Position numbers and translations under genes: made by a program | In this document: in pieces, positions 1-64,000 of the stretch | Layout of the letters: every line of letters begins with the position of its first letter | Position numbering within the stretch: position 1 is the stretch's first letter | From: an uncultured Candidatus Saccharibacteria bacterium | Lineage (GTDB): Bacteria > Patescibacteriota > Minisyncoccia > Phycocordibacterales > UBA9973 | Reading direction: 5' to 3' | Assembly (NCBI GenBank): GCA_964626965.1 | Contig: CAZVHB010000001.1 | Coordinates: forward strand, 1,818 to 65,817 | Length of the DNA: 64,000 bases | The notes under the pieces: generated by a model | What the model was told of the DNA's origin: nothing | Seen by the model: only the letters and a program-made list of their open reading frames with translations | Databases searched by the model: none

Positions 1-32
1 CCAACATAGAGAATTTAATTTTTAGAAACAAC

Positions 33-64
33 AAAAAAGAGACACATACTGTGTCTCTTTTTTG
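33..64. terminator. Bidirectional rho-independent terminator (hairpin aagagacac-atact-gtgtctctt flanked by an A-run and a T-run)
   Basis: Perfect 9-bp stem with a 5-nt loop, A6 upstream and T7 downstream. It lies just beyond the recG stop. Confidence 0.6.
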
Positions 65-67
65 TAT

Positions 68-183
68 TGTCATTCCGGATGAGGTGAATTGCGAAGCAAG
101 AGAGTATACCCTGGGGTACTTGATCCGGAATCTAGGACTATTCATTTCAAAACTCTGGATTCCGGATCGAGTCCGGAATGACA
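68..183. repeat. Palindromic two-hairpin repeat element (MITE/REP-like), copy A (116 bp with an internal ~37-bp insertion)
   Basis: TGTCATTCCGGA...TCCGGAATGACA terminal inverted repeats. Each arm is itself a hairpin (attccgga-N5-tccggaat). Same family as 2998-3074, 52041-52117 and 63621-63696. Confidence 0.8.
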
Positions 184-228
184 CCCTTATGGATTTTTTT
201 ATTTTTATACTAAGGGTATATTACCTCT

Positions 229-2388
229 CTACTCAAAATGATGACTGATATAGTTCTGTGGAATGTATCCACCATCGATCACTTCTTTTGCTTCTTTTTG
301 TGCAGCTTCGACGAGTTTGATATTTTTGAGTGCCATCATACCGAGGTCTGAGATTCCCCATTGTTTCGTACCGGTGAGTTCTCCTGGACCGCGTGTTTCG
401 AGATCGAACTCGGCAAGTTCAAATCCATTTTTCGCTTGGGTAAAATGTTTCATACGAGTCTGTGTCTTTTCACTCTTTGATTCACAAAAAAGAAAACAGT
501 ATGGCTGTACGGAACTACGCTGAACTCGTCCGCGAAGTTGATGAAGTTGTGAAAGTCCAAATCGCTCTGCACCTTCAATGACGATGATCGTTGCATTTGG
601 GACATTCACTCCAACTTCAACAACAGATGTTGCGACGAGAATATCAATATGACCTTCTGTAAATTGCTTCATGACTTTTTCCTTTTCTATCTTGGTCATC
701 TTGGAGTGGAGACCGGCAATTTTTTGTTTTGGAAAGATTTTCTCTTGGAGTATTTTTACTTCTTGTGTAACAGAGCGCATCTGTAGTGCATTTTCTACTC
801 CCTCATCAGGCTCATCAATACGTGGACAGATGATATACGCTTGGCGACCTTCTTGTATCTTATCTGCGATAAAGTCATACATTTCTTGACGCTTTGGTGG
901 GAGAACAACTTTTGTTTCTACTACCTTTCGTCCTTTTGGAAGTTCATCGAGAAGTGTCAGGTCGAGTCCACCATAGATCGTGAGCGCAAGTGTTCGAGGA
1001 ATAGGAGTAGCGGTCATAGAAAGCAGGTGTGGCATATTGGTATCTTTTTTGGCGAGCATCTTGCGCTGATTTGCACCAAAGCGATGTTGTTCATCGATGA
1101 TCGTGAGTGCGAGATGTTTGAAGACGACACTCTTTTGAATGAGTGAATGTGTTCCGATAACGATACTGATTTCACCACTTGCGACCCATTTACCGAGTTG
1201 AGCTTTGGAAATTGTTGTCCATGTTGATACTTTTTCTCCAGCTTTATTACTTTTGGTTTCAACTTTCGATGGAAATTTCCGACAAGAGTTACTGGTGAGA
1301 AGTCCGATAGAGATACCTGTGTGACGGAAGTATTCAATGAAACTTTCAAATTGTTGTACAGCGAGGATCTCCGTTGGTGCCATGTAACCGACTTGAAGTG
1401 TCCCAAAGTTTTGATCTTTAGGACGTGTCTGTATCGCACTGTAGGCTGCACATGCAGCGACAAAGGTCTTTCCAGATCCGACATCTCCTTCGAGGAGGCG
1501 ACTCATCGGAAAACTTCGACTCATATCAGAGAGAATATCCCCGATAGATTTCTTTTGTGCAGTCGTTGCACCGAAAGGAAATCGATCGATGAAGTCTTGG
1601 ATATCAGTAATTTTTTTATCAATTGGGTACGCTTTTGTTTTTGCTAAAATCTTTTTTTCATACTGCGCGACGAGTTGGATTTTGTATATTTCTTCAAACG
1701 CAAATCTTTTTTGTGCAGCATCTCGATGGTTGTCATTTTGTGGCATATGGATCCAGACGATGGCCGTGGTTTTTTTCGGAAGTGTATATTTTTTTAAAAT
1801 TGCATCCGGTATTGGATCAACGAGTGTTTCGTGAATTCCAAGCTGGATAAGTTTTTTCACTGCGTGATACATCCACTTTGAGGTCACACCTTTACTTTCT
1901 TTATAGATAGGGAAGCCATACTGATTTTCACTGTCGTCATTTTTGAAGAGTGAGTCATGTGTGTCGATCGGTAGATTTTGAATATGTTCAATTTCTGGAT
2001 TGAGGAGTTTCTTTTTATTGTTGTAGACAGATACTTTTCCTGACACTTTCACATACTGACCCTCGTGATACATTTTGGCGATGTACTGCTGATTGAACCA
2101 GATGAGCTCGATATCAGTGCCTTCCATGTCAGTGAGTGTCGCTTTGGCTTGTAGTTTTTTGGTCGTATATGAGCGTCCGAGTTCTATTTTTTTGATAACA
2201 CCGTGAATCGTAACGTAGTCGCCATCAAGTACCGCATCGATAGTTTTAAATGCTGAGAGGTGAGAATACCTGACAGGGAAGTAGGTCAGGAGGTCTTGTG
2301 CTGTTATGAGTCCTATTTTCTCGAGCGCCTTTTTGTGTTCAGGTACGAGTTTGAAGAGTTTTACGAGTAATGTAGCGCCGTTGTCCAT
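229..2388 (-). CDS. recG: ATP-dependent DNA helicase RecG
   Basis: Walker A GDVGSGKT, DEQHRFG, LLSMTATPIPRTL and the N-terminal wedge domain. The start is probably the ATG at 2388 or 2394 (the ORF track extends to 2409), because TATACT immediately precedes it. Confidence 0.9.
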   Translation of the reverse strand: MDNGATLLVKLFKLVPEHKKALEKIGLITAQDLLTYFPVRYSHLSAFKTIDAVLDGDYVTIHGVIKKIELGRSYTTKKLQAKATLTDMEGTDIELIWFNQQYIAKMYHEGQYVKVSGKVSVYNNKKKLLNPEIEHIQNLPIDTHDSLFKNDDSENQYGFPIYKESKGVTSKWMYHAVKKLIQLGIHETLVDPIPDAILKKYTLPKKTTAIVWIHMPQNDNHRDAAQKRFAFEEIYKIQLVAQYEKKILAKTKAYPIDKKITDIQDFIDRFPFGATTAQKKSIGDILSDMSRSFPMSRLLEGDVGSGKTFVAACAAYSAIQTRPKDQNFGTLQVGYMAPTEILAVQQFESFIEYFRHTGISIGLLTSNSCRKFPSKVETKSNKAGEKVSTWTTISKAQLGKWVASGEISIVIGTHSLIQKSVVFKHLALTIIDEQHRFGANQRKMLAKKDTNMPHLLSMTATPIPRTLALTIYGGLDLTLLDELPKGRKVVETKVVLPPKRQEMYDFIADKIQEGRQAYIICPRIDEPDEGVENALQMRSVTQEVKILQEKIFPKQKIAGLHSKMTKIEKEKVMKQFTEGHIDILVATSVVEVGVNVPNATIIVIEGAERFGLSQLHQLRGRVQRSSVQPYCFLFCESKSEKTQTRMKHFTQAKNGFELAEFDLETRGPGELTGTKQWGISDLGMMALKNIKLVEAAQKEAKEVIDGGYIPQNYISHHFE

Positions 2389-2394
2389 AGCCAT

Positions 2395-2410
2395 AGTATA
2401 CCCCCACACC
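2395..2410 (-). promoter_or_regulatory. GGTGTGGGGGTATACT promoter-proximal motif abutting the recG start (left arm of a 24-bp inverted pair)
   Basis: The reverse complement reads tatatataGGTGTGGGGGTATACT-ATG. The same 16-mer recurs at 20460 and 11583, and the partner arm is at 2494-2517. Confidence 0.5.
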
Positions 2411-2500
2411 TATATATATAATAGTGGACATTTTTCAGATTTGTATTTTTTTTGGTTACTAAATTTTTGTATTACTTACAATAAAGTAGCCCTATATATA

Positions 2501-2516
2501 GGTATCGGGGTATACT
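2501..2516 (+). promoter_or_regulatory. GGTATCGGGGTATACT motif, right arm of the inverted pair, 6 nt upstream of the ATG at 2523
   Basis: tatatataGGTATCGGGGTATACT differs from the reverse complement of 2403-2426 at 3 of 24 positions. TATACT-N6-ATG. Confidence 0.5.
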
Positions 2517-2522
2517 ACATGT

Positions 2523-2981
2523 ATGATGTTGCGAAAGAAACGGAGAATAGGTTGGCTTGTCCTGTTTGCAGGATTTTCTCTGCTCGTTTTGTATTTTCTT
2601 TTTCTTGATACTCATAAAGCTAGTTCTTATAAAACAACAGTAATCACACTTGGAGGATCGGTATATACTGTCGCACTGGCTGATACACCAACGAAAAGAG
2701 CGCATGGGCTTTCTGATACTACACAGATCCCGTACGATGGAATGCTGTTTGTTTTTGATACACTAGATACATACAGTTTTTGGATGAAAGATATGCAGTA
2801 TCCTGTCGATTTTATATGGCTCGGTGAAGATAAAACAGTTGTTGATATGCATGAACATATTTCACCAGATACATATCCAAAGCAAATTACACCAATACAA
2901 CCAGTACTCTACGTACTTGAAGTTCCGTCTGGATTTATTCAAAGTCACGGTATTAAAAAAGGAGACTCTATTTCTTTTTAG
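2523..2981 (+). CDS. DUF192 (COG1430) domain protein with an N-terminal TM anchor
   Basis: GLS..IP.DGMLFVF...SFWMKDM..P.D.IWL, then YVLEVPSGF, as in the DUF192 family. Confidence 0.6.
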   Translation: MMLRKKRRIGWLVLFAGFSLLVLYFLFLDTHKASSYKTTVITLGGSVYTVALADTPTKRAHGLSDTTQIPYDGMLFVFDTLDTYSFWMKDMQYPVDFIWLGEDKTVVDMHEHISPDTYPKQITPIQPVLYVLEVPSGFIQSHGIKKGDSISF

Positions 2982-2997
2982 TCTACTGTTTTCCTGT

Positions 2998-3074
2998 TGT
3001 CATACCGGACTTGATCCGGTATCCAGGATTATATATTGCACAGGTCTGGATTCCGGATCAAGTCCGGAATGACA
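2998..3074. repeat. Palindromic two-hairpin repeat element, copy B (77 bp)
   Basis: tgtcataccggacttgatccggtatccagga...ctggattccggatcaagtccggaatgaca, sitting in a convergent intergenic region. Confidence 0.8.
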
Positions 3075-3109
3075 CCAAAAGAGAAGAAGTTGGTTGGAAA
3101 TGATACGAT

Positions 3110-3547
3110 CTATATTTTTTTCTGTTCTTGAACTATGTTGTGAATTCGTGCGTGTGTTCCGAGAAATCTTCCACAAAAGAGTCCTCCAATAAGGATGAGT
3201 GAAAAGTCAGAGAGTGCTTGTCCGTGTATCCAGTGTTTAAAAAGAAAGAGACGGTTTACATCGATGAAGAGGTAAATACTTAAAACAAGAATACCGAGAA
3301 TATCTAATCGTGAGGCAACTTTTTCTTTTTCAGTGTGCCAAAATAGAGTAAACGTACGACGGAGGAGGAGCCCAACACCAAGTGATAATAAAAATCCAAA
3401 CAGTGCGAGGAGGGGATTGATTCTGCCGTTGAATATGTTGATCATACTGATTATAACAATGCCGGTGATAATACCTGCAAAGATGATTTGCCGAACAAGG
3501 AGTTTTCCGTGAACTTTTTCTTGATACATTTTAACAGCGTGTTTCAT
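3110..3547 (-). CDS. Hypothetical integral membrane protein (about 4 TM helices)
   Basis: Long ORF, hydrophobic helices, no recognisable motif. Confidence 0.5.
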   Translation of the reverse strand: MKHAVKMYQEKVHGKLLVRQIIFAGIITGIVIISMINIFNGRINPLLALFGFLLSLGVGLLLRRTFTLFWHTEKEKVASRLDILGILVLSIYLFIDVNRLFLFKHWIHGQALSDFSLILIGGLFCGRFLGTHARIHNIVQEQKKI

Positions 3548-3688
3548 TGTGTGTAGTATACCAAAATATCCTTATTTCTATAAGGTTTTTGAATGTCTCG
3601 ACAGCTTGAAATAGAAGCCTTTTTTGGTGGTACTTGTGGTAAATTCCTTATAAAATAAGGGTATTTAAGACAATTTGCTCATAAATCC

Positions 3689-3717
3689 TTGACATTTAGC
3701 TCATATTATGCTAAGAT
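3689..3717 (+). promoter_or_regulatory. Sigma70-type promoter TTGACA-17-TAAGAT
   Basis: Canonical -35 hexamer with 17-bp spacer, about 110 nt upstream of the ATG at 3831. Confidence 0.5.
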
Positions 3718-3740
3718 AGAGGTAAGTCAGGTTCATTGAA

Positions 3741-3814
3741 AAAGTTTTTAAATTGTTTAAGAAAAAAGAGAAGTTCTCTTTATTTGTCTCTTTTCTTAAA
3801 CAATTTTAAAACCT
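3741..3814 (+). promoter_or_regulatory. 21-bp inverted repeat (1 mismatch) with a 25-nt spacer in the 5' leader of the 3831 gene
   Basis: aaagtttttaaattgtttaagaaaa ... ttttcttaaacaattttaaaacct. Either a leader RNA stem-loop or an operator. Confidence 0.5.
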
Positions 3815-3830
3815 CATAAAAACAATAAAC

Positions 3831-4781
3831 ATGAAAAAGATAATTCTTTTGGCGATAATCGCCTCGACCATTTTTTCTTTACCAACGTTTGCTCAGCAAA
3901 CGTACATCGCAACTGATGTAAACGGTAAGCGGATTGATTCTGTAATTTATTACAGCTTAGAATCAGCGCAAGCTGCGGCTAATGCGTATGACTTACGTCA
4001 AAAACAACAATTAACACAAACGTTCACGGCGAAAGACGAGAACGGAAATGTAATTGGAGTGTATGCTTCTCAGCTAGAGGCACAAAATGCTACTAACGCA
4101 GATTACATGAGGAGGCATCCAGCTCCTGCACAAGGTAACACAAATCAACAGCCTGCTGAAGATCCATATCTTACTCGAAAAAAAGCTCTTGATTTACAAA
4201 AGGATCAAGAAACAGTTAAAGCTTTGAAGTTGCAAAACGCTAATTCCAAAATCACTATTTTAAACAATGGTATTACTACTGTTGGAAATGGTGTGGGGAC
4301 TGGTGTTTACATTGGTCAACAGCTTGGTCTGATTGGAAATGGTGGTGGACGAGCACAGTTCAATCGCTGTCGCTATTGCAATGTTACCTATGTTGGCACT
4401 CAGCATGTATGTAATCAAAGTGGTGTTGGTGGTGTAATGCCTCCTAACAGTGGTTACAATGGTAGTTATTGCCAAGGGTGTCGCCAGACTTATTATGGCG
4501 GTAATCATTCTTGTGGTACTACTGGTTTCGGCCAGCAAACACAAGGTTGCTTTTGTACTTATTATCAAGGGCAAGGATATGTTCCTAACCAATATGGTAC
4601 GGGTACATGGTGTACTTGGAGAATGAATAGTAATGGCTCCGGGTATGGTTGGTTTCCATCAACCCAACAAGGTGGTTGTGGTAATCAATATGGTGACGGG
4701 ATGTTTCATACACCAATCATCAATCGCTTTGATAATGGAGGACCTGTTCCAGGTGCTCAATATGGTGTTCGCATTTATTAA
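3831..4781 (+). CDS. Secreted Cys/Gly/Tyr-rich protein (signal peptide ...TFAQQ)
   Basis: N-terminal signal peptide. C-terminal half has 16 Cys in CxxC/CxC-like spacing and G/Y/N-rich low complexity. Confidence 0.7.
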   Translation: MKKIILLAIIASTIFSLPTFAQQTYIATDVNGKRIDSVIYYSLESAQAAANAYDLRQKQQLTQTFTAKDENGNVIGVYASQLEAQNATNADYMRRHPAPAQGNTNQQPAEDPYLTRKKALDLQKDQETVKALKLQNANSKITILNNGITTVGNGVGTGVYIGQQLGLIGNGGGRAQFNRCRYCNVTYVGTQHVCNQSGVGGVMPPNSGYNGSYCQGCRQTYYGGNHSCGTTGFGQQTQGCFCTYYQGQGYVPNQYGTGTWCTWRMNSNGSGYGWFPSTQQGGCGNQYGDGMFHTPIINRFDNGGPVPGAQYGVRIY

Positions 4782-4803
4782 TCTTATTTCAAAACATTTT
4801 AAA

Positions 4804-4836
4804 CTGACCGTTCTTCACAGAACGGTCTTTTATTTT
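4804..4836 (+). terminator. Rho-independent terminator
   Basis: gaccgttct-TCAC-agaacggtc followed by ttttatttt. Confidence 0.7.
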
Positions 4837-4947
4837 ACCTATATATATCAATAAAAAACGAGCAGAAAGACATTGACAAATAATACTTAATATGCTATAC
4901 TCTAGACAAATAAACAATATTCCAGAAACTCTAAAAAACGATAAAAG

Positions 4948-5904
4948 ATGAAAAAGTTACTCAGTTCTTTCCCAAAAATCCTACTCATTGTAGTAGGTTT
5001 AATAAATTTTAATTACAGTGCATTTGCACAACAGCCCGCCAAGAAAAAAAATATCACGTATTCAGCCGAAGCCGAACTTGCGTACGCGCAAGTATGTGCA
5101 GATTTAAAGGCAGAAAAAGATATTTTTAATTGTAGTCCTACGCTATGGCTACAACAAATCTGTGACAATGCAGTTGAGCAAGGCTATCCGAAATCAACTC
5201 CCGGTCAAATGCTTGATGTTATTCTTGATCCGAAGCAAACTTCTTTGAAGTGGCTTACACCCGATCAAGTTATCAATAGTTATTTGATGAGCGGTGGTTT
5301 TACGGATTGCTTAGCAAAGGAGAATGGATGGTATGTATGTGTTGGAGATTGTATTTTATTTCGACTTGGGCCAACAAATTGTTTGAACCCATGTAAATCT
5401 AAAAATACTGGAACTGGTCGTTACCCTAAAAGAGAACAACCTATTCCTCCTGCACCGCCAATCACTGTTGGACCTGCAAAAGTAACAAACACCGACGTTG
5501 GACCAAATGTAACAGTTACCCAAGCACAAGCACCGCAAAATGTAGTTTCCAATAGCTATAATACATATAACTTTGGAAGTACAACAGTGTCTGCTGTACC
5601 TCAGTTGATGCCGGTTTACTGGCCTCAACAACAACAGGTCAATGTGTATCAGCAACAGGGAACTGTGGCTCCTCCGATTAGCAACCAACCTACGTGTCCT
5701 AATGGGCAACAAGGGTACTGGTACACCTATCCTGATGGACAACGCCAATGGCTTTGTCCTTCATCTGGCACAGGTATCGCCCCTGGAACAGCTCCTGGTA
5801 CTAACGGTATAGGAATCCATCCTGGAGCCCCTGTGAACACCGGTGGTGTCATTACGAATCCTGGAGCAGGCACAAATGGTATCGGCATCACTCCTGGTGG
5901 TTAA
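4948..5904 (+). CDS. Secreted protein with a Cys-containing N-terminal domain and a Pro/Gly/Thr-rich C-terminal repeat region
   Basis: Signal peptide ...SAFAQQ. C-terminus has GTAPGTNGIGIHPGAP/GAGTNGIGITPGG repeats. Confidence 0.7.
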   Translation: MKKLLSSFPKILLIVVGLINFNYSAFAQQPAKKKNITYSAEAELAYAQVCADLKAEKDIFNCSPTLWLQQICDNAVEQGYPKSTPGQMLDVILDPKQTSLKWLTPDQVINSYLMSGGFTDCLAKENGWYVCVGDCILFRLGPTNCLNPCKSKNTGTGRYPKREQPIPPAPPITVGPAKVTNTDVGPNVTVTQAQAPQNVVSNSYNTYNFGSTTVSAVPQLMPVYWPQQQQVNVYQQQGTVAPPISNQPTCPNGQQGYWYTYPDGQRQWLCPSSGTGIAPGTAPGTNGIGIHPGAPVNTGGVITNPGAGTNGIGITPGG

Positions 5905-5931
5905 TTAATTAAATTTATTAAAAAACAAGTG

Positions 5932-5970
5932 TGAGGAATTTTTGGCCTTGCCAAAAATTCCTCCCTTTTA
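5932..5970 (+). terminator. Rho-independent terminator
   Basis: gaggaatttttggc/gccaaaaattcctc stem followed by a T-rich tail. Confidence 0.6.
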
Positions 5971-6049
5971 TAAAAATCTTATTGTTTGTATAATCAATAA
6001 AATGAGGTTTTTTAGAAGAAATTTTCACACATAGTTCCGATCGAGGAGC

Positions 6050-6077
6050 TTGACATAAATTTATAAATTGATATAAT
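6050..6077 (+). promoter_or_regulatory. Sigma70 promoter TTGACA-16-TATAAT, 8 nt upstream of the ATG at 6086 (leaderless or near-leaderless)
   Basis: Exact consensus hexamers. Confidence 0.7.
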
Positions 6078-6085
6078 AGCTTTAT

Positions 6086-8959
6086 ATGAAAAACATATTT
6101 ACAAAAATTAGTTCAAAAGCATACATAGGCGCACTTGCGCTCTTTTTGGCTTTTGGTCTTACAAGCCAAGCATATGCTGGCGCAGTTGCATGGGCAGGTC
6201 CAACAGAGTTTGGTACTATCGCTAATGTTACCGGAACATCAATCGTCGAAAGTAGTCCTTATACACCATTTTCTTATGCAAATACATCTTCTGCGTCTGC
6301 AGGTGATAAAGTTGCGGTTATTGTGTATTTCCACAATAAAGGAAATGCTGCATCTCCAAACACATATATTAAAGTAAATAAATCAACCAACGGCTCTGCC
6401 TCTACGTTTACATTTACTGGTTCTGTGTCTGGTGGTGGAGCTTCAAAATCTGGCTCAACAACAGTGAACCTTTCTTCTAGTCAAACACTCACGTATATCC
6501 CAGGATCACTACGCGTTAGTAAAGACCGTGCTCCAGTAGGGTACTCAGTATCAAATGATACAGACGTTTTTTCAGGTGCTGGTCTTGATATTGGGATGGT
6601 ACAAGGAATGGATACTTGCGGAACAGACGCACTCTGTCACCAAGGTTCTGTTGCACTTGGATTTCAAGTAAGTTCAACTTCTACAACTCATCTTTGTTCA
6701 AATGGACAAGATGATGACGGAGATCTCCTTATCGATATGAATGACCCAGGATGTACTGACCCAACTGATGATAATGAATACAATCTTGTATCACCACTTG
6801 TGTGTACAATCAATTCTTTCACTGGATCACCTTTGACTGTTGCTTCTGGTGGATATACAAATCTTTCATGGAACACAACAAACTGTACAACTGTTACTGT
6901 TGATGGATTTACCTATCCTGTCGATGGTAGTGGAAATTTTGGCCCACTCTTTGTCGGTAAAACATACTATCTTGCTGCTTCAAACGGAACTAGTACTGAC
7001 TCAGAAACAGTCTATGTTGGTGTAAATACTGTTGCTTCAGCATGTACAATTGATACATACTATGCATCACCAACTACAGTAACTTCAGGTGGATATACAA
7101 CAATTTATTGGAATACATCAAACTGTACGACTGTTACTATCGATGGTATGCCTCAGTCAGTAGACGGAAGTAATTCTTTTGGTCCGATCTATTCTGGTAA
7201 AACATACAACATTGTTGCGTCAAACAGTACAAGTACTGATTCAGATAGTCTCTACGTTGGAACAAATTCTGTAAATAACTGTACGATTGATAATTTCTAC
7301 GCATCACCATCTACTGTTTCTTCAGGGAACTACACAACACTTCATTGGAATACATCAAACTGTGACCAAGTGACGATCGACGGTATTACTTATTATTCTG
7401 TTGATGGAAGTGGATCTTTTGGACCACTCTACAGTGGACGAAGTTACCAAATCCAAGCATGGAAAACTAGTCAATCTCCAGTTTCTCAAACAACATACGT
7501 ATCAGTTGATACATACTCTTCAAACAACTGTAGTATCGATACTTTTTATGCATCACCTACAACAGTAATCTCAGGTAGTACTACTCAACTCTTTTGGAAT
7601 ACATCAAACTGCGACCAGGTTACTGTTGATGGTATTAATTATGGTGTTGATGGAAGTGGTTATTTCGGCCCACTCTATAGTGGACGAAGTTACGTGCTCA
7701 ATGCGTGGAAAAATGGTCAAACTGTACGTACACAAACAGTCTATGTTGGTGTAAATTCTGTCAATAATTCATCTTACGCATGTAATGATGGGTATGATAA
7801 TGATGGTGACGGACGTGTAGACTATCCAAATGACGCTGGTTGTTACTCATCAACTGATAACGATGAATACAACTATGTTGCACCAGCTGTTTTGAATACT
7901 GTTGTGACAACACTCAACCCAAGTAATCTTACATCTTCTTCTGCACGTTTGAATGGATCTATCTTCAATGGTGGAAATAATGCAACTCAGTTTTATTTTG
8001 AATGGGGAACAGATACAAATTCTCTTCCAAACAAAACAAATTCACAAACAACCTTTTCAGATAATTCAGTAACGTACTTTGATACTGCATACAATCTTTC
8101 AACTGGTGTTACCTATTACTATCGTGCAGTTGCACAAAAAAGTAATGGAGTGGTCATCCGTGGCGATATTAGACAATTTCGCTTGATTGAAGTGGTAACT
8201 CCTGTATTTACAAATACAGTGACACGAGTAGTTACGGTGCCAGCTCCAGTAGTACAAGAGAGAGGAGTAGTTGTCGGACTTGGAACAAATCTTGTACAGC
8301 TTCGATATATTACGAATGATATCCTTAGTACAAATACTGGTGGTTTTGGAATCACTCAAACTGGTATCAATCAAAATGTAAACAATGGTGTACAAAATGT
8401 CTGTGTTGATGACAGTATTAAATTTGTTGTTGAATACAGAAATATCTCAACAATTACACTTAATAATGCAATCCTTCATATTGATATTCCAAAAGATGTC
8501 GACTTCCGAAGTTCATCAGCCGGAGTATTTAATAAAGCAGACAATACTATCACTATCAATGTAGGAACACTCACTCCTGGTCAATCAGGTCAAGTATCTT
8601 TCGACGGAATTGTTATGAGTAGTGCAGCAAATCGAGATCTTCTCGTTGTCCCAGCAACACTCTCATTTGAAAATCCAAACAATGGTGCTCGAGAAACAGC
8701 GATTGCGTACGGACTCGCAACGACTCAAAACTGTATTAAAAATGGGGGACTTGCCGGATTCGCATTCGGTTCAGGATTCTTTCCAGATACACTCTTTGGA
8801 TGGTTGCTCTTAATTCTCGTACTCCTCGCTCTGATTTACCTTCTTCGAAGAATGTTTATGGTGTATGGAATCGGACCAAGATCAAAGACCACAACCACAA
8901 CGACTACACAAAGACATTACGAGGATATGGATATTCCAACAGCGCCATACCAACACTAA
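6086..8959 (+). CDS. Large cell-surface protein (957 aa): signal peptide, 4 tandem ~80-aa repeats flanked by Asp-rich CxxGxDxDGDG motifs, a fibronectin-III-like domain, a DUF11-like domain and a C-terminal TM anchor
   Basis: Repeats CTIDxFYASPxTVxSGxYTxLxWNTSNC..VT.DG..Y.VDGSG.FGP.YSG. Also NATQFYFEWGTD (fn3-like), TPGQSGQVSFDGIV (DUF11-like) and a C-terminal GSGFFPDTLFGWLLLILVLLALIYLLRR. Confidence 0.75.
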   Translation: MKNIFTKISSKAYIGALALFLAFGLTSQAYAGAVAWAGPTEFGTIANVTGTSIVESSPYTPFSYANTSSASAGDKVAVIVYFHNKGNAASPNTYIKVNKSTNGSASTFTFTGSVSGGGASKSGSTTVNLSSSQTLTYIPGSLRVSKDRAPVGYSVSNDTDVFSGAGLDIGMVQGMDTCGTDALCHQGSVALGFQVSSTSTTHLCSNGQDDDGDLLIDMNDPGCTDPTDDNEYNLVSPLVCTINSFTGSPLTVASGGYTNLSWNTTNCTTVTVDGFTYPVDGSGNFGPLFVGKTYYLAASNGTSTDSETVYVGVNTVASACTIDTYYASPTTVTSGGYTTIYWNTSNCTTVTIDGMPQSVDGSNSFGPIYSGKTYNIVASNSTSTDSDSLYVGTNSVNNCTIDNFYASPSTVSSGNYTTLHWNTSNCDQVTIDGITYYSVDGSGSFGPLYSGRSYQIQAWKTSQSPVSQTTYVSVDTYSSNNCSIDTFYASPTTVISGSTTQLFWNTSNCDQVTVDGINYGVDGSGYFGPLYSGRSYVLNAWKNGQTVRTQTVYVGVNSVNNSSYACNDGYDNDGDGRVDYPNDAGCYSSTDNDEYNYVAPAVLNTVVTTLNPSNLTSSSARLNGSIFNGGNNATQFYFEWGTDTNSLPNKTNSQTTFSDNSVTYFDTAYNLSTGVTYYYRAVAQKSNGVVIRGDIRQFRLIEVVTPVFTNTVTRVVTVPAPVVQERGVVVGLGTNLVQLRYITNDILSTNTGGFGITQTGINQNVNNGVQNVCVDDSIKFVVEYRNISTITLNNAILHIDIPKDVDFRSSSAGVFNKADNTITINVGTLTPGQSGQVSFDGIVMSSAANRDLLVVPATLSFENPNNGARETAIAYGLATTQNCIKNGGLAGFAFGSGFFPDTLFGWLLLILVLLALIYLLRRMFMVYGIGPRSKTTTTTTTQRHYEDMDIPTAPYQH
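6803..7774 (+). repeat. Four tandem ~240-bp (79-83 aa) intragenic repeats
   Basis: Each repeat starts with a TGT (Cys) codon, at 6803, 7043, 7280 and 7529. Confidence 0.8.
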
Positions 8960-8989
8960 TCTGCGCGTATAAAATTTATCACACAAATG

Positions 8990-9025
8990 CACAAAAAACC
9001 GGAATTGCCTCCGGTTTTTTGTTTG
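8990..9025 (+). terminator. Rho-independent terminator
   Basis: aaccggaattgcctccggtt followed by ttttttg. Confidence 0.75.
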
Positions 9026-9062
9026 TCTATAAGTTTATTTGGAAAGCTGATACAATGAGCAT

Positions 9063-11459
9063 ATGCAGAAATCACCCTACACCGAAACCTACATTCTCCT
9101 CGATGCACATGCGATTATTCACCGTGCGTACCATGCGATTCCTGACTTTACGACAAAAAGTGGTCAGCCGACAGGAGCTCTCTTTGGACTCATGAGTATG
9201 CTCATTCGCATTATGACCGAGATCAAACCAGACTATATTATTGCATGCTATGATCTACCCGATAAAACATTTCGTCATATTGCCTACGATGCATACAAAG
9301 GCACTCGCGCAAAGACTGATGATATTCTTGTCGAGCAACTCATCAAATCTCGCAGTATCTTTGAACGGTGTAATATCCCTATTTACGATGCAAAAGGATA
9401 TGAAGCAGACGACGTACTCGGCACGCTCGCTGATATCTTGAAGAAAAATAAGAAAAATAAAGTGATCATTGCGTCAGGTGATATGGATACGATGCAGTTG
9501 ATTGATAGTGACCAAGTTGTTGTGTATACACTCAAGAAGGGGATCACTGATACTATTTTTTATGATGAAGAAGCTGTGGTAGAGCGGTATGGATTTTCGC
9601 CTTCTTCGATTCCAGACTATAAAGGATTACGTGGCGATACATCAGATAATATTATCGGTATCAAAGGTATTGGTGAAAAGACTGCAACAATTCTCATTCA
9701 GAAATACGGTACGATAGAACAGATGTATGTTGCGCTTAAAAAAGACGAAGCAAAATTTAAAAAAGACACAGGTCTCACGGACAGACTTGTGGGGCTTATT
9801 CGTGATAATGAAGAAGAAGCACTTTTTTCAAAAGAGCTCGCGACCATACAACGAGATTTACCAATTAATCTTACGCCTTCTGTTCTTCATCATACTATCT
9901 TTAATAAAGATGACGTGATTGCGCTCTGTGAAGAACTTGAATTCAAAAGCCTCATTCCACGTATCTCAAATTTGTATACGAATAATACAGAAACAATTTC
10001 AAACAAGAAGACAGTTTCAAAAGAGGATACAAGTGAAGTGGTCCCAATAGTAGAGGTAGATCCAAAGTATCTTCTTGCTGTATCACTCCTTGATTCAGAG
10101 AAAATCAAACCAACAGCGGAGGATATTTTGGCCTATAGTAACCAAGGTGATTTGGGTGAAGCATATGCAACTATAGAGAAAGAAATAGTAAAAAATAATC
10201 TCGAGTATGTGTGGAAGGAGATTGAAATACCTCTCTATGATATTGTCCAAGAAATGTCAGCTACTGGTATTACGATTGATATTCCATATTTTAAAAAAAT
10301 GAGTGAAAAACTCCACAGTGAACTCGACACATTAGAAAAAAGAATTTGGCAACTTGCTGGACAAGAGTTCAATATTAACTCACCAAAACAAATGGGAGAA
10401 ATATTATTTACAGTGCTCAATTTAGGTGAAGGGCAGAAGAAAATCAAAAAAACTGCAGGTGGGGCTATTACGACAAAAGAATCCGAGCTTGAAAAGTTGC
10501 GTGATGCTCATCCTATTATCTCGTATATCCTCGAATACCGAGAGATTCAGAAGCTTGTTTCAACATATATTGATAGTATTCCACTCTTAGTTGGTGCTGA
10601 TGGACGAATCCACTCTACTTTCAATCAACTTGGTGCGGCAACTGGACGTTTTTCTTCAAACGACCCAAACCTTCAGAATATTCCTATCAAAACAGAACGG
10701 GGAAGACTTATTCGTGGTGGTTTTGTTGCAAAGTCAGGTTATGTATTTTTGGGCTTTGACTATTCTCAGATTGAGCTACGTGTTGGCGCGCTTCTTTCAC
10801 AAGATCCGGACATGCTTGATACATTCATTCATGGTAAAGATATTCATACAACTGTGGCGAAAAAAGTTTTTAATGTTGAAGAGTCTGGTGTCACTCCTGA
10901 CATGCGTCGCAAAGCAAAAGTGATTAATTTTGGAATTATGTATGGTATGGGTGCGACAGCGCTCTCAGAAAATTTGGGTGTCCCACGAAAAGAAGCCCAG
11001 CTTTTTCTAGAAGAATATAAAAAACAATTTCCTGGGCTCAATATGTACCTTGAATCTATCGTAGAATTTGCAAAGACACACAAATATACGGAAACATTTT
11101 TTGGAAGAAAGAGAAATTTTTCAAAAATAAATTCAGTCATTCCATTTATTCGTGCAATGTATGAACGTATGGCAGTCAATGCACCAGTGCAGGGGACAGC
11201 TGCAGATATTATTAAGCTTGCGATGTTGCATTCACGTAAAATACTTGCGGAACACAAACTTGATATACATGCACAGCTCGTTTTGCAAGTGCATGATGAA
11301 ATTATTTTTGAAGTTGAAGAAAAATATCAACAAGAAGTAGCGGAACTCATCGAAAAGACGATGGAAAATATCATCCCGAAAAATATGAAAAAAGATCTTA
11401 TTTTTCCACCTTTTTCAACTTCTGTTGCGGTCGGGAAAACCTGGGCAGATTTGAAGTAA
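9063..11459 (+). CDS. polA: DNA polymerase I (5'-3' exonuclease plus polymerase; the 3'-5' exonuclease domain looks reduced)
   Basis: Motif A DYSQIELR, motif B RRKAKVINFGIMYG, motif C QVHDEIIFE. TACAAT-N6-ATG lies at the start. Confidence 0.9.
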   Translation: MQKSPYTETYILLDAHAIIHRAYHAIPDFTTKSGQPTGALFGLMSMLIRIMTEIKPDYIIACYDLPDKTFRHIAYDAYKGTRAKTDDILVEQLIKSRSIFERCNIPIYDAKGYEADDVLGTLADILKKNKKNKVIIASGDMDTMQLIDSDQVVVYTLKKGITDTIFYDEEAVVERYGFSPSSIPDYKGLRGDTSDNIIGIKGIGEKTATILIQKYGTIEQMYVALKKDEAKFKKDTGLTDRLVGLIRDNEEEALFSKELATIQRDLPINLTPSVLHHTIFNKDDVIALCEELEFKSLIPRISNLYTNNTETISNKKTVSKEDTSEVVPIVEVDPKYLLAVSLLDSEKIKPTAEDILAYSNQGDLGEAYATIEKEIVKNNLEYVWKEIEIPLYDIVQEMSATGITIDIPYFKKMSEKLHSELDTLEKRIWQLAGQEFNINSPKQMGEILFTVLNLGEGQKKIKKTAGGAITTKESELEKLRDAHPIISYILEYREIQKLVSTYIDSIPLLVGADGRIHSTFNQLGAATGRFSSNDPNLQNIPIKTERGRLIRGGFVAKSGYVFLGFDYSQIELRVGALLSQDPDMLDTFIHGKDIHTTVAKKVFNVEESGVTPDMRRKAKVINFGIMYGMGATALSENLGVPRKEAQLFLEEYKKQFPGLNMYLESIVEFAKTHKYTETFFGRKRNFSKINSVIPFIRAMYERMAVNAPVQGTAADIIKLAMLHSRKILAEHKLDIHAQLVLQVHDEIIFEVEEKYQQEVAELIEKTMENIIPKNMKKDLIFPPFSTSVAVGKTWADLK

Positions 11460-11486
11460 ATCCTTTGGACATTACATGATACTAGT

Positions 11487-11602
11487 GATATACCCCGACA
11501 CCAATCCTTATTTTTTTACCCTAGATTGAGGTTTTTATAAGTAAGGTGGTATGAATGTTATTTCGTTGTAAGTTGTAAAAAGATTGGTGTGGGGGTATAA
11601 TA
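11487..11602. repeat. Inverted pair of the GATTGGTGTSGGGGTATA motif (20 bp, 2 mismatches) flanking ~76 bp
   Basis: 11487-11506 gatataccccgacaccaatc versus 11583-11602 gattggtgtgggggtataat. The right arm precedes the 11625 gene; the left arm has no cognate gene. Confidence 0.6.
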
Positions 11603-11624
11603 TACATATATTTTTAATAAACAT

Positions 11625-12095
11625 ATGATTAAAATCAGTAAAAAACATCTTATTCACAGCATCCTCGGCCACTCGTACCTCGCTTTTGTGGTATTTTTTT
11701 GTGGTGCTATATTTTTTGACCAGATTATTCCTATCACCCGATTAGATACAGCGTATCTTCAATATATTGGTGCGGCGCTCGTACTCTTTGGGACAAGCCT
11801 TATTTGCTGGGCTCAAGTTGATTCTCAGAAATCACTCCATGAAAGACATCAAGAGAAACCAGGAGAACAAGCTTTTTTCCATGGTCCATACAAATTTATT
11901 CGTACTCCTACTCAAGTCGGACTCTTTTTTCTGTTTCTCGGACTCGGTCTTACTCTTGGTAATGTTTGGGTGATTATTTTTTCAGTTATTTCAATCATCG
12001 TCAATTTCACTATCTTTGTAAAACAACAAGAACATATTCTTGCTAAACGTTATGGAGAGAGTTACATTTCATATAAGACAAAAGTTCACTTTTAA
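11625..12095 (+). CDS. Membrane methyltransferase of the isoprenylcysteine carboxyl methyltransferase / phospholipid methyltransferase family
   Basis: GPYKFIRTPTQVG matches the RHP..G-type motif, and there is a C-terminal E...L...YGESYISYK. Four TM helices. Confidence 0.55.
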   Translation: MIKISKKHLIHSILGHSYLAFVVFFCGAIFFDQIIPITRLDTAYLQYIGAALVLFGTSLICWAQVDSQKSLHERHQEKPGEQAFFHGPYKFIRTPTQVGLFFLFLGLGLTLGNVWVIIFSVISIIVNFTIFVKQQEHILAKRYGESYISYKTKVHF

Positions 12096-12098
12096 TCT

Positions 12099-12794
12099 AT
12101 GATTCACGTCATTATTGCTCCGGACTATGATTTTTTTACTAAACAAAAGGAGTCTCTAAAAAAGAAGCTTTCTCTCTCGAACGAATACAATGTGGAAGAG
12201 GTAAGTGGTTGTCCTCTCGTACACGCTGATTTTAGTGTGGAAGGTTTTTTTGAACGACCACCATATCTTCTCGTATATAAATATCTTTTTTCTGAAATTA
12301 GAGAGAACCAGTATGAAGAGTACATCACTGACTTGGCTCAAACCAAACACACGGTTCTTTTGTATGAAAAAACAAACAGTAAAGAATTTACGCAATTCTT
12401 AAAAGACCACAGTATTACTCCAGTAGAAGTAAAGACGGTAGTTGAGAAAAAAGAAGTCACACCTTTTTCTTTTACCGATGCAGTGATTGCAAGAAATAAA
12501 AAAGATGCGTGGATTGAATTTATGGCACTTCGAAACAAACAGGTTGAAATGATGAGCATTACCTCGGGTCTTATTTGGGCGATGAAGAGTTTACTCCTTG
12601 TTCTTACTCAAAAAGATGTCTCGAATACTGGGCTTAATCCGTATGTGTATAGTAAAATGAGTAAAAAGGTGAGTGTCTGGAAAGTATCTGAAGCACAGGC
12701 TTTTCTTCGAAGCTTACTGTACTTGAGTCTTGAAGAGCAATTCGATGAAGAAGCTCAGAGTATCAAATTAGAACAGTTGTTGTTTCAGTTGTAA
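12099..12794 (+). CDS. Hypothetical protein (possibly a divergent DNA polymerase III delta-like subunit)
   Basis: 3-nt gap after the upstream gene. No firm motif. The delta-subunit idea rests only on size and context. Confidence 0.3.
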   Translation: MIHVIIAPDYDFFTKQKESLKKKLSLSNEYNVEEVSGCPLVHADFSVEGFFERPPYLLVYKYLFSEIRENQYEEYITDLAQTKHTVLLYEKTNSKEFTQFLKDHSITPVEVKTVVEKKEVTPFSFTDAVIARNKKDAWIEFMALRNKQVEMMSITSGLIWAMKSLLLVLTQKDVSNTGLNPYVYSKMSKKVSVWKVSEAQAFLRSLLYLSLEEQFDEEAQSIKLEQLLFQL

Positions 12795-13013
12795 ATTCAC
12801 TGTCGACTTTTCCACAGAAACTATTTGCACTTGTTGTTTTTTTTAAAATATTGCTATACTAGAGAGAGTTCTTCTTTATTAGTAAAGAACTAAAGGTCAT
12901 TATTAAAAAAATAAGTGTACGATACGTTTCTGCCTACTAGAGAATGTCTTGGCTATAGAGAAGGTGTTTCCTAGTATACAATACATACGTACACAAAAAC
13001 AAATCATATATAT

Positions 13014-13487
13014 ATGAAAAAATCTCAAAAAGGTTTTACACTCATCGAACTTTTGATTGTTATCGCAATCATCGGTGTACTCGCAGCTGTTCTTATTCCT
13101 AACTTGCTCGCAGCTCGTAACAAAGGAGTAGACGCAGCTATTAAAGCTAACCTTGCTGCTACAAAATCTCAAGCAACATTGTTCTACGAAACATCACAAG
13201 TATTTACTGGTGTGTGTGCAACTGGATCTTCAACAGCTATCGGTGATATGGTTCTCAGTGCAGCACAAAAACTCTCTGGAGCTAACACTGTAACTGCTGC
13301 TACATGGGCGTACTCTTCAACTGGTGCGGCTAACTCTGCTGTGTGTCATGATAACGCTACAGCATGGGCAGCGATGGTATCTCTCAAGAACCCATCAACT
13401 ACATCTGGTGGATGGTGTGTTGACTCAACTGGTGCTACAAAAGAAACAGCTACTGCACTCGCAGCTGGTATTGCTGTTTGTCCATAA
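13014..13487 (+). CDS. Type IV pilin (major pilin paralog 1)
   Basis: Class III signal MKKSQKG/FTLIELLIVIAIIGVLAAV with a C-terminal Cys-Cys disulfide loop. Confidence 0.9.
   Translation: MKKSQKGFTLIELLIVIAIIGVLAAVLIPNLLAARNKGVDAAIKANLAATKSQATLFYETSQVFTGVCATGSSTAIGDMVLSAAQKLSGANTVTAATWAYSSTGAANSAVCHDNATAWAAMVSLKNPSTTSGGWCVDSTGATKETATALAAGIAVCP
13028..13158 (+). repeat. 131-bp segment identical to 13640-13770 (conserved 5' part of two pilin genes)
   Basis: Exact nucleotide identity across the prepilin N-terminal helix coding region. Confidence 0.9.
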
Positions 13488-13505
13488 GGAATTTATATTC
13501 TTTAC

Positions 13506-13537
13506 AAAAAAAACACCCAATCGGGTGTTTTTTTGTG
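13506..13537 (+). terminator. Rho-independent terminator
   Basis: aaaaaaaacaccc-aatc-gggtgttttttt. Confidence 0.8.
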
Positions 13538-13582
13538 TAAAAGGAGCTTGTGCTTTAAAAAAGCAAGATGTATACTGTTCTT

Positions 13583-14098
13583 ATGAAGATTTATATAAAA
13601 CATAAAGAAAAATTCGCGAGGGAAAGTATTATAAATAGTAAAGGTTTTACACTCATCGAACTTTTGATTGTTATCGCAATCATCGGTGTACTCGCAGCTG
13701 TTCTTATTCCTAACTTGCTCGCAGCTCGTAACAAAGGAGTAGACGCAGCTATTAAAGCTAACCTTGCTGGTATACGTTCAGAAGATATTTTATATTATGA
13801 AAATAACAACTCTTCTTTTTTAAACATCTGTACTACGTCAGTTACCGGTCTCGCTGACCAACTTGATAGTGCCGCAAAAAAGCTCTCTGGTTCTAATACT
13901 GTTGGTGGTTCAGCTCAAGCTTTTACCTACTCTGCAACTGGTGGTACTGGTTCTGCTGTGTGTCATGACTCTGCTACGGGTTGGGCTGCGGTTGTGTCGC
14001 TCAAGAACCCATCAACTGCATCTAGTGGATGGTGTATTGATTCCGTGGGTGTTTCAAAAGAAGTTACTACACTCGGAGCTAATATACGTGCTTGTTAA
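13583..14098 (+). CDS. Type IV pilin (paralog 2)
   Basis: Same N-terminus as paralog 1, variable middle, conserved C-terminal CHD...W..VSLKNPST...GWC. TGTATACT-N6-ATG at 13583. Confidence 0.85.
   Translation: MKIYIKHKEKFARESIINSKGFTLIELLIVIAIIGVLAAVLIPNLLAARNKGVDAAIKANLAGIRSEDILYYENNNSSFLNICTTSVTGLADQLDSAAKKLSGSNTVGGSAQAFTYSATGGTGSAVCHDSATGWAAVVSLKNPSTASSGWCIDSVGVSKEVTTLGANIRAC
13640..13770 (+). repeat. Second copy of the 131-bp identical pilin 5' segment
   Basis: Identical to 13028-13158. Confidence 0.9.
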
Positions 14099-14109
14099 TC
14101 AATTATTTT

Positions 14110-14156
14110 CCTCACTACAAAAAAACACCCGATTGGGTGTTTTTTTGTAGTGAGGA
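14110..14156 (+). terminator. Rho-independent terminator (extended stem)
   Basis: cctcactacaaaaaaacacccgattgggtgtttttttgtagtgagg. The core hairpin is the reverse complement of the one at 13506. Confidence 0.8.
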
Positions 14157-14223
14157 AACACGCTATGTGAATATCTTCTGTTTACTTCTTTCTTTTTTAA
14201 AAGTATCTGGGTATACTATACGT

Positions 14224-14700
14224 ATGAAAAAAATATATAAATCTCAAAAAGGTTTTACACTCATCGAACTTTTGATTGTTATTGCAATTATTAGTGTTAT
14301 TGCCTCTGTGCTTATTCCAAACGTCATGGCTGCGCGAGACAAAGGAACAACCGCTGCGCAAAGAGCCGAAGTAAAAACAGTACAAACAGAAGCAGTTGTT
14401 TTATGGGAAGCTAATAGTGGTAATCTTACCACTGTGTGTACTAACAGTACTGGGGCTCCTCGTACAGCACTCTTGAGCGCCCTGAAAAAGGGCTATCCAA
14501 ATGGTCAAATTGGAATTTTGGCGAACTCCATAGCATCGAGTTCTGGTAACGGTGCTGGTGTGTGCCACAGTACGGCATCTGCATACGGGGCAGAAATACC
14601 TCTTAAGTCTGGTGGATTTTTGTGTATGGATTCTACTGGTTTAGTGGTAGAATCTCTGACGACAAAAATTGGAACAGTGAATGATACATCTTGTTTATAA
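14224..14700 (+). CDS. Type IV pilin (paralog 3, divergent)
   Basis: MKKIYKSQKG/FTLIELLIVIAIISVIASV. GGTATACT-N6-ATG. Confidence 0.85.
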   Translation: MKKIYKSQKGFTLIELLIVIAIISVIASVLIPNVMAARDKGTTAAQRAEVKTVQTEAVVLWEANSGNLTTVCTNSTGAPRTALLSALKKGYPNGQIGILANSIASSSGNGAGVCHSTASAYGAEIPLKSGGFLCMDSTGLVVESLTTKIGTVNDTSCL

Positions 14701-14730
14701 TTTGTTTCTAAAATACAAAGGTTATATATT

Positions 14731-14768
14731 ACAAACCCAAGCAAACTAGTTTGCTTGGGTTTGTTTGT
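14731..14768 (+). terminator. Rho-independent terminator
   Basis: aaacccaagcaaactagtttgcttgggttt followed by gtttg. Confidence 0.75.
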
Positions 14769-14795
14769 TCCTTGCTATAGTAGTATACTGTGTAC

Positions 14796-15623
14796 ATGTT
14801 TGAATTATATGGAATCTTCGTTTTTATTTTAGGAATGATTATCGGTTCATTTTTAAATGTTGTCATTTATCGGTTCAATACAGGACGGGGACTTGGCGGA
14901 CGATCATTTTGTTTTACCTGTAGACGGACACTGTCTTGGCACGAACTTGTACCGATCGTCAGCTTTGTTAATCAGAAAGGGCGCTGTAAAGGTTGTGCTT
15001 CAAAAATCTCTTGGCAGTATCCACTCGTTGAAGCTATCACCGGCCTGGTATTTGTTTCGCTCTTTATAAAATTTTTTCCAACACTTGATCTGACGCTTTC
15101 CGGTATTTGGCCAAGTTTGTTTTACCTTATTTTCTACACGTATATATTTTGCCTCCTTATTGTCATTTCAGTGTATGACTATCATCATCAGATTATTCCC
15201 AATAAACTTGTTTGGCTATTTAACATCCTCGCATTTTTAAGCCTCTTTTTGTTTGTGGGTGTTTCAGGTAGTGCTGTATACAGTATTCATCTTCCAACAC
15301 TTATGTCTATTGTGGCGGGGCCACTTATTGCGTTACCGTTTTTCTTTCTGTGGATGATTACCAAAGGGCGGGGTATGGGATTTGGTGACGTAAAGCTCGC
15401 ACTCGGTATTGGCTGGCTTCTTGGACTTTTTGCAGGACTTGCGACAGTTATTGTCTCTTTTTGGATTGGAGGATTTTGTGCGCTGATTGTACTCTTTCTT
15501 AAGAAAAATAAATATACACTCAAGAGTCATATTGCATTCGGTCCATTTCTTTGTATCGCTACGTTCCTTGTTTTTTTATTTAATGTTACAATTATTGATA
15601 TATTGCTACGGTTTCACTTTTAA
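14796..15623 (+). CDS. pilD: Prepilin peptidase (A24 family)
   Basis: GSFLNVVIYR, a CxxC...CxxC zinc knuckle and the catalytic GFGDVKL. TATACT-N6-ATG at 14796 (the ORF track starts at a GTG at 14790). Confidence 0.9.
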   Translation: MFELYGIFVFILGMIIGSFLNVVIYRFNTGRGLGGRSFCFTCRRTLSWHELVPIVSFVNQKGRCKGCASKISWQYPLVEAITGLVFVSLFIKFFPTLDLTLSGIWPSLFYLIFYTYIFCLLIVISVYDYHHQIIPNKLVWLFNILAFLSLFLFVGVSGSAVYSIHLPTLMSIVAGPLIALPFFFLWMITKGRGMGFGDVKLALGIGWLLGLFAGLATVIVSFWIGGFCALIVLFLKKNKYTLKSHIAFGPFLCIATFLVFLFNVTIIDILLRFHF

Positions 15624-15631
15624 TACACTCA

Positions 15632-16372
15632 ATGGAAAATAGATTATCACAATTACAAAATAGATTAGCTTGTAAACAGAGCGTTAAAAAAAGCGGAGCT
15701 TTTTTTAACGCTGGTTTTACAGTTATCGAAATGGTGACAGTGATTGCTATTTTTACAATACTTCTCGGAATCACTATGGCCAACTTTGACCTTTTTAAAA
15801 AGACGACTGATTTTAATCTCTCCGCTCAAGAGGTAGCATTTTTTATCAAGAGTCAACAACAAAATGCTATGGCTGGAAGATTTCCAGAAATTGATCCGTA
15901 TGTAAAAAATTATCCACCCACATCATGGCGCCCTTCATATGGACTCTATTTTAGCGTAGCCAACTCAGATAGAGTGTTACAGTTTTATGATAGTGATAAT
16001 GACTTCCTCATGACTGCGCCGTCAGGAAACACTTCGTGCGCAAATGACCCAGAGTATGAATGTATGAAAGAGATTATTTTTGACAAGATGACACTTGTGA
16101 GTATCTGTGATATGGATCCAAGTGGGTGTATTTCACGTAGTTCAGTTTCTGTTGTGTTTAAGCGTCCATTTCCTGATGCTCGTATTAATGCAGACTATAC
16201 TCCTTTTGATGTGTATGATTGTGTTGTAAATATGATATGTAATGCTACTAGTGTACCTACCCCAGTAGCAAACACTATAGAATTACGTTTTGAAACACCT
16301 GGTGTTACTGGTGCCAATATTGTCTCTATAAATCCACTTGGTGTTTTGACTGTTAGAAGAAGTAGTATATAA
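15632..16372 (+). CDS. Minor pilin / pseudopilin (FimT/GspH-like)
   Basis: Prepilin signal ...NAG/FTVIEMVTVIAIFTILLGI. Confidence 0.7.
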   Translation: MENRLSQLQNRLACKQSVKKSGAFFNAGFTVIEMVTVIAIFTILLGITMANFDLFKKTTDFNLSAQEVAFFIKSQQQNAMAGRFPEIDPYVKNYPPTSWRPSYGLYFSVANSDRVLQFYDSDNDFLMTAPSGNTSCANDPEYECMKEIIFDKMTLVSICDMDPSGCISRSSVSVVFKRPFPDARINADYTPFDVYDCVVNMICNATSVPTPVANTIELRFETPGVTGANIVSINPLGVLTVRRSSI

Positions 16373-16375
16373 CAC

Positions 16376-17065
16376 ATGATACACAAAATAGAGAATACAA
16401 AAAAATATAATCAAAATTTCATGGCCGGGTTCACACTCATTGAGCTTCTGGTTGCAACGTCGATATTTTTGATGACGATCACCGTTGGTATTACATCACT
16501 TCTTATGATGCATCGGACACATCACATTACTCAGTATAAAAAAGAGCAGTTGGATGCACTTCACGCGGTAATGGAAGACATGGTGCGAAATATTCGTGTG
16601 GGAACAAAAATCAGATGTGATATCACTGGTGCGTATAGTGGTACTGTGCTTGATCCTTTCACTGGTGCAACTGAAATAAGAACCCCTCTGTCGTGTTTTA
16701 ATAATTACACCACAGATCAACCTCAGAGTAATTCAATTGCTTTTGAAGGGATTGATGGGGATCCCTTAGATGATTTGGATCAAATTTCATATTATATTGA
16801 GTATGATGCTATTCTTGATAAGCGTGTCATATATAAGGCACACGATGTCGATTTTTATAATGATTTCACTAAATCAATCCGTGTCTCTCCTGATTCTGTA
16901 GATATCGATTTTGATAAATCTGGCTTCACTGTCATTCATGCTGAAGATTCTGACTTAAAACAACCACTCGTGTTGATTCGTTTGGTTGGTACGGTGACGT
17001 ACCAAAACGATAGTACTCCATTTTCTCTTCAAACAGCCGTGATGCAAAGAAATCCAAAACTATAA
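16376..17065 (+). CDS. Minor pilin (PilW/GspJ-like)
   Basis: ...FMAG/FTLIELLVATSIFLM. Confidence 0.7.
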   Translation: MIHKIENTKKYNQNFMAGFTLIELLVATSIFLMTITVGITSLLMMHRTHHITQYKKEQLDALHAVMEDMVRNIRVGTKIRCDITGAYSGTVLDPFTGATEIRTPLSCFNNYTTDQPQSNSIAFEGIDGDPLDDLDQISYYIEYDAILDKRVIYKAHDVDFYNDFTKSIRVSPDSVDIDFDKSGFTVIHAEDSDLKQPLVLIRLVGTVTYQNDSTPFSLQTAVMQRNPKL

Positions 17066-17068
17066 TAT

Positions 17069-17680
17069 ATGCAATATACACATATTACAAAAAAATACTT
17101 GCCCAGCACTAAATTAATGTTCTCTAAATATAGAAAATTTAGTACTGGATTCACCCTAGTGGAAACTCTCGTAGGTATTTTTATCTTTCTTTTAGCGTAT
17201 ATGGCACTTGCAAGTGTTAATGGTAGTTCTCTTCAAGATATTAGTATCACAAGCAGAAAACTTACTGCGGAGTATCTTGCGGAAGAGGGGATTGAATACG
17301 TAAAGTATTTTCAGAAATCATACGATAATGATCCGACACCAAAGGCATCATTTCTTGGTGTGACTGATCCAATGCCTTGTACGAGCTCACCTTCTGCTGT
17401 TGGGTGTGATTTTTATCTTAATCCTGGATCTCAAGATGTTACTGTGGATACTTACACAGGGCCTTTGAACCAATACCCGTATGGTTTTCTTGTACCAAGT
17501 TCTGTGGGTAGTGGTTATTCGGGTTTGACTACTGTCTCTGGTTATGAAAGGCATATTTATATAGATGATATTACTCAAAATGCGCTAGAGAGTCAGACAG
17601 TAAAAGTCACCTCCGAAGTAACCTATCTTCCAAGCCAGCCACCTGTGGTGGTTACCGCAATAATTCATTTCAATTTTTAA
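17069..17680 (+). CDS. Minor pilin (PilV/GspI-like)
   Basis: ...FSTG/FTLVETLVGIFIFLLAY. Confidence 0.7.
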   Translation: MQYTHITKKYLPSTKLMFSKYRKFSTGFTLVETLVGIFIFLLAYMALASVNGSSLQDISITSRKLTAEYLAEEGIEYVKYFQKSYDNDPTPKASFLGVTDPMPCTSSPSAVGCDFYLNPGSQDVTVDTYTGPLNQYPYGFLVPSSVGSGYSGLTTVSGYERHIYIDDITQNALESQTVKVTSEVTYLPSQPPVVVTAIIHFNF

Positions 17681-17681
17681 T

Positions 17682-18380
17682 ATGACACACCTTTCCTATA
17701 CAAAAAAACAAGACGGATTTATCATACTTTTCTCTGTACTCATCACAGCGATTATTCTCTCTATCACTCTCGGTGTTGCTAATGTTGCATTTCGGCAGAG
17801 AATCTTTACTCAACAAGTGACTCAGTCTACGAAAGCATTCTATGCAGCAGAAACAGCACTTGAGTGCCTCGTGGCGCTCGACGCACGGGGGGATTTTGGT
17901 CAAGATCCGTACCCGACAAGTATGCCGACAGATGTGAATGTGTATTGTAATGGTATTACAGCACCAGCAACACCAAATGTTTCAAACTCTCCTATTGTTG
18001 GGACTGGACCTTACTGTGCAGATGAAGATCCTATGACATCCCCGACATATTGTCCTGGAGGAGGTCTTGGAGTAGGAAGTACTGTGTATGAATTTGATCC
18101 GGTCAACTTCTCTCCAAGTACTTTTATAGAGGTGTCTGATACGTCAGGTGCACTTACTGGTTGTGCTCGTGCCAGAGTAACTAAATATTATGATACCGGA
18201 TTGAGTAATTTAACTGAAAGATATAAACACGTAATTCAAGTATGGGGGTATCAAGTAGACTGTGCCACTCTTGAGGCTCAGTTGACTTTTGCCCTCTCGA
18301 ATCCTTCTAGCCCTCTTGGATTTGGCCCGACAAACAACATTGTAGAGCGAAGTCTTACATACACCTACGAATCAGAATAG
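17682..18380 (+). CDS. PilX-like minor pilin
   Basis: QDG/FIILFSVLITAIIL... and FYAAETALE resemble the PilX N-terminal domain. Confidence 0.55.
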   Translation: MTHLSYTKKQDGFIILFSVLITAIILSITLGVANVAFRQRIFTQQVTQSTKAFYAAETALECLVALDARGDFGQDPYPTSMPTDVNVYCNGITAPATPNVSNSPIVGTGPYCADEDPMTSPTYCPGGGLGVGSTVYEFDPVNFSPSTFIEVSDTSGALTGCARARVTKYYDTGLSNLTERYKHVIQVWGYQVDCATLEAQLTFALSNPSSPLGFGPTNNIVERSLTYTYESE

Positions 18381-20408
<2,028 letters not shown>

Positions 20409-20409
20409 T

Positions 20410-20450
20410 TAATAGGGGCGGAAAACCGTAGGTTTTCCGCCCCTATTTTG
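20410..20450 (+). terminator. Rho-independent terminator
   Basis: aataggggcggaaaacc-gta-ggttttccgcccctatt followed by ttg. Confidence 0.8.
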
Positions 20451-20459
20451 AAAAGCATA

Positions 20460-20475
20460 GGTGTGGGGGTATACT
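20460..20475 (+). promoter_or_regulatory. GGTGTGGGGGTATACT motif, 6 nt upstream of the ATG at 20482
   Basis: Identical 16-mer to the one at recG. Confidence 0.5.
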
Positions 20476-20481
20476 TCACAC

Positions 20482-23481
20482 ATGAACACAAAAGAGTACC
20501 AAGAAGGTCTTGAAAAGCTTAATAGGGAGCAAAGATTAGCGGTTGAGTCTACTGAAGGACCGGTGATGGTTATTGCTGGTCCAGGAACAGGGAAGACACA
20601 AGTCCTCACGCTTCGAATCGCGCATATTTTAAGTGAAGGTCTCTCAGAAGCGTCTGGAATACTCTGTTTGACATTTACTCGCTCTGGTGTGTCTGCAATG
20701 CAAGCACGACTTGAAAAGTATATTGGTGTGACTTCTCGAGATGTACGAATCACCACGTTCCATAGTTTTGCAATTGATTTAGTTGAAAAACATTATGAGC
20801 TATTGGACTTTGAGAGCACACCGAAACTTCTTGAAGAAACAGAAGCAATTTTTTTACTTGATGAATTACTCGAGTCACATGCATGGGAGTATCTCACACC
20901 AAGGACTGATAAAACAAAATATTTTCGTGATTTGACGAATCTTATTTCATTTTTAAAACGAGAACGTATTACACCAACTGATCTCAAAGTTGAGATTGAA
21001 GGAGAAATCAAGACACTGATGGCTGACCCAGAAAATATTTCTTCTCGGGGTGCAACAAAAGGGCAACTTAAAAAAGAAACAGAAAAAAGAATCGATAGCT
21101 TGAATAGAACCAGTGAAATTGTAACTTTTTATACTGAGTATGAAAAACTCAAGAAAGAAAATAATTTTATGGACTACAATGATGTACTTGAGTATGCCGT
21201 AACACTCGTATCTGAATATGAAGATGTGAGATCTCTTGTTCAAGAAAGTTATTTATATGTGCTTGTTGATGAACATCAAGATTCAAACAATGTCCAGAAT
21301 AGTTTTTTGAAAGCTGTGTGGGCGGACAAAGATAATCCAGTTGAGAAGCCAAATATTTTTGTAGTGGGGGACGATCGCCAGCTTATTTATGGATTTTCTG
21401 GTGCGAATATAGATTATTTTACGGATTTTAAAACAAGTTTTGGAGGGTCGACTCGTATTGTGTTAGTTGAAAACTATCGTTCAACAAAACCTATTTTGGC
21501 TTTAGCTGACGCTATCTTACAAAGTACGCTCGCAACAGAAGCACTTTCGAGTAATAAAGAAGGGGGTGATAAAGTGTGTTTGTCTGAGTTTGAATATAAT
21601 CGTGACGAGCTCATTGGCGCAGGGTTGTATTTTAAAAAATTAATCGATTCTGGGGTACACCCAAAAAAATGTGCATTACTCTTGCCAAAAAATAGACATG
21701 TGAAAAATGCAACAACACTCTTTCGGGGTATGGGGCTTCCTGTTGTGTCTGAGATGAATGTATCTTTGCTTGATCTCCCTAAAGCCGAGAGTCTTATGGG
21801 GGTGTTGCAGTTTATTGCAGACCCAACAAATCCTTTGCTTTTAAGTGAATTGATACTTGATGAGACAAGTGCCATTCCACCATTGTTTGCTCATACGTTT
21901 TTGAAAGGATTTAAAAAAATAGACGAGCTTTCTGTGGACGCAATGATTCGACTTGGTCATGCTGATGGATTATTTGGTAATGAAAATCCGATTGCAGTGT
22001 TTGGAATGAAGCTCAACACTTGGATTGATACACTGACGTACGAACCCTTAACACACATCGTAAGTACTATTGGTAATGAATTACTTATTGAGCAGGCGTC
22101 CGATCATGATGACTTACTTGAATCAATTGAAATTGTTCGTACCTATATTCACAGCGCAACACTCTGGGAAGAGAAAAATAAGAATGCGACACTTCCAGGT
22201 TTTATTGAATATTTTAAACGGCTTAAACTATACGGAAATCAGGTTGCTGTTGCGCGCCTTGATAGTACAGAGGGGATTGCAATTAATACATTTCATAAAT
22301 CAAAAGGATTGGAATATGAATATGTGTGGATTGGTCATGTGAACGAAGAGATTTTGATGAGTGAAAAAAATACACCATTTACGCTTCCAGAAAAAATAAA
22401 AGAGAAAGTAAATGAGCGAAATGAGCTTACAACAAAACGAGAACTCTACGTTGCGGTGACACGCGCTGAGCGTTTTTGTACGATAAGTTATGGACTCCAT
22501 AAAGATGATGGAGTGGAGTTGAGTCTCGCGCATAGTATGAGTGACTTGGATCAAAATCATTTTATTCACACGACGAGTGTGCAGAACGAAGAATATCTCC
22601 TCTCTGAAAACCCAAAACTCTACGCATTAAAACCAGCAGTATTAGAAAATACTGAACTTACTCCACAAATACAAGCATTCGTAAAAGACCGTTTTGCTGA
22701 GACGAAAATATCTGTTTCTATGCTCAATAATTTTTTTGAATGTCCTTGGAAATGGTATTTTAGAAATTTCCTTCGTCTTCCAGAAACAAAAAGTGTTTCA
22801 CTCGCTCTTGGGTCTGTTGTGCACGGTGTGATTGAATATATTTTAAAAGCTGAAACACTACCGAGTCAGACACAGATACAAAAACAAATTACCTATCAAT
22901 TAGAAAAAGAAAAAATCACTAATATCAAAGATGCTACCCGTCTCGCAAAAGATGCAGAGTCCGCTATTATTCACTGGGTTGATACGTACTATACATCTCT
23001 TGCAAAAGACCACGTGTCTGAAAGAAATATTGCGTATAAAGATAAGCAATTTCCAAACCTGATGATGTATGGAAAAATTGATTTGACTGAAAGATATCCA
23101 GATGGAAGTATCGTGGTGACCGATTTTAAAACAGGTACCAGTAAGACGAGTGGTGTGATAGAAAAAATAACCGAAGAGGGAAGACTCTCGTCACTTTTGC
23201 GTCAATTGGCGATGTACTCATATTTAATCTTGGGTGCTGAAGGCGTAGAAGTGAGTGAATCTCGGCTACTCTTTCTTGAAGAAGATAAAGAAAATAAAAA
23301 TGCATTGTATAAAACACACGTAGAGAGAGACATGATAGATCTGCTTGTTAAAGATATCAAAGATTATCAAGATTTATTGACCAGTGGTGAATGGGTAACA
23401 CGACCTTGTACCGCAAAGTCCTATGGTTCGGGTTCTGAATGTGAATCGTGTGCACGGATTAATAAAATACTGAGTAAATAA
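20482..23481 (+). CDS. UvrD/PcrA-type superfamily-1 helicase fused to a C-terminal PD-(D/E)xK (RecB/Cas4-like) nuclease with a 4-Cys cluster (AddA/AdnB-like)
   Basis: AGPGTGKTQVL (Walker A), DEHQDSN, VVGDDRQLIYGFSGA. The C-terminus has CPWKWY...DGSIVVTDFKTG...RPC...SECESC. Confidence 0.8.
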   Translation: MNTKEYQEGLEKLNREQRLAVESTEGPVMVIAGPGTGKTQVLTLRIAHILSEGLSEASGILCLTFTRSGVSAMQARLEKYIGVTSRDVRITTFHSFAIDLVEKHYELLDFESTPKLLEETEAIFLLDELLESHAWEYLTPRTDKTKYFRDLTNLISFLKRERITPTDLKVEIEGEIKTLMADPENISSRGATKGQLKKETEKRIDSLNRTSEIVTFYTEYEKLKKENNFMDYNDVLEYAVTLVSEYEDVRSLVQESYLYVLVDEHQDSNNVQNSFLKAVWADKDNPVEKPNIFVVGDDRQLIYGFSGANIDYFTDFKTSFGGSTRIVLVENYRSTKPILALADAILQSTLATEALSSNKEGGDKVCLSEFEYNRDELIGAGLYFKKLIDSGVHPKKCALLLPKNRHVKNATTLFRGMGLPVVSEMNVSLLDLPKAESLMGVLQFIADPTNPLLLSELILDETSAIPPLFAHTFLKGFKKIDELSVDAMIRLGHADGLFGNENPIAVFGMKLNTWIDTLTYEPLTHIVSTIGNELLIEQASDHDDLLESIEIVRTYIHSATLWEEKNKNATLPGFIEYFKRLKLYGNQVAVARLDSTEGIAINTFHKSKGLEYEYVWIGHVNEEILMSEKNTPFTLPEKIKEKVNERNELTTKRELYVAVTRAERFCTISYGLHKDDGVELSLAHSMSDLDQNHFIHTTSVQNEEYLLSENPKLYALKPAVLENTELTPQIQAFVKDRFAETKISVSMLNNFFECPWKWYFRNFLRLPETKSVSLALGSVVHGVIEYILKAETLPSQTQIQKQITYQLEKEKITNIKDATRLAKDAESAIIHWVDTYYTSLAKDHVSERNIAYKDKQFPNLMMYGKIDLTERYPDGSIVVTDFKTGTSKTSGVIEKITEEGRLSSLLRQLAMYSYLILGAEGVEVSESRLLFLEEDKENKNALYKTHVERDMIDLLVKDIKDYQDLLTSGEWVTRPCTAKSYGSGSECESCARINKILSK

Positions 23482-23514
23482 AAAGCTGGGCGCCCAACGG
23501 GCGCCCAGCTTTTA
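23480..23514. terminator. Bidirectional GC-clamp terminator between convergent genes
   Basis: aaaagctgggcgcccaacgggcgcccagctttt. Confidence 0.8.
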
Positions 23515-23522
23515 AGTATATA

Positions 23523-24476
23523 TTAGTGTCCGTGTCCATGTGCATCATGCCCATGAGCGTTTCCTCGTCTGAGGAAAAATCTAAATAAGTAGATGATTGC
23601 ACCAACAAGAACTGCAAGGAAAATCCATCCGAGGAGTGTTCCTCCGAAGAAGTTACTTCCTGAACCGATTGCACTTGCTCCGAGAGCACTGTTTGCACAG
23701 GTACCGTTTCCAAATGCATATGCGACAACCATGTTTTGATTTTGATCAGGGAGTGTATAGACCATTTCACTACGAGCAACTCCTTCTATGATTCCAGTTT
23801 TTTTAACTGGGAAGAGAATTTGTCCTCCTTGTTCAGGTGCGAGTGTGCCTACAAAGAAGGTGACAGTGTTGTCTCTTTCTGAGTATGATCCACCATTCGT
23901 ATTTGTTGGGGTGATTCCTGTTGGGAGACTGATTCGAATTGCAACATTAGTTACAACAGCTCCTGTGATATTTTTGTACAAAATAAGATATTCTTCTTTT
24001 GTTGTTCCACAGAGTCCGTTATTAGTACCCATAGCAAGTCCCTTACTATTTACGAGTGCCTGAAGGTTTTGATCGGCTTGTGCACTATCAGACCCATTTG
24101 AAAAGATTTTTTTACCTCCAAAGATACCGTCAAAAATAGTTCCATCGTTATTTGAACTGGTGTTCGTTGTTGTGTTGGTGTTTCCTGCACTGTTTCCATA
24201 CTGTGTGCCTGCATACGTATCATTACCCATAATAATAGGGGCTTGAGGAATATACTGAGCTGGTTGCTGGTAGTTTGAAGTAACCACACCTTGATTGGTG
24301 TTTTGGTATGCAGATACAGCATTGTTTTGTCCTGTGTATGTATTTCCGTAGGTTTGTGGTAATTGATTTGCATATTGAGCACAACCTGGGTCGTACATAG
24401 TACATGCCGATGCTTTACTTGCAAGTACAGAGAAAACAAAGAAAGCTATTAAAATAATGATTTTTTTGATATTCAT
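23523..24476 (-). CDS. Surface protein with a DUF11-like domain and a C-terminal sorting-signal-like tail plus a His-rich end
   Basis: Signal peptide. GTLAPEQGGQILFPV (DUF11-like). The C-terminus GSGSNFFGGTLLGWIFLAVLVGAIIYLFRFFLRRGNAHGHDAHGHGH parallels the C-terminus of the 6086 protein. Confidence 0.7.
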   Translation of the reverse strand: MNIKKIIILIAFFVFSVLASKASACTMYDPGCAQYANQLPQTYGNTYTGQNNAVSAYQNTNQGVVTSNYQQPAQYIPQAPIIMGNDTYAGTQYGNSAGNTNTTTNTSSNNDGTIFDGIFGGKKIFSNGSDSAQADQNLQALVNSKGLAMGTNNGLCGTTKEEYLILYKNITGAVVTNVAIRISLPTGITPTNTNGGSYSERDNTVTFFVGTLAPEQGGQILFPVKKTGIIEGVARSEMVYTLPDQNQNMVVAYAFGNGTCANSALGASAIGSGSNFFGGTLLGWIFLAVLVGAIIYLFRFFLRRGNAHGHDAHGHGH

Positions 24477-24566
24477 ATAGATACATTATAGCAAATATAC
24501 ATAATTTGTCAAGTTTTTTGTATTAAAACTCTTTACCCTATAAAAGCTTTAAAATAAAGGATATAT

Positions 24567-24595
24567 TTGACATTTTTTTATATATAATATATAGT
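24567..24595 (+). promoter_or_regulatory. Sigma70 promoter TTGACA-17-TATAGT
   Basis: Consensus hexamers 17 nt upstream of the ATG at 24613. Confidence 0.55.
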
Positions 24596-24612
24596 AAAAA
24601 AAATTTAACAAT

Positions 24613-25233
24613 ATGAATATAGACTCCACAGAATCAGTTAATTTTGATAATGGGTTACTCAAACAACCTTTTTCTAAATTTACTATTCGCTTAATTGGTC
24701 ATTGCGATAAGTTATTTATTGGTTTACTTTTACGAGTTGAACATATTTATAAAAAACTCATCGACCGTGAAATACATCAGTGTCATCGGCCTGCACCAGT
24801 GATTGACCCTAAGTTTCATAATATGCTTAGTGGTGTACTCATTAGTGCAACTCCATCATTTGAATTAAATTCTTATTTTGGTTTTACACCTAAAATGTTT
24901 TTTAAAAAAAGCCAAATGAATGCTGAGGAAATCTTAACTCACCTTCGTGCTAATAATTTTGGATTTAAGTTTTTTACACCAGAAGAAGTACATCAGGTGG
25001 TAGCAAAAATTACTCAAAAAGATTTTTTCTGTAAAAGAAATCAGCCGGTAATTATCTTCTATAGATATCCTGAAAGTTTAAGGATTTTCTGTATCTGGAT
25101 GTTTCGTGATAAACGGAATCGGTTGCATGTTTATGACCTGGACTATTATGTCAGTGGTTTTAAGTTACCAACTTTCTCTATTGTCTTTACTAAAGACAAT
25201 GTTCTGGAACAAGAAGAAACCATCCCCGATTGA
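24613..25233 (+). CDS. Hypothetical protein
   Basis: Long ORF downstream of a promoter. No recognisable domain. Confidence 0.5.
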   Translation: MNIDSTESVNFDNGLLKQPFSKFTIRLIGHCDKLFIGLLLRVEHIYKKLIDREIHQCHRPAPVIDPKFHNMLSGVLISATPSFELNSYFGFTPKMFFKKSQMNAEEILTHLRANNFGFKFFTPEEVHQVVAKITQKDFFCKRNQPVIIFYRYPESLRIFCIWMFRDKRNRLHVYDLDYYVSGFKLPTFSIVFTKDNVLEQEETIPD

Positions 25234-25307
25234 GCCCATCGACTTCGATTCATAAGCCCTTGCGAAAGTGAGGGTTTTTTTATTACCCAAAATAGAGTAT
25301 AGTGTGT

Positions 25308-25632
25308 GGGTTGCACAGATACACGCGCTCTGCCTTAAAACAGAGTGAGGAAAGTCCGAACACACCTACAGCAATGTAGAGAATGGTAGTGGGTAATACC
25401 CATCCGTAGTAATACGCGTGGTGCGAGCAGTGACGCCAATGTCGAAAGGCTAGGCATCCTTCGGGATGATGCCTCTCGAGAGAGAGGAGTGAAACGGCTA
25501 AATCCGTACTTGTGTGCAAGATCGCGTCTGAGATAGAAATATCGAGGAAGAATCGCTTGAGGTAGATAGTAATGTCTATCCTAGATAAATGTGTATACTA
25601 GACAGAATTCGGCTTATCGTGTGACGTTATAA
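25308..25632 (+). ncRNA. rnpB: RNase P RNA (bacterial type, reduced)
   Basis: P4 5' strand GAGGAAAGUCCGAAC and P4 3' strand ACAGAAUUCGGCUUA with the expected single-nucleotide bulge. TATAGT lies upstream and a terminator follows. The ends are approximate. Confidence 0.65.
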
Positions 25633-25665
25633 AAAACACCATTGAAAGATGGTGTTTTTTATTTT
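25631..25665 (+). terminator. Rho-independent terminator
   Basis: aacaccattgaaagatggtgtt followed by ttttatttt. Confidence 0.8.
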
Positions 25666-25753
25666 CTGGTAGTGAATTTTGCAGAAGCGATTTTTTGTCG
25701 CGTTATATAAACATCGTCAAAATCTACTATCGGGTTTGTGATATAATTCTTAT

Positions 25754-26242
25754 ATGGAACGTATCGTAAAAATATATAAACACATATTTCATTTTTTTGA
25801 TAGATTAGAAGACCATGTTCGTGGATTACTTTCAAAATATCCTATCTGGTATGCAATTCTTGCAGGTATCTGTATTGTCCTTTTTTGGAGAGGTGTATGG
25901 CACACAGGGGATAGTATTCAAGCCAGAGGAGGGTTTTGGGGATTTATTTTCTCTGGGCCAATATCACTTGCGCTGAGTACTATTCTTCTTTTGGTTATCG
26001 GAGTCTTTGTGTCTGCTTTTGTTGGTGACATGCTTGTTCTCTCTGGAATAAAAAAAGAAAAAAAGATGGTTGATAAGACAGAAGAAGAAGTGAGACAAGA
26101 GGGAGGTGAACTCGAGCAAGTAGAACAGGTGATAGATGATTTGTATGAAGAAGTTGATGAGGTGAGTGATAAGCAAGAGGTATTAGAGAAAAAGATTGAT
26201 GAACAAACGGAACTTTTGAAACAGGTTCTCAAAAGAGATTAA
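25754..26242 (+). CDS. Hypothetical membrane protein with an acidic coiled-coil C-terminus
   Basis: Two TM helices, then an E/K-rich heptad region. Confidence 0.5.
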   Translation: MERIVKIYKHIFHFFDRLEDHVRGLLSKYPIWYAILAGICIVLFWRGVWHTGDSIQARGGFWGFIFSGPISLALSTILLLVIGVFVSAFVGDMLVLSGIKKEKKMVDKTEEEVRQEGGELEQVEQVIDDLYEEVDEVSDKQEVLEKKIDEQTELLKQVLKRD

Positions 26243-26447
26243 AGTCTTGTTATGTGTCGTCTTTTCTGACACTACTAGCCTCTCACTCTAAGCCCTCAAA
26301 GAAAAAGAATTGTTAAAAAGAGAACTGTTTGAACGAAGTGAGTTTTCGCTTTTTTTAATTCTTTTTCTTCGAGGTGAGTAAAAGAGGGTAGTGTGTCTTG
26401 ATTTTTTTGTTTCTTTTTTACATCTAAGGTAAAAAAGAATGAAAAGG

Positions 26448-26476
26448 TTGACAAATAGACCCTAACCTGCTATACT
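26448..26476 (+). promoter_or_regulatory. Perfect sigma70 promoter TTGACA-17-TATACT with no downstream CDS
   Basis: Consensus -35 and -10 with an exact 17-bp spacer. The next feature downstream is a terminator about 50 nt away. Confidence 0.6.
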
Positions 26477-26482
26477 CTTTTT

Positions 26483-26555
26483 GTGAGATAATACTCCTTA
26501 AAGTAATATTGCACAAATGCCTCACAAAACACCCGCAAGGGTGTTTTGTGTTTAT
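26483..26555 (+). ncRNA. Candidate small RNA (about 70 nt, or about 135 nt if it reads through to the second terminator at 26620)
   Basis: Bounded by a consensus promoter and the intrinsic terminator cacaaaacacccgcaagggtgttttgtgttt. No ORF of at least 60 aa. Confidence 0.35.
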
Positions 26556-26581
26556 GGGCAACCTAAAAATAGTGTAATAAG

Positions 26582-26620
26582 AAAAAGTGGGGCAACTATG
26601 TTGCCCCACTTTTTCTTGTT
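26582..26620. terminator. Bidirectional terminator that also ends efp
   Basis: aaaaagtggggcaac-tat-gttgccccacttttt. Confidence 0.8.
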
Positions 26621-26635
26621 TCTATAAATTGTATT

Positions 26636-27217
26636 CTAATTCGCCCTCTCTACATACTCACCATTTTCTGTATTGATACGAATTTTCTCTCCTTCATTTA
26701 AGAACATTGGTACAAAAATTTCTGTACCATTTTCCAAGATAACTGATTTTGTTGCATTTGTCGCGGTGTTACCTCGTACTGCAGGTGCAGCTTCTTTGAT
26801 AATGAATTCCATTTTGATTGGGATTTCTACTGATACGATGATACGATCTTCATTTTCATTTTCAAAAATTTTCATAGTCGCAGTCATTCCTTCTTTAAGA
26901 AATTTTACTTGAGGGTTCCCGATTTTGTCAGCAGGAACAACAAATCTATTTGCTGGATCTTGTGCGTCACAGAACCAGTATTCTCCTTTTGCATTGTACA
27001 GATACTTCACTTCACTTTTTTCGAGATCAGCTTCATCTACTTTATCTGAAACGTGAAAAGAGATTTCAAGTACTTTCCCAGTGAGGAGATTTTTAAGTTT
27101 GGTTGCATTAACCGGTTTTCGTTGTTGTTTTCTAAAAACATGACTCGTGATGACTTCATACGGTTCATCTTCATAGATAATAACTTTTCTTTCTCTAATT
27201 TCATTATATTCTAGCAT
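26636..27217 (-). CDS. efp: Elongation factor P
   Basis: ...NATKLKNLLTGKVLE..., three-domain length, KOW-like N-terminus. Confidence 0.85.
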   Translation of the reverse strand: MLEYNEIRERKVIIYEDEPYEVITSHVFRKQQRKPVNATKLKNLLTGKVLEISFHVSDKVDEADLEKSEVKYLYNAKGEYWFCDAQDPANRFVVPADKIGNPQVKFLKEGMTATMKIFENENEDRIIVSVEIPIKMEFIIKEAAPAVRGNTATNATKSVILENGTEIFVPMFLNEGEKIRINTENGEYVERAN

Positions 27218-27292
27218 ATATTGATATAGTACTTTTTTTTAGGCTAAAAGCAACCCCCGCATCACTTACATTTTTAAAATATGCTATATTGT

Positions 27293-28087
27293 ATGTATAT
27301 GAGTTGGGCAACAGCGCGTCAAGCAAAAGTTATTTTTTCTATACTATTTCTTCTTGTAGGTATTGCAGGTGCGATTTTTCTTTCTGCTTCTGTGAAAAAA
27401 CCAACATGTTTTGACGGGAAAAAAAATGGAGTAGAAGACGGAGTTGATTGTGGTGGTGGATGTTCACTTCAATGTAAAGAATATACTCAAGATGTTGTGG
27501 TGAAATGGCAACGGTCTTATCAAATTACAAAAGGATTTTATAATGCGGTTGCATATGTTGAAAATCAAAATTTTCAAGCAGGAGTACGGAGCGTTCATTA
27601 TAAATTCCGGCTGTATGATGCAGACCGTATTCTGTTGACTGAGCGTGATGGAGAAACTTTTCTTGAACCAAATAAAGCAGTTGTTGTATTTGAACAACAA
27701 ATTCCTGTAGGTAACGCTATTCCGGCATATACAACATTTCAGTTTACTGATGCGATTTCTTGGATCAAAACTGATGCTCGGTACAATGAAATGATTATTG
27801 CGCCATCTGAACAAGTATTTGATGAGAAAGATATCAAACCTCGTTTTTCTACTGTGCTCAAAAATGTCTCTGAAAAATACACCATTTCAAATATTGATGT
27901 GTATGTTGTTGCGTATGATGATGTCGGGAATGCTATTCAGGTTGGAAAGACGCTTATTAAAGAGCTTCCACCTCGTGCGAAAAAAAATGTATTCGTTATT
28001 TGGCAAAATAAATTTGATGTGAAACCGACTCGATTTGAAATAATTCCACGATATAATCCATTTACTCAAGAGTATCCAACCAAATAG
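27293..28087 (+). CDS. Hypothetical membrane-anchored protein
   Basis: N-terminal TM helix and a CFDGKKNGVEDGVDCGGGC motif. The start is 27281, 27293 or 27299. Confidence 0.5.
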   Translation: MYMSWATARQAKVIFSILFLLVGIAGAIFLSASVKKPTCFDGKKNGVEDGVDCGGGCSLQCKEYTQDVVVKWQRSYQITKGFYNAVAYVENQNFQAGVRSVHYKFRLYDADRILLTERDGETFLEPNKAVVVFEQQIPVGNAIPAYTTFQFTDAISWIKTDARYNEMIIAPSEQVFDEKDIKPRFSTVLKNVSEKYTISNIDVYVVAYDDVGNAIQVGKTLIKELPPRAKKNVFVIWQNKFDVKPTRFEIIPRYNPFTQEYPTK

Positions 28088-28088
28088 T

Positions 28089-29222
28089 ATGGGAATGAGT
28101 ATACAGAAAAAATTTTTCAAAGTAGATTGGATTATTTTAAGTATTGCTATAGTTATTTGTATTGCATCACTTGTCACACTCTATACATTTGATCACTCAA
28201 CGAGCTTTTTTGATAAGCAGGTTATTTTCCTCCTTATCTCTATTATCTCTTTCTTTTTGGCGAGTCAGGTAGATTTACAAATCTTTAAATCGACTAATGT
28301 AATTATTTATGTGTATCTTGCTGGTATTGTTATATTGGCTGTCTTATTTATCTTGGGGCATACTGTAAAAGGTGCACAGAGTTGGTTTTCTTTTGGTACA
28401 TTTTCTTTCCAGCCGACAGACCTTATGAAACTCGCTGTCATCTTAATGTGTGCAAAGTATTTTTCTCGCAGGCATGTGGAGATTAAACGTTTTCGGCATA
28501 TTCTCATTTCTTCTGTCTATATGGCTATTCCATTTATCCTGATTTTTTTACAACCAGATTTTGGTTCAGCGATCATTGTGTTCATTGTCTGGTTTGGACT
28601 CCTTTCTATTTCAGGTCTTTCTAAAAAACACCTTCTCCTGTTTTTTGTTATAGGATTATCTCTCTTTGTCGTACTGTGGAGTTTTGTGTTTAAAGAATAC
28701 CAAAAGAAAAGAATAGAAAATTTTATCAATCCAACACTCGATGTTACTGGAACGGGCTATAATGCAAAACAATCTCTTATCGCTGTAGGATCTGGCCAGA
28801 TTACAGGGAAGGGAATCGGACACGGAACACAATCTCGACTACACTTTTTACCTGAATATCAGACAGACTTTATTTTTGCGGCGTATGCTGAAGAATGGGG
28901 TTTCATTGGAACGTGTTTTATTATCATTTTGTACGCTCTCTTGTTTCTCCGGATTATTATGATTGCGCTTCAAGGTGCCAGTAATTTTGAAATTTTGGTT
29001 TGCGTGGGGATTGCGATATTTTTCCTCGCACATGTTCTTATTAATATTGGTATGAATATCGGTATTATGCCGATTACTGGGATTACGTTACCATTTATGA
29101 GTTATGGTGGATCCCACTTAGTTACAGAGTTTATTGCACTTGGTTTGGTTTCTTCTGTATATCGAAATCGTCGTGCAACACATCGCGACAATTTGCATTA
29201 TGAGTTTTTAGGAGTAGAGTGA
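28089..29222 (+). CDS. SEDS-family peptidoglycan glycosyltransferase (FtsW/RodA)
   Basis: FQPTDLMKLAVIL, the GTGYNAKQSLIAVGSGQITGKG motif, 10 TM helices. Confidence 0.85.
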   Translation: MGMSIQKKFFKVDWIILSIAIVICIASLVTLYTFDHSTSFFDKQVIFLLISIISFFLASQVDLQIFKSTNVIIYVYLAGIVILAVLFILGHTVKGAQSWFSFGTFSFQPTDLMKLAVILMCAKYFSRRHVEIKRFRHILISSVYMAIPFILIFLQPDFGSAIIVFIVWFGLLSISGLSKKHLLLFFVIGLSLFVVLWSFVFKEYQKKRIENFINPTLDVTGTGYNAKQSLIAVGSGQITGKGIGHGTQSRLHFLPEYQTDFIFAAYAEEWGFIGTCFIIILYALLFLRIIMIALQGASNFEILVCVGIAIFFLAHVLINIGMNIGIMPITGITLPFMSYGGSHLVTEFIALGLVSSVYRNRRATHRDNLHYEFLGVE

Positions 29223-29230
29223 TACAGAGT

Positions 29231-30034
29231 ATGATTATTGATGGAAAAACAATACAAAAAAATATTGAAGAGCAATTGAAAGCACAAATAGTAGGTAAGG
29301 ACTATGTGCTTGATATTGTGTATGTAGGAGAGAATCCAGTGATTGAGACGTATATCCGTGCAAAAAAGCGTTTTGGTGAAAAACTCGGGATTACTGTTCG
29401 CGTACATCATCTTGCTGAATCGACAACATATGAACAGCTACAGGAACGCATCCGAATAATTGAAATCGATTCTTCTGGTGTAATCGTGCAACTTCCATTA
29501 CCGGCGAGTCTTGATACAGTAGAGGTGATTAATTCTATTGATCCGCGACTTGACGTCGATATTCTCTCTGAATGTGCGTATCAAAATTTTCTTGAGAAAA
29601 AAAATAAACGCTATCCACCGGTTCTTCGAGCAGTACTCTACGCACTTGAAGCTTATGATATATCACTTACTGGTAAAAATATTTATGTTCTCGGAAATGG
29701 GCGACTTGTTGGTAAGCCAATTGCTGATTACCTGACGATACATGGATTTCCCTTTACTCAACTCACAAAAGCAAATTTTTCAGTATCAAAACTCAAAGAA
29801 GCTGATGTTATTTTCTCTGGTATGGGTATGTCTCACATGATCACATTCGATATGGTGAAGTCTGGTGTGATAGTGCTTGATTGTGGAACGAGCGAAGAAG
29901 GAAATACTGTTCTTGGTGATGTGCATCCAGATGTTGCAGAGAAAGCAACATATTTTACTCCTGTCCCTGGTGGAATCGGACCACTGACAGTGACTGCACT
30001 TTTTAATAATGTTATTACTCCATATGAACTATAG
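29231..30034 (+). CDS. folD: Bifunctional methylenetetrahydrofolate dehydrogenase/cyclohydrolase
   Basis: YVGENPVIETYIRAKKR, NGR.VGKP.A, PVPGGIGPLTV. An alternative GTG start lies at 29219. Confidence 0.8.
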   Translation: MIIDGKTIQKNIEEQLKAQIVGKDYVLDIVYVGENPVIETYIRAKKRFGEKLGITVRVHHLAESTTYEQLQERIRIIEIDSSGVIVQLPLPASLDTVEVINSIDPRLDVDILSECAYQNFLEKKNKRYPPVLRAVLYALEAYDISLTGKNIYVLGNGRLVGKPIADYLTIHGFPFTQLTKANFSVSKLKEADVIFSGMGMSHMITFDMVKSGVIVLDCGTSEEGNTVLGDVHPDVAEKATYFTPVPGGIGPLTVTALFNNVITPYEL

Positions 30035-30533
30035 TATTTTGCAATTTTTATATGGGATTGGACAAACATATCCAAAACTTGGAAGTATGTTTGTGTTTAT
30101 TTCAGGGCCGGTGAGTTACATCATTATTCCATTCTTAGTACTCGTGTATCTTTCGTATAAAGCAAAAGAGAATTTTATGTATGTATTTTCACTTGTTTTC
30201 CTTGCAGGTTTCTCGAGTCTTCTGGCTGCTCGAATTCTCAAAGAAATATTTCGAGTTGCTAGACCTGCGCTCACTCATGACGCAATTATTCCGCTCTCAA
30301 AAATTGGAGGGTATAGCTTTCCTTCTGAACATGCTTCAGTGTATGGAGCGTTGACCATCGTATTATTTCATTTTGATTATAGGCTTGGTCTGATTTCACT
30401 TGTATTTGCGATACTCGTCATGCTTTCTCGTGTTGTTGTTGGTGTACATTACCCACTTGATGTTGTGGTGGGATTTTTTGTTGGAGCAATGGTCGCATAC
30501 GGATGTATTATTTTTTTTAAAAGATTTATATAA
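30009..30533 (+). CDS. PAP2-family phosphatase (undecaprenyl-diphosphate / phosphatidic acid phosphatase-like)
   Basis: PAP2 motifs KEIFRVARP, SFPSEH and VGVHYPLDVVVG. Confidence 0.75.
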   Translation: MLLLHMNYSILQFLYGIGQTYPKLGSMFVFISGPVSYIIIPFLVLVYLSYKAKENFMYVFSLVFLAGFSSLLAARILKEIFRVARPALTHDAIIPLSKIGGYSFPSEHASVYGALTIVLFHFDYRLGLISLVFAILVMLSRVVVGVHYPLDVVVGFFVGAMVAYGCIIFFKRFI

Positions 30534-30539
30534 ATCAGT

Positions 30540-31307
30540 ATGACACTCCTACAGGTATGTATCTTAAGTATCGTTGAAGGTATCACAGAATTTTTACCGA
30601 TTTCTTCGACTGCTCATTTGCAAATTGTTGAACGTATACTCGGTATTGTTCCAACAGACTTTGTCCGATCATTTACACTTATTATTCAAGTGGGGGCACT
30701 TTTTGGTACAGCACTCTATATACTACAAAAAAGAAATATGTTTGTCCTTGATTTTAGGACATGTAAAAAAATTATCATTGCATGTATTCCAACTCTTATG
30801 ATTGGTTTTGTGTTGTACAAGCTTGTTAAGGGATATTTCTTCGGTAATTTTATACTCATTGCGTGGGCACTCATTCTCGGTGGGATACTGATGATGATTG
30901 CGGAGCAGTATGCAAAAAAACACACAAACAAAAAAATAGGTATTACTCAAAAAGAGGGGATCATGTTAGGTATTGCACAAGCAATCGCAGTCATCCCTGG
31001 CGTCTCTCGGTCCGGTGCGGTACTTGTCGCTGGGTATTTTGGGGGAATTGAAAAAAGAGCACTTGCGCAGTTTTCATTTCTCATTGGGCTTCCTGTGGTA
31101 TTTGTTGCATCAGTGTATGATGTTTTTAAATCAAATATCAGTTTCTCTTCCCATGAAGTAAATCTGACTATTCTAGGTGTACTTATCTCCGGAGTATTTT
31201 CATACTTAGTTGCTGGTTTATTTTTGAGACTTATTGCTCAGTATTCGCTTACTCTTTTTGCATGGTATCGGATAGTGGTTGGAGTGGTTATTCTGTTTTT
31301 GATCTAA
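30540..31307 (+). CDS. uppP: Undecaprenyl-diphosphatase (BacA/UppP)
   Basis: EGITEFLPISSTAHL; PGVSRSGAVLVAG. Confidence 0.9.
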   Translation: MTLLQVCILSIVEGITEFLPISSTAHLQIVERILGIVPTDFVRSFTLIIQVGALFGTALYILQKRNMFVLDFRTCKKIIIACIPTLMIGFVLYKLVKGYFFGNFILIAWALILGGILMMIAEQYAKKHTNKKIGITQKEGIMLGIAQAIAVIPGVSRSGAVLVAGYFGGIEKRALAQFSFLIGLPVVFVASVYDVFKSNISFSSHEVNLTILGVLISGVFSYLVAGLFLRLIAQYSLTLFAWYRIVVGVVILFLI

Positions 31308-31323
31308 ATGTATATACGTCTTT

Positions 31324-31366
31324 AAAAACAAGGCGTTTTGGTGTAGCCAAAACGCCTTGTTTTTAA
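31324..31366 (+). terminator. Rho-independent terminator
   Basis: aaaaacaaggcgttttgg-tgta-gccaaaacgccttgttttt. Confidence 0.8.
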
Positions 31367-31420
31367 ACCAAAAACGTGTAAAATGAGACTATTATTTACT
31401 TAATAGAGTATTCCAATATA

Positions 31421-32809
31421 ATGAAAAACCGATTGATAGCATTACTTATTTTAATTTTAGGAGTTGGGTTCGGGTATTTTGTATACGCGAGTGACCATTC
31501 ATATGTACACCATAAAGCTGTACCAGCTTGGGTCGCAAAATATCCATTCAAACTCGGGCTTGATTTGAAAGGGGGAGTACACCTTGTGTACAAAGCAGAC
31601 GTGTCAAAAATCGACTCAAAAGAAGTTGGTAATGCAATGACCGCACTTAAAGATGTTATAGAACGACGCATTAATGCGTTTGGTGTTGCAGAACCTATTA
31701 TTCAAGTTCAAGAAGCAAGTTTCACTAATAATAATGAACAACGTCTCACTGTGGATCTTCCTGGTGTTACTAATATTGATGAAGCGATTAAGACAATTGG
31801 TGAAACCCCAAATCTTGAATTTAAAACAGAGAATCCAGATTTTGATCCTAATGCTCCTCTCAAATTAGATGCTTCTTCTGTTGATGGAAATGGAAATGTC
31901 TCTCTCGGTGCATCATTTGATCCTTACGCAAATAAGTATGTTAGTTCAGAACTCACCGGTCGCTACTTAAAAAAAGCTACAGTAGAATTTAACTCAACAA
32001 CATACCAACCAATCATTGGCTTGCAATTTAACGACGAAGGAGCAAAGCTCTTTGAAGAAATGACAAAAGCAAATGTTGGTAAAACTATCGCTATCTATCT
32101 CGATGGGCAAATCCTTTCTGCGCCTGTTGTACAGGCTGTTATTACTGGTGGTCAAGCAACTATCACGGGTACATTTAAACCAGAAGAAGCAAAAACACTC
32201 GTTGGTCGTCTTAACTCTGGTGCGCTTCCTATTCCAGTAGAACTACTCTCGACTCAAACAATCGGTCCGACTCTTGGTGAAAAGGCTATTTCTGCTGGTG
32301 TTCATGCTGGTGTCATTGCACTGATTCTCATCTCTGTTTTCTTCGTGCTCTGGTATAGACTCCCTGGTTTGGTTGCAGTAGTTGCACTTGCGCTCTATGT
32401 AGTAATCGTTTTGTTTTTCTTTAAAATAATCCCAGTCACGCTGACAGCCTCTGGTATTGCTGGTTTTATTATATCTATTGGTATTGCGGTGGATGCGAAC
32501 GTGCTTATCTTTGAGCGTATTAAAGAAGAAATGAAAAGTGGTAAGAAGTTACAAGAAGCGTTGCATGATGGATATGGACGAGCATGGACCTCGATTCGTG
32601 ATTCAAACTTATCAACACTTATTACTGCACTTATCTTGTTCTGGTTTGGTACAGCGCTTATTAAAGGGTTTGCATTGACACTTGGTGTCGGAGTTCTTAC
32701 TGCACTCTTTTCAGCCGTAATGGTAACACGAATTTTCTTGTACGCACTTCCTGCTTCGAAGTCGAATAAGGTTAATAAAATATTATTCGGATCAGGTTTT
32801 CTGAAATAA
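31421..32809 (+). CDS. secD: Protein translocase subunit SecD
   Basis: LGLDLKGGVHLVY; C-terminal 6-TM domain. Confidence 0.9.
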   Translation: MKNRLIALLILILGVGFGYFVYASDHSYVHHKAVPAWVAKYPFKLGLDLKGGVHLVYKADVSKIDSKEVGNAMTALKDVIERRINAFGVAEPIIQVQEASFTNNNEQRLTVDLPGVTNIDEAIKTIGETPNLEFKTENPDFDPNAPLKLDASSVDGNGNVSLGASFDPYANKYVSSELTGRYLKKATVEFNSTTYQPIIGLQFNDEGAKLFEEMTKANVGKTIAIYLDGQILSAPVVQAVITGGQATITGTFKPEEAKTLVGRLNSGALPIPVELLSTQTIGPTLGEKAISAGVHAGVIALILISVFFVLWYRLPGLVAVVALALYVVIVLFFFKIIPVTLTASGIAGFIISIGIAVDANVLIFERIKEEMKSGKKLQEALHDGYGRAWTSIRDSNLSTLITALILFWFGTALIKGFALTLGVGVLTALFSAVMVTRIFLYALPASKSNKVNKILFGSGFLK

Positions 32810-32828
32810 TTTTAAAATATAAATATAT

Positions 32829-33722
32829 ATGTGGATAATTAAAAACAAAAAAATATTTCTCACTATCTCAGCGTTACTTGTGGGCTCATCTGTTTTACTC
32901 GTTGTTTTCTTAGGACTCAAATTAAGTATTGATTTCAAAGGTGGAGCAGAAACAGAAGTAAGTTACACTGTACGACCAACAACAACTGAAGTTAAAACAT
33001 CTCTCGATGCTATTGGGCTCAAAGATGCACTTGTTCAAGAGGTGGGTACTCAAAAAGTGAGTATTAAGACTCTCGCCCTCACTGAAATAGAAAGACAGAA
33101 CTTAGAAAAAAATCTTGGAGCTCTTGGTCAAGGTGGAAAGATAGAAAATTTTAACTCTATTGGTCCATCTGTTGGACGTGAACTTGTTCGAAAATCACTC
33201 TTGGCGATAGTCCTTGTGTCACTTGCTATTATTCTTTTTATTGCATATGCATTTCGTGGGGTTTCAAAACCAGTTGCGTCATACAAATATGGATTGATTG
33301 CGATTACAACACTGATTCATGATATTGCGATTCCATCTGGAGTATTTGCACTCTTAGGTCAAATTCGTGGTGCAGAAGTAGACACACTCTTTGTTGTTGC
33401 ACTTCTCACCGTCCTCGGTCTTTCTGTTTCAGATACGATTGTGGTCTTTGACCGAATCCGTGAAAATCTCCGCGGAGCAAAAGGGGTAGCATTTGAAGAT
33501 ACTGTTGGAAAAAGTCTTTCACAAACATTTGGACGATCTATCAATACATCACTCACTGTTATTCTCGCACTTCTCGCACTCTTCTTCTTTGGTCCTGAAT
33601 CAACCAAGAACTTTTCACTCGTGTTGATTGTTGGTATGTTTTTTGGAACATATTCATCAATCTTCGTCGCATCACCACTGTTGGTTATGGTGGAGAAGTA
33701 TCAGAGAAGAAAGAACAAATAA
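32829..33722 (+). CDS. secF: Protein translocase subunit SecF
   Basis: DFKGG...; HDIAIPSG; FDRIREN. Confidence 0.9.
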   Translation: MWIIKNKKIFLTISALLVGSSVLLVVFLGLKLSIDFKGGAETEVSYTVRPTTTEVKTSLDAIGLKDALVQEVGTQKVSIKTLALTEIERQNLEKNLGALGQGGKIENFNSIGPSVGRELVRKSLLAIVLVSLAIILFIAYAFRGVSKPVASYKYGLIAITTLIHDIAIPSGVFALLGQIRGAEVDTLFVVALLTVLGLSVSDTIVVFDRIRENLRGAKGVAFEDTVGKSLSQTFGRSINTSLTVILALLALFFFGPESTKNFSLVLIVGMFFGTYSSIFVASPLLVMVEKYQRRKNK

Positions 33723-33796
33723 TCTCGACGTAAAGTCGGGATCCCGAACGACGCTTCGGGATTCTAAATGATACATGCCAAATGCTAAAACAAGAG

Positions 33797-33848
33797 GCAA
33801 AAACACAGCAGAGTGGCCAAAGGCCACTCTGCTGTGTTTTTGCCTTCT
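33797..33848 (+). terminator. GC-clamp terminator (ACAGCAG...GGCC-aaa-GGCC...CTGCTGT)
   Basis: ggcaaaaacacagcagagtggccaaaggccactctgctgtgtttttgcc. Confidence 0.85.
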
Positions 33849-33872
33849 TCTAAACAGGGTGGTTTTGTATTT

Positions 33873-33900
33873 TTGACAAATATTATATATTTGTTATAAT
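33873..33900 (+). promoter_or_regulatory. Sigma70 promoter TTGACA-16-TATAAT
   Basis: Consensus hexamers 18 nt before the ATG at 33919. Confidence 0.6.
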
Positions 33901-33918
33901 AAAAAAAATTTAACAAGA

Positions 33919-34467
33919 ATGAAAAAAGATAAACAAGCACTTACAACTTCCGACTTGTCACAAAAGTATGGTCAGTTCGCAATGCGACTCGTTCCTCGCC
34001 TGCTCACTACTTTTGAAGAAGCAGAAAAAACAGCCCACATTAATAACGGCCATGATGACTTTTATGAAAAAAATTCTATTGCCAAAGCGAAATTATTCGA
34101 TATTCCGACAAGTATCGAAGGAGAAGAATTAGTCTTGTATTACGAAGGGAAAAAACAGCTAATTTTAAAAGAAGGATTTCATGAGTATTTTAAATTAAAA
34201 GGTTATGAAGTCATTAATAATCCTGCACCCTCCTTACTCATTGATGCCAGCGCAATTTTAACGGAGCAAAAGCTCACGGAGCTTGGTATCCCGGCTGATG
34301 TGAATATCGTGTTGCCGTCTGCCTATGGGAATACCTTCTGGATCGCTCTTAGTATTTTCTGTTTTCCAGCCGTGCATCGTGGCGGAGGCTATCGTGGCCT
34401 GGACATGGCGAGCATTAATCTTGTTTGGAACCGCCACTTTGCATTCCTTCTTCGTAAAATCATTTAA
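33919..34467 (+). CDS. Hypothetical protein
   Basis: ORF with its own promoter. No recognisable domain. Confidence 0.5.
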   Translation: MKKDKQALTTSDLSQKYGQFAMRLVPRLLTTFEEAEKTAHINNGHDDFYEKNSIAKAKLFDIPTSIEGEELVLYYEGKKQLILKEGFHEYFKLKGYEVINNPAPSLLIDASAILTEQKLTELGIPADVNIVLPSAYGNTFWIALSIFCFPAVHRGGGYRGLDMASINLVWNRHFAFLLRKII

Positions 34468-34564
34468 TTTGTTTGTTCTTAATCATGTAAGTGAGACCTC
34501 CTGTGTTTTTAGCACGGAGGTCTTTTAATTTACGTTTTATTTTCTTTTTTGCTATACTTCACCT

Positions 34565-35206
34565 ATGGAAAATACACAACAAAGTATGCCTGAAAAAATG
34601 GCAAATAATGCATCAAATCATATGAATACAGTAGTGAGTGGCTTCAAAAAGCTCTCTACTACTATCGTTGTTCTTGGTGTCGTAATAATCCTCGTACTCT
34701 GGGGTATGAGTATCAGAAACGGTTTTGCAACAAAGAGTCTTAATGTTGAAGCAAAATTTTCAGCGATAGATACAGACCTAGAGCGTAGATTTGCTTTGAT
34801 TCCAAACTTGGTTTCAACGGTCAAAGGACTCACAGCCCAAGAACAAGAAGTCTTTGGCACTATTGCCCAAGCTCGTTCACAATATGCTGGAGCACAAACA
34901 ACAGAGGGGAAAGCACAAGCTGGAGCTCAGTTTGAAAGTGCACTCGGAAGACTTCTTGTCATTACCGAAAACTATCCTGCTCTTCGTTCAAGTGAAGCAT
35001 TTCAAACACTCATGGCACAACTTGAAGGAACAGAAAATCGTATTTCAGTATCACGTAAAGATTACAATACTGCGGTTCAAGAATACAATACGATGATCGT
35101 TCGTTTCCCAGCAAATATTGTAGCGAAAATCTTTGGCTATACAAGTAAAACATTCTTTACTGCGACAGAAGAAACTCGAACAAATCCACAAGTTAACTTT
35201 CAGTAA
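34565..35206 (+). CDS. lemA: LemA family membrane protein
   Basis: NVEAKFSAIDTDLERRFALIPNLVSTVKG...QARS. TGCTATACT-N6-ATG. Confidence 0.85.
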   Translation: MENTQQSMPEKMANNASNHMNTVVSGFKKLSTTIVVLGVVIILVLWGMSIRNGFATKSLNVEAKFSAIDTDLERRFALIPNLVSTVKGLTAQEQEVFGTIAQARSQYAGAQTTEGKAQAGAQFESALGRLLVITENYPALRSSEAFQTLMAQLEGTENRISVSRKDYNTAVQEYNTMIVRFPANIVAKIFGYTSKTFFTATEETRTNPQVNFQ

Positions 35207-35209
35207 TAT

Positions 35210-36097
35210 ATGAGACGAGTATTGTTCTCTACAATTCTCGCGGTTCTAACACTCTTTCTTTTTACAGGAAAGAGTGTTTTGGCATACAGTAGCCCTGGAA
35301 AACCAACAGGCTATGTAAATGACTTTGCAGGAATGCTCAAGCCTGAAACAAAAACTGCTCTTGAAGCGACACTTACTCAATTTACTAAAGAAACCAGTAG
35401 TGAAATTTCTGTGGTCACAGTAAACAATCTCGATGGAGACAGTATAGAAAACTACGCGAATGAACTATTCCGCGCGTGGGGGGTTGGGACAAAAACAAAT
35501 AACAATGGTGTCCTTCTTCTCATCTCTCAAGAAGATAGAAAACTTCGTATTGAAGTTGGTTATGGTCTTGAAGGTGCACTCCCTGATGCGACAGCCTTCA
35601 GTATTATTCAGAATGACATCACCCCACTTTTCAAGACTGGGGATTATGACGCAGGTGTAACTATCGGTGTAGAAAAAATAATTTCTGCAACGAAAGGCGA
35701 ATATACTGCAGAGCCTGTGAAAAAGAAAGGCATATCAGGAAACGTTCTCGAAGTGCTCTTTTTTGTTCTTATCTTTGGGTTTAATATTCTTGTTGCAATC
35801 CTTGCTCCCTCAAAATCTTGGTGGCTTGGCGGTGTAATAGGGGGAGTGATCGGCGGAATTGTCGGCTTTATATTCTGGTCTCTTGTTGGCGGAGCTATCC
35901 TCGGAGGAATTCTTTTAGGACTAGGGCTCATCATTGATTTTTTTGTTTCAAAAGCGTATCAAAAAGGAGGAGGGAGAGGTGGTCCATTCGGTGGTATCTG
36001 GACCGGTGGCGGATTCGGAGGTGGCTCATCAGGAGGTGGTTTCGGTGGATTCTCTGGTGGTTCATCTGGTGGTGGAGGATCTTCGGGAGGTTGGTAA
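35210..36097 (+). CDS. TPM-domain (TLP18.3/Psb32/MOLO-1, DUF477) protein with a Gly-rich C-terminal tail
   Basis: YVNDFAGML...LLLISQEDRKLRIEVGYGLEG; C-terminal GGGFGGGSSGGG repeats. Confidence 0.8.
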   Translation: MRRVLFSTILAVLTLFLFTGKSVLAYSSPGKPTGYVNDFAGMLKPETKTALEATLTQFTKETSSEISVVTVNNLDGDSIENYANELFRAWGVGTKTNNNGVLLLISQEDRKLRIEVGYGLEGALPDATAFSIIQNDITPLFKTGDYDAGVTIGVEKIISATKGEYTAEPVKKKGISGNVLEVLFFVLIFGFNILVAILAPSKSWWLGGVIGGVIGGIVGFIFWSLVGGAILGGILLGLGLIIDFFVSKAYQKGGGRGGPFGGIWTGGGFGGGSSGGGFGGFSGGSSGGGGSSGGW

Positions 36098-36099
36098 AT

Positions 36100-36131
36100 A
36101 AAAAATCCAGAACATGTCTGGATTTTTTTAA
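36100..36131 (+). terminator. Rho-independent terminator (it can also serve the convergent desaturase gene)
   Basis: aaaaaatccagaacatgtctggattttttt. Confidence 0.8.
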
Positions 36132-36141
36132 TGTATGTGAA

Positions 36142-37194
36142 TTATTTTTTACCTAAATTTCGCAAATGTCGAAAGTGGCTTTTGAGTGCATACCAAAATG
36201 TAACTTCTGTGTATGGTAAATCAAACTCCGTGCATCTATCTACAACAATTTTCTGCATGTCTGGATAATGTGTGTGACTTACTTTAGGGAATAAGTGATG
36301 AACTGTTTGGAAATTAAGTCCACCGAGTAACCATGTCAGGAGTGTGCTATCTGTTCCAAAATCCATCGTTTCAAATACTTGCTGTTCTGCCCAAGATGTT
36401 GGCATTTTTCTATCTCTACTTTCTGTAAAATGTGCATGTTCGTGTATATGTGCAAGTTGGAATATAACACTAATAATAATCCCAACAGTCATAAAGTACA
36501 CAAGCCAGCCGATGATAAACATCCAACCGAATACAACATAAGGGATGATTACAAAAAATGTGATGTGTAGTATTTTTGTGATCCAAAAAATCCATTTGTC
36601 GTTTGTACCCATGTTTATTTTTTTTCCATGAATTTCTTTTTTAAAATACTTTTCATAGTCGTTAAAATAAATCCACTGTATCGCTAGAAATGAGTAGAGA
36701 GGTACTGCGTAGAGATGTTGGTATTTATGATACCATCTCCATTCTTGGTTTGGACTCATGCGAAGTAACCCACCTGTATCAATATCGTCATCATGCTCTG
36801 TGTTTACAAAAGTATGATGTAGTACAACATGTTTTGTCTTCCACATAAAATCACTGCCACCAACGAGGTTCAGTGTTCTTCCGAGCCAGGTATTAACCCA
36901 TCCTTTCTTGGAGTATGCACCATGAGACGCATCGTGCATGATGTTGAAGTTTACTAACGAAGAGAGTACTCCTAACACACAACATAAAAAGAGAAGTGTT
37001 TGAGGGGAGAAATTGTAGATGAAAATAGAGATGTAGCAGAGTGTCCATAGTGTAAAAAGCATAATACTTTTTACGTAGAGTCGAAAGTCAGCATACGGCG
37101 ATATCTGCCGTTTTTTAAAATAGGTATCTTTTGCATCTTTTAAAGATGTTAAAAATGGCCCGTCCGGGGCGTATTTTAGTGTGGCTATTTCCAT
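36142..37194 (-). CDS. Membrane fatty-acid desaturase family protein
   Basis: Three His boxes: HDASHGA, HVVLHH and QTVHHLFP. Four TM helices. Confidence 0.8.
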   Translation of the reverse strand: MEIATLKYAPDGPFLTSLKDAKDTYFKKRQISPYADFRLYVKSIMLFTLWTLCYISIFIYNFSPQTLLFLCCVLGVLSSLVNFNIMHDASHGAYSKKGWVNTWLGRTLNLVGGSDFMWKTKHVVLHHTFVNTEHDDDIDTGGLLRMSPNQEWRWYHKYQHLYAVPLYSFLAIQWIYFNDYEKYFKKEIHGKKINMGTNDKWIFWITKILHITFFVIIPYVVFGWMFIIGWLVYFMTVGIIISVIFQLAHIHEHAHFTESRDRKMPTSWAEQQVFETMDFGTDSTLLTWLLGGLNFQTVHHLFPKVSHTHYPDMQKIVVDRCTEFDLPYTEVTFWYALKSHFRHLRNLGKK

Positions 37195-37270
37195 GAGTAT
37201 ATATTTTTAAGTGAACAATTTTATTTATTCCAAGTATACCATCTCAGGATTGAAGTGATATAATGGGTGT

Positions 37271-38152
37271 ATGCAGAATAATATACAAAATAACCTCCAG
37301 ATTCAGCAGTCAAAAAATATCCGCCGGACGTGGACACTTATCGGTTTTGTTGGGTTTCTTATTATCGGTCTTGGTTGGCTTTTTTCATACAAAACAGGGA
37401 ACCCATCTATGGTGACCTATTTCGCAGTCGGTGCAATCGTGCTTAATCTTATTTCATATTGGTTCTCTGATAAAATCGCACTGTCTATGAATGGCGCAAA
37501 AGAAGCAAATCCTACTGACTTTCCAAAATTACATGAGATAGTCGAACGTGTTGCACAAAAAACAGGCCTACCAAAACCTCGTGTATACGTGATACAAGAC
37601 AGTGCACCGAACGCCTTTGCGACAGGAAGAAATAAAGAAAATGCTGCTATTGCGTGTACTACTGGGATTCTTGCACTTCTTTCTGATGAAGAGCTCGAAG
37701 GAGTGCTCTGTCATGAATTTGCTCATATTCAAAATAGAGATATTTTGATCAATACGATTGTTGTTGTACTTGTTGGATTACTCTCTATTATCGCTCAAAT
37801 GTTTATGTTCTCGGGGCAGTCACGTGATCGGGATAATAACTCTGGACTTCTTGTGATGCTCGGTTTTCTCTTTGCGTTTCTTTCTCCTATTATCGGGCAA
37901 CTCATTCAGCTTGCAATATCACGCAAGCGTGAATTTCTCGCTGATGCAACAGGCGCGCTGACTCACGGACATCCGGAACATCTCGCCCGAGCGCTTGAGA
38001 AAATTTCAGGTTCTGCACAGCCGATGGTACATGCAAACACTGCAACAGCACATATGTTTATTGCAAATCCATTTGGAAACATCGGTGCACTCTTTGCTAC
38101 TCATCCTCCAGTAAAAGAGAGAGTCAGGGCACTTTTGGGTAATACAAAATAA
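37271..38152 (+). CDS. htpX: M48-family zinc metalloprotease HtpX
   Basis: HEFAHIQNRD (HExxH); TM helices. TATAAT-N6-ATG. Confidence 0.85.
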   Translation: MQNNIQNNLQIQQSKNIRRTWTLIGFVGFLIIGLGWLFSYKTGNPSMVTYFAVGAIVLNLISYWFSDKIALSMNGAKEANPTDFPKLHEIVERVAQKTGLPKPRVYVIQDSAPNAFATGRNKENAAIACTTGILALLSDEELEGVLCHEFAHIQNRDILINTIVVVLVGLLSIIAQMFMFSGQSRDRDNNSGLLVMLGFLFAFLSPIIGQLIQLAISRKREFLADATGALTHGHPEHLARALEKISGSAQPMVHANTATAHMFIANPFGNIGALFATHPPVKERVRALLGNTK

Positions 38153-38153
38153 T

Positions 38154-38618
38154 ATGAACTACTGGTTAATGAAAAGTGAAGGTTCGTGTTACAGTATTGA
38201 CGACCTGAAAAAAGATAAAAAAGTTGCATGGGAAGGCGTACGAAATTTTCAAGCACGAAATTTTATGATGAAAGATATGAAAAAAGGGGACACTGTTTTC
38301 TTTTATCATTCAAATGGGAAGGGGGAGAGTCCTACTGGAATTTATGGCTTGGCAAAAGTTACGAGTTCTGCACATCCAGATGAAAGTCAGTTTAACCCAA
38401 AAGACGAACACTATGACCCAAAGAGTAAAAAACAAAATCCTACATGGTACTGTGTAGATGTTTCTTTTGTAAAAAAGTTTAAAGAACCAATTGCATTGTC
38501 GTATGTAAAAATCGATCCACATCTTGTCGGTATTATGGTTGCCCAAGGTGGATCACGACTTTCAATTCAACCTGTATCAGAAAAACATGGGAAGTACTTA
38601 TTAGAAATTAGTAATTAA
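38154..38618 (+). CDS. EVE (PUA-like, DUF55) domain protein
   Basis: YWLMKSE......W.GVRN.QARNFM..MK.GD.VFFYHS. Confidence 0.75.
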   Translation: MNYWLMKSEGSCYSIDDLKKDKKVAWEGVRNFQARNFMMKDMKKGDTVFFYHSNGKGESPTGIYGLAKVTSSAHPDESQFNPKDEHYDPKSKKQNPTWYCVDVSFVKKFKEPIALSYVKIDPHLVGIMVAQGGSRLSIQPVSEKHGKYLLEISN

Positions 38619-38637
38619 ATATTTTTTATTTTCTGAT

Positions 38638-39192
38638 ATGTATGAAATTATCCACACAAAAGCAATTGTACTTCTCGATCGAGTAGAAAAAGAGTACAAT
38701 AAAATATTTTTTTTGTTTACCGAAGAACTCGGGCTTGTTTCGGTGCATGCAGTTTCTATTTTGAAACCAGGGGCGAAACTTGTTTCTATGTTGCAACCAC
38801 ATAGTATTATTTCTTGTGATATTGTCGTCGGGAAACACTCAAAGAGAATTACGACGATTGTTGAGAAACATCCATACGAGCATATTTTTTTAAATACACA
38901 CAAGAAAAATAGTTTTCTCTCTATTTTTAATTTTATTATTGCGATGGTTCCGCGAAATATTCCAGTGAAAGACGTGTACGCGCTCTTTTCTGATTTTATT
39001 TATACGCTTGAAACTGACACTCACACAGAGGAAAGCGTACAACAACTCGAAGTTCGTACACTCTATAAAATATTGGCTTCACTTGGGTATATCGACACAG
39101 AGTACCATTATATGTTTGATACAATTGAGACAGATGATTATCCAAAAATGTACGATACGGTAAATAAGGTATTGAAAGAAATACATACATAG
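38638..39192 (+). CDS. Possible DNA repair protein RecO (short form)
   Basis: N-terminal OB-like AIVLLDRVEKEYNKIFFLFTEELGLVSVHA... and C-terminal LEVRTLYKILASLGY. This rests on weak similarity only. Confidence 0.35.
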   Translation: MYEIIHTKAIVLLDRVEKEYNKIFFLFTEELGLVSVHAVSILKPGAKLVSMLQPHSIISCDIVVGKHSKRITTIVEKHPYEHIFLNTHKKNSFLSIFNFIIAMVPRNIPVKDVYALFSDFIYTLETDTHTEESVQQLEVRTLYKILASLGYIDTEYHYMFDTIETDDYPKMYDTVNKVLKEIHT

Positions 39193-39239
39193 GGGATTAG
39201 TAAGTAGTAAGTAGTAAATAGGACTACCGTGAACATAAT

Positions 39240-39317
39240 ACAGTAGGGCGCCTATGGCGCCCTACTGTATTTCTATAACCTGTAACCTTTCACCTGTACC
39301 CTAGTTCGTGCTATAGT
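39240..39317 (+). promoter_or_regulatory. Terminator-promoter cassette 1: GC-clamp hairpin, then 4 tandem heptads (ataacct gtaacct ttcacct gtaccct), 9 bp, TATAGT
   Basis: acagtagggcgcc-tat-ggcgccctactgt; heptads 39275-39302; TATAGT 39312-39317; ATG at 39330. Confidence 0.6.
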
Positions 39318-39329
39318 GTATGTACTATT

Positions 39330-41282
39330 ATGGATAATAAATATATGCCAAAAAGTTCCAAATTTCAGAATTTAGAGGATTCTTTGTACGATCCAACCGA
39401 TGACAGTATCCGCACTCGAAGCGGATCTCTACATCCCTCACAAGTTTCTGTTGAACAAAGTTGGTCAAAAGTTGATCAAGCTGAAGACTCACAAGGGCAA
39501 GCTGCAGAAAAAGCATTGATTGAAAACAGGGACGCGCTTTCCAGAAAGAAAAACTCTTTTTTTAAGAAGTTTTTTGTCTCATCACTCCTTTTTCTGTTTG
39601 TCGCTGTTGGTTTTGGTGTGTATTCTTTTTTTATAAAAAATACGATCAATCCAGAGGGGAATATCACTATCGGTATCGTTGGAAGTACTTTTACTCAAGC
39701 TGGAGAAGAATTACCTTTGATTGTTGAAATAGAAAATAAAAATGATTTTGCACTCGAAGTAGTTGATCTGATTGTTGAATATCCTCGTGAAGGAGCGATA
39801 CCGACTGCATCTCTTGAAACGACCGACAGAGAGCGGATATCTCTTGGTACTATTGATGCGCATCAACACATGTTGAAAGAAGTTCCACTCACACTCTACG
39901 GTAAAGAAGGTGATAAAAAGGAGATTCATTTTACACTTGAATACAATATCGAAAGTGCTTCAACAATTTTTCAAAAACAAAAAATATATTCAGTAACACT
40001 CTCTTCTTCTCCGATTGCGATGCGTGTTATTGGTTCTGATATCGCTGTGCCTGATCAGAGTTACCGGTTCACGGTTGAGGTAAGTACTAACACTAAGAAA
40101 CCTCTTGAAAATATTCTTCTTGCATTAAATTATCCTATTGGATTTACCTATACGAGCGCGAGTATTGAACCAAGCTCAGGTAACTATTTGTGGGATATTG
40201 GTACCCTTGTACCAGGAGCCCCAAAGACTATAGAAATTATAGGAAAATTTTCAGGCCTTGAAGGAGACGAAAGATCTGTTCGTGCTATTTTTGGTACGTA
40301 TCTTCCTGATGATAAGACAAAAATCAGTACAAATCTTGGAACTCTCTTGCAAACCGTAAAATTAGAGAAACCTTTCATATCAACAGATCTTGCTATTAAT
40401 GGAGTGAATGGTGAATTTGTAAATATCAACAGTGGTGAACAAATTCAAGGAGTGATTAATTGGAAAAATAACCTAACTAACCAAGTGCTCGATCTTGAGA
40501 TTCGTCTGAAGCTCAAAGGTGACTTACTTGATCGAACAAGTATTGAAGCACAGGATGGCTTTTATGATTCACTCAATGATACGATTGTGTGGAATAAAAA
40601 TACAATTAATTCTTTTGTTCGAGTTCCGGCTGGTGCAAATGGAGCACTTAACTTTACTATTCGCACACTCCCTGCAAAAACAGATGGAAGTATGAAAAAT
40701 CCTCGTATTGAAGTTGAGGTTGGTGTTAAAGCAATTGAAGATAGTGAAGGTAAAACTCCAAAAATTATTGAATCTGTTGAACAGACAACAGTACGTGTTG
40801 GTGGTGATGTGTTTTTGACTCCAGTTGTCTATCATCGTACTGGTCCTATTACAAACGTCGGTGCGTATCCTCCAAAAGTAAACACAGAGACGACCTATAC
40901 TGTTGAACTTAATATTAAGAATACTATTAATGATTACAGTGGTGGAGAAGTTCGTGCAAAATTCTTCCAAAATGTAACATTCACCAATGTTATTGCACCT
41001 GCAACCGAGCAAATTTCATACGACGAGAAAACAGGTGAGCTTGTTTGGAAAGTCGGTGCTATCCCTCAATCAAGTGGTATCGCACGTACTGTCGCATTTC
41101 AATTAAAGACGATTCCTTCACTTTCTCAAGTTGGACAGTTTGTACCTCTCCTTAAGGAAATGACTTTTGTCTCGACTGATCAATTTACTAAAACTCAAAA
41201 ATCTCAGAGTATTGATACGATTACCTCTGAAGTGAGTCGAGTGATTGAGCTCGATGGAGGGAATGCTGTCGTAGTTAAATAA
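39330..41282 (+). CDS. Large membrane-anchored protein (cytoplasmic N-terminus, 1 TM helix, extracellular DUF11-like repeat domains)
   Basis: TM helix FFVSSLLFLFVAVGFGVYSFFI; several blocks matching the conserved repeat domain (DUF11) pattern ...GxxVxYTVxVxN.... Confidence 0.6.
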   Translation: MDNKYMPKSSKFQNLEDSLYDPTDDSIRTRSGSLHPSQVSVEQSWSKVDQAEDSQGQAAEKALIENRDALSRKKNSFFKKFFVSSLLFLFVAVGFGVYSFFIKNTINPEGNITIGIVGSTFTQAGEELPLIVEIENKNDFALEVVDLIVEYPREGAIPTASLETTDRERISLGTIDAHQHMLKEVPLTLYGKEGDKKEIHFTLEYNIESASTIFQKQKIYSVTLSSSPIAMRVIGSDIAVPDQSYRFTVEVSTNTKKPLENILLALNYPIGFTYTSASIEPSSGNYLWDIGTLVPGAPKTIEIIGKFSGLEGDERSVRAIFGTYLPDDKTKISTNLGTLLQTVKLEKPFISTDLAINGVNGEFVNINSGEQIQGVINWKNNLTNQVLDLEIRLKLKGDLLDRTSIEAQDGFYDSLNDTIVWNKNTINSFVRVPAGANGALNFTIRTLPAKTDGSMKNPRIEVEVGVKAIEDSEGKTPKIIESVEQTTVRVGGDVFLTPVVYHRTGPITNVGAYPPKVNTETTYTVELNIKNTINDYSGGEVRAKFFQNVTFTNVIAPATEQISYDEKTGELVWKVGAIPQSSGIARTVAFQLKTIPSLSQVGQFVPLLKEMTFVSTDQFTKTQKSQSIDTITSEVSRVIELDGGNAVVVK

Positions 41283-41300
41283 CATAAAATACATAACGAT

Positions 41301-42650
41301 ATGTCAAAAGAAAATAAAGAAATAGATAATACAATGGAAAAGATAATCTCACTTTGCAAAAGACGTGGGTTTATTTACCCAGGGTCTGAAATATACGGTG
41401 GACTTGCTGGGACATATGACTACGGACCAAATGGTGTAGCGCTCAAAAATAATATCAAAAAAATTTGGTGGAAACGTTTTGTTGAAGATCGTGATGATAT
41501 GTACGGCATAGACGCAGCTATTTTGATGAACCAATCAGTATGGATTGCATCAGGGCACGTTGGTGGATTTTCTGATCCACTTTCTGAATGTTCAAAGTGT
41601 AAACATCGTTTTCGAACAGATCAATTGAGTGATGAATCTGTCTGTCCTGACTGTGGTGGAGCCTTAGCTTCTTCAAAACAATTCAATATGATGTTTCAAA
41701 CGAATGTCGGTGCAGTACAAGACGAAACTTCTGTTTCATACCTTCGCCCAGAAACAGCAGGTGGTATGTTTGTAAATTTTAAAAATGTCCTTGATACGTT
41801 TTCACCAAAACTACCTTTTGGATTAGCGCAGATTGGTAAAGCATTTAGAAATGAAATTGCTCCTCGTGACTTTATTTTTCGCGTTCGAGAATTTGAACAA
41901 ATGGAAATTGAGTATTTTGTAAAGTCAGAAGACTGGGAAAAATCTTTTGAAGAATTGCGCCTTGAGATGCACTCGTTTATGAATGATGTTGGTATTGATA
42001 AAACTCTTGTTTCAGAGCTTGCTGTATCAGAAGAAGACCGTGCATTTTATTCAAAAAAGACAACCGATTTTGAATTTGAATATCCTTTTGGGAAAAAGGA
42101 ACTCTATGGGCTTGCGTACAGAACTGACTATGATTTGAATGCTCATCAAGCTGGTTCAAAAAAAGACCTCACCTATTTTGATGAAGAAACACGAGAGCGA
42201 TTTTTACCACATGTTGTGGAACCCTCTTTTGGTCTAGATCGAACAATTCTTGCAGTGCTCTGTAGTGCATACAAAGAAGAGAAAATAAGTGACGATGATA
42301 CTCGTGTGTATCTTGATTTGCCATTTACTGTTGCACCATATAAAGTGTGTGTGTCACCACTATTGAAAAATAAAGAAGAATTACAGAGTAAAGCACGAGA
42401 AGTGTATGCAATTCTTAAAAAAGAATTCGGCTTCGTCATCTATGATGATGGTGGAAATATTGGAAAACGCTATCGTAAACAAGACGAAATTGGGACACCA
42501 TACTGTGTTGTGATTGATTTTGATACCATTGGCACAGGGGACAGTATCAATCCGGACTTCAAAGACATGGTGACTGTCCGTGATCGAAACACAGGAGAGC
42601 AAGAACGAGTCTCAACTGAAAAACTCGTAGAATACATAAAAAATAAATAA
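41301..42650 (+). CDS. glyQS: Glycine--tRNA ligase (dimeric class II, GlyQS type)
   Basis: RRGFIYPGSEIYGGLAGTYDYGP; class II motifs; anticodon-binding C-terminus. Confidence 0.9.
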   Translation: MSKENKEIDNTMEKIISLCKRRGFIYPGSEIYGGLAGTYDYGPNGVALKNNIKKIWWKRFVEDRDDMYGIDAAILMNQSVWIASGHVGGFSDPLSECSKCKHRFRTDQLSDESVCPDCGGALASSKQFNMMFQTNVGAVQDETSVSYLRPETAGGMFVNFKNVLDTFSPKLPFGLAQIGKAFRNEIAPRDFIFRVREFEQMEIEYFVKSEDWEKSFEELRLEMHSFMNDVGIDKTLVSELAVSEEDRAFYSKKTTDFEFEYPFGKKELYGLAYRTDYDLNAHQAGSKKDLTYFDEETRERFLPHVVEPSFGLDRTILAVLCSAYKEEKISDDDTRVYLDLPFTVAPYKVCVSPLLKNKEELQSKAREVYAILKKEFGFVIYDDGGNIGKRYRKQDEIGTPYCVVIDFDTIGTGDSINPDFKDMVTVRDRNTGEQERVSTEKLVEYIKNK

Positions 42651-42681
42651 CAAAATCCTGCGAGAGCAGGATTTTGTTTTA
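42649..42681 (+). terminator. Rho-independent terminator
   Basis: aacaaaatcctgc-gaga-gcaggattttgtttt. Confidence 0.8.
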
Positions 42682-42724
42682 TATGGTATATATAATCTAT
42701 TAACTAGTAACTACGAATTAACTC

Positions 42725-43993
42725 ATGAAATACACTCAAAAAAAACTACCCAACGGTATTCGCGTCATTTTTCACCCAATGCAAAATACTGAAACCGTAA
42801 CAGTTATGACACTTGTTGAAACTGGTTCAAAATACGAGACAAGAAAACAAAATGGACTCTCTCATTTTCTTGAGCATATGTGTTTCAAGGGGACAACAAA
42901 GCGTCCAAGTAGCTTTCTTATCTCAAAAGAACTCGATGAAATAGGTGCTCAGTACAATGCTTTTACCTCACACGAATATACTGGCTACTACGCAAAATCC
43001 GCATCAAATCACTTTGAACGTATTTTTGATGTCGTTTCTGATATTTACCTCAATCCACTTTTTAAGCAAGAAGAAATAGATAAAGAAAAAGGAGTGATCA
43101 TTGAAGAAATAAATATGTATCAGGATGACCCTAAGCGACACGTCTTTGAAGTTTTTATGCGGGCACTGTATGGTGATCAGCCAGCTGGGTGGTCTATCAC
43201 TGGAAGTAAAGAAAATGTGAGTAGTATGAAACATCGTGACTTTGTGCAGTATCACGATACACACTATATTCCTGAAAAGACATTACTGGTTATTAGTGGT
43301 AACTTTGATACAAAACATGCGGACATGCTTATCAAAAAAACCTTCACTAGTCTCAAGAATAAGAAGGGGATTCAAAAAAAGAATACTAAAGATAGCCAAA
43401 CAAAACCTGTTGTTATGATTGAAAAGAAAAAAACTGATCAAGTTCACTTCGTGCTTGGTTTTAGGAGTATCAATGTGTACGATGCGGACGCACATATTTT
43501 TGATGTTTTAAATGCAATTCTCTCTGGTGGTTTTTCTTCACGACTTCTGATGAAGCTCCGTGAAGAATTAGGTGCTGCATACTATGTCGGATCTTTTTCT
43601 GATCCATTTACTGATCATGGTTTTTTTGGAATACGCGCAGGTATTACAAAAACAAAAGTACCACTCGTGCTCACTGAAATTGCAAACCTATTGAAAGAAT
43701 TATCTGAAAAAGAAATTGATAACACAGAATTAAAGAAAGCGAAAGAGTATTGTATTGGTGGAATGAAACTTGATTTAGAGACCAGCGATTCGTATGCAAA
43801 TTTTTTAGGAGGGCAAGCAATCGTTCGAAAACCAATTGAGAGCTTGTCTGATATTGAGAAAAAAATAGCACGTGTGACGTCTAAAGGTATTCTGCGTATT
43901 TGTAAAAAAACATTTGTTTTTAAGAAAATGACTATTGCGCTCATAGGTCAAGATGTGAAAGAAAGTGAAGTTTTAAAAGCATTTTCCCTGTAA
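42725..43993 (+). CDS. M16-family (insulinase/pitrilysin-like) zinc peptidase
   Basis: Inverted zinc motif HFLEHMCFKGT (HxxEH). Confidence 0.85.
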   Translation: MKYTQKKLPNGIRVIFHPMQNTETVTVMTLVETGSKYETRKQNGLSHFLEHMCFKGTTKRPSSFLISKELDEIGAQYNAFTSHEYTGYYAKSASNHFERIFDVVSDIYLNPLFKQEEIDKEKGVIIEEINMYQDDPKRHVFEVFMRALYGDQPAGWSITGSKENVSSMKHRDFVQYHDTHYIPEKTLLVISGNFDTKHADMLIKKTFTSLKNKKGIQKKNTKDSQTKPVVMIEKKKTDQVHFVLGFRSINVYDADAHIFDVLNAILSGGFSSRLLMKLREELGAAYYVGSFSDPFTDHGFFGIRAGITKTKVPLVLTEIANLLKELSEKEIDNTELKKAKEYCIGGMKLDLETSDSYANFLGGQAIVRKPIESLSDIEKKIARVTSKGILRICKKTFVFKKMTIALIGQDVKESEVLKAFSL

Positions 43994-44050
43994 GTGTAAT
44001 AAATATCGCATATATTCGTTATATAGTGTATAGTAAAGAAGAAGAACGTT

Positions 44051-44128
44051 ACCACCAAGGTTCATGAGCGACTGCACTCACATAGGCATTTGTGTTGGAG
44101 TCTGCACCCGCTCATGAACCTTGGTGGT
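44051..44128 (+). terminator. Unusually long hairpin (perfect 20-bp stem, 38-nt loop) followed by a T-run; terminator and/or structured RNA
   Basis: accaccaaggttcatgagcg ... cgctcatgaaccttggtggt, then aattttttt. Confidence 0.6.
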
Positions 44129-44401
44129 AATTTTTTTATTTAGAATTTTTATTTTCTAAATAAAAATTTCTCAATAATAAAATATTTTAAAAAAATAAAT
44201 GTATAAAAATATTTTTTTGAAAAAAAACTTTTATAAAAAATAAAAAAAGTTTTCCACAGTTTTTATTTTTTTTTCAAAAAAACTATTTACTTTATTTTTG
44301 TATATACGATAATTAAATTATCAAGTACATTTAGTAGCATTAAAAATATTTTTGCGAAGGTCGGTGTACTTATTTATTACTAATTGCATGCAAACAATTA
44401 T

Positions 44402-44530
44402 ATGGCAGCTAAAAAAGCAAAAAAGAAAGTAGCTAAGAAAGCAGTTAAGAAAACTGTAAAAAAAGTAGCTAAGAAAGCAGTTAAGAAAACTGTAAAGAAA
44501 GCAACAAAGAAGGTAGCGAAGAAAAGATAG
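44402..44530 (+). CDS. 42-aa Lys/Ala-rich basic protein (histone H1-like / Hc-like nucleoid protein). It is not in the ORF track because it is shorter than 60 aa.
   Basis: MAAKKAKKKVAKKAVKKTVKKVAKKAVKKTVKKATKKVAKKR. It contains an internal 36-nt tandem duplication and has its own terminator. The 82-aa minus-strand ORF 44321-44569 is its antisense shadow. Confidence 0.6.
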   Translation: MAAKKAKKKVAKKAVKKTVKKVAKKAVKKTVKKATKKVAKKR

Positions 44531-44552
44531 TTCTTCTACATTCTTCCCACAA

Positions 44553-44587
44553 GCAAAATATCCTCGCAAGAGGATATTTTGCGTTTT
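44553..44587 (+). terminator. Rho-independent terminator
   Basis: caaaatatcctc-gcaa-gaggatattttg followed by cgtttt. Confidence 0.8.
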
Positions 44588-44704
44588 AGGCTGGGGTTGA
44601 GATTATAAAACATACCCGTTCAATAAACGGGTAGGGGAATCTTTTCAAATTTGACAAATCTCTTAATTTAAGTATTATTAGAATTAAATTAAAAAGATAA
44701 TATC

Positions 44705-45337
44705 ATGAAAAGATTAACCCTTGATTCAGTCCTACCTGTTATTTTGAAAGAGCGTAATATTGCTCCGCAACACCTAGCTTCTATCTTAAAAGATGTAGAA
44801 GCATCTTTTGTAAAACACAAAAAGAAAACAGATTTTTTAAAATACTCAGTTTCATGTGTTGCAAATAAATGTTTGAATACTTCACCACTTTTATCAGTAA
44901 AAAAATTTTTTACCGGAGGATATGATGAAAGCTTAGTGACGTTTTTTGCAGGACAGAAACTGAAACCACTTACGAGTGGTTACGGTGGAGTGTGTTTGTA
45001 CAAAATGAAGAAAGGTGTAAGTGGATCACCAAAAGAAGCGTTCTATTCGCTCGGTAAATCTCTCAGTTCTTTGCATCTCCCGCAAAACTTATTGGTGCAG
45101 ATTCTCACTCAAGATAAATTTCTTTCTTTACGACAGAAGATATTTACATCTGGAAAATCATTCCATTGTGTTATGACTAACCAAAATGGACACCACTTTA
45201 CTGAACAAGAACACTGTTATGCTGTGGTGACACTGACATCCAACGAAGACGGCCCACAGATATACATGAATGAATTTGGGTTCAGAACTTCCCTTAAAGG
45301 AGGTTCAAATAACCAAATTTTAGTCATGGAAAAATAA
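44705..45337 (+). CDS. Hypothetical protein
   Basis: ORF between two terminators. No recognisable domain. Confidence 0.5.
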   Translation: MKRLTLDSVLPVILKERNIAPQHLASILKDVEASFVKHKKKTDFLKYSVSCVANKCLNTSPLLSVKKFFTGGYDESLVTFFAGQKLKPLTSGYGGVCLYKMKKGVSGSPKEAFYSLGKSLSSLHLPQNLLVQILTQDKFLSLRQKIFTSGKSFHCVMTNQNGHHFTEQEHCYAVVTLTSNEDGPQIYMNEFGFRTSLKGGSNNQILVMEK

Positions 45338-45345
45338 TAGAAATA

Positions 45346-45380
45346 TACCAGAAGTATGTAAAACGTACTTCTGGTTTTTA
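45346..45380 (+). terminator. Rho-independent terminator
   Basis: accagaagtatg-taaaa-cgtacttctggt followed by ttttaattt. Confidence 0.8.
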
Positions 45381-45437
45381 ATTTCACTTTACTATTGAGA
45401 CATTAATTTTTACTTTATTTTATGCTATAATCGACCT

Positions 45438-47963
45438 ATGAATCTCATGAAAACCATATTTCCGACTTTTTCGGATACGTTTATAAAGAAAGCCGAAAAG
45501 ATAGTAAAAGCTGTAAATACCGAAGAAGTTGAGGTGGTGAAACTCGCCGATGCTGATTTTCCAATAAAAACACAAGAACTCAAAGATAAACTTGCATCAG
45601 GTACATCAATTGATGATATTCTTCCATATGCATTTGCGCTTGTTCGTGAGGCTTCAAAACGTACACTTGGGCAACGCCACTATGATGTTCAAATTATTGG
45701 TGGATATGCACTCCACTCTGGTCATATTGCCGAAATGCGTACCGGAGAAGGAAAGACACTCGTTGGAACACTCCCTGTGTATCTCAATGCTCTGACTGGT
45801 AATGGAGTTCATGTTGTCACTGTAAATGATTACCTTGCGCGTCGTGACGCTGTGTGGATGGGTCAAGTGTATGCATTCCTCGGTCTTACTATCGGTATTA
45901 TTAATTCTCAAAACGTCTCATATCAGTATGATCCAAAACATACAGAACAAGATGAGAATCGCGACGATGTTGGGTCATTTAAGGTAGTTTATGATTTTTT
46001 ACGTCCGACTACGAGAAAAGAAGCATATGCATTAGATATCACTTACGGAACCAATAATGAATTTGGATTTGATTATCTCCGTGACAACCTCGTGGTGTCA
46101 AAAGAGCAACTCTCACAACGGCAACCTTTTTATGCAGTCGTAGATGAAATAGACTCTATTTTGATTGATGAGTCTCGTACCCCGCTTATTATTTCAAATG
46201 AATCAAGTGAATCAGAAAAACTCTATACTGATTTTGCGCGTATTGCAAAACTCCTCATAAAAGATGATGACTATAAGATAGATGAAAAACAGCACACTAT
46301 TGAAATTACTGACCAAGGGATTACCAAAGCAGAACAAATGCTTGGTATAGAAAATATTTATACAGAAAAAGGTATTAAGTATGTCCACCATCTTGAAATT
46401 GCTATCAAAGCTCAATCTCTTTATCATAAAGACAAAGAGTATGTTGTTGCTGACAATGAAATTATTATCGTTGACTCTTTTACAGGACGATTACAACCAG
46501 GACGTCGTTGGTCAGAAGGAATTCATCAAGCAATAGAGGCGAAGGAAGGTGTTGAAATTCAAAAAGAAACAAAAAGTGTCGCGACTATTACATTCCAAAA
46601 CTATTTTAGATTTTATAAAAAGCTCGCTGGTATGACAGGAACCGCAGAAACTTCCAAAGAAGAGTTTTTGAAAGTATATGGCCTTGAAGTTGTGGCTATC
46701 CCAACACACCGACCTGTGAAGCGTATTGACCAAAACGACTTTATTTTTCAAAATGAAAAAGGAAAATTCAAAGCGATTGCCAAGAAAGTAAAAACTCTTC
46801 AAGAGAAAGGACAACCAGTACTTATTGGTACTGTTTCAATTGAGAAAAATGAACTTCTCTCTGCGTACCTTTCAAGTGAAGCTGTCGCGCATACAGTACT
46901 CAATGCAAAGAACCATGAAAAAGAGGGTGCTATTATCGCAGATGCTGGACGGAAAGGTAGTGTGGTAATCGCGACAAACATGGCTGGGCGTGGAGTTGAT
47001 ATTAAACTTGGTGGATCTCATGCAACAGAGACAGAATCAGAAGAGATTAAAACTCTTGGTGGTTTATTTGTGATGGGTACAGAGCGTCATGAAGCACGCC
47101 GTATTGATAATCAGCTTCGAGGACGAGCAGGCCGACAAGGAGATCCAGGAGAAACACAATTTTATGTATCTCTTGAAGATGACCTGATGCGTATTTTCGG
47201 ACCAGATAGAATCAAAGGCATTATGACAAAACTTGGTGTTCCTGAAGATGAACCAATTCAAAATAAGATGATCTCTCGTGGGCTTGAAAGTGCACAGGAA
47301 AAAATTGAAGGATTTCACTTTGACTCTCGAAAACACACACTTGAATACGATTCTGTGATGAACCACCAGCGTGAGACAGTCTATGCTCGCCGTCGTAAAA
47401 TGGTAGAAGCAGAAAAAGCACATATAGAAGAGTATCTTGTAGAATTTATTGGGGCAGATCCGGAATATAGCGAAGAATTACAAAAGCTCATTGATGAGCG
47501 AAAGAAACTCGTCGGCGATGAGGCGTTTATTGAAACATTTCGTCGTGTCGTCCTCCATGTAACTGATATTCTCTGGGTAGAACATTTGGAAACAATGGAT
47601 TATCTGAAGTCTTCAGTGAATCTCCGTGCATATGGCCAGCGTGAGCCACTCATTGAATATAAAAAAGAAGGATTACAGCTTTTTAAAATGATGGAAATTT
47701 CATTCCGTGATCAAGTAATTAACTTCATCAAAACGATGAACACCGAGGCTAGGGTTGCAGGGTCCCAACCGATGGACGATATTAAAGAAAACTATGTTCC
47801 TCATCATGAAGAGATTGGTTCATTTGGAATAGAAGGTACTGCTGAAATGAATACTCACGCTCAACCAATTGAAGCAAAAGATAGTAAGGGGAAAGATATT
47901 GGCCGAAATGATCCTTGTTACTGCGGAAGTGGTAAAAAGTTTAAGAAGTGTCATGGAGTATAA
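45438..47963 (+). CDS. secA: Preprotein translocase ATPase SecA
   Basis: MRTGEGKTLV; DEAD-like motor domains; C-terminal zinc site CYCGSGKKFKKCHG. TGCTATAAT-N6-ATG. Confidence 0.95.
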   Translation: MNLMKTIFPTFSDTFIKKAEKIVKAVNTEEVEVVKLADADFPIKTQELKDKLASGTSIDDILPYAFALVREASKRTLGQRHYDVQIIGGYALHSGHIAEMRTGEGKTLVGTLPVYLNALTGNGVHVVTVNDYLARRDAVWMGQVYAFLGLTIGIINSQNVSYQYDPKHTEQDENRDDVGSFKVVYDFLRPTTRKEAYALDITYGTNNEFGFDYLRDNLVVSKEQLSQRQPFYAVVDEIDSILIDESRTPLIISNESSESEKLYTDFARIAKLLIKDDDYKIDEKQHTIEITDQGITKAEQMLGIENIYTEKGIKYVHHLEIAIKAQSLYHKDKEYVVADNEIIIVDSFTGRLQPGRRWSEGIHQAIEAKEGVEIQKETKSVATITFQNYFRFYKKLAGMTGTAETSKEEFLKVYGLEVVAIPTHRPVKRIDQNDFIFQNEKGKFKAIAKKVKTLQEKGQPVLIGTVSIEKNELLSAYLSSEAVAHTVLNAKNHEKEGAIIADAGRKGSVVIATNMAGRGVDIKLGGSHATETESEEIKTLGGLFVMGTERHEARRIDNQLRGRAGRQGDPGETQFYVSLEDDLMRIFGPDRIKGIMTKLGVPEDEPIQNKMISRGLESAQEKIEGFHFDSRKHTLEYDSVMNHQRETVYARRRKMVEAEKAHIEEYLVEFIGADPEYSEELQKLIDERKKLVGDEAFIETFRRVVLHVTDILWVEHLETMDYLKSSVNLRAYGQREPLIEYKKEGLQLFKMMEISFRDQVINFIKTMNTEARVAGSQPMDDIKENYVPHHEEIGSFGIEGTAEMNTHAQPIEAKDSKGKDIGRNDPCYCGSGKKFKKCHGV

Positions 47964-48007
47964 GAGAGAATGCTAAATTCTAAATGTTAAATGCTAAAAT
48001 AGAAACC

Positions 48008-48045
48008 AAAACAGCAGGGCGCCAAAGGCGCCCTGCTGTTTTCTG
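48008..48045 (+). terminator. GC-clamp terminator (ACAGCAGGGCGCC-aaa-GGCGCCCTGCTGT)
   Basis: Same hairpin design as at 33797, 39240, 57183 and 60530. Confidence 0.85.
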
Positions 48046-48067
48046 TTGATTATGCTATAATGCATAT

Positions 48068-48394
48068 ATGAATAGTGAAAATGTAAAACTCGTCGTTTTT
48101 GTTCCAATAAGTCATGCAGATATTGTTCGAGAAACGCTGGGAAAAGCTGGAGCAGGAAAAATCGGTAACTACACTTTTTGTTCTTTTTCCGTATCTGGGT
48201 ACGGGCGGTTCTTGCCTGAGCAAGGTGCAACTCCCGCTATTGGGGAGGTCGGTGTATTTGAAAAAGTTGAAGAAGAAAGAATCGAAGTTGTTTGTCCGAC
48301 TGGAATAATAAAAGATGTAATACAGGCCATGAAGGCGGCTCATCCTTATGAAGAAATTGCTTATGAGGTATATCCACTCTTGAATTTTGAATAA
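48068..48394 (+). CDS. Small PII/CutA-like fold protein resembling the insert domain of the Nif3/YqfO family
   Basis: ...GNYTFCSFSVSGYGRFLP..GA.P.IGEVG..E.V.E.RIEVVCP......V..A....HPYEE.AYEVYPL. TGCTATAAT-N6-ATG. Confidence 0.45.
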   Translation: MNSENVKLVVFVPISHADIVRETLGKAGAGKIGNYTFCSFSVSGYGRFLPEQGATPAIGEVGVFEKVEEERIEVVCPTGIIKDVIQAMKAAHPYEEIAYEVYPLLNFE

Positions 48395-48397
48395 TTT

Positions 48398-48845
48398 ATG
48401 AAAACAATCATGACTCTCTGTATTATCCGAGATGGAGACAATATCCTACTTGCCGAGAAGAAGCGAGGATTTGGTGTTGGCTATTGGAATGGCTATGGAG
48501 GCAAGCTCGAGGATGGGGAGACAATAGAACAAGCACTCGTACGAGAAGTTAAAGAAGAATCTGGACTGGATCTCCTTGAATACAAAAAACGGGGGGGAGA
48601 TGGAATTTCATCTCTCTGATGGAGCAATAAAAGAGGTTCATATATATGAAGGGGTGAAATGGGTAGGAGAGCCAGTTGAAACTGAGGAAATGCGACCCGC
48701 TTGGTTCTCTATCTCTCATATTCCTATGGAGAATATGTGGGCAAGCGACCTCCATTGGTATCCATCTTTCCTCAAACGAGAGGATTTTCGAGGTAGAATA
48801 GACTTTGATGAAAACAAGCAGGTAACTGCTATAAAAATGTACTAA
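48398..48845 (+). pseudogene. Nudix hydrolase (MutT/MTH1-like) disrupted by a 1-nt frameshift in the A6CG7 homopolymer at 48584-48597
   Basis: The N-terminal part (48398-48619) carries the Nudix box GGKLEDGETIEQALVREVKEESGL. The C-terminal part (48576-48845, +1 frame) carries W..ISHIPME.MW..D..W.P. Deleting one A or one G gives a contiguous ~150-aa protein. Confidence 0.65.
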
Positions 48846-48939
48846 TTATATTGACTAAAGTCAAGTAAATATGACATAAAAAGCCTTATAAAATAAGGCT
48901 TTTTATGATTTGACAAGAGGTAAAAATATTGTGTAGCTA

Positions 48940-48968
48940 TTGACAAAATTGACGGAGTTTGCTAGTAT
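48940..48968 (+). promoter_or_regulatory. Sigma70 promoter TTGACA-17-TAGTAT with a ~125-nt structured leader
   Basis: Consensus hexamers. The leader contains the palindrome ggcctaattggcc and a ggcggagcgaaatcgcc hairpin. Confidence 0.5.
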
Positions 48969-49096
48969 ATAACCAGAACCTAGAGTATTGAGTACAGTTT
49001 ATTGTAATCAATAATATAAGGTTTTTTTGTTTCTTGGCCTAATTGGCCTAGAAATAGAAATCAGTTTTGGTGTTTGGCGGAGCGAAATCGCCAGTT

Positions 49097-49684
49097 ATGA
49101 CTTTGCATAAGATTGCAAAACCTCTACAGATCTTTGCTGTTCTTCCTATTTTAACAGCAAACGTTGTATCGGCGACACCACTGTTGCCTGTACAAGATAA
49201 CGTCCCCACTGTAGTTGTATCGCAGAATGAACAAAATGGGCTCCTTTTTGGAAAGAAGCTTGATAACAAACAAGCTGAACTCGAAGAAAAGGCACAAAAA
49301 ATTGACAATTATTTTAAAAGTAAAAATCTACCTATGGCAGGATATGGTAAGAAGTTCGTAGAAGAAGCTGAGAAAAACGGCCTCCCATACAATCTTTTGC
49401 CGGCAGTCGGTATGATAGAAACTACTGGAGGTAAGTTTGCTTGTAAAAAAGTAGCCTTTAGTTGGTTCGGATGGGGATCATGTAAAATTCCTTTCCAATC
49501 TGTCGACGAATCTATCGAGAAAATTTCTCACCACCTTGGTGGAAATCACCCGAAGACCTCACGGTATTATGACGGCAAGGATGTTGACGGTATTCTTAAA
49601 TCGTACAACCCACCTTCTGTTGTTCCAGACTATAGTGCGAAAGTTCAGAGAGTTATGACTGCGATTGATAATCAACCAGTCTAA
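49097..49684 (+). CDS. Hypothetical secreted protein
   Basis: Signal peptide MTLHKIAKPLQIFAVLPILTANVVSA. No firm domain. Confidence 0.5.
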   Translation: MTLHKIAKPLQIFAVLPILTANVVSATPLLPVQDNVPTVVVSQNEQNGLLFGKKLDNKQAELEEKAQKIDNYFKSKNLPMAGYGKKFVEEAEKNGLPYNLLPAVGMIETTGGKFACKKVAFSWFGWGSCKIPFQSVDESIEKISHHLGGNHPKTSRYYDGKDVDGILKSYNPPSVVPDYSAKVQRVMTAIDNQPV

Positions 49685-49685
49685 A

Positions 49686-49727
49686 ACAAAAAACCATCAA
49701 GCAATTGATGGTTTTTTGTTTTTTTGG
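49686..49727 (+). terminator. Rho-independent terminator
   Basis: aaaaaaccatcaa-gcaa-ttgatggtttttt followed by gtttttttgg. Confidence 0.85.
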
Positions 49728-49768
49728 TACACTATTTTTATTATAAGTAATCTCATAATTAACATTGA

Positions 49769-50347
49769 ATGAATAAAAATTATATTTTTCTTACGCTCGT
49801 CGTGATTGTCATTATTGCTTTTGCGTATGTTGTTGTAAAACGGACACAGAAACCGGTGGACCTTTTAAGTACTGAAGGTGCCATACAGTTACAAAATGAA
49901 ACTCCTACACCAGCTCTTGTTGAACAAAATACAACAGCGGGTGTAGAAACACAATTAACAGGTAATGAAAAAAAATATATGAATGACGCTGATGTAAAAA
50001 CACTCGATATACAAGTAACAAAAGAAGGTACAGGAACAGTGGTTTCTAAAAAAGGAGATCATTTGACTATGAATTATACAGGGAAGCTTTTGAATGGAAC
50101 TTCTTTTGACTCTAATATTGATCCGAAATTTCAGCACGTAGCACCATTTGATTTTATTATTGGTGCTGGGATGGTGATACAAGGATGGGAACAAGGACTT
50201 TTAGGTATGAAAGTAGGTGAAAAACGGACATTGACCATACCAGCAGGTATGGCTTATGGGGCACAGAGTCCAAGTCCAGCTATCCCAGCAAATTCAGCTC
50301 TTGTGTTTGATGTAGAGCTTTTGAAAATAACTCCTCCGGTGAAATAA
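49769..50347 (+). CDS. FKBP-type peptidyl-prolyl cis-trans isomerase with an N-terminal TM anchor
   Basis: GDHLTMNYTGKLLNGTSFDSN......F.F.IG.G.VIQGWEQGLLGMKVGEKR.L.IP..MAYG; LVFDVELLKI. Confidence 0.9.
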   Translation: MNKNYIFLTLVVIVIIAFAYVVVKRTQKPVDLLSTEGAIQLQNETPTPALVEQNTTAGVETQLTGNEKKYMNDADVKTLDIQVTKEGTGTVVSKKGDHLTMNYTGKLLNGTSFDSNIDPKFQHVAPFDFIIGAGMVIQGWEQGLLGMKVGEKRTLTIPAGMAYGAQSPSPAIPANSALVFDVELLKITPPVK

Positions 50348-50364
50348 AGTCGTATTGATTTAGA

Positions 50365-50403
50365 AAAAAGAGATGCATGGCGTAGCCATGCATCTCTTTT
50401 TTA
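50365..50403 (+). terminator. Rho-independent terminator
   Basis: aaaaaagagatgcatggc-gta-gccatgcatctctttttt. Confidence 0.85.
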
Positions 50404-50443
50404 GTGTGTTTAAACTCTTACGTTAATATGCTAGTATGTATAT

Positions 50444-52033
50444 ATGCAAGAAAAAATAAAAAAATTTTTAGGAAAAACGAAAAAAACAACTACCACCACT
50501 CTTAAAACTGTAAGTGATACAACTGAACAAAAATTTCCTAAGGTGTATGCATATATGTTTAAGCATAAGAAAAAATTGTACTGGATTGTTCCAGTAGTTT
50601 TATTGCTTGGGTATTTTGTTTTTAAGCCAAAAAGTATTGACCTAAATACGATTACAGTTGTTCCTGTCGAGACTAAAACTCTCACCTCTACTGTGAAGGC
50701 GAGTGGTAAGGTAACATCACAAGTTGATCTAGAGCTTTCATTTAAGAAATCTGACCTCGTGGACTCTGTACTTGTTTCCGTTGGTCAAACAGTCAAAAAA
50801 GGTCAAATTCTCGCAACACTCAAAAATCAAACTGAGCTCGGTGGTGTGATTCAAGCACGTGGGTCATTAGCTAGAGTTCTCGAAGGTGCGAGTACTGAAG
50901 AGGAACGCGTTGCAGAAGTTTTGTTGGAGAATGCACAAAAGGATCTAGTAAATACAAAAAGACAACAAGAAAAAAATATTGAAAATGCATATCGTACACT
51001 TTTGTCATCGAGCTTACAAGCAATACCTAATACATCTCTCTATTTTGCAACAGTTTCTAATCCAGCAGTGCTTGGAACATACACAGGTTCACAAGAAGGA
51101 ACGTACCGTATTGAGGTATATACTTCAAGTGGTGGGTATGGATTTTATGTAACAGGATTAAACACCACGAGTGGGTCAGTATCTGCTACAAGCCCAACTC
51201 TAATTGGGCACGGTCTATCTTTACAATTTCCAACAGATTTCAATCTTGGTTCAAATAGTGTGTGGAATATCACTGTTCCAAATAAAAATGGGGCTCTGTA
51301 TACCACAAATCTCAATACGTATGAATCAGTAAAGACAACAGCTGAAAGTCTTATCTCGTCAGCTCAATCTATTGTCTCTCAGAGAGAAGCAGAACTTGCA
51401 TTAAAGAAAGCAAAACCAAGAAACGGAGATGTTCTTACTGCTGAAGGTCAGCTACAAAATGCTCTTGGTATTTACGAGGGTACTGTTATCCGTGCTCCAG
51501 CTGATGGTGTTGTGACTAAAGTCTCGATTAAACCAGGAGAGTTAGCAAAAGCGCTAGAGTCAAGTATTGTGATTCAGGATGTATCAAAACTCTATGTAGA
51601 GGCAAATATCAATGAGTCAAACATTACGACTATTCTTGCAGGGCAACCAGTGAGTTTTACTATTGATGCATTTGGTTCAACCCGTGTTTTCTCAGGAACG
51701 GTGATTCAAGTTGACCTAGCACCAACAGTTGCTGATGGTATCGTAAACTATGTGGTTCGAGCATCACTTGATGATACTGATCCACTGATTAAATCAGGAA
51801 TGAACGCAAATCTTACCATTACTACAGGTACAAAAGAGAACGTCCTTGCTATCCCTGGTGCAAGTATTACAAAAGTAGATGATCAGCAAATAGTAAAGAA
51901 AATCACCGATGTAAAGAAAAAGAAGTTTGTAGAAGTTTCCGTGTCTACTGGAATTATGGGTGATGGGAATATGACTGAGATTACGAGCGGACTTACTACT
52001 GGTGATAGTGTTGCACTTATTGAAGCTAAATAG
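50444..52033 (+). CDS. HlyD/MacA-family periplasmic adaptor (membrane fusion protein) with a long inserted domain
   Basis: N-terminal TM helix; biotinyl/lipoyl-like GQTVKKGQILATL; C-terminal beta-barrel GTVIRAPADGVVTKV. TGCTAGTAT-N6-ATG. Confidence 0.7.
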   Translation: MQEKIKKFLGKTKKTTTTTLKTVSDTTEQKFPKVYAYMFKHKKKLYWIVPVVLLLGYFVFKPKSIDLNTITVVPVETKTLTSTVKASGKVTSQVDLELSFKKSDLVDSVLVSVGQTVKKGQILATLKNQTELGGVIQARGSLARVLEGASTEEERVAEVLLENAQKDLVNTKRQQEKNIENAYRTLLSSSLQAIPNTSLYFATVSNPAVLGTYTGSQEGTYRIEVYTSSGGYGFYVTGLNTTSGSVSATSPTLIGHGLSLQFPTDFNLGSNSVWNITVPNKNGALYTTNLNTYESVKTTAESLISSAQSIVSQREAELALKKAKPRNGDVLTAEGQLQNALGIYEGTVIRAPADGVVTKVSIKPGELAKALESSIVIQDVSKLYVEANINESNITTILAGQPVSFTIDAFGSTRVFSGTVIQVDLAPTVADGIVNYVVRASLDDTDPLIKSGMNANLTITTGTKENVLAIPGASITKVDDQQIVKKITDVKKKKFVEVSVSTGIMGDGNMTEITSGLTTGDSVALIEAK

Positions 52034-52040
52034 AAATGAT

Positions 52041-52117
52041 TGTCATTCCGGACTTGATCCGGAATCTAGGACTACCTATACTATACATCTGGATCCTGAA
52101 TCGAGTTCAGGATGACA
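52041..52117. repeat. Palindromic two-hairpin repeat element, copy C (77 bp), sitting inside the transporter operon spacer
   Basis: The left arm is canonical. The right arm carries compensatory changes (atcctgaa-tcgag-ttcaggat) that preserve the hairpin. Confidence 0.8.
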
Positions 52118-52131
52118 CCATAAATTACAAA

Positions 52132-53436
52132 ATGACCACACATACACATCATCTTACAAATAAAGAATTACTCAAAAAAGAAAATTCGTTTTCTTTAAAT
52201 CTCCGTGTTGGTTGGTTTTTAGCAAAACGTGATATCAAGCGTGCAAATATTTGGACAACATTACTCATTGTGATGGTGATGATGTTTACTTTTTTGAACC
52301 TTGTCGTCGTCTCTGGTATTTTAGTCGGGCTCATTGAAGGATCAGAGAATTCAGCTCGTGAATATGGTACAGGAGATGTTGTTATTTCGTCATTTTTAAA
52401 TAAATCAAATATAGAAAACACTCCTGAAGTTATAGATATTGTCAAAACACTTCCTGGGTATGAGTCACACACCGTAAGATACACTGCAAGTGCACGTATT
52501 GAATCTGACTACCGTTCGACGGTCAAACCGGGTGAATTACGAAATGGTGCCGGAGGCGTACTTTCAGGTATTGATCCAGTCCAAGAAGAAAAGTTTTCTG
52601 GGTATTCTAAATTTATCATGCGTGGTGAACCACTTACTTCTACTGATTTTGATAGTGTGCTCATCGGTAAAAATTTACTGTACGAATTTACCCCCATCGA
52701 AGCTCCAGGATTCCAGACTCTCAAAAATGTGGAGATAGGTGACAAAGTGAAAGTGACGGTTGGTAAAAACAGTAAAGAATATTTTGTTAAAGGGATTTTA
52801 AAATCCAAAGTTGATGAATTTGATAGTACTATTTTAGCTGTTGATAGTGAAGTCCGTAAATTAACAGGCGCAAATGATTTGAATGCTGACGGCATCTCTA
52901 TCAAGCTTAAAGATGGATATACTGATCTGAGTGCTAAACAGTTTTTGGTAAATAGTGGTGTTGGTGAATGGGCTCGAATTCAAACGTTCGAAGAGGCGAT
53001 TCCTAAATTCTTAAAAGATATTAAAGGTACTTTTGCAATCCTTGGAAATGCTATTTCGGGTATTGGGCTCATCGTTGCATGTATCACCATCTTCATCGTG
53101 ATTTTTGTTAATGCGATTACGCGTCGTCGGTTTATTGGAATCTTGAAGGGGATTGGTATCAATCGCCGAGCGATACTGTATTCATATATGATGCAGGCGA
53201 TTATTTATGCTTTGTTTGGTATTGCGATTGGTATGTTTTTAACTTTTACTCTCATTAAGCCGAGTATCGCTGCTCATCCAATCGATTTTCCGTTCTCTGA
53301 TGGTATTCTTGTTGCGACTGTTCCTGGTACAATACAGCGTGCAATTATATTACTCATTGCGACCATTATTGCTGGGTATATTCCAGCGCGGATTGTGGTC
53401 AAGCAAAATACATTAAGTGCAATTTTAGGAAGATAA
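52132..53436 (+). CDS. ABC transporter permease, FtsX/MacB family
   Basis: Four TM helices with a large periplasmic loop; C-terminal FtsX motifs GIGINRRAIL. Start at the ATG at 52132 (the ORF track extends upstream across the repeat). Confidence 0.8.
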   Translation: MTTHTHHLTNKELLKKENSFSLNLRVGWFLAKRDIKRANIWTTLLIVMVMMFTFLNLVVVSGILVGLIEGSENSAREYGTGDVVISSFLNKSNIENTPEVIDIVKTLPGYESHTVRYTASARIESDYRSTVKPGELRNGAGGVLSGIDPVQEEKFSGYSKFIMRGEPLTSTDFDSVLIGKNLLYEFTPIEAPGFQTLKNVEIGDKVKVTVGKNSKEYFVKGILKSKVDEFDSTILAVDSEVRKLTGANDLNADGISIKLKDGYTDLSAKQFLVNSGVGEWARIQTFEEAIPKFLKDIKGTFAILGNAISGIGLIVACITIFIVIFVNAITRRRFIGILKGIGINRRAILYSYMMQAIIYALFGIAIGMFLTFTLIKPSIAAHPIDFPFSDGILVATVPGTIQRAIILLIATIIAGYIPARIVVKQNTLSAILGR

Positions 53437-53441
53437 ATAAT

Positions 53442-54119
53442 ATGATACAAGTAAAAGATTTAAGAAAAGTTTTTAAAAGTGGAGATAGTGAGATTGTGGC
53501 GCTCAAGGATTTGACCTTCTCAGTCCCGAAAGGGCAGTTTTTGACCATAACAGGAAAGTCAGGTAGTGGAAAATCGACACTCTTATACCAATTGAGTCTT
53601 CTTGATACTCCAACTGCGGGATCGATTAAAATTGAGAATCAAGAAATGATTGGTCTGTCTGAAAATGAACGAACACAAATTCGTCTTAATAATCTCGGAT
53701 ATATTTTTCAAGACTATGCGATTATTCCAACGCTTACTGCACTTGAAAATACAATGGTCCCACTTCTTCAGCAAGGGTATTCTGAAAAAGAAGCAAAAGA
53801 TATTGCGATAAGTGCACTCGGTAAAGTCGAGATGCTTAATCGCCTTGATAATCTCCCGAGTGCACTATCGGGCGGACAACAACAGCGTGTCGCTATTGCG
53901 CGTGCTATAGCACATAAACCAAAAATTATTTTTGCTGATGAACCTACTGCAAACCTCGACTCTGAAACATCCGACCAAGTCATTAAGACGTTTTTGGAAT
54001 TGAGTAAAGAAGGGCAGACCATTATTATGGTGACGCACGAACCAGAGTATGCAAAGCTCTCTGATCGGACAATTTTCCTCGTTGACGGAGCTCTTGTAAG
54101 TGATATAAATAATAAGTAG
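53442..54119 (+). CDS. ABC transporter ATP-binding protein (MacB/LolD-like)
   Basis: Walker A GKSGSGKST; signature LSGGQQQRVAIARA; Walker B IIFADEPT. Confidence 0.9.
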   Translation: MIQVKDLRKVFKSGDSEIVALKDLTFSVPKGQFLTITGKSGSGKSTLLYQLSLLDTPTAGSIKIENQEMIGLSENERTQIRLNNLGYIFQDYAIIPTLTALENTMVPLLQQGYSEKEAKDIAISALGKVEMLNRLDNLPSALSGGQQQRVAIARAIAHKPKIIFADEPTANLDSETSDQVIKTFLELSKEGQTIIMVTHEPEYAKLSDRTIFLVDGALVSDINNK

Positions 54120-54159
54120 ATTGATTTTTTAGCTCATATCCTATTTCGCTTAGGAATAT

Positions 54160-54201
54160 AAAGACCATATATTGACAAATATATGGTCTTTATGCTATAA
54201 T
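54160..54201 (+). promoter_or_regulatory. Sigma70 promoter TTGACA-17-TATAAT whose -35 element is centred in a 13-bp perfect palindrome (AAAGACCATATAT-N6-ATATATGGTCTTT)
   Basis: Operator-like dyad overlapping the -35. The MutS-like gene lies downstream. Confidence 0.55.
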
Positions 54202-54255
54202 AAGGAAAATATTTTCGTAATTTTTCAATTAAATAAACAATAAAATTCTATTCAC

Positions 54256-56259
54256 ATGCAGAAACTCAATTTGCCAAAATTTACTTTTTGGAACAAAATC
54301 GCTAAAAAAATCTCTTTTATTAATATGAAGGAGGTAAATTCTCTGGTTGCTAAGTTGCAACTCGGAGAGATGTCTTTGTTGAATTCAATGGGGATTTCAG
54401 ATTCATTGGAGATTATAAATCGCCAAGAGACAATGAAGTTACTCAATAAGTACCCTGAACTTCGTAAGTTTATCATGAGGCATGACCTATCATCCGTATT
54501 TCCTGGTAATGAAATTTCTTTTTTGGATCAGTTTAATGTAAATTCAGAACACTCTCTTTTTGTCAAAAAACTAAAACACCTATTGGCTGTTCTTCGTAAA
54601 ATAAAACAAAAAGAAGGTCGTTTTGTCGGTAGTGTAAAAACTTTTTTTGATTTTCTTCAGGACAACCTCGAAGCTATTAATGTAAATGAAAATGAATTTG
54701 CTTTAGTTGCTGGTAAGGAGATTTCAAAAGGTTCATTTATGCAAGGTTCAGTTGATTATGATTTAACATTGCAAGCAAATGGTTATGACGTTATTAATGA
54801 TGCGTCATCCAGATGTTTTGGTCACAAGAGATATTCTTACAACGAAAGACTCATCACAATACCATATGATTGGTCAGAGTTTAAATGGTGGGCGTATCGT
54901 TATTTATTGCCATGGAACGGTGTAAGAATTTATTTACATAATTCCCGTGCCATGAAGGTCAACAACACAACAAGTATTATCGAAAAGACTCCTCCAGTTG
55001 TTATTGAAACAATACGTGATTTCTTGGAATATCGCGTTGTAAGTCCTATCTGGCAAGAGTTGGCGAAGACTTCTAAAGATTTTCCTGACTCCGTAAGATT
55101 TAGAATTAGGTGTTTATTCACGTATAATCATACGGGTCTTAAAGTTAAACTTGGAAGTATTCAACCTCTTGGGACTTCTATCGCTTCAAAAGAAGATTTC
55201 GCTAAAGTGTATCCATTTCTCAATAATGATCTTATTGGGTATTCAAAGGATAAGCTTGAGTCATTTAAGGAATTTTCTATGTCTACATATTCTAATCTTG
55301 AAATCAAGAACGGTACATTACAGGTATTGATGGCTTTCTGGAAGGCTCTCGAAGTTCAAAAAGAATATCGTAAATTGATTTATGATGGAATGATTATTGA
55401 GTCAAGAAATGTTGATATAGAATTTAAATTATTTTCCATGAAACAAGTCTGTGAATTAGAAGATATCAGTCCGTATCACCAAAATATTATGACAGTTCGC
55501 GATTTTATTGGTCATCATTTTGAAACTTTACAGAGCATGGCTAAGATGATGGATACATTCGCGGATAGGGCTCAATCTTGGAATCTACCGTTTAGCTTTC
55601 CTGACATTTTAGGTGAAGAGCATCATCTCATAGAGTTTTCAAAATTGTTGCCCGTTCACCTTATTAACAGAACAAAAGTTATTGGTGGTGATGAAGTGAA
55701 GATAAAACCAGACGATTTGGTTCCAATCACCATGCCTTCATTGAACGGCAGGATGGTTGCATTAACAGGTCAAAACGCCGGCGGTAAAACAGTCGCACTA
55801 GTTAGCTTGATGGATAACATTTATCTTGCTCAGTCTGGACTTCCTGTTTTTGCTGAATCATTTGCACTCAATCCAAAAGAAACAGTAGCAACTGTCTTTA
55901 TTGAAAAAGGTGAAGGTTCACTTTTGGAACTTGTACTTGGTAAAATTAAAAATGTTATCGAAGTGTCAAAAGTTTCGAATCCCAATAAAACAATTGTTGT
56001 TATGGATGAACTATTAAGTGGAACACAGGAAATGGCTGGTCGCGACTTGGGTGAAGAAGTTTTAAAGAAATTGAATACCATCGGTTGCTCAGTTATCTTT
56101 AATACTCAAATTACTGCTTTGGCAGAGTTTGCGGAAACTGATCTTAACGCATTGACCTTTAAATTTGATCTTGATCATCTTATTAAACCAGGCATAGGTT
56201 CTGGTGGTTCTAAGCGATTAGCAGATCAAATTGGTTTAACAGCAGTTCTTGAAAGTTAG
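54256..56259 (+). CDS. MutS-family ABC ATPase domain (domain V) protein with a ~470-aa N-terminal region of unknown function
   Basis: The C-terminus has VALTGQNAGGKTV (Walker A), VVMDELLSGT (Walker B) and KPGIGSGGSKRLADQIGL (MutS C-terminal HTH-like). No mismatch-binding or Smr domains. Confidence 0.6.
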   Translation: MQKLNLPKFTFWNKIAKKISFINMKEVNSLVAKLQLGEMSLLNSMGISDSLEIINRQETMKLLNKYPELRKFIMRHDLSSVFPGNEISFLDQFNVNSEHSLFVKKLKHLLAVLRKIKQKEGRFVGSVKTFFDFLQDNLEAINVNENEFALVAGKEISKGSFMQGSVDYDLTLQANGYDVINDASSRCFGHKRYSYNERLITIPYDWSEFKWWAYRYLLPWNGVRIYLHNSRAMKVNNTTSIIEKTPPVVIETIRDFLEYRVVSPIWQELAKTSKDFPDSVRFRIRCLFTYNHTGLKVKLGSIQPLGTSIASKEDFAKVYPFLNNDLIGYSKDKLESFKEFSMSTYSNLEIKNGTLQVLMAFWKALEVQKEYRKLIYDGMIIESRNVDIEFKLFSMKQVCELEDISPYHQNIMTVRDFIGHHFETLQSMAKMMDTFADRAQSWNLPFSFPDILGEEHHLIEFSKLLPVHLINRTKVIGGDEVKIKPDDLVPITMPSLNGRMVALTGQNAGGKTVALVSLMDNIYLAQSGLPVFAESFALNPKETVATVFIEKGEGSLLELVLGKIKNVIEVSKVSNPNKTIVVMDELLSGTQEMAGRDLGEEVLKKLNTIGCSVIFNTQITALAEFAETDLNALTFKFDLDHLIKPGIGSGGSKRLADQIGLTAVLES

Positions 56260-56276
56260 TTTTTTATTAAAAATGG

Positions 56277-56308
56277 TAAAAACCCGTCTTATTAGGCGGG
56301 TTTTTTTA
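56277..56308 (+). terminator. Rho-independent terminator
   Basis: aaaaacccg-tcttattag-gcgggttttttt. Confidence 0.7.
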
Positions 56309-56349
56309 TGTTATACTGTCTCTTATTACCCTTAATCATACATATATAT

Positions 56350-57141
56350 ATGGAACATCAAAAAACAACAGACGATTTATTTAAAAAAATAGGATGGTTG
56401 GTTATTGTCCTTTCTGTAGTTGGGATTCTTATCGGACTGAAAACTATCAAAGAGTTTAGCTTTATCGGCAAAGGCGCAAATGAAACAAACCAATTTTCCG
56501 TGAGTGGGCGTGGTGAGGCATATGCATCACCTGATGTAGCACAACTTACTTTTATCGTAGAAAAAGAAGCGAAAACAGTTAAAGAATCAAATACATTTGT
56601 TGATGAAAAAATGGCGAAGATCGTCTCATTTCTCAAAGAACAAAAAATTGACGAGAAAGATATCAAGACAGTAAATAATAGTTTTTACCCAGTGTATGAC
56701 TATCCGCAGTGTCTCATGTATCCATGTACTCAAACACAAAAGCTTCGTGGATATACCACAAGTCGAAGTATTGAAGTAAAAGTTCGAAGTATTGATAATG
56801 CAGCAGCTATTACAGAAGGACTAGCTATGCTTGAAGTGACCAACCTCCAAGGTCCAAACTTTATTGTTGATGATACTGATAAGGTTAACCAAGAAGCTCG
56901 AGATAAAGCGATAGAAAATGCTCGAGAAAAAGCTAACCAATTAGCAAAATCACTTGGTGTAAAAATTGTCCGTGTTGTTAATTTCTCAGAATCTACCGAT
57001 GGCGGGTATCCTCCACAGCCAATGATGTATGGGAAAGGTGGAGCTGATATGGCGGTCCTTCAGAGTGCTAGTCCAGAGAGTCTTCCGGAGGGGCAGAATA
57101 AATATATCTCAAACGTGACGATTGTCTACGAGATACGCTAA
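56350..57141 (+). CDS. SIMPL-domain (DUF541 / 26 kDa periplasmic immunogenic protein) protein
   Basis: FSVSGRGEAYASPDVAQLTFIVE...; C-terminal NKYISNVTIVYEI. An alternative start lies at 56308. Confidence 0.75.
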   Translation: MEHQKTTDDLFKKIGWLVIVLSVVGILIGLKTIKEFSFIGKGANETNQFSVSGRGEAYASPDVAQLTFIVEKEAKTVKESNTFVDEKMAKIVSFLKEQKIDEKDIKTVNNSFYPVYDYPQCLMYPCTQTQKLRGYTTSRSIEVKVRSIDNAAAITEGLAMLEVTNLQGPNFIVDDTDKVNQEARDKAIENAREKANQLAKSLGVKIVRVVNFSESTDGGYPPQPMMYGKGGADMAVLQSASPESLPEGQNKYISNVTIVYEIR

Positions 57142-57182
57142 CAAATAGTGTATAGGTTTTAGGTGACAGGTTATAGTATAAA

Positions 57183-57276
57183 CAGACGAGGTGTCCGAAG
57201 GACACCTCGTCTGTTGTCTATTCTGTATTTTCTGTACCCTACAACCTACCACCTAAACCCTCGCTCATGCTATAGT
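57183..57276 (+). promoter_or_regulatory. Terminator-promoter cassette 2: GC-clamp hairpin, then heptads (gtaccct acaacct accacct aaaccct), 9 bp, TATAGT, N6, ATG
   Basis: acagacgaggtgtcc-gaa-ggacacctcgtctgt; heptads 57234-57261; TATAGT 57271-57276; ATG at 57283. Confidence 0.6.
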
Positions 57277-57282
57277 GTCTGC

Positions 57283-58626
57283 ATGAATTCCGACAACACA
57301 CTCTTTTTCCAAACCCACCCTGAACTGAAAAATATTCTAGAAGCACACGGAAGTAAGACAATTATGGAGTATATTACTTTTGTGAATGACTTTATTTCAA
57401 AGGGTGATTTTTCTTTTTTTGACCAACGACAGGAAGATTTTTTTGCAGTGTATCAAGAAACACTGAAATCGATTTTTGACGAGCGTGTCATTCGGGAGTC
57501 TATTGAAACCCTTAAAAAAAATAGACTTATCTCTACTGCTGATCATCAAGGTGTCATCTCACATCCATTTTTTCTCAGTAGTACCTATGCTCGTACTCTC
57601 TATGCTCAAAAAGTAGGTCAGGGGAGTGTTGTGACTTTTCCGTGTGCAAGTATCTCTCTTTCAAATTCATCTTTTCCTCGAGGGCTTATTGTTCATGATC
57701 GTGATGATGTTGAGAAAAAAATATATTTTAAATCTCTCGTCCATAAACTCAATCCGGTCTTTTGTGAAGAAAAAATAGAGAGAGACGGTGTACAGAAAAT
57801 GTATGATACTCTCTCTTCAATTACTCTTGAGAAAGAAATGCGTAAAAAAATACTTTCTGTATTTAAAGATATCTTTTTTTCAGAAAAATTTCTAAGCTTG
57901 GAAAGTTTCGATGAACAGTGTACGTATGGGAGTTTAATGCTTTGGAAGTATGTTCCTACTTTCGAAAATATAGATCTCATCTATGTATCTCAAGAAAAAG
58001 TAGTAACTGATTTGATTATTAAAAAACATTTGGGTGGCGATACGCTGATCCACTCTCTTTTGTTCGATGAAACGTATCATGCACTTTTTGTAAGATATTT
58101 TGATGGAATTACTGGGGCATTTGATATACAGGCGAAGAAAGGTACGCAACTGTTTTGGGGTGTTCGCGCGCATGAACGTGTCGCACTTTTTATTCAAGAA
58201 AATAAGCTCATTGATAGTAATGGAGATATATTTCTAATAATAGAGACAGAAGAAATAAAAAAAGCATTACAAGAGAGGCGAATCATGCCGAGCATGCCAC
58301 TCGTTTTTATTGTGCTCTCTTTTTACTATGGTTTTGTCTGTGGTGGGGGATTTAGTCAGGTGGATTATCTGGGGTCTATGAAAAATGCCTGGATGAATAT
58401 GCTTCGTGATGTTGGAGAAAATAGTGAAACTGATCAAGTAGAAAAAATACCGACTAATATTTTGCTTGGTGACTATGCAACGATTCAGTCTGGAGATACT
58501 AAAAAATTGCGTCATGCTTTTCATTTAATCATGAAAGATTCAGCACATACTGAAGATATTAAAAAAATCTTCTTACAGAGAACTATATCAGAAGACATGA
58601 AAGATGGATTTACTCTCTATTTATAA
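57283..58626 (+). CDS. Hypothetical protein (448 aa)
   Basis: Long ORF driven by the heptad-type promoter. No recognisable domain. Confidence 0.5.
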   Translation: MNSDNTLFFQTHPELKNILEAHGSKTIMEYITFVNDFISKGDFSFFDQRQEDFFAVYQETLKSIFDERVIRESIETLKKNRLISTADHQGVISHPFFLSSTYARTLYAQKVGQGSVVTFPCASISLSNSSFPRGLIVHDRDDVEKKIYFKSLVHKLNPVFCEEKIERDGVQKMYDTLSSITLEKEMRKKILSVFKDIFFSEKFLSLESFDEQCTYGSLMLWKYVPTFENIDLIYVSQEKVVTDLIIKKHLGGDTLIHSLLFDETYHALFVRYFDGITGAFDIQAKKGTQLFWGVRAHERVALFIQENKLIDSNGDIFLIIETEEIKKALQERRIMPSMPLVFIVLSFYYGFVCGGGFSQVDYLGSMKNAWMNMLRDVGENSETDQVEKIPTNILLGDYATIQSGDTKKLRHAFHLIMKDSAHTEDIKKIFLQRTISEDMKDGFTLYL

Positions 58627-59268
58627 ATGTATTTTTGCCACATTTGTACGGATTGAAAACGTTTCTCCCTTTTTTGTGACTTCTATGATTTCACCAGTAG
58701 GTTGAATTACTTTTTGGATGCCTGTGTATATACTGAATGCGATACTTCCAGAACCACAACTTGTTTCTGTGACGAAGGAGTTAGTTTTTTGTACATAAAT
58801 AATTGGGAAGATTTGTTCGTCTTTGTAAAGAATAATTCCAAATGCGGGTAGTTTGTATTTTTTACATAATTGCGCCACCGTCTTTTTTGAGATGTCTTGT
58901 TTATTTTTTTTCGGGAGAATAACGAAACCAATTCCATCAAAAATAATACTATTTTTATTTTTCTTAAAAGGGAGTGTTATTGTAATTTTTGTATATTTTT
59001 TTGTATTTGTAAAAGAAACTTTTTCTTTTAATCCGCTTGCTTCGAGGTGTCCTTTTTTTCCGAGTGTTGAAGCAAAGGCAAGTACTGCATTGATGCATAA
59101 TTCTTCTCCCATCATGACGAGTTTCGGTTTTTTTTCTTTGTACAAAAAACCAACTTGCTCCACTTGAGTGAGCAGTTTTTTAATAGTATCTTTTTTATGT
59201 AATTCACCGTGTTCTGAAACAAGCGCGGTAGTATTACCTTTTGCTATGATAAATATATCTACTTTCAT
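58621..59268 (-). CDS. Diaminopimelate epimerase-like (DapF/PhzF-fold) protein, short form
   Basis: Two pseudo-symmetric halves with Cys-containing motifs, EELCINAVLAFA and ETSCGSGSIAFS, matching the DapF catalytic Cys positions. Confidence 0.4.
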   Translation of the reverse strand: MKVDIFIIAKGNTTALVSEHGELHKKDTIKKLLTQVEQVGFLYKEKKPKLVMMGEELCINAVLAFASTLGKKGHLEASGLKEKVSFTNTKKYTKITITLPFKKNKNSIIFDGIGFVILPKKNKQDISKKTVAQLCKKYKLPAFGIILYKDEQIFPIIYVQKTNSFVTETSCGSGSIAFSIYTGIQKVIQPTGEIIEVTKKGETFSIRTNVAKIHL

Positions 59269-59338
59269 CTTTTGTATATAAATATGCTACCGTATAATAC
59301 CATATTTTTAGAGAAATAGATTTTTCTGTGTTTATATG

Positions 59339-59425
59339 CGGAAGAGGGGAGATTCGAACTCCCGGTGCGGTTTCCCGCACGCCACCTTTCCAAGGTGGTA
59401 CATTAAACCGCTCTGCCACCCTTCC
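59339..59425 (-). tRNA. tRNA-Ser (anticodon GGA), type II with a long variable arm; CCA is not encoded
   Basis: RNA sequence GGAAGGGUGGCAGAGCGGUUUAAUGUACCACCUUGGAAAGGUGG...GGGAGUUCGAAUCUCCCCUCUUCCG. Anticodon loop UUGGAAA, T-loop GTTCGAATC. TATAGC lies 7 nt upstream. Confidence 0.85.
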
Positions 59426-59445
59426 GTTACTGCTATAGTAGCATA

Positions 59446-59988
59446 TTAGAGGCTGAAGACCTTGCAGACGAGTACCGTCACTGGGTCAATACTACAACTA
59501 TTTGCGAGGATTCCGCCGAGTGCGCCAGTCATCATGACTGAGAGAAAACCAGCACTTGCGAGTATGATTCGAACAGCTGTTTTTTCAAACAAGAAAATAA
59601 AACTGAGAAGAAATGCTGGGATTTTTGATCTGATGAGTGTGTATATTTTTGAGTTTCTCACTTGTGGCATATTCTCCATGAATGAAATAAGATATGATAT
59701 TGCAAGTACTAAAAAAATTGCCACAGTTATACTTGCAAATGTTTGATGGAGGTCGAGTGTTGCACGAAGGTGCATATCATTTCTGTTGATAATGTCTTCT
59801 ATCATCTCACCGGTTGTTTCTGAGAGAAATCCAGAAACAACTCCAGTAACGAGAAGTATTCCTTTGGTGACTTCTAAAGATTCTTTTTTACGAAGGTATT
59901 TTGACAGGGAGAGCATTTCTAAAAACGCATATAAAGAGAGCAGTGCAATAGGGAAATGGACGAGTAATAAGTGGTAGTTATTGTTCAT
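59446..59988 (-). CDS. Hypothetical integral membrane protein
   Basis: Five or six TM helices. Start taken at the MNNNY ATG (59988) to avoid a 5' overlap with ogt; the ORF track extends to 60084. Confidence 0.5.
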   Translation of the reverse strand: MNNNYHLLLVHFPIALLSLYAFLEMLSLSKYLRKKESLEVTKGILLVTGVVSGFLSETTGEMIEDIINRNDMHLRATLDLHQTFASITVAIFLVLAISYLISFMENMPQVRNSKIYTLIRSKIPAFLLSFIFLFEKTAVRIILASAGFLSVMMTGALGGILANSCSIDPVTVLVCKVFSL

Positions 59989-60010
59989 ATTCACATGATA
60001 CACTGTTTTT

Positions 60011-60430
60011 ATGATGCAAACAATTGAAGTTGAGACACCAATAGGGAAGATGACCGTAATGTCAGGTAATAGTACTCTCCTCAAAAAATACCAAAAAAAT
60101 ATAAAGAATTACTTTTCCAAGAAAAAGTACGATATGGATTTTGCTGATTTTGATATAGAAGGTACACCATTTCAAAAAAAAGTTTTGGAGGTACTCTTTA
60201 GTGTTCCTTATGGAGAGACTATTTCATATAAGGAACTGGCAAAATACGCAGGCAAACCAAAAGCAATTCGTGCTGTTGCGAATGTAGTTGCGAGTAATAA
60301 ACACTATATTTTTATTCCGTGCCATCGTGTGGTCGCAAGTGATGGAACACTTGGTGGATACGGTGCAGGATTTAAGAGAAAAGCGTGGTTATTGAGGCAT
60401 GAAAGTGGAAGGATTATAAATACTAAATGA
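60011..60430 (+). CDS. ogt: Methylated-DNA--protein-cysteine methyltransferase
   Basis: Active site IPCHRVV; HTH YGETISYKELA. Confidence 0.85.
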   Translation: MMQTIEVETPIGKMTVMSGNSTLLKKYQKNIKNYFSKKKYDMDFADFDIEGTPFQKKVLEVLFSVPYGETISYKELAKYAGKPKAIRAVANVVASNKHYIFIPCHRVVASDGTLGGYGAGFKRKAWLLRHESGRIINTK

Positions 60431-60452
60431 GAAATACGAAAAGCATAACAGC

Positions 60453-60494
60453 GGGGGGGGGGGGGGGGGGGGCGGGGGGGGGGGGTGGGTGGGG
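60453..60494 (+). repeat. 42-nt poly-G tract (interrupted by c, t, t) followed by A13
   Basis: gcgggggggggggggggggggcggggggggggggtgggtgggg aataaaaaaaaaaaaa, in a genome of ~35% GC. Confidence 0.9.
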
Positions 60495-60529
60495 AATAAA
60501 AAAAAAAAAATCAAAAAACCCAAAACAAC

Positions 60530-60616
60530 AACAGCGGGACGCCCTTCGGGCGCCCCGCTGTTTGATTTTTCCTATAACCTAATACCTATCAACTATAACC
60601 TAGCGCGTGCTATAGT
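60530..60616 (+). promoter_or_regulatory. Terminator-promoter cassette 3: GC-clamp hairpin, then heptads (ataacct aatacct atcaact ataacct), 9 bp, TATAGT, N6, ATG
   Basis: acagcgggacgccc-ttc-gggcgccccgctgt; heptads 60574-60601; TATAGT 60611-60616; ATG at 60623. Confidence 0.6.
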
Positions 60617-60622
60617 TTCTCT

Positions 60623-61402
60623 ATGCACACAGCACACAGTGTTAAAAAAATAGGATTCTATGATTCTGGATTAGGAGGACTCTTTTTAATGCACTATGTA
60701 CAAACAGTATTTCCGGGATACGAATATGTCTTTTTGGGGGATGAGAAAAATCTACCCTATGGTCCACGTCCTGTCGAAGAACTATTTACCTTTGCTCGTA
60801 CTGCTATCGATTTTTTATATGATAAAGAAAATTGCGATATTGTCGTTATTGCGTGCAATACGCTCTCTGCGACTGTGTATGAAACTTTGGCGCTCGAGTA
60901 CAAGGTAAAGCATCCTGACCGATTACTTATCGATGTCATTACACCGACTATCGACGCACTTGAGAAAGATACACACTTCAGTGTCTTTGGAACACTACGC
61001 ACTATTGAAAGTCATCTCTATCGAGATGGCATTACTAAAAATTTTCCTGACGCGAAAGTCGATGAGTACGTCGCGACTAATCTTGCATTGTTGATAGAAG
61101 AAAAAAGAGATACGACCGAATCAATCAGTTCTTTTAAAGATCAGGTTTATCCTCATCCTCATACGATGATCTTGAGTTGTACTCATTATGGAATAGTGGA
61201 AGATGTTTTTCGAAAGGTATATCCAGAGTGTTCCGAGATTATTTCCCAGCACTCAATCATAACTGATCTCTTTCGTTTCATGCTCCATCCAGGAGGTGAA
61301 GAGGTATCTGTGCGGATATTGGTGACAAAAGATAATCCAGTGCTTACTGCATATAGTAAAGAATGGTTTCCTTCGGTAGGGCCTGAAGTGATAAATCTCT
61401 AA
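60623..61402 (+). CDS. murI: Glutamate racemase
   Basis: IGFYDSGLGGL; VIACNTLSA; SCTHYG. Confidence 0.9.
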   Translation: MHTAHSVKKIGFYDSGLGGLFLMHYVQTVFPGYEYVFLGDEKNLPYGPRPVEELFTFARTAIDFLYDKENCDIVVIACNTLSATVYETLALEYKVKHPDRLLIDVITPTIDALEKDTHFSVFGTLRTIESHLYRDGITKNFPDAKVDEYVATNLALLIEEKRDTTESISSFKDQVYPHPHTMILSCTHYGIVEDVFRKVYPECSEIISQHSIITDLFRFMLHPGGEEVSVRILVTKDNPVLTAYSKEWFPSVGPEVINL

Positions 61403-61417
61403 ACACACTCTGCGCTT

Positions 61418-62002
61418 GTGTGGTATGATATCCAAGTAATGAAACCTGTTATTCCACCACATGCAAAAAAAGTCTTTGAAGGGATTATTTTTGATATTCA
61501 TCAGTGGCAACAAGAAATGTTTGACGGTACTACTGCGACCTTTGAACTCGCCAGTAGACCAAGTGTTGTCGTAACACTCCCTGTGATGGGTGATAAAATC
61601 TTGGTGGTTAAGGAAGAACAGCCGGGACGTCCACCGTATATTTCTGCACCAGCTGGATTTTCTGAGAAACAAGATATTGATGCACTCGCAACTGGAAAAC
61701 GAGAACTACGGGAAGAAACAGGCCTCACGAGTGACGACTGGGAACTTTTTGATATATATGAACTCTATCCGCGGATGAGTGTCACAGACGTAGTCTATAT
61801 TGCTCGTGATTGTAAAAAGACTCATGAGAAGACTCTCGATCGTGGAGAGCGACCTCTTGAAGATTTATGGCTGACGCTCGATGAATTTATTGATTTAGTT
61901 GATCGACCTGATTTTGCGAGTTTGTTTATGAAACATCATCTTGTTCGTGCAAAGTATGATCCTGAGTACAGAGAAGTTTTGAGGAAGAAAATTTTTGGTT
62001 AG
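61418..62002 (+). CDS. Nudix hydrolase (ADP-ribose pyrophosphatase-like)
   Basis: Nudix box AGFSEKQDIDALATGKRELREETGL. Confidence 0.75.
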   Translation: MWYDIQVMKPVIPPHAKKVFEGIIFDIHQWQQEMFDGTTATFELASRPSVVVTLPVMGDKILVVKEEQPGRPPYISAPAGFSEKQDIDALATGKRELREETGLTSDDWELFDIYELYPRMSVTDVVYIARDCKKTHEKTLDRGERPLEDLWLTLDEFIDLVDRPDFASLFMKHHLVRAKYDPEYREVLRKKIFG

Positions 62003-62003
62003 T

Positions 62004-62318
62004 ATGAAAAAAACTACAGCAAAATCAGATTTGTATGAGTTACCAAATCTCGGTCCACGTTCCATCGAACGTTTGGAAAAAATCGGTGTGACTTCGATAA
62101 AACAATTACAAAAGCATGGACCAGAAAAAGTCTATGACATGCTCTGCACTCATTACAAAACTCACATGCATATGGCGTTTCTGTACGTCCTCCGCTCTGC
62201 GTACTCGTATGCGAACGGTAAAATTGACCGAGATGGCGCATTACGCTGGTGGATGTTTCGTTCAGTGAAAGATAAAGACTTGGTTTTGCAGTATCAAAAG
62301 AAGTTTTGTAAAAAATAA
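62004..62318 (+). CDS. TfoX C-terminal domain-like (HhH) protein
   Basis: LYELPNLGPRSIERLEKIGVTSIKQLQKHGPEKVY matches the TfoX_C helix-hairpin-helix pattern. Confidence 0.45.
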   Translation: MKKTTAKSDLYELPNLGPRSIERLEKIGVTSIKQLQKHGPEKVYDMLCTHYKTHMHMAFLYVLRSAYSYANGKIDRDGALRWWMFRSVKDKDLVLQYQKKFCKK

Positions 62319-62342
62319 CACACAATTGGTGCGGACATACTG

Positions 62343-62825
62343 TTGTGGTATTATGGAGGTGAACCTAAAACCCCTCAATACATGTCACATAAAGTATCAC
62401 CCTATACTTCAGTAGAGCTCCATACTTCCTCTGTTGTTATCCCATTTTTTATTGATAGTGACGAATACTTCCTTTTTTGGGAAGGATCACACCAGCTCAT
62501 CGAAACAGCTGATGATGGCTTTATTCGTTATTTTCACTATTACGGTTTTTGTCTTGTTGAGCATCGAAGTCTTGAGCTTCTTGAAAAAATTCATTTTGAA
62601 TTAACAGAAGAAAAGTTGATCGAACATGGATTACCTCCGTATGTGAGTATCGTGCTCCCTTCACAGTGTGAATACAGTTATCCAAGTCCCGCTGATGACA
62701 GACGTCAGCGAAGACGGTATCCTGGTATTTTTCGTTCTCCAGCTGGGAGGACAGAAGGCGTTGTATTTTTTGTCGATGATTGGGATGGCTATCGTGCGTT
62801 TATTGTAAAGAAAATAGTAGAGTAA
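62343..62825 (+). CDS. Hypothetical protein
   Basis: ORF ending at a terminator. No recognisable domain. Confidence 0.45.
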   Translation: MWYYGGEPKTPQYMSHKVSPYTSVELHTSSVVIPFFIDSDEYFLFWEGSHQLIETADDGFIRYFHYYGFCLVEHRSLELLEKIHFELTEEKLIEHGLPPYVSIVLPSQCEYSYPSPADDRRQRRRYPGIFRSPAGRTEGVVFFVDDWDGYRAFIVKKIVE

Positions 62826-62829
62826 CTTA

Positions 62830-62870
62830 TTCCATAACCTGTATGTTGATACAGGTTATGGTTTTTTTAT
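62830..62870 (+). terminator. Rho-independent terminator
   Basis: ccataacctgtat-gttga-tacaggttatgg followed by ttttttta. Confidence 0.85.
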
Positions 62871-62909
62871 TTCTTTATAATTTGGAATTTATAATTTATA
62901 ATTGTTTGT

Positions 62910-63599
62910 ATGGCTCTAGTTAAAACAAAAAAAGAAATAGAAAACATACAAACTGCGTGTCAGATTACCGACGAGATTTTTAAAGAGGTGATTGTGTATG
63001 TGAAAAAAAATCGAGCGTGTACTGAGATTGAATTACAAAAATATATTTTACAACTCATAAAAAACAGAAATCTTCGCCCAAGTTTTCCGCCGATTGTGAC
63101 TTCGGGTTTCCGAGCAGGGAACGACATTCACCCAAAACCGACTGATAAAAAACTTGCCGGATTTACTATTATTGATCTCGGTGTTCGGTATAACGGATTT
63201 TGTTCTGATATGACTCGTACTATCTATGTAGGTGGACCAACAGAAAAAGAAAAAGAACTGTATCAAAAAATACTTGATGTGCAGTTGCTCGGTATCAAGC
63301 TTTCTCAGTCTGATGTGCGTTGTAGTGATATTGATGCGTCTGTGCGTTCATCACTTGATTCGCTTAAGAAATATTTTATTCATACCCTCGGACACGGTGT
63401 CGGACGAAAAATTCACGAAGCACCGATTATCTATGAAAAACGTACTAAGCCAGTTTTGAAAGATGCTATGGTGATTACTATTGAACCAGGTATCTATATC
63501 AAAAACAAGCTCGGAATAAGGATAGAAGATACGATTGTGGTCCAAGGTAAGAAACCGCTCATTTTGACTAAAACAACTAAAAAATTAATTTCTCTATAA
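62910..63599 (+). CDS. M24-family metallopeptidase (Xaa-Pro aminopeptidase / methionine aminopeptidase fold), catalytic domain only
   Basis: DLGVRYNGFCSDMTRT; HTLGHGVGRKIHE; MVITIEPGIY...GIRIEDTIVV. Confidence 0.8.
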   Translation: MALVKTKKEIENIQTACQITDEIFKEVIVYVKKNRACTEIELQKYILQLIKNRNLRPSFPPIVTSGFRAGNDIHPKPTDKKLAGFTIIDLGVRYNGFCSDMTRTIYVGGPTEKEKELYQKILDVQLLGIKLSQSDVRCSDIDASVRSSLDSLKKYFIHTLGHGVGRKIHEAPIIYEKRTKPVLKDAMVITIEPGIYIKNKLGIRIEDTIVVQGKKPLILTKTTKKLISL

Positions 63600-63620
63600 T
63601 ACGCACAACCTCACTTGTTG

Positions 63621-63696
63621 TGTCATTCCGGACTTGATCCGGAATCTAGAGTTTTGGAATGATCCATCCTGGATTCCGGATCAAGTCCGGAATGAC
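63621..63696. repeat. Palindromic two-hairpin repeat element, copy D (76 bp)
   Basis: tgtcattccggacttgatccggaatctaga...ctggattccggatcaagtccggaatgaca. Confidence 0.8.
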
Positions 63697-63772
63697 AATG
63701 CGGGCACATAACCCTTTCACAAAATATCGTATTTGTTATACTGTAATTGTATTAGTTTAATTATTACATTTC

Positions 63773-64000
63773 ATGAATTCATCATTTTCTATCAAAGAAG
63801 CATTTTCCTACGGTTGGGAGACATTTAAAAAACAATGGAAGTCTTTATTACCGTATTTTGCTGTACTTATTATTATACAAGTTGTATTCTCTTATCTTGG
63901 AGGAGAAAAAAGTCCAGTTGGTCTAACAGGGGCTATGGTCATAAATCTCCTTGGGACAGTTGTCAGTATTTTCTTGTCTGCAAGTATGATTAAAACAATA
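63773..64000 (+). CDS. Hypothetical membrane protein, 5' fragment (runs off the end of the window)
   Basis: ATG at 63773; at least two predicted TM helices; open to the window edge. Confidence 0.35.
   Translation, partial: MNSSFSIKEAFSYGWETFKKQWKSLLPYFAVLIIIQVVFSYLGGEKSPVGLTGAMVINLLGTVVSIFLSASMIKTI

Follow-up and report, generated by a model that had tools for sequence, protein, structure and literature searches.

The C-terminal tail shared by two surface proteins turns out, as judged from its sequence relatives, to be a membrane-anchor module that is widespread among ultrasmall Patescibacteria and has not been catalogued. The two proteins, W1 and W2, are encoded within a 64-kb window, which is the whole stretch of DNA that was analyzed. 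The tail appears to be a lineage-specific C-terminal module of ~45 residues that belongs to the class Paceibacteria/Minisyncoccia and its relatives, and it would usually be inherited with a membrane-proximal beta-sandwich of the DUF11 type. It resembles a protein-sorting signal, but our preferred reading, to which we assign a probability of about 50%, is a type I anchor that stays in the membrane and docks a conserved partner through its motif.

The cell envelope and host attachment of Patescibacteria/CPR are largely unknown (PMC5220378), and highly expressed hypothetical proteins with Ig-like domains are suspected adhesins (PMC10936435). The tail module marks hundreds of exported Ig-like proteins, so that the surface proteome could be listed from sequence alone. 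Its motif is also a concrete target for tests of processing or partner binding. A profile of the tail could enter Pfam/NCBIfam; the carriers are now "hypothetical".

The tail in W1 and W2

W1 (957 aa; 6086..8959, + strand) is a Sec-exported multi-domain surface protein that carries the tail and has a signal peptide (residues 1-31) and a single C-terminal TM helix. It contains acidic double-disulfide repeats (~204-233 and ~566-600) and four Cys-containing repeats of ~80 aa each, which start at residues 240, 320, 399, and 482. No tandem repeats were found in a search of the W1 DNA. Further along, an FN3-like domain (~603-702) is followed by the DUF11-like domain and then the tail. W2 (317 aa; 23523..24476, - strand) is a secreted protein in which an N-terminal signal peptide and a low-complexity region precede a DUF11-like domain and the tail, and its C-terminal sequence is ...RRGNAHGHDAHGHGH. 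The exact W2 protein was also present on a Logan contig from SRR12712864. BLASTP aligned the last ~170 residues of W1 and W2 with 30% identity (E 2e-18). Since this similarity spans the whole C-terminal domain together with the tail, the proteins are paralogs in this region, beyond a short motif. The parts they have in common are the C-terminal beta-sandwich, the juxtamembrane motif, the TM helix, and the basic residue. A six-frame regular-expression scan of the window found the tail motif at W1 and W2 only. A degenerate DNA pattern for G-x-G-F-F-P-x-T-x-x-G-W-h-h had one match in the window (8768..8808) and none in 100 shuffles.

In the original prediction, the tail of W1 was placed at 8737..8959. 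This range is equivalent to residues ~885-957 and covers the tail itself. Just upstream, the membrane-proximal DUF11-like beta-sandwich (residues 770-881; 8393..8728, + strand) was modeled by AlphaFold2 with a pLDDT of 87-98, and its homologs match PF01345. The juxtamembrane signature LAGFAFGSGFFPDTLFGW (residues 889-906; 8750..8803, + strand) is the conserved core of the tail in a logo of 158 proteins. The TM helix (residues 903-920), which is helical in the AlphaFold model, and Arg-Arg at 921-922 occupy 8792..8851 (+ strand). The cytoplasmic tail (residues 923-957; 8852..8956, + strand) has a Thr-rich variable linker and ends in the conserved peptide HYEDMDIPTAPYQH (8915..8956, + strand), as seen from segment identity across nine subfamily members. 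W2 has a divergent variant of the signature, LGASAIGSGSNFFGGTLLGW (residues 265-284; 23625..23684, - strand), with a 2-aa insertion and Gly replacing Pro. Its TM helix (281-298), the basic stretch RFFLRR (299-304), and the cytoplasmic end (305-317) together occupy 23526..23636 (- strand). That end, GNAHGHDAHGHGH, is Gly/His-rich and belongs to a class that recurs in many relatives. The W2-like relatives are P0112 and P0061/L053.

The predicted order of motif, TM helix, and basic residue in a conserved C-terminal module was confirmed by the profile, the logo, and the model. The core of the tail reads L-G-A-x-x-F-G-x-G-F-F-P-x-[TSN]-L-x-G-W and is followed by ~15 hydrophobic residues and R/K. 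In the 158-protein logo, which like the carrier and cysteine counts below ignores the relatedness of the sequences, conservation was 96% for G, 93% for F, 96% for P, 95% for G, and 99% for W, while the domain adjoining the tail is only ~25-35% identical among members. The R/K after the TM helix was conserved at 97%. The next position was R or K in ~50% and Y in 30%, and more sequence follows in most members. Profile columns 18-35 form the hydrophobic, TM-helix-like stretch. In the AlphaFold model, a confident beta-sandwich leads to an unpacked motif and then to the TM helix (model residues 170-192, pLDDT 87-93), which starts at the residue after T/S/N; the motif has low confidence in this monomer model (pLDDT ~57-60).

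Two elements of the layout first proposed for the tail fared differently. An "AY-x3-C" element had been counted as part of it, but in the model the "AY" lies in the domain upstream, as part of its final beta-strand (residues 869-881 of W1). Only 35 of the 150 family members have a Cys at most 25 aa from the motif, and 32 of these 35 have a partner Cys 80-150 aa upstream. This Cys probably forms a disulfide within the DUF11-like domain, with Cys773 and Cys883 as the probable pair in W1. The "I-Y-L-x-R" element survives as a weak preference only. Near-invariance is limited to G, F, P, G, W, and the R/K that follows the helix.

Distribution and architecture of the carriers

An exhaustive HMM search with the 45-position tail profile matched 827 representative protein clusters at E<=1e-3, 66 of which reached E<=1e-10, and thus the tail extends well beyond two paralogs. 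In all of the best 150 of the 827, the match lay within ~110 residues of the C-terminus, in proteins of 66-1775 aa. This search replaced a word-indexed homolog search with the same profile, which yielded only seven matches because TM words dominate. When 185,579 species genomes were scanned with the degenerate DNA pattern, 62 true sites were found, nearly all in Patescibacteria MAGs. Besides the two copies in the 64-kb window, at least seven MAGs contained two loci even with this strict pattern. No Pfam or NCBIfam model covers the tail, and no description of a GFFP-GW tail was found in the literature on DUF11 or sortase in CPR.

The original prediction called both proteins DUF11 proteins. For the upstream domain as a family, a DUF11-like character was supported: Pfam DUF11 (PF01345) was matched by 59 of 71 homologs, as well as by P0004. 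However, W1 and W2 themselves are below Pfam detection (no match at E<0.1) and are connected to the DUF11-matching homologs through alignment in an iterated profile. The tail carriers resemble the Pfam DUF11/TIGR01451 repeat proteins in the domain that immediately precedes the tail. In contrast, the tail is excluded from the DUF11 model, and the third DUF11 protein of the window (39330..41282) is anchored N-terminally instead and has no tail.

The same DUF11-like domain lies directly upstream of the tail in 133 of 147 carriers (about 90%), suggesting that the tail is mostly one module inherited together with it. Thirteen carriers have no DUF11-like domain anywhere, and there the tail follows Thr/Ser-rich linkers. 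Apart from DUF11 (59/71 members), the domains found in carriers were FN3-like, CARDB, and TIG, with no enzymes. A heuristic based on hydrophobicity and charge gave a signal-peptide-like N-terminus in 96 of 121 full-length members. Most of the remaining 25 look like truncated starts, and 120 of the 121 lack an internal TM segment. The modeled fold is similar to those of other stalk-plus-TM proteins and of Gram-positive pilins. Since the carriers are Sec-exported and built only of Ig-like/FN3-like domains, their architecture suggests adhesins or envelope proteins.

Comparison with known sorting signals

The tail was compared with a checklist for tripartite C-terminal sorting signals (Haft, bioRxiv 10.1101/2023.06.07.544157). 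In line with attributes 2, 3, 4, and 6, there are several copies per genome, a conserved signature, a TM helix, and signal peptides. The tail departs from attribute 1, as the proteins run a median of 18 residues (range 0-72) past the profile end. Attribute 5 expects two to five basic residues at the end; here one R/K is conserved at 97%, a second is present in ~50%, and the sequence continues. Regarding dissimilar carrier pairs (attribute 7), there is the one domain upstream in 133/147 and the 13 carriers that have none. The window's third DUF11 protein, with its N-terminal anchor and no tail, bears on attribute 8, which concerns homologs with a different signal or none.

Whole proteins and ten isolated tails were scanned against Pfam and NCBIfam at E<=10. 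The best CTERM-model scores were 12.9 bits for JDVT (cut-off 27), 12 bits for PEF (cut-off 23), and 12.6 bits for MYXO (cut-off 20), each in one of the ten tails and over the TM stretch only. Pfam gave nothing consistent for the ten isolated tails, with scattered TM-only noise, and the LPXTG models did not match the tail even below threshold. PACE-CTERM-PROT (NF033506), with a score of 11 bits, was dismissed, its cut-off being 110. The claim that the motif matches none of PEP-CTERM, LPXTG, PGF-CTERM, and MYXO-CTERM was borne out, with best CTERM scores of 12-13 bits against cut-offs of 20-27.

The likeness to known systems is in the general plan. As in the LPXTG/sortase system of Gram-positive bacteria, the tail is C-terminal on Sec-exported, Ig-like multi-domain surface proteins and combines a motif, a hydrophobic helix, and a basic residue. 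DUF11 domains of Firmicutes often precede LPXTG. Unlike LPXTG, the tail motif G-F-F-P-x-[TSN]-[LIFV]-x-G-W is fused directly to the helix, which begins right after the T in the consensus F-P-x-[TSN]-[LIFV]-[FL]-G-W, and no small residue follows the Thr. The tail also differs in its long, conserved cytoplasmic extensions, and no sortase motif was found nearby. With the PGF-, PEF-, PEP-, MYXO-, and JDVT-CTERM signals (archaeosortase, exosortase, myxosortase), it shares a signature that abuts the TM helix, restriction to a lineage, and several copies per genome. In contrast to these, it is not at the extreme C-terminus, has a weak basic cluster, and is mostly tied to one upstream domain, and no cognate enzyme was found near the 62 loci.

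Candidate processing enzymes were sought in the surrounding genes. A TLxTC sortase motif was absent from six frames of the window and from 405 neighboring ORFs, and no recurrent sortase, rhomboid, CPBP, or exosortase-like gene was present in the window or around the 62 tail loci. Sortase processing was rejected, given the lack of TLxTC in this set and a residue after the Thr that is bulky and inside the helix. A prepilin peptidase (14790..15623) was weighed because the G-F...hydrophobic stretch of the tail resembles its substrates. It was set aside on topology, since the motif would face outward but prepilin leaders are processed at the cytoplasmic face of the membrane. A PEMT/ICMT-like methyltransferase (11625..12095) is a recurrent neighbor and was considered as a candidate modifier of the C-terminal His, but the evidence consists of synteny with housekeeping genes.

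A proposed retained anchor, possible processing, and candidate partners

Only about 10% of members end within seven residues of the profile end. In the W1 subfamily (nine members), the linker (10-28 residues long) has an identity of 0.21, compared with 0.67 for the terminal 14-mer and 0.65 for the folded domain. The cytoplasmic end peptides are, by this measure of conservation, under selection. The last residue was His in 77 of 158 and in 27 of 53 tail proteins, but in only 9 of 280 neighboring ORFs (Fisher p 1e-17). At least four classes of conserved terminal peptide occur on long cytoplasmic extensions, and these classes are subfamily-specific: HYEDMDIPTAPYxH, KKTTTTT[IV][EQ]H, [DN]xLPH, and Gly/His-rich ...HH. 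The peptides that end in His are a feature of the tail proteins that lends itself to testing.

The original prediction likened the tail to sorting signals such as LPXTG and PEP-CTERM, with a dedicated processing enzyme that may exist elsewhere in the genome. This was supported in part, but the idea of a cleaved signal of that type was not supported. The tail is not at the very C-terminus, the cytoplasmic ends are conserved, the carriers mostly share one upstream domain (133/147), and no candidate protease recurs in the window or at the 62 loci. A new class of cleaved signal ("GFFP-GW-CTERM") with a dedicated enzyme is possible but doubtful. After Sec export, the TM helix would hold the protein while an enzyme resembling sortase, exo/archaeosortase, rhombosortase, or CPBP recognized the motif on the outer side of the membrane and cut there, and the ectodomain would pass to peptidoglycan, lipid, or an S-layer. 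The order of motif, TM helix, and basic residue and the four attributes seen in the tail agree with this, as do a signature much more conserved than the flanking domain and confinement to one lineage in several copies per genome. The tail is also portable, given the 13 proteins in which it follows Thr/Ser-rich linkers, and in about 10% of members the chain stops soon after the basic residue. Over half of CPR genomes have been reported to carry sortase genes (PMC6744442), but the family is described as patchy outside Microgenomates. Cleavage is further opposed by the bulky L/I/F/V after T/S/N, already in the predicted helix and unlike LPXTG-type sites, and by a basic cluster that is often a single, non-terminal R/K. 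The four or more classes of end peptide, the common upstream domain, and the lack of TLxTC and of a protease neighbor in the regions searched point the same way.

An ordinary TM anchor of two paralogs, spread by gene duplication and with a motif of no special function, is very improbable. W1 and W2 are indeed paralogous over ~170 residues, and most carriers have the DUF11-like domain in common. However, 827 clusters carry the tail, it is also present without that domain, and five positions are 93-99% conserved while the neighboring domain falls to ~25-35% identity. It is unlikely, although less so, that DUF192, a small exported beta-barrel protein, is a partner or processing factor of the tail, with the motif as its docking or cleavage site. 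The DUF192 gene of the window (2523..2981, + strand; PF02643, E 1e-26) is 3.1 kb upstream of W1. DUF192 is the commonest neighbor of tail genes, adjoining them or one gene off in 24 of 62 loci, across several subfamilies and in both orientations. The window has RecG-DUF192 at 229..2981, and locus L053 has the order RecG-DUF192-(W2-like tail protein). Nevertheless, functionally unrelated genes at these loci also keep a strongly conserved order (tail-TsaE-PolA-PEMT-HolA), and neither W1 nor W2 adjoins DUF192 in the window. In addition, DUF192 also occurs widely in lineages other than Patescibacteria, which are not known to have the tail, and its solved structures (3PJY, 3M7A) have no functional annotation.

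In the retained-anchor reading, the carriers would be type I proteins that the tail module keeps in the cytoplasmic membrane, and the TM helix and cytoplasmic tail would stay on the protein. The Gly-rich hydrophobic lead-in L-G-A-x-x-F-G-x-G could act as a hinge on the outer leaflet, with F-F and W forming an interfacial aromatic belt. The Pro and the T/S/N residue would cap the N-terminus of the helix, and R/K would fix its inner end. Since the motif positions are conserved far beyond the need of a plain anchor, we infer that the motif docks a conserved membrane partner or mediates self-association. The subfamily-specific terminal peptides probably bind cytoplasmic partners, and the outer stalk would thereby be linked with the inside of the cell.

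More tentatively, the GFFP-GW tail might represent a new Patescibacteria-specific surface-protein system. It would be either a new sorting signal, with an enzyme possibly linked to DUF192, or a set of integrin-like type I adhesins whose conserved end peptides, mostly with His as the last residue, link host attachment with the interior of these ultrasmall episymbionts. The top Foldseek matches in the PDB to the beta-sandwich and helix were to integrin alpha (calf-2, TM helix, and short cytoplasmic tail; e.g., 3ije and 8t2v). There is no sequence relationship (9-15% identity), and the similarity is generic to Ig-like folds (E ~1e-5, TM-score ~0.4). The integrin GFFKR motif is cytoplasmic, whereas the GFFP of the tail would be extracellular. 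What the two share is an Ig-like stalk next to the membrane, a single TM helix, and a short tail that includes a conserved peptide, and integrin alpha is used here as a working analogy for outside-inside coupling.

A common C-terminal tail and its distribution

W1 (6086..8959, + strand, 957 aa) and W2 (23523..24476, - strand, 317 aa), two surface proteins of the window, end in a common tail made up of a juxtamembrane motif (GFFP-GW), a TM helix and a basic residue, followed by a cytoplasmic end. The C-terminal ends quoted in the original prediction were confirmed from ORF translations. Since the last ~170 residues of W1 and W2 align by BLASTP (30% identity, E 2e-18), the proteins have the whole C-terminal domain and tail in common, beyond the motif alone. 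A six-frame regex search found the motif at no further place in the window. The degenerate DNA pattern G-x-G-F-F-P-x-T-x-x-G-W-h-h had one match there (8768..8808); 100 shuffles put the expected number at 0 (window G+C ~38%).

Searching with a 202-aa C-terminus returned three close homologs and, more distantly related, P0004, in which Pfam DUF11 is accompanied by the same G-S-G-F-F-P-T-N-V-F-G-W-L-L-L stretch. A profile built from just the tail (45 positions) was searched against 1.84 billion cluster representatives; it matched 827 proteins at E<=1e-3, 66 of them at E<=1e-10. The best 150 of the 827 matches came from proteins of 66-1775 aa; in each, the match lay close to the C-terminus and the motif could be recognized by eye. 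When 185,579 species, each represented by one genome, were scanned with the DNA pattern, 63 loci emerged. True tails are encoded at 62 of them; the remaining match, to a Pseudomonadota membrane protein, arose by chance. As deposited, the record titles read Nomurabacteria, Paceibacterota, Minisyncoccia or "Patescibacteria group", with many TPA MAGs labeled "uncultured Candidatus Saccharibacteria". Seven MAGs had two loci apiece. The tail proteins are named "hypothetical" in their source records, no NCBIfam or Pfam model covered the tail when whole proteins and ten isolated tails were searched, and no description of it was found in the literature. The tail is real, widespread, lineage-specific and uncatalogued.

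One locus, L018 (CAYSXR010000021.1), is titled "uncultured Gammaproteobacteria". Its tail protein is nearly identical in type to that of L048, which comes from a Patescibacteria-type MAG, and the title is probably a binning or labeling error.

Anatomy of the tail and its carriers

In a logo of 158 proteins, the lead-in L(78%)-G(74)-A(65)-x-[AV]-F(70)-G(81)-[AS] precedes the core G(96)-F(93)-F(67)-P(96)-x-[TSN]-[LI]-[FL]-G(95)-W(99), after which come ~14 hydrophobic residues, R/K(97) and [RY]. The original prediction had counted AY-x3-C as part of the tail. It is not: with W1 residues 734-957 modeled by AlphaFold2 (mean pLDDT 76; 87-98 in the beta-sandwich), RETAIAYGLATTQ forms the last strand of the beta-sandwich. 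Just 35 of 150 members have a Cys directly ahead of the motif, and 32 of these have a second Cys 80-150 residues upstream; by position, the pair is consistent with an intradomain disulfide. In the W1 model, G-S-G-F-F-P-D-T is non-helical with low confidence (~57-60), the TM helix begins directly past the T/S/N position (pLDDT 87-93), and disorder is predicted for the cytoplasmic tail. As T, S and N classically serve as helix N-caps, this position would have a structural reason instead of a scissile bond.

Of 121 full-length members, a simple heuristic assigned a signal-peptide-like N-terminus to 96 and found 120 to be free of internal TM segments, indicating type I topology. Pfam detected DUF11 in 59 of 71 full-length members, FN3-like models (Pur_ac_phosph_N, PhoD_N, fn3) in ~20, occasionally CARDB, TIG or Filamin, and enzyme domains in none; W1 and W2 themselves had no DUF11 match in Pfam at E<0.1. 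When the 140 residues ahead of the tail were compared by iterated profile, 133 of 147 members came together, W1 and W2 included. Thirteen members have no DUF11-like domain anywhere, and there the tail sits behind Thr/Ser-rich linkers. Judged from these comparisons, the tail is in most cases passed on together with a stalk domain of the DUF11 type, yet it is separable from that domain. Foldseek matched the tail-domain model to generic Ig-like stalks in the PDB (E ~1e-5, TM-scores ~0.4), among them integrin alpha calf-2 plus TM, the Gram-positive pilins BcpA and SpaD, and cohesins.

Gene neighborhoods and the cytoplasmic end

Clustering of 405 ORFs from the 63 loci, with representatives annotated by Pfam, gave two recurring arrangements. 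Group A (for example L006, L013, L022, L027, L029, L042-L044, L047 and L050) runs from a long W1-like protein through TsaE (22 loci), PolA (18), a PEMT/ICMT-family membrane methyltransferase (12) and Pol III delta (12), often followed by DsbB and a thioredoxin-like gene, with a PilB-type ATPase close by in 7 loci. The window's counterpart (6086..12794) reads W1-PolA-PEMT/ICMT-like-(holA-like), with TsaE missing. Since these are housekeeping genes, synteny is evidently strongly conserved in tail-bearing genomes. In Group B (24 of 62 loci: L003, L010, L012, L053, L062 and 19 others), a DUF192 (PF02643) gene adjoins a shorter tail gene or lies one gene away, across several tail classes and both orientations. 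L053 has RecG-DUF192-(W2-like protein); its counterpart in the window is RecG-DUF192 at 229..2981 (DUF192 2523..2981), with W2 located elsewhere.

Past the profile end, a median of 18 residues follows (0-72). Several recurrent end-peptide classes look unrelated to one another: HYEDMDIPTAPYxH in W1 (8915..8956) and relatives, Gly/His-rich ...HGHGGHH in W2 (23526..23564) and many others, KKTTTTT[IV][EQ][HE], TPLKHA, QKTA, and [DN]xLPH (e.g. DNLPH) after 30-70 variable residues. Among nine W1-subfamily members, mean pairwise identity was 0.65 in the beta-sandwich, 0.70 in motif plus TM, 0.21 in the cytoplasmic linker (length 10-28) and 0.67 in the terminal 14-mer. His is the final residue in 77 of 158 representatives, counted regardless of relatedness, and makes up 9.6% of tail residues. 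At independent genome loci, 27 of 53 tail proteins end in His vs 9 of 280 neighboring ORFs (Fisher p 1e-17, relatedness ignored), and the enrichment extends over several tail classes. We know of no system that explains a selected C-terminal His.

With a probability of about 0.5, we read the tail as an anchor module of type I proteins that is retained in the membrane. The motif on the outer face, near-invariant in sequence, would dock a conserved partner or self-associate, and the cytoplasmic end-peptides would bind partners inside the cell. A new class of cleaved sorting signal is a less probable, though still plausible, alternative. Set beside Haft's eight attributes of such signals (bioRxiv 10.1101/2023.06.07.544157), the tail has several copies per genome (attribute 2), an invariant signature (3), a TM helix (4) and a signal peptide on its carriers (6). 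It departs from attribute 1, as the proteins run on past it by a median of 18 residues. As to the terminal basic cluster (5), an R/K and then [RY] come after the helix, with more sequence following in most members. As to unrelated carriers (7), 133 of 147 members share the upstream domain and thirteen lack it; as to homologs with other anchors (8), the window's third DUF11 protein (39330..41282; PF01345, 29 bits, 650 aa) has an N-terminal TM anchor at ~residues 77-100 and no C-terminal tail. Matches of whole proteins and tails to known signals were sub-threshold and TM-only (for example JDVT 12.9/27, PEF 12/23, MYXO 12.6/20 bits). Méheust et al. 2019 (PMC6744442) reported sortase from over half of the CPR genomes, with a patchy distribution outside Microgenomates. 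Among the 405 ORFs of the 63 loci, there was no recurrent sortase, rhomboid, CPBP or exosortase-like gene, and the TLxTC sortase motif was absent from the window and all neighboring ORFs. If the segment were merely cut off and discarded, selection on the extreme protein end, as read from the sequences, would be difficult to explain.

Both remaining readings are less likely than retained anchor and cleaved signal. DUF192, for which structures are solved without functional annotation, is an improbable partner, and its association with the tail is a lead only. A trivial duplicated anchor would fit two related proteins in one window; given the spread of the tail and its occurrence without the DUF11-like domain, we consider it very improbable.

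Other genes of the window

Residues 204-600 of W1 (6695..7885, + strand) comprise two acidic Cys-containing repeats (NF033662 "acidic double-disulfide repeat", 35 bits, cut-off 41) and, between them, four diverged repeats of ~80 aa, each opening with C-[TS]-I-[DN] and holding a second Cys; no tandem repeat was detectable at the DNA level. An unannotated paralog pair lies at 33919..34467, without a Pfam match, and 62343..62825 (31% identity over 127 aa, E 1e-14). Besides PolA, LigA, RecG, SecDF-like and other housekeeping genes, the window has a predicted type IV pilus cluster (13014..18380, read from sequence only) with three pilin-like genes bearing G-F-T-L-I-E-L, four further pseudopilin-like genes and a putative prepilin peptidase (14790..15623). 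Together with the G+C, this gene content agrees with a Patescibacteria/CPR genome. Between DUF192 and W1, two adjacent ~317-aa secreted proteins (3831..4781 and 4948..5904) had no Pfam match; their C-terminal halves are Q/N/P/G/Y-rich and of low complexity.

Follow-up and report, generated by a model that had tools for sequence, protein, structure and literature searches.

In the 64,000-nt stretch of DNA analysed here, to which we refer as the window, three full-length type IV pilin genes stand in tandem on the + strand with a period of about 610 nt (608-612 nt), upstream of a prepilin peptidase gene and four minor-pilin genes in a Nomurabacteria-like genome, and the first two of them share an exact 130-nt repeat near their 5' ends (Table 1). 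We conclude, with a probability that we put at about 0.72, that an ultrasmall, Nomurabacteria-like Patescibacterium has here the pilin end of its type IV pilus locus and that a recent non-allelic gene conversion left the repeated block behind. The array is an ordinary pilin gene array, in which a switching system is not demonstrated.

Table 1. Features of the pilin array and its surroundings (positions in the window)
Feature	Position	Strand	Description
Upstream region of pilin 1	12795..13013	+	A-rich leader without Shine-Dalgarno
Pilin 1	13014..13487	+	157 aa; leader MKKSQKG; mature 150 aa; GAST 49%; 4 Cys
Block copy 1, exact 130 nt	13029..13158	+	Lys-2/Gly-1 of leader to mature residue 42; hydrophobic α1 assembly helix
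Terminator hairpin 1	13507..13536	+	A7CACCC-AATC-GGGTGT7
Pilin 2 TATACT -10 box	13571..13576	+	6 nt 5' of ATG 13583; leaderless-type promoter
Pilin 2	13583..14098	+	leader 21 aa MKIYIKHKEKFARESIINSKG if start = 13583; mature 150 aa; GAST 43%; 4 Cys
Block copy 2, exact 130 nt	13640..13769	+	
Terminator hairpin 2	14107..14158	+	24-bp stem, perfect; loop GATT; -39.8 kcal/mol
Pilin 3 TATACT -10 box	14212..14217	+	6 nt 5' of ATG 14224; leaderless-type promoter
Pilin 3	14224..14700	+	158 aa; leader MKKIYKSQKG; same 4 Cys
Terminator hairpin 3	14731..14764	+	17-nt arms fully complementary; folded: 15 pairs, 4-nt loop
Prepilin peptidase PilD	14796..15623	+	A24_N_bact + Peptidase_A24; own TATACT-N6-ATG at 14784-14798
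Four minor-pilin-like genes	15632-16372, 16376-17065, 17069-17680, 17682-18380 (span 15632..18380)	+	weak N_methyl and PilX_N matches; GFT(L/V)(I/V)E motifs

The prepilin motif KG/FTLIELL (KG/FTLIELLIVIAII), a class III signal with a short basic leader that ends in Gly, Phe+1, Glu+5 and a hydrophobic helix behind them, is present in 3/3 genes, and pilins 1, 2 and 3 match the N_methyl family (PF07963) with 41.2, 34.7 and 39.5 bits, respectively, against a cut-off of 21.2. An AlphaFold model (pLDDT 94.5) has the lollipop fold, with a long N-terminal helix (residues 10-61) against an antiparallel sheet of four strands. The content of Gly, Ala, Ser and Thr (GAST) is 43-49% in the pilins versus 23-24% in PolA and LigA, and the conserved cysteines noticed in the sequence-only reading were borne out, four of them being common to all three proteins. 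From these observations, we identify the proteins as type IV pilins, with PilD available directly downstream, where the next gene matches A24_N_bact (E 2e-28) and Peptidase_A24 (E 1e-11). Their GAST content, their small size and the placement of their genes at the front of the locus mark all three as putative major-type pilins. The assembly ATPase PilB and the platform protein PilC were not found among the large ORFs of the 64-kb window.

From Gly-1 onwards, 42 residues are the same in pilins 1 and 2, whereas pilin 3 shares 29/43 residues of α1 (about 70% of nucleotides) and only about 32-35% of the globular part with either. The sequence-only reading had described the 5' repeat of pilins 1 and 2 as exact over 131 nt; the identity holds, over 130 nt. 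The block begins two codons 5' of the cleavage site and stops at mature residue 42. Among codons that specify the same amino acid in both genes, synonymous differences number 0/42 within the block and 20/58 downstream of it (Fisher p = 4.6e-6). The sole close relative that we found is a syntenic Logan contig of 1.9 kb (locus L001), whose PilD is 81% identical and whose pilin gene is the ortholog of pilin 2; this gene differs from the block at 10/127 sites, whereas pilins 1 and 2 differ from each other at none. In a bootstrap analysis pilin 2 was sister to this ortholog (P0002) in 199/200 replicates and to pilin 1 in 0/200. Because of the lack of synonymous differences within the block, the 10 sites at which the ortholog departs from it and the grouping of pilin 2 with the ortholog, we regard the block, as judged against the one close relative compared, as the probable tract of a recent gene conversion or recombination from paralog to paralog, and not as a product of selection. 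We also considered selection acting at the nucleotide level, for example on mRNA structure, and rejected it as the cause of the block, because synonymous changes are numerous across this stretch in pilin 3 as well as in the ortholog.

Neighbouring major pilins of relatives (loci L001-L015) set a scale for this identity: over the same 43 codons, usually 30-70% of the codons for identical amino acids differ, with 13% in L004. Exact 5' runs of at least 60 nt occur in 7/234 neighbouring pilin pairs and recur in other phyla; one of the seven is a Ruminococcus pair with synonymous differences of 1/41 versus 30/58. The layout itself is routine among relatives, as two or three tandem major pilins precede the minor pilins in L002, L003, L004, L007, L009, L010, L013 and L015.

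Beyond the block the two genes part company. The divergent centre proposed earlier is confirmed (47% identity over the 31 codons after the block), and the heads of pilins 1 and 2 are about 55-56% identical overall. A similar 3' stretch does exist (13311-13445 versus 13928-14062), but the description of it as near-identical is too strong at the DNA level, where identity is only 79%, the longest exact run is 18 nt and synonymous codon differences number 6/25. The motif encoded there is kept throughout an alignment of 28 family members drawn from many genomes; the proposed 3' identity block is thus not supported, being a family-wide protein motif with synonymous divergence in its DNA. Evolution of the heads is very rapid: relatives with 81% identity in PilD share only 38% at the pilin 3 position.

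Signals for separate expression surround each gene. A TATACT-N6-ATG start had been ascribed to every pilin; pilins 2 (ATG 13583, with an alternative in-frame ATG at 13568) and 3 (ATG 14224) have it, as does pilD, whereas AATCAT-N6-ATG stands in its place at pilin 1, whose untranslated leader is A-rich, with candidate -10 boxes TGCTATACT (12852-12860) and TATACA (about 12976). The TATACT-N6-ATG arrangement was observed 7 times against 0.71 expected, 7/7 at ORF starts; a scan with σ70 and terminator consensus sequences missed this genome's real signals. As the sequence-only reading had it, a stable hairpin with a T-run follows each pilin gene (hairpins 1, 2 and 3: -20.3, -39.8 and -24.1 kcal/mol; z = -4.8, -10.4 and -4.6), and hairpin 1, flanked by an A-run and a T-run at opposite ends, could thus act bidirectionally. 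Rfam models gave no regulatory RNA family in 12000-15500, the terminator hairpins yielding sub-threshold matches only. It had also been noted that terminators 1 and 2 are the same hairpin in opposite orientation. The inverted match is indeed 30/30, but the direct match is 28/30, and only the outer base at each end of the 4-nt loop (AATC versus GATT) sets the orientation; since the stems are palindromic, and two transitions or a flip of the loop would give the same result, this orientation carries little weight. For a related reason we rejected the idea that the 30-nt perfect inverted repeat around pilin 2 delimits an invertible segment: palindromic stems are automatically both direct and inverted repeats.

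We hypothesize that the block arose by non-allelic gene conversion, that is, by homologous recombination between two old paralogs, pilins 1 and 2. The shared α1 helix would be cut by PilD and pack into the filament core; the pilins differ in the exposed α-β loop and β-sheet head. The conversion tract would then cover exactly the stretch that was still alike enough for pairing, with its 5' limit at the point where the leader peptides become different and its 3' limit where the heads do. All three pilins are probably expressed, with a leadered mRNA for pilin 1 and leaderless ones for pilins 2 and 3, and a common PilD and assembly machine may build from them mixed or alternative filaments with different surfaces. 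A 130-nt direct repeat could occasionally yield deletions or hybrid genes, which we would view as a by-product and not as a dedicated switch.

Ongoing or programmed pilin variation is possible, and the suggestion that the array is a substrate for it stands in so far as paralogs have recombined in the past; the variable cassette flanked by two identity blocks does not. A working system of this kind, in which the 5' block and the 3' conserved region would anchor recombination so that the centre is swapped, copies are fused or deleted and the pilus surface is changed, is in our view improbable. The perfect direct repeat is long enough for RecA-type recombination and the rapid evolution of the heads would suit such a system, but the 3' anchor is the diverged protein motif described above. 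In the pilin gene of L001, stretches that resemble pilin 2 alternate with others that resemble pilin 1, a significant mosaic (p = 2e-4 by permutation), with 33/34 informative sites pilin-2-like in the centre and, further 3', 31 pilin-1-like versus 28 pilin-2-like; this signal supports past recombination between the paralogs and speaks for variation, yet it records recombination over evolutionary time and not within a population. Silent or truncated cassettes are lacking, as 3/3 genes are complete with their own terminator and pilins 2 and 3 have a promoter-start motif. A search for G4 patterns in the 64-kb window gave a single match, a poly-G tract at 60453-60494, and none near the locus (11500-15500), and the genes neighbouring the array gave no match to a recombinase or invertase domain. 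Hybrid alleles are likewise absent from the database record. At 90% identity pilins 1 and 2 are each the sole member of their cluster, a search over 5.8 billion clusters gave no match beyond 77% identity, and the protein collection holds no hybrid or near-identical pilin allele, the organism occurring in no more than one or two samples. Pilins 1 and 3, as well as database entry P0001, which is identical, were looked up by exact match without yielding a contig that encodes them, and when GTDB species genomes and JGI metagenomes were scanned, the nearest relatives stood at 57% and 55%.

We consider it distinctly doubtful that the perfect repeat is kept identical through use, with recombination swapping or fusing expression modules, or deleting or re-duplicating a pilin unit. 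The modules exchanged would be the leadered pilin 1 promoter with its short leader peptide and the leaderless pilin 2 promoter with its long one. If this were true, an episymbiont with a minimal genome would possess a simple RecA-based means of changing its pilus surface, and hence the host that it binds or the phage that it avoids.

A different history for the block, to which we also give little credence, begins with a recent tandem duplication of one pilin. Foreign DNA (e.g. acquired through uptake) would then have displaced the 3' two-thirds of one copy, crossing over where the conserved helix-coding region ends. For its globular part, pilin 1 does have higher raw identity with pilins from other genomes (60-64%) than with pilin 2 (56%, rank 14), and the regular period and the likeness of the terminators fit a duplication; pilin 1 nevertheless still joins the group of pilin 2 and P0002 in 149/200 bootstrap replicates. 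Upstream of the block, moreover, neither leader peptide nor promoter shows similarity between pilins 1 and 2, so the duplication would have had to begin exactly at the cleavage site. The pilin-2-type gene of L001 is already preceded by a terminator that matches the 3' half of the terminator after pilin 1, which suggests that the array is older.

An assembly error, in which two 5' regions that differ slightly became one in the metagenome assembly, is highly improbable: the window comes from a metagenome-assembled contig, a 130-nt repeat is near common maximum k-mer sizes and the poly-G tract elsewhere hints at sequencing artefacts, but assemblers break or misjoin at repeats and do not alter one paralog so that it equals another, the unique flanks continue in frame on both sides into two intact pilins, long exact 5' runs also occur in independent assemblies of other phyla, and an independent Logan contig matches at 100% for 7650 nt until it reaches the first shared 31-mer. 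That contig, the one independent assembly found, ends at 13049, where the 31-mer shared with pilin 3 begins, and therefore does not verify the 130-nt block.

Type IV pili are the main known means of host attachment in Patescibacteria and probably also serve DNA uptake. Because they serve attachment, diversification of the pilin repertoire bears on host range. Read as a gene conversion, the locus would exemplify a general rule, whereby recombination homogenises the 5' helix-coding third of adjacent pilin genes and the exposed heads meanwhile diverge quickly, and the homogenised helix would keep several different surfaces compatible with one assembly machine. We see in it an example useful for annotation and for the choice of loci for read-level analysis; it reveals no new mechanism.

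In the pilE/pilS system of Neisseria, one expressed gene is accompanied by many promoterless, 5'-truncated silent copies, a G4-forming element lies upstream of pilE, and conserved DNA segments flank the mini-cassettes on both sides. Our array resembles it in the apparent non-reciprocal recombination between pilin paralogs and in having a conserved 5' helix-coding region and a variable head with a cysteine loop. Unlike in Neisseria, however, all copies are complete and have their own signals, conserved DNA is on the 5' side only and a G4 element beside the pilin genes is absent. Moraxella bovis and M. lacunata (tfpQ/tfpI) invert gene segments by means of the Piv invertase, thereby joining alternative pilin heads to one conserved 5' helix-coding region; heads and helix-coding region are comparable here, but all pilin genes are direct (+ strand) and no recombinase is encoded in the neighbouring genes.

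A close parallel for the tract itself is the concerted evolution of tufA and tufB by gene conversion in Salmonella (PMC5485169). There, as here, paralogs in one genome are closer to each other than orthologs are between genomes over a defined tract that ends with the homology, but the tuf genes are homogenised as a whole, whereas in our locus only the helix-coding third of a surface protein is affected and the head is divergent. With respect to the organism, type IV pili of the Saccharibacteria strain TM7x mediate host binding and twitching (PMC11623550). Reliance on type IV pili, small Gly/Ala/Ser/Thr-rich major pilins and several minor pilins are common to both, but TM7x has two separate systems at different loci with one major pilin each, in contrast to the three major-type pilins in one array observed here.

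In Streptococcus sanguinis the major pilin genes are adjacent in tandem. PilE1 and PilE2 (PilA1-3 in strain CGMH010) are major pilins that form heteropolymeric type IV pili (PMC6497953, PMC10628169, PMC11121087). As in our case, a bacterium that lacks an outer membrane carries two or three full-length major-pilin paralogs in a single pil locus; their N-terminal helix is shared, with differences concentrated in the α-β loop, and leader peptides, longer than those of classical type IVa pilins, are all processed by one PilD. The S. sanguinis paralogs are far more alike (PilA1 and PilA3 are 94% identical, compared with 55% for the heads here), and their co-assembly is proven by pull-down and cryo-EM, whereas co-assembly here is putative. 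We know of no description of an exact conversion tract with sharp boundaries in S. sanguinis. In both cases, complete major-pilin genes stand in tandem and share a common α1N assembly helix, which makes our array similar in gene layout to the S. sanguinis type.

Three tandem type IV pilin genes, pilins 1 to 3, stand directly before the prepilin peptidase gene pilD, and the cluster is flanked by genes for DNA polymerase I (PolA), a methyltransferase, an NAD-dependent ligase, a UvrD/PD-(D/E)XK helicase-nuclease and RecG (see table). These DNA-metabolism neighbours are consistent with a proposed DNA-uptake role of the pili, and may also be a coincidence; no gene for an assembly ATPase or platform protein was found among the large ORFs of the 64-kb window. 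The best matches of the window are Nomurabacteria and Paceibacteria-type Patescibacteria, and its G+C content is 37.7%. In this background lies an intergenic, near-pure poly-G tract of 42 nt followed by an A-run, which is probably an artefact of two-colour sequencing or of assembly, or a misjoin.

Features of the pilin locus, its surroundings and related loci (window positions unless a locus is named)
Feature	Position	Strand	Remarks
Pilin 1	13014-13487	+	ORF; Pfam N-terminal methylation motif above cut-off
Pilin 2	13568 or 13583 to 14098	+	ORF; Pfam N-terminal methylation motif above cut-off
Pilin 3	14224-14700	+	ORF; Pfam N-terminal methylation motif above cut-off
Prepilin peptidase PilD	14796-15623		both A24 domains; next gene after pilins
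Four genes whose pilin motifs are weaker	15632-18380		downstream of PilD gene
PolA, ligase and helicase-nuclease genes	9063-12794, 18384-23481		surround pilin cluster
RecG	232-2388		
Poly-G tract	60453-60494		
TATACT-N6-ATG start sites	2386-2400(-), 2511-2525, 13571-13585, 14212-14226, 14784-14798, 20470-20484, 34553-34567		
Extended promoter-like motif GGGGTATA(C/A)T	2395-2404(-), 2507-2516, 11592-11601, 20466-20475		
Long-leader pilin paralogs with pseudo cleavage motif	L004 4651, L005 4019, L009 4566, L010 3403, L010 4576		fetched loci

Pilins 1 to 3 have basic leaders with a terminal Lys-Gly, after which comes FTLIELLIVIAII. Pilin 1 was modelled with AlphaFold2 from 28 family sequences (mean pLDDT 94.5), which gave a 52-residue N-terminal helix, a short alpha-beta-loop helix and four strands; solved pilins are among the matches of a sequence search, and a Foldseek search gave no significant match. 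The only close relative, a 1.9-kb Logan contig (L001), has the gene order of the window. Its PilD is 81% identical to that of the window, and the globular part of the adjacent third-position pilin (L001 700-1218) only 38%, which suggests that this head has either evolved very fast or been replaced.

Pilins 1 and 2 had been read as sharing 131 identical nucleotides at their 5' ends. The exact repeat is there, although at 130 nt (13029-13158 = 13640-13769) it is one base shorter; it runs from the Lys-2 leader codon to mature residue 42, and thus comprises only the cleavage site and the assembly helix. The two genes cannot be aligned 5' of this block, and directly 3' of it their identity drops to 47% over 31 codons. 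The C-terminal region, described as near-identical, does contain a similar stretch (13311-13445 versus 13928-14062), but this is only 79% identical, its longest exact runs being 18 and 17 nt. An independent assembly, Logan contig L145 from SRR12712864, is 100% identical to window 5400-13049 (7650 nt) and ends exactly at the start of the first 31-mer common to pilins 1 and 3, where the pilin repeat breaks the de Bruijn graph.

None of the 42 codons for an identical amino acid differs between pilins 1 and 2 in the block, compared with 20 of 58 downstream (Fisher p = 4.6e-6). In relatives (L001-L015), adjacent major pilins agree well in the protein sequence of the corresponding 43 codons, yet usually 30-70% of their identical-residue codons differ (13% in L004). 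Between pilin 3 and pilins 1 and 2, 13 of 29 differ. Selection on the protein therefore does not yield identity of the DNA. Over the globular part, 199 of 200 bootstraps place pilin 2 as the sister of P0002, its ortholog in L001, and none places it as the sister of pilin 1. Against the block, the P0002 gene differs at 10 of 127 sites, all of them where pilins 1 and 2 agree. Closer similarity of paralogs than of orthologs within a single tract with sharp ends, and much lower similarity of the paralogs outside it, is the classical mark of non-allelic gene conversion. From these comparisons, we infer that the block arose by conversion between the genes of pilins 1 and 2.

When pilin 1, pilin 2 and P0002 are aligned, informative sites favour pilin 2 by 33 to 1 in columns 128-213; after column 213, 31 are pilin-1-like versus 28 pilin-2-like, the last dozen being mostly pilin-1-like, and a maximum chi-square test indicates mosaicism (permutation p = 2e-4). 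This signal, which comes from one relative, points to further recombination in the history of the family, and rate differences could contribute to it.

Two or three tandem major-type pilins precede minor pilins in the fetched loci L002, L003, L004, L007, L009, L010, L013 and L015. Exact 5' runs of at least 60 nt were observed in 7 of 234 neighbouring pilin pairs, drawn from 75 fetched loci with at least two pilin genes. The window has the longest, 127 nt in register when counted from the Gly codon; the remaining six, of 68-125 nt, belong to Acidobacteriota (L055, L047, L042), two other Patescibacteria (L066, L004) and Ruminococcus (L026 4019/5058). The Ruminococcus pair, in inverted orientation and with heads 52% identical, repeats the pattern of pilins 1 and 2, with 1/41 versus 30/58 synonymous differences. 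Neighbouring pilin genes have thus repeatedly been homogenised at their helix-coding end, in more than one phylum.

The sequence-only reading regarded the array as a substrate for gene-conversion-based pilin variation. Its observation is confirmed in part, and so is its interpretation: recombination between the paralogs is supported by the conversion signature of the block, but a variable cassette between two identity blocks is not. In an alignment of 28 family members, drawn from many genomes, the C-terminal motif CHD..GWAA.VSLK.P.T..GWCVDSTG..KE....C is conserved, with Cys, Trp, Ala-Ala, Leu-Lys and Asp-Ser among its invariant residues; we take it to be a structural signature and not a recombination anchor. 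There are no truncated or promoterless pilin copies at the locus, no G4 element near it and no recombinase domain in the genes neighbouring the pilins. Among 5.8 billion protein clusters, those of pilin 1 and pilin 2 have a single member each, with nothing closer than 70-77%, and no hybrid pilin allele is on record, a negative of little weight because the organism occurs in only one or two samples. We consider a dedicated switching role for the direct repeat or the array improbable.

Each pilin gene had also been assigned its own TATACT-N6-ATG start. This holds for pilin 2 (ATG 13583) and pilin 3, and also for pilD, but not for pilin 1, whose A-rich untranslated leader resembles those of other non-leaderless genes of the genome. 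The window contains seven copies of the motif (0.71 expected), all of them at ORF starts. No convincing Shine-Dalgarno sequence was found at the 50 ORF starts checked in the window, and such sequences appear to be absent from the genome; 13 of the 50, about a quarter, have a -10-like hexamer exactly at -12 to -7, 6 nt before the ATG. A -10 box so close to the ATG would place the transcription start at or beside the start codon, which implies that leaderless mRNAs are widespread in the genome; pilin 2, pilin 3 and pilD look like independent leaderless transcription units. The extended promoter-like motif, often inside GGTGTGGGGGTATACT, is present four times (0.14 expected), three of them at leaderless-type starts.

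The position of TATACT-N6-ATG favours 13583 as the start of pilin 2, with a leader peptide of 21 residues. Some pilin paralogs of relatives, often second-position ones, also have long leaders; theirs enclose a pseudo cleavage motif (e.g. MKNFKKGFTHQNFRNKISGG|FTLIELL) and look as if the leader had been duplicated. At the other end, each pilin gene does have its own terminator, a strong hairpin with a T-run. Those after pilins 1 and 2, described as the same hairpin in opposite orientation, indeed match as an inverted repeat (30/30), but also as a direct repeat (28/30); because the stems are palindromes, the hairpins differ only in the two outer bases of their loops, AATC and GATT, and the orientation would carry no functional weight.

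We propose that the pilin paralogs form an old array, have one assembly helix and one peptidase in common, and differ in their heads. RecA-type recombination would occasionally copy the helix-coding segment between paralogs, with tract ends where homology is lost, in the leader at one end and in the head at the other. Deletions or hybrid genes could arise through the direct repeat as well. A likely consequence of helix copying is that every paralog remains compatible with one machine, and this shared compatibility would permit mixed or alternative filaments. Mixed filaments are found in Streptococcus sanguinis (PMC6497953, PMC10628169). Gly, Ala, Ser and Thr make up 49%, 43% and 43% of mature pilins 1, 2 and 3 (23-24% of PolA and LigA), within or above the 38-47% of Pseudomonas aeruginosa major pilins (PMC11623550).

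Follow-up and report, generated by a model that had tools for sequence, protein, structure and literature searches.

The region between the gene for a two-TM membrane protein and efp, the gene for elongation factor P, is likely a small non-coding RNA gene. Its promoter, first stem-loop (SL1), linker and terminator hairpin (SL2) recur as one unit in at least 13 distinct Patescibacteria genomes. The gene lies in a stretch of 64,000 nucleotides (hereafter the window; G+C content 37.7%), the features of which are collected in Table 1. Transcription would start at approximately G26483, from a strong sigma70-type promoter whose -10 element is extended, and would stop at SL2, at approximately 26551-26555, affording a product of ~70 nt. 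The predicted RNA would consist of SL1, which begins with GUGAGAUA, an unpaired ACAAAUGCC linker and the terminator hairpin. SL2 would also end the mRNA of the membrane-protein gene. The core idea of an earlier note on this DNA, that a promoter-to-terminator unit gives a short non-coding RNA, finds strong comparative backing in the 13 genomes. From the sequence only, we infer that the ~70-nt RNA is expressed and acts in trans.

Table 1. Features of the window in and around the proposed small RNA gene.
Feature	Position	Strand	Basis or remark
RNase P RNA, class A, with 15-bp terminator (25629-25662)	25307-25662	+	Rfam, 100.6 bits (threshold 100)
Two-TM membrane protein, 162 aa	25754-26242	+	ORF
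Strain-specific 205-bp insertion	26243-26447	+	Absent in all relatives
-35 hexamer TTGACA	26448-26453	+	Promoter scan
Extended -10 TGCTATACT	26468-26476	+	17-bp spacer behind the -35
Predicted transcription start G26483 and stem-loop SL1	26483-26514	+	Fixed distance from the -10 in 13/13 genomes
Linker ACAAAUGCC(U), unpaired; proposed seed or binding site	26513-26522	+	Invariant in 13/13 genomes
SL2, intrinsic terminator: 12-bp stem, GCAA loop, TTTAT	26523-26555	+	Folds, inverted repeat
Bidirectional terminator: A-tract, 21-bp hairpin, T-tract	26576-26620		Inverted repeat, folds
efp (elongation factor P), convergent	26636-27217	-	Pfam EFP_N/EFP/Elong-fact-P_C

The promoter, TTGACA-17-TGCTATACT, sits at 26448-26476, where the earlier note had placed it. 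The window copy has 11 of 12 hexamer matches plus the TG extension. The claim of the earlier note that no promoter in the window is better does not hold; four others (6050, 33873 and 54172 on the plus strand and 24512 on the minus strand) reach 12/12 plus TG, and the promoter at 4873 on the plus strand ties with it. The 64 kb hold six promoters that have the TG and match at 11 or more of the 12 hexamer positions, as compared to 0.18 in dinucleotide shuffles. This 30-fold enrichment means that promoters of such quality are not chance events, and other members of the class stand ahead of genes. Three of the strong promoters (4873-4901, 26448-26476 and 54172-54202) share a wider consensus, TTGACAAAT...(A/C)TGCTATAMT. 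Across the 13 genomes, the -35 hexamer matches at 6/6 positions in nine, 5/6 in three and 4/6 in one, and TGC followed by TATAMT is present in all 13 (one genome has TATATT). The spacer is always 16-17 bp long, its sequence being free to vary, and a discriminator of 6-7 nt, also variable in sequence, always precedes an invariant GTGAGATA. This is the geometry of a sigma70-type promoter, with hexamers 16-18 bp apart at a fixed position relative to the start. The unit also shows that intrinsic terminators and canonical sigma70 promoters of the extended -10 class are reliably recognizable in Patescibacteria genomes.

The first 8 nt of the RNA, GUGAGAUA, are invariant across the 13 genomes, and the linker is single-stranded in all main-clade MFE folds. 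All homologues fold as SL1-linker-SL2, with z-scores of -4.3 to -7.0 and a single dominant fold each. Helix 1 of SL1 is 96.7% paired across the genomes, and the apical stem of SL1 is swapped for other paired sequences in three of them (L129, L132 and L133). SL2, which in the window is a perfect 12-bp hairpin at 26523-26550, is 100% paired. Seven pairs are changed on both sides, six of them within SL2, where they make up half of the 12 pairs. Standard pairs account for 98.5% of pair cells versus 92.4% in shuffles and 34-57% in slid-partner controls; the alignment used had itself been fitted to this structure, and the kinship of the sequences means that the shuffle statistics overstate significance. 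Because the basal stem of SL1 is nearly invariant, covariation gives little support to SL1 pairing. Most of the covariation is in the terminator, where it would also be expected if SL2 merely terminated the upstream gene.

With its compensatory G+C-rich stem and U-tract, SL2 has the makeup of an intrinsic terminator. A T5 run follows it in 10 of 12 relatives, and the window copy has only TTTAT, a weakened U-tract (UUUAU). A generic terminator scan of the window flagged neither this hairpin nor the one behind it; in the case of SL2, the TTTAT tail accounts for the failure. Both hairpins nonetheless lie where the earlier note put them; the 12-bp one spans 26523-26550 and the 21-bp one 26576-26620. 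The "C-rich loop" described there, cacccgcaagggtg, is in fact CACCC/GGGTG paired around a GCAA tetraloop at the top of the SL2 stem. This stretch was rejected as a seed, since it is paired and since outgroups carry GCCGCC-UUCG-GGCGGU instead, leaving no conserved single-stranded seed there. Mimicry of an anti-Shine-Dalgarno sequence by the SL1 loop CUCCUU was also rejected; the loop reads GCUUCUGU, CUUU, UCAGU, AAC or GACA in other lineages.

Conservation was assessed from 13 distinct copies, those of the window and of loci L002, L003, L119-L123, L127-L129, L132 and L133. The genomes that carry them are probably Paceibacterota. For the window itself, EF-P and the proteins encoded around it point to Patescibacteria (CPR), probably Paceibacterota; the names on the records of the relatives do not agree with one another. 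The occurrence of the unit in relatives, for which the earlier note had called, is thus established, and the unit is not peculiar to one strain. Identity to the window copy is 69-96% for the RNA region and 61-83% for the DNA of the adjacent gene. The membrane protein beside the unit is 48-87% identical to that of the window, and the 60 nt after the unit, at 42-51% identity, are unalignable. The RNA is better conserved than the protein gene next to it. As comparison across the genomes shows, promoter geometry, RNA sequence and both helices are under purifying selection regardless of what lies downstream. The unit has no fixed tie to efp, next to which the same note had proposed to look for it in relatives. 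It follows the upstream membrane-protein gene, and efp is inverted, displaced or separated from it in relatives. In L003, for example, the unit stands upstream of efp on the same strand, which indicates that it moves together with the gene upstream of it. When the intergenic region was compared by BLAST with efp loci of relatives, only the two closest genomes matched. In contigs encoding homologues of the membrane protein, the unit was found in every genome down to ~48% protein identity. In 78 efp loci from more distant Paceibacterota, a covariance model (R1) gave no score above 33 bits; those loci lack the membrane-protein gene, so this null result shows only that unit and efp are not linked. 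An exact 18-mer scan of metagenome contigs gave 37 matches, all unrelated and mostly to a human-gut element, and a gapped-pattern scan of viral contigs gave 67 matches, none of which scored with the covariance model. A clade boundary is marked by L134-L136, in which the membrane-protein gene (52% identical) is followed by a tRNA gene in the slot of the small RNA.

On the downstream side, efp converges on the unit, and the ORF list and Pfam place no plausible plus-strand CDS after it, in agreement with the earlier note. That note let the transcript end at either 26555 or 26620. The first, ~70-nt form is upheld; the second, ~135-nt form would be read-through into the efp terminator. The sequence of the hairpin at 26576-26620 is not conserved, and where efp is convergent in relatives, the hairpins at this place are unrelated. 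This hairpin is the terminator of efp, and as it is unconserved, the conserved product is the one of ~70 nt and the longer form only read-through. The hairpin would end efp transcripts and catch read-through from the small RNA promoter. The segment 3' of the small RNA is a rearrangement hotspot, in which efp is inverted between sub-clades, DUF167 is present or lost and genes are inserted (L003 and L124-L128 compared with the window, L002 and L119-L121, together with L122, L123 and L129).

The rival explanation taken most seriously in our analysis is that the unit is a cis-regulatory leader for downstream genes, such as an attenuator, a riboswitch-like element or a constitutive partial terminator. 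The window copy would then be an orphan relic that remained after the inversion of efp and the loss of DUF167. This explanation accounts for the commonest gene order, membrane gene, unit, DUF167 and efp on one strand (L003, L124-L128), and for a co-directional gene within ~25-180 nt of the unit in 9/13 genomes. It also fits the -10-like element before DUF167, which lacks a good -35 in genomes of the L003 type, and the gene that starts 65-70 nt past the terminator in L132 and L133, an OMP-decarboxylase/phosphoribosyltransferase fusion (pyrF/E-like). However, the genes found downstream come from no fewer than five unrelated families. Apart from the fusion, they include DUF167 (L003, L121, L124-L128), a 361-aa gene (L122), a 569-aa gene (L129) and a HEPN/nucleotidyltransferase pair, which is toxin-antitoxin-like, with a 501-aa gene (L123). 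Four genomes (window, L002, L119 and L120) have no same-strand gene downstream, efp being convergent, and yet the RNA is 88-96% identical among these four orphan copies. Neither a conserved anti-terminator pairing nor a conserved alternative, mutually exclusive fold was found, nor does any Rfam riboswitch or leader match. A candidate GUGAG/CUCAC anti-terminator switch was discarded; it is broken in L002 and would undo only 3 of the 12 stem pairs. Moreover, efp possesses a promoter-like element of its own whichever way it is oriented. By direct reading, a -10-like element lies 6-7 nt before the ATG of efp in either case and of DUF167 in L121. In view of this evidence, a leader is an unlikely explanation.

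In a second rival explanation, the conserved block belongs to the upstream side: it would do no more than supply the membrane-protein gene with its 3' UTR and terminator, and the promoter-like hexamers would be inactive or kept for another reason, for example to encode the C-terminus ...LLDK*. The unit was never found parted from the membrane-protein gene at any locus, and that gene would have to terminate at SL2; by direct reading, no other terminator lies between its stop codon and SL2 in relatives. In 7/13 genomes (L002, L003, L120, L122, L127, L129 and L133), the stop codon is inside the promoter spacer, and the -35 overlaps the last codons. In contrast, TGCTATAMT, the 16-17 bp spacing and the 6-7 nt to GTGAGATA lie outside the CDS and are conserved in 13/13 genomes. 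The -35 (TTGACA or TTGACT; 4/6 in L132) is also kept where the stop codon is farther upstream, by 5-45 bp in L119, L121, L123, L128 and L132 and by 205 bp in the window. Retention of the promoter in these six genomes means that coding constraint cannot explain it. In addition, a plain 3' UTR is not normally better conserved than its CDS. We therefore regard a mere 3' UTR as improbable. The sequence of the small RNA probably doubles as the 3' UTR of the membrane-protein mRNA, with a common terminator. This dual role is suggested by the stop codon within the promoter spacer in 7/13 genomes and by SL2 being the only terminator open to the mRNA in relatives.

The stop codon of the window gene is 205 bp ahead of the promoter because of the strain-specific insertion. 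The insertion holds an imperfect palindrome of ~130 nt (26268-26397) with a fold of -63.1 kcal/mol and a z-score of -5.5, and no second copy of it was found in the window or in the fetched loci. It could be a MITE-like element or an added terminator, and in the window its palindrome could end the membrane-protein mRNA earlier than SL2 does.

It is very improbable that the unit acts as DNA, as a protein-binding site or a hotspot of recombination or integration, rather than as RNA. SL1 is an imperfect palindrome in DNA, and the rearrangement hotspot lies just downstream. However, the plus strand tolerates G-U pairs (G5-U, G11-U), which points to pairing at the RNA level on that strand, and promoter geometry is conserved. 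Rearrangement is also expected beside small RNA or tRNA genes and would be seen for an RNA gene too. Least credible of all is a small-protein gene, starting either at the ATG at 26517 (MPHKTPARVFCV...) or as a leaderless GUG-AGA-UAA mini-ORF at the 5' end: the ATG and first ~12 codons are alike in most genomes, GUG AGA UAR is present in 12/13 and the organism seems to use leaderless mRNAs, but the ATG lacks a Shine-Dalgarno sequence, its ORF varies from 13 to 107 aa, is frameshifted in L121 and runs through the terminator to a stop that is always past the U-tract, the mini-ORF is broken in L133 (VRY*), and the substitutions are paired stem changes, not synonymous ones. In L003 (2634-2957) and L124 (3546-3869), a called DUF167 protein of 107 aa begins inside the small RNA and crosses the terminator. 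The linker ATG is in frame with DUF167 in these loci, which is why gene callers report 107 aa; the call is probably a mis-annotated 85-aa protein.

Searches for known families support the assignment to a new RNA family. At the gathering thresholds of Rfam 15, the window contains just RNase P RNA and a single tRNA. In a permissive search of 26200-26700, the best matches were snoR31 (37.2 bits, threshold 60) and L20_leader (29.1 bits, threshold 58.7), both driven by the terminators, and the DapZ model reached 15 bits against a threshold of 56. Rfam returned nothing at the unit in L121, L129, L132 and L133. ARAGORN, run for tRNA and tmRNA, found only tRNA-Ser at 59338-59425 in the window, and the 5' and 3' ends of the RNA are unable to form an acceptor stem. 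The RNA family is new, without an Rfam match, and its kind is familiar, a small RNA gene at an mRNA 3' end. A search of the available literature found no paper on small RNAs in Patescibacteria/CPR.

Small RNAs of the RybB/OmrA type are intergenic and trans-acting, with their own promoter and terminator and with seeds at the 5' end or in a linker. The unit resembles them in its predicted primary transcript of ~70-80 nt, in its invariant 5' end and single-stranded stretch and in the terminator hairpin with a U tail at its end. It differs in that SL1 hides the 5' end in a stem, whereas typical 5' seeds are open. A closer parallel in genomic placement is offered by DapZ, MicL and MicX of enterobacteria and Vibrio, small RNAs that arise from mRNA 3' ends and are transcribed from a promoter of their own, located where the upstream CDS ends (PMC9438474). 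Like these, the unit has a promoter that overlaps or abuts the upstream stop codon, falling in or across the 3' end of the upstream CDS. Its RNA is likewise short and carries a conserved unpaired stretch ahead of a Rho-independent terminator that it would share with the mRNA. The unit has no sequence homology to DapZ, its host is a Patescibacteria lineage and its link to the upstream gene spans much deeper divergence (membrane protein down to 48%). The tRNA genes of L134-L136 are similar in being short stable-RNA genes with their own -10 directly behind a homologous membrane-protein gene. In contrast to them, the window RNA is not recognized by ARAGORN or the Rfam tRNA model. Attenuators, riboswitches and ribosomal-protein leaders share with the unit a promoter, a short structured leader and an intrinsic terminator, and the L20 leader is the closest sub-threshold leader in Rfam. 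The unit differs from all of these in having no consistent downstream gene and no conserved alternative fold.

As to how the small RNA might act, base pairing through the ACAAAUGCC linker, the 5' GUGAGAUA or both is a guess that we hold only tentatively, and protein binding is the alternative mode. Duplex and k-mer target scans of the 64-kb window, about a tenth of the genome, and of the clade loci gave nothing above chance. The best complementarity in the window is an 11-mer, AGGCATTTGTG, at 44084-44094, of which ~1 is expected by chance. A recurrent 8-mer, GCATTTGT, in the membrane-protein CDS was rejected as a target; it is mismatched in the window, and its recurrence stems from a conserved SAFVGD peptide.

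In all 13 genomes, the unit lies directly 3' of a homologue of the membrane-protein gene. This strict linkage to one gene suggests a functional pairing. Homologues of the membrane protein number 352, mostly from Paceibacterota/Patescibacteria, and no Pfam family scores above threshold for the 162-aa protein. A bolder reading, which we consider rather doubtful, is that the RNA belongs to an undescribed lineage-specific CPR family that forms an obligate two-gene module with the two-TM membrane protein. If so, the module would have moved between stable-RNA neighborhoods, that of rnpB in the main clade and that of 23S-5S in L132 and L133. The RNA would then not be an ordinary stress regulator. It would serve a housekeeping or structural purpose or, alternatively, be paired with the membrane-protein mRNA in autoregulation, and it would work without any known RNA chaperone. 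Patescibacteria are uncultivated and their genomes are tiny, and a conserved ~70-nt RNA offers a concrete, testable entry point. Its ends can be searched for in existing metatranscriptomes, and the invariant linker of 9-10 nt provides a defined seed for comparative target prediction with full MAGs.

The membrane-protein gene lies among stable-RNA genes in three contexts, those of the main clade, of L132/L133 and of L135. In the window, the Rfam match to RNase P RNA spans 25307-25632, and its terminator is directly upstream of the membrane-protein gene; the order rnpB, membrane-protein gene, small RNA is also found in L129 and L121. In L132 (1-2425) and L133 (1-1200), the gene comes after 23S, which has a group I intron, and 5S. 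In L135 (650-2070), it starts 3 nt past one tRNA gene, and another tRNA gene comes after it.

Several genes lack a Shine-Dalgarno sequence and have a -10 element that ends 6-8 nt ahead of the ATG. Among them are efp, the membrane-protein gene (TGATATAAT-tcttat-ATG) and the two genes that follow the 12/12 promoters at 6050 and 24512, with sites at 25739-25756, 6050-6090, 24512-24470 (minus strand) and 27217-27240 (minus strand). These sites suggest that leaderless mRNAs are frequent in this organism.

The 11-mer belongs to the first of two further features of the window. On the plus strand at 44048-44131, after an M16-peptidase-like gene, is a hairpin of 84 nt that has a perfectly paired stem of 23 bp and ends in a T7 tail, for which Rfam has no family. 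Its apex, where the 11-mer lies, contains AGGCAUUUGUG, an 11-nt perfect complement of the invariant linker sequence CACAAAUGCCU; this site is partly paired in the MFE fold. At 44404-44529, also on the plus strand, is a short ORF for a repeat protein rich in lysine and alanine (MAAKKAKKKVAKKAVKK...) of histone-like or DNA-binding composition; an extremely A+T-rich intergenic stretch of ~260 bp precedes it, and a terminator follows.

Follow-up and report, generated by a model that had tools for sequence, protein, structure and literature searches.

The C-terminal domain of the eukaryotic linker histone H1 is Lys/Ala-rich, of very low complexity and strongly positive, as is the H1 of trypanosomatids, which lacks a globular domain. 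A protein that resembles an H1 tail would be expected to lack order in the free state, to become helical on DNA, and to act through charge neutralisation and compaction. In bacteria, the chlamydial proteins Hc1 (HctA) and Hc2 (HctB) are lysine-rich, are built of short repeats and condense the nucleoid of very small cell forms. Their expression is developmentally controlled, and to our knowledge no DnaA box is involved in it. The Lys-rich repeat protein Hc2 binds and condenses DNA, and the repeat number varies between strains or lineages (PMC2848022). BpH1 of Bordetella and AlgP/AlgR3 of Pseudomonas are bacterial Ala/Lys repeat proteins that bind polyanions, the H1-like AlgP binding both DNA and polyphosphate granules; like Hc2, AlgP condenses DNA and differs in its number of repeats (PMC9239181). 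Lys/Ala tails on HU (mycobacterial HupB/MDP1, Streptomyces HupS), on Ku and on uS19 of Parcubacteria represent the same accessory nucleic-acid-binding type of A/K repeat (PMC9297842; PMC3553676), and the Ala/Lys-rich uS19 tails of about 25 aa are specific to Parcubacteria, the phylum of the locus reported here (PMC9297842). No description of a Lys-rich small protein such as the one below was found in the literature.

The window (the whole 64,000-nucleotide stretch of DNA that was analysed) carries a small open reading frame at 44402..44530 on the plus strand, stop codon included, the translation of which is exactly MAAKKAKKKVAKKAVKKTVKKVAKKAVKKTVKKATKKVAKKR, a 42-aa peptide of the form (xxKK)10. 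The Lys/Ala-rich ORF given in a preliminary description made from the letters is thus correct; the figure of 55% Lys is not, as the count is 21 of 42 residues (50%), or 52% basic residues when the single Arg is added. The net charge is about +21 and the pI about 11.8, and Pro, Gly and acidic residues are all missing; the calculated mass is 4.63 kDa with the initial Met and about 4.50 kDa after its removal. The six frames of the entire window contain a single stretch with at least 11 Lys per 25 residues, the one at 44402-44530, which is more than chance. The gene had been called unannotated, and its 42-aa product is indeed absent from a collection of 15 billion proteins: exact look-up of the 42-aa product, of a 48-aa version with a TTG start and of the antisense product gave no match in this collection or in the contig index. 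The collection does include the two proteins encoded on either side of the gene in this genome.

A kinship with H1, Hc1/Hc2 and BpH1 had been proposed from the composition, and comparison does not support it in that form. No member of the small-protein family has a match in Pfam, NCBIfam or PDB, and the window peptide and 16 relatives gave no match to Linker_histone (PF00538), Hc1 or HC2 at E <= 1, with the caveat for the Hc1/HC2 models that the bias filters of HMMER penalise low-complexity matches. The protein is H1-like in composition and, at most, in function. The globular winged-helix domain of eukaryotic H1/H5 (about 75 aa) is absent, 42 aa being too short for it, and the peptide has neither the S/TPKK motifs nor the Pro of H1. 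It is bacterial, belongs to a family of 32-51 aa with a strict four-residue xxKK period, and shows no detectable homology to H1. Hc1 and Hc2 are 125-237 aa long, are built of pentamer repeats and belong to PF07432 / PF07382, neither of which the family matches; the repeat-number polymorphism common to both groups is an analogy, not a homology. BpH1 and AlgP, compared by description only, are much longer proteobacterial proteins with Pro-containing KPAA-type repeats, whereas the window peptide has no Pro and a repeat unit of xxKK. Unlike the tails of HU, Ku and uS19, the small protein is free-standing, with its own promoter, 5'UTR and terminator, and is not fused to a fold. A divergent L34 (rpmH) was also considered and rejected, since L34 is rich in Arg and has a conserved motif at its N-terminus which the peptide lacks.

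A search of relatives for small proteins with KAAKK repeats had been suggested, and (xxKK)n ORFs were found in at least 11 Parcubacteria-like lineages. A phmmer search with the single peptide gave no match at E <= 1e-3, and a profile search at a relaxed threshold was needed to reveal the family, which then amounted to 146 clusters at 50% identity (E <= 1e-3). Its members are 32-51 aa long and consist of Met-Ala, 8-11 xxKK units (x = Ala/Val/Thr) and a short basic end, often AAKKTAKRK. All entries are unnamed or "hypothetical" and their N-termini are usually over-called; most clusters are 43-110 aa long with the K-rich part C-terminal, and these are the same small ORF with an over-called start. 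One doubtful member (L130, P0006) was excluded from the counts, and the K-rich matches P0041 and P0011 (thaumarchaeal, Omnitrophica), which have other architectures, are not part of the family. The nearest titled relatives are Parcubacteria/Paceibacteria MAGs. The closest (L002) has a flanking M16 peptidase 59% identical to that of the window and a syntenic ORF of 47 aa. The M16 linkage is local, since L002 alone among 80 Parcubacteria loci collected by way of this peptidase has the small ORF within 6 kb.

The window gene contains an internal tandem duplication at 44429..44500 (2 x 36 nt, i.e., 2 x 12 aa of VAKKAVKKTVKK). The repeat had been described as perfect at both levels, which holds for the protein only: the nucleotide copies (44429-44464 and 44465-44500) agree at 35/36 positions, the sole difference being a synonymous AAA->AAG change, and Tandem Repeats Finder reports a period of 36, 2.2 copies and 95% matches. 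The L002 homologue has another, perfect duplication of 48 nt (16 aa). The number of units differs across the family within the ranges given above, and the two duplications are independent; slippage in multiples of 12 nt would alter the unit number.

A comparison of codon usage and strand, also proposed earlier, favours the plus strand. The KK columns of the alignment are kept. In the seven cases in which a Lys codon is not the same in the aligned sequences, the change is A<->G at the third position only, none having become AAT or AAC. The x positions swap among A, V and T exclusively, and in 410 family residues nothing occurs besides K, A, V, T, R and M except a single I and a single P; there is no Ser. 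AT-rich lineages have a GC3 of 0.19-0.26 in the small ORF, and lineages of 53-60% GC have one of 0.78-0.83; GC1 and GC2 shift little, and GC3 tracks the GC content of the genome with the peptide unchanged. AAG exceeds the local background in six lineages (P down to 3e-6), which limits poly-A runs. The start is ATG-GCA in 7/8 lineages compared, and GGAGG Shine-Dalgarno sites lie 5-8 nt 5' of the ATG in two lineages (L119 and L129). Computational comparison thus shows purifying selection on the small gene, and, judged from its sequence, 44402-44530 is a genuine plus-strand protein-coding gene overlooked by annotation; the codon pattern, GC3 and Shine-Dalgarno sites agree with the earlier reading of a real plus-strand gene.

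If the plus strand were non-coding, the locus could instead specify an RNA with A-rich repeats, or the gene could be the 82-aa minus-strand ORF, a frame of FLSYF repeats with a TTG start (44321..44569). Some observations are consistent with such readings: the 5'UTR and 3'UTR are conserved at least as well as the ORF, and the relatives L120 and L121 show no synonymous differences (0/138 in the ORF, 3/168 from box to ATG and 70/1500 in secA), a constraint that counts equally for our main model. The zero synonymous change suggests an added constraint at the level of RNA or expression, beyond what our main model needs. The codon-position pattern, the GC3 tracking and the Shine-Dalgarno sites nevertheless favour plus-strand coding, and Rfam 15 returns nothing at the gathering score and, at E <= 10 in 43990-44710, chance-level matches only, with no family match. 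The minus-strand ORF had been interpreted as a shadow of the Lys-rich frame, and this was confirmed. The reverse complement of RYN-RYN-AAR-AAR necessarily leaves two of three frames stop-free, so the openness is mechanical. The window and L002 each have an open antisense ORF, yet a 2-nt indel puts the two in different frames, and the antisense 'protein' is therefore not conserved. A consensus scan found no promoter-like site on the minus strand upstream of the ORF, and a terminator-like hairpin lies there on that strand. A reading of the frame as an antisense membrane protein was rejected, as the frame is not conserved. From these comparisons the 82-aa ORF is best regarded as non-functional, and we consider a non-coding plus strand or an antisense gene exceedingly improbable.

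The coding reading of the plus strand is accompanied by a full set of predicted expression signals. A very A+T-rich tract with A/T runs (44130..44285, plus strand), which resembles an UP element or curved DNA and has A/T-rich equivalents in AT-rich relatives, precedes a sigma-70-type promoter at 44286..44313 (+) with -35 TTTACT, a 16-nt spacer and -10 GATAAT. This promoter was called by a consensus scan and agrees with the consensus at 9/12 positions only; L002 keeps the same -35 and -10 hexamers, and the aligned -10 GATAAT/TAAT is invariant over eight lineages. Transcription is predicted to start near 44320, giving a 5'UTR of about 82 nt (44320..44401, +) that comprises a 5'-proximal hairpin, GGUCG and an A/U-rich leader. 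The predicted hairpin pairs 44323-44331 with 44363-44371, and the conserved GGUCG is at 44359-44363. The hairpin is predicted in six lineages with three stem sequences, with GGUC(G) just 5' of the 3' arm, and the 5'UTR 19-mer TGCGAAGGTCGGTGTACTT is identical (19/19) in L002. The leader after the hairpin is unstructured, A/U-rich and without a Shine-Dalgarno site, a signal that is rare in the window genome (4/58 genes). A metagenome scan with the 5'UTR 18-mer GCGAAGGTCGGTGTACTT returned 37 loci, none with a Lys-rich ORF downstream; 36 of them lie in contigs of 50-72% GC, and all were judged chance or unrelated.

Downstream of the ORF, the terminator claimed earlier is present at 44553..44590 (+), with a 13-bp stem and a GCAA loop (44553-44582) followed by GUUUUA (GUUUUAGG). 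This stable stem-loop with its U-tract has a centroid energy of -20 kcal/mol (z = -4.1), and none of 200 shuffles fold as well; a simple consensus scan does not call it because the U-tract has four U only. The terminator is conserved in L002 with a compensatory change from A-U to G-C, and a strong hairpin with a U-tract lies 3' of the ORF in most other lineages read, the doubtful L130 showing none. These signals support the small gene as a transcription unit with its own predicted terminator.

The conserved downstream neighbour is secA (45438..47963, +; Pfam), which we treat as context rather than as a shown functional link. In the window, an orphan ORF of 210 aa (44705-45337) is inserted between the small gene and secA. 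The gene lies downstream of the small ORF in 8/11 lineages (L002, L120-122, L124/125, L127/128, L131 and L132; in L123 it follows at a distance of 1.6 kb), despite upstream neighbours that vary (M16, HTH_5, SET, MurB and others); secA, not M16, is the stable neighbour. Small ORFs that regulate sec genes are known from secM-secA, mifM-yidC2 and vemP-secDF2, and with such precedents one could propose that the small ORF is an upstream regulatory ORF or attenuator, in which slow Lys or poly-A codons control read-through, or that it encodes a partner peptide of SecA. We consider this improbable. The peptide has no signal peptide, no hydrophobic segment was found in it, and known arrest motifs are absent; the strong terminator stands directly 3' of the ORF in most lineages read, and in the window and L002 a separate promoter of the leaderless type serves secA (TATAAT 7 nt 5' of the ATG). 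Furthermore, one gene is inserted in the window and three in L123, two of them on the other strand; L119, L126 and L129 carry the ORF without secA nearby; and AAG enrichment lowers, rather than creates, poly-A stalling tracts. A SecM/MifM/VemP-type arrest peptide and a Lys leader-peptide attenuator were rejected on the terminator, the separate secA promoter and the intervening genes.

DnaA-regulated small genes are known, for example B. subtilis sda, and dnaA itself is autoregulated. The locus resembles these cases in that a canonical TTATCCACA box stands beside the sigma-70-type promoter of a gene of very small size. In the window, a DnaA-box-like 9-mer, TTTTCCACA within AAAAAGTTTTCCACAG, lies at 44250..44258 (+), 27 nt 5' of the -35 hexamer and one mismatch from TTATCCACA. 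The window counterpart of the box AGTTATCCACA is AGTTTTCCACA. Among the 11 lineages, eight (L002, L120-122, L123, L124/125, L126, L127/128, L131 and L132) have the exact box AGTTATCCACA at the orthologous position in the same orientation, including a 60%-GC lineage and L126, which has no adjacent secA; L119 has no box and L129 has variants only. The distance from box to -35 falls into two spacing classes, 18-19 or 27 nt, and in every locus checked the promoter-side box is the sole exact box. Against a background of five exact boxes per 880 kb, the P value for conservation of the box is about 1e-23. A canonical box beside a promoter implies control by the initiator, and the promoter of the small gene would be under DnaA control through this predicted box; a lone box, however, is weak evidence for regulation. 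The arrangement differs from that of sda in its single box, located upstream of the -35, and in its product, a polycation instead of a checkpoint inhibitor. No description of DnaA boxes in CPR bacteria was found in the literature.

Two other explanations of the box were rejected. An oriC was dismissed since there is a single box and no skew switch or strand switch: the closest further boxes, allowing one mismatch, lie at distances of 5 kb and 15 kb, the cumulative GC skew climbs monotonically through the window, and the genes on either side of the locus are on the plus strand. A mobile cassette bounded by the box was rejected, as a second inverted copy is absent.

The peptide could also be real but act on RNA, on the ribosome or on some other polyanion, for example polyphosphate. 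It would then be an RNA chaperone or a ribosome-associated protein specific to this lineage, in effect a ribosomal A/K-rich tail made as a separate protein. Its size and charge are like those of the very small basic ribosomal proteins bTHX, bS22 and eL41; the gene stands alone behind a conserved 5'UTR hairpin, an arrangement reminiscent of the leaders of autoregulated ribosomal proteins; and strong nucleotide conservation, at synonymous sites too, fits a highly expressed, translation-related gene. The L119 copy lies near prfA, prmC and rpmE, and in Firmicutes the ribosome factor gene hpf is located upstream of secA. The A/K-rich uS19 tails of Parcubacteria (PMC9297842) and the association of AlgP with polyphosphate granules (PMC9239181) are in line with targets of this kind. 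We hold this alternative as tentative and rather unlikely. No known ribosomal protein family matches in Pfam, NCBIfam or the PDB chains, ribosome structures included. Close relatives differ freely in how many units they have (32-51 aa) and in how A, V and T are ordered, which is unusual for a protein that fits a defined rRNA pocket. The cis-element that is conserved, a DnaA box, directs attention to the chromosome cycle.

AlphaFold predicts one continuous helix over residues 2-41 with a mean pLDDT of 86. The helix of the free peptide is uncertain, as AlphaFold favours helices for Ala/Lys repeats, and the free peptide may be disordered. A short, strongly cationic, predicted helical peptide without a leader could be exported, as a leaderless bacteriocin-like or membrane- or host-active peptide of an episymbiotic CPR cell directed against host or competitors, and CPR bacteria do live attached to host cells (PMC11665869). 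The composition speaks against this: Leu, Ile, Phe and Trp are absent, and the GRAVY of -0.98 reflects a very low hydrophobicity. The hydrophobic moment is maximal at 90 rather than 100 degrees; the Lys stripe therefore spirals about the helix, and no stable amphipathic face forms. In addition, transporter or immunity genes adjoin the ORF in none of 11 contexts, and a DnaA box would be unexpected for such a gene. An exported peptide is therefore very improbable in our estimation.

The reading we prefer, to which we give about an even chance of being right, is that the small gene encodes an independently transcribed and translated, DnaA-controlled, polycationic single-helix protein that binds nucleic acid in the nucleoid; in this reading we infer that DnaA binds and in which direction it regulates, that the peptide targets DNA and that it compacts it. 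The gene would be transcribed from the sigma-70-type promoter with the conserved DnaA box just 5' of the -35. Since a box upstream of the -35 is in a position typical of activation, not occlusion, synthesis would be tied to DnaA activity or replication initiation. The 5'-proximal GGUCG hairpin would probably stabilise the mRNA or serve autoregulation, and initiation on the A/U-rich leader would be Shine-Dalgarno-independent, as in most genes of the window genome. The peptide would bind nucleic acid as a polyanion, whatever its sequence, with chromosomal DNA as the most probable target. It would form its helix on binding and neutralise about 20 phosphates per molecule, and this neutralisation would help to compact the genome of an ultra-small cell. 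Its mode of action would be like that of an H1 C-terminal tail or protamine, not like that of HU. A nucleoid role leaves the persistent secA neighbourhood unexplained.

A large part of bacterial diversity belongs to the CPR/Patescibacteria. Their cells rank with the smallest known, and next to nothing has been learned of their DNA organisation and gene regulation. The locus defines a widespread, essentially unannotated family of small proteins, which gene callers skip or wrongly extend N-terminally, and it illustrates how conserved small genes in MAGs are hidden by length cut-offs and start-codon rules. Its regulatory signature is unusually clear: a single perfect DnaA box is combined with a promoter and a leader hairpin that are both conserved. 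Should the model be true, the protein would be a candidate for a major component of chromatin, or a major binder of polyanions, in CPR/Patescibacteria, and its gene the first predicted member of a DnaA regulon in CPR bacteria of which we are aware, in a system easily tested with a synthesisable 42-aa peptide and a 9-bp box. More speculatively, and doubtful as it stands, the chromosome of Paceibacteria/Parcubacteria may be packaged largely by a histone-tail-like helical polycation of 30-50 residues, with a single conserved box that lets DnaA switch the gene on and a GGUCG hairpin through which the peptide autoregulates it. If true, this would be a bacterial counterpart to replication-coupled histone synthesis.

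The plus-strand ORF at 44402-44530 of the window translates, exactly as the preliminary description had given it, into the 42-aa peptide MAAKKAKKKVAKKAVKKTVKKVAKKAVKKTVKKATKKVAKKR. It contains 21 Lys (21/42, i.e., 50% rather than the 55% claimed earlier) and 1 Arg, and has a pI of 11.8, a net charge of about +21 and a GRAVY of -0.98. After the Met, the peptide consists of ten four-residue xxKK units (x = A/V/T), and Tandem Repeats Finder reported a period of 12 nt spanning the entire ORF as well as one of 36 nt with 95% matches. A single synonymous AAA/AAG change separates the two 36-nt copies (44429-44464 and 44465-44500); the 12-aa/36-nt repeat, once described as perfect, is thus perfect in the protein and has one mismatch in the DNA. 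Among all six frames of the entire window, a Lys density of at least 11 per 25 residues was observed only in the small gene. No entry was found in a 15-billion-protein collection for the peptide, its 48-aa TTG-start version or the antisense product, and since the same collection includes both flanking proteins of the window genome, the small gene is unannotated there.

The M16 peptidase encoded upstream is most similar, at 43-59% identity, to proteins from Parcubacteria/Paceibacteria MAGs (Nomurabacteria, Paceibacterota, Taylorbacteria, Wolfebacteria and others). At the closest related locus (L002, CAZEPT010000014.1), a 47-aa ORF, MAMKKKVAKKVAKKTTKKVVKKAAKKVAKKTTKKVVKKAAKKTAKRK, occupies the same position downstream of the M16 gene. 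Alignment of the two intergenic regions revealed that L002 has kept the promoter (TTTACT, 16 nt, GATAAT), an identical 5'UTR 19-mer (TGCGAAGGTCGGTGTACTT), the ATG-GCA start, and the 3'UTR and terminator, the latter with a compensatory A-U to G-C exchange. L002 also carries an internal duplication, which is perfect, 48 nt (16 aa) long and distinct from that of the window. The different duplications (36 and 48 nt) show, on computational comparison, that slippage by multiples of 12 nt alters the unit number. An 80-nt hairpin was also observed immediately 3' of the M16 gene (window 44050-44129, plus strand; L002 5487-5567), with a 21-bp outer stem (-50 kcal/mol, z = -9.5) followed by T7. Its apical 33 nt (GCGACTGCACTCACATAGGCATTTGTGTTGGAG) are identical in L002, where the flanking protein is merely 59% identical, and about four compensatory double changes distinguish its outer stem in the two loci. 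Rather than a plain terminator, this element may be a small structured RNA or a protein-binding site; it has no Rfam match and no further copies in the window or the other loci.

Codons were compared between the window and L002 in an ungapped alignment anchored at the stop codon. Lys is kept at 19 aligned positions; the seven Lys codons that differ all do so by third-position A<->G changes, no Lys has changed to AAT/AAC despite the A+T-rich genome, and the x positions show exchanges among Ala, Val and Thr only. Across the eleven lineages counted, window included, GC3 of the ORF tracks genome GC (0.19-0.26 vs 0.78-0.83), with GC1 and GC2 nearly constant and the peptide remaining (xxKK)n. AAG is significantly enriched over the flanking genes in six lineages (P down to 3×10−6), which holds A-runs to at most 8 nt. 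The codon-usage and strand comparison called for earlier, i.e., the Lys-codon pattern, GC3 tracking and AAG enrichment, therefore favours the plus strand. GGAGG precedes the proposed ATG by 5-8 nt in two lineages. Only 4 of the 58 long ORFs in the window have a Shine-Dalgarno-like sequence, so the missing site before 44402 is no argument against translation. Many window genes instead carry a TGnTATAAT whose end lies some 7 nt ahead of the ATG (e.g., secA at 45420-45440, 6070-6088, 37255-37273 and 48050-48070), which suggests that leaderless mRNAs are widespread in this genome. We hold with high confidence that the small gene is real and translated.

The terminator attributed to the small gene was recovered at 44553-44582 (13-bp stem, GCAA loop, then GUUUUA; z-score -4.1), and none of 200 shuffles folded as stably; a strong hairpin plus U-tract also follows the stop codon in most lineages read. 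These comparisons show computationally that the small gene is conserved, independently transcribed and translated. The 82-aa antisense ORF (44321-44569) is present as reported and is, as interpreted earlier, a shadow of the Lys-rich frame: the reverse complement of RYN RYN AAR AAR cannot contain stops in two of three frames, and across the repeat the antisense ORFs of the window (FLSYF...) and L002 (FLAAFLTTFL...) run in different frames owing to an indel of 2 nt downstream of the stop codon. The minus strand showed no promoter-like site upstream of the antisense ORF, and a non-coding RNA or antisense gene at this locus is extremely improbable. Just upstream of the antisense ORF, between the small gene and a 210-aa ORF, a terminator-like hairpin was observed on the minus strand (44613-44633; TACCCGTTTATTGAACGGGTA, then a T-rich tail), with no obvious minus-strand gene to terminate.

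Relatives were sought, as had been proposed. A single-sequence search with the peptide gave no match, and a two-sequence profile at relaxed threshold retrieved numerous short proteins labelled "hypothetical". The last 32-50 residues of these read M-A/P-x-KK...(xxKK)n...AAKKTAKR(K/A), and their N-terminal parts are unrelated 5'UTR read-through, i.e., over-called starts. A 17-sequence profile searched against 1.84 billion cluster representatives yielded a family of 146 clusters at E ≤ 1e-3 (seven at E ≤ 1e-10), most of them 43-110 aa long with a C-terminal match. The 17 aligned members have no Pfam match, Linker_histone, Hc1 and HC2 included, and the family has none in NCBIfam or PDB sequences. 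The taxonomy of metagenomic loci was judged by gene content and by the similarity of SecA (SecA of L127 is 61% identical to that of the window). P0019, P0021, P0041 and some 40 comparable hits of 76-78 aa form a separate, abundant marine family annotated in Candidatus Nitrosopelagicus (Thaumarchaeota). Its architecture is different: the (TTKKVAKK)n repeat is N-terminal, and the acidic tail behind it ends in ...EERRAYLEEARSQEASSD. Two Omnitrophica-type hits of about 81 aa (P0011, P0012) join a small N-terminal domain (...GFLYFIDKAGDI...) to an (xxKK)n-type tail, indicating that the repeat serves elsewhere also as a C-terminal module.

The product is polycationic and predicted to be helical: AlphaFold with the family alignment returned a single unbroken helix over residues 2-41 (mean pLDDT 86), although repeats of Ala and Lys readily yield helix predictions, and in its free state the peptide is probably disordered. 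Because the hydrophobic moment has its maximum at 90 rather than 100 degrees per residue, the Lys stripe slowly winds round the helix and leaves no stable amphipathic face. This counts against a membrane-active peptide, and export of the product as a cationic peptide is very improbable.

Contigs of nine further family members were compared for cis-elements. The exact AGTTATCCACA, by sequence the canonical DnaA box TTATCCACA, was found on the coding strand in L002, L120-122, L123, L124/125, L126, L127/128 (60% GC), L131 and L132. It lies 18-19 or 27 nt upstream of the -35 (TTGnnn or TTTACT), itself separated by a spacer of 16-17 nt from the -10 GATAAT, and it is the sole exact box in 5-11 kb at every locus examined for this. 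The window has a DnaA-box-like 9-mer, TTTTCCACA, at 44250-44258; in L129, two TTACCCA(CA) variants stand in place of the exact box, and L119 has no DnaA box. By comparison, 880 kb of other Parcubacteria loci contain five exact boxes on both strands, and the chance of a correctly oriented exact box within 250 nt in 8 of 11 lineages is P ~ 1e-23. The window (GC 33-41%) has nearly all genes on the plus strand and a monotonically climbing cumulative GC skew. An origin of replication was rejected, because the box is single, the skew has no turn and the genes on both sides lie on the same strand. Three further DnaA-box-like 9-mers (one exact, two with one mismatch) fall within 700 nt at 38648, 39138 and 39329, around a RecO-like gene and the start of a 650-aa DUF11 gene; without a skew change there, this group is probably due to chance. 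In L127, the region between murB and the small gene contains a perfect 21-bp palindrome (3860-3925; GCATCACGCGCAAAAATTTTT-CACG-AAAAATTTTTGCGCGTGATGC) immediately 5' of the DnaA box; it resembles a bidirectional terminator.

Measured from the predicted transcription start, near which AGTACA recurs in several lineages, the 5'UTRs are 65-185 nt long. The leaders have in common a 5'-proximal hairpin with a conserved GGUC(G) immediately ahead of its 3' arm (window 44323-44371; L120 3990-4050; L123 3860-3890; L124 3960-4030; L132 660-680). Its stems vary (AAGUACA/UGUACUU, GAUGAUU/AAUCAUC, UGAUCA/UGAUCA) in a manner consistent with covariation, and the stretch between hairpin and ATG is A/U-rich and unstructured. 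Putative DnaA box, promoter, leader hairpin and terminator are all conserved in these computational comparisons. Between the close strains L120 (4094-4231) and L121 (3676-3813), the small ORF has 0/138 differences and the box-to-ATG segment 3/168, whereas secA has 70/1500, nearly all synonymous. Constraint on the entire unit extends beyond the amino-acid level, to synonymous sites too, a pattern compatible with very high expression or a function at the RNA level.

The secA gene (45438..47963, plus strand, in the window) lies downstream in 8 of the 11 lineages (window, L002, L120-122, L123, L124/125, L127/128, L131, L132), and the upstream neighbours differ (M16, ArsR-type HTH gene, SET, MurB). 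This linkage exceeds expectation for unrelated genes. In L002, secA directly follows the small gene; three genes, two of them antisense, intervene in L123, and one in the window. The latter, a 210-aa orphan ORF (44705-45337, plus strand) absent from L002, has a promoter-like site at 44651-44678 (TTGACA, 16 nt, TATTAT; 11/12 consensus), no Pfam or NCBIfam match and, in the protein collection, a cluster to itself. Cis-regulatory coupling is disfavoured by these insertions, by the terminators after the small ORF, by the separate TATAAT located 7 nt ahead of the secA ATG in both the window and L002, and by L119, L126 and L129, which have the small ORF without secA. L126 even has the box without secA, so it is the small gene, rather than secA, that the box accompanies. 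A functional link to secA is quite improbable, and the linkage is left unexplained by a DnaA-controlled nucleoid peptide.

All support for that model is comparative and predictive. DnaA would bind the box, centred roughly at -58 to -67, a position that fits activation better than occlusion, and activation would tie peptide synthesis to replication initiation. The peptide would bind DNA non-specifically, folding upon binding, and would neutralise about 20 phosphates, helping an ultra-small cell to compact its chromosome; the leader hairpin may stabilise the mRNA or serve as an autoregulatory site. Control by DnaA is somewhat favoured, DNA as the main target is an even call against RNA, ribosome or polyphosphate, and the model as a whole is evenly balanced. 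A ribosome, RNA or polyphosphate partner, taken by itself, is rather unlikely; it would have parallels in the A/K-rich tails on uS19 of Parcubacteria (PMC9297842) and in AlgP, which binds polyphosphate granules (PMC9239181).

The proposed action would most resemble that of the H1 C-terminal tail, the trypanosomatid domain-less H1, chlamydial Hc2 and the K/A tails of mycobacterial HupB and Ku, and the family shares repeat-number polymorphism with Hc2 (PMC2848022). The resemblance to H1 and Hc1/Hc2 noted in the preliminary description is not supported as kinship: the peptide matches none of the Linker_histone, Hc1 and HC2 models, lacks a globular domain and proline, keeps a strict xxKK period, and falls outside the H1, Hc2, HupB and Ku families. 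Its family members are only 32-51 aa long and encoded by a free-standing gene; in kind, they belong with the lysine-rich repeat polycations of bacteria. We know of no DnaA-box promoter among H1-tail, Hc2, HupB or Ku-type proteins. The conserved cis-architecture of the small gene, with its putative DnaA box, promoter and leader hairpin, is new, and a DnaA box on the gene of a lysine-rich polycation would represent an unexpected and testable regulatory link.
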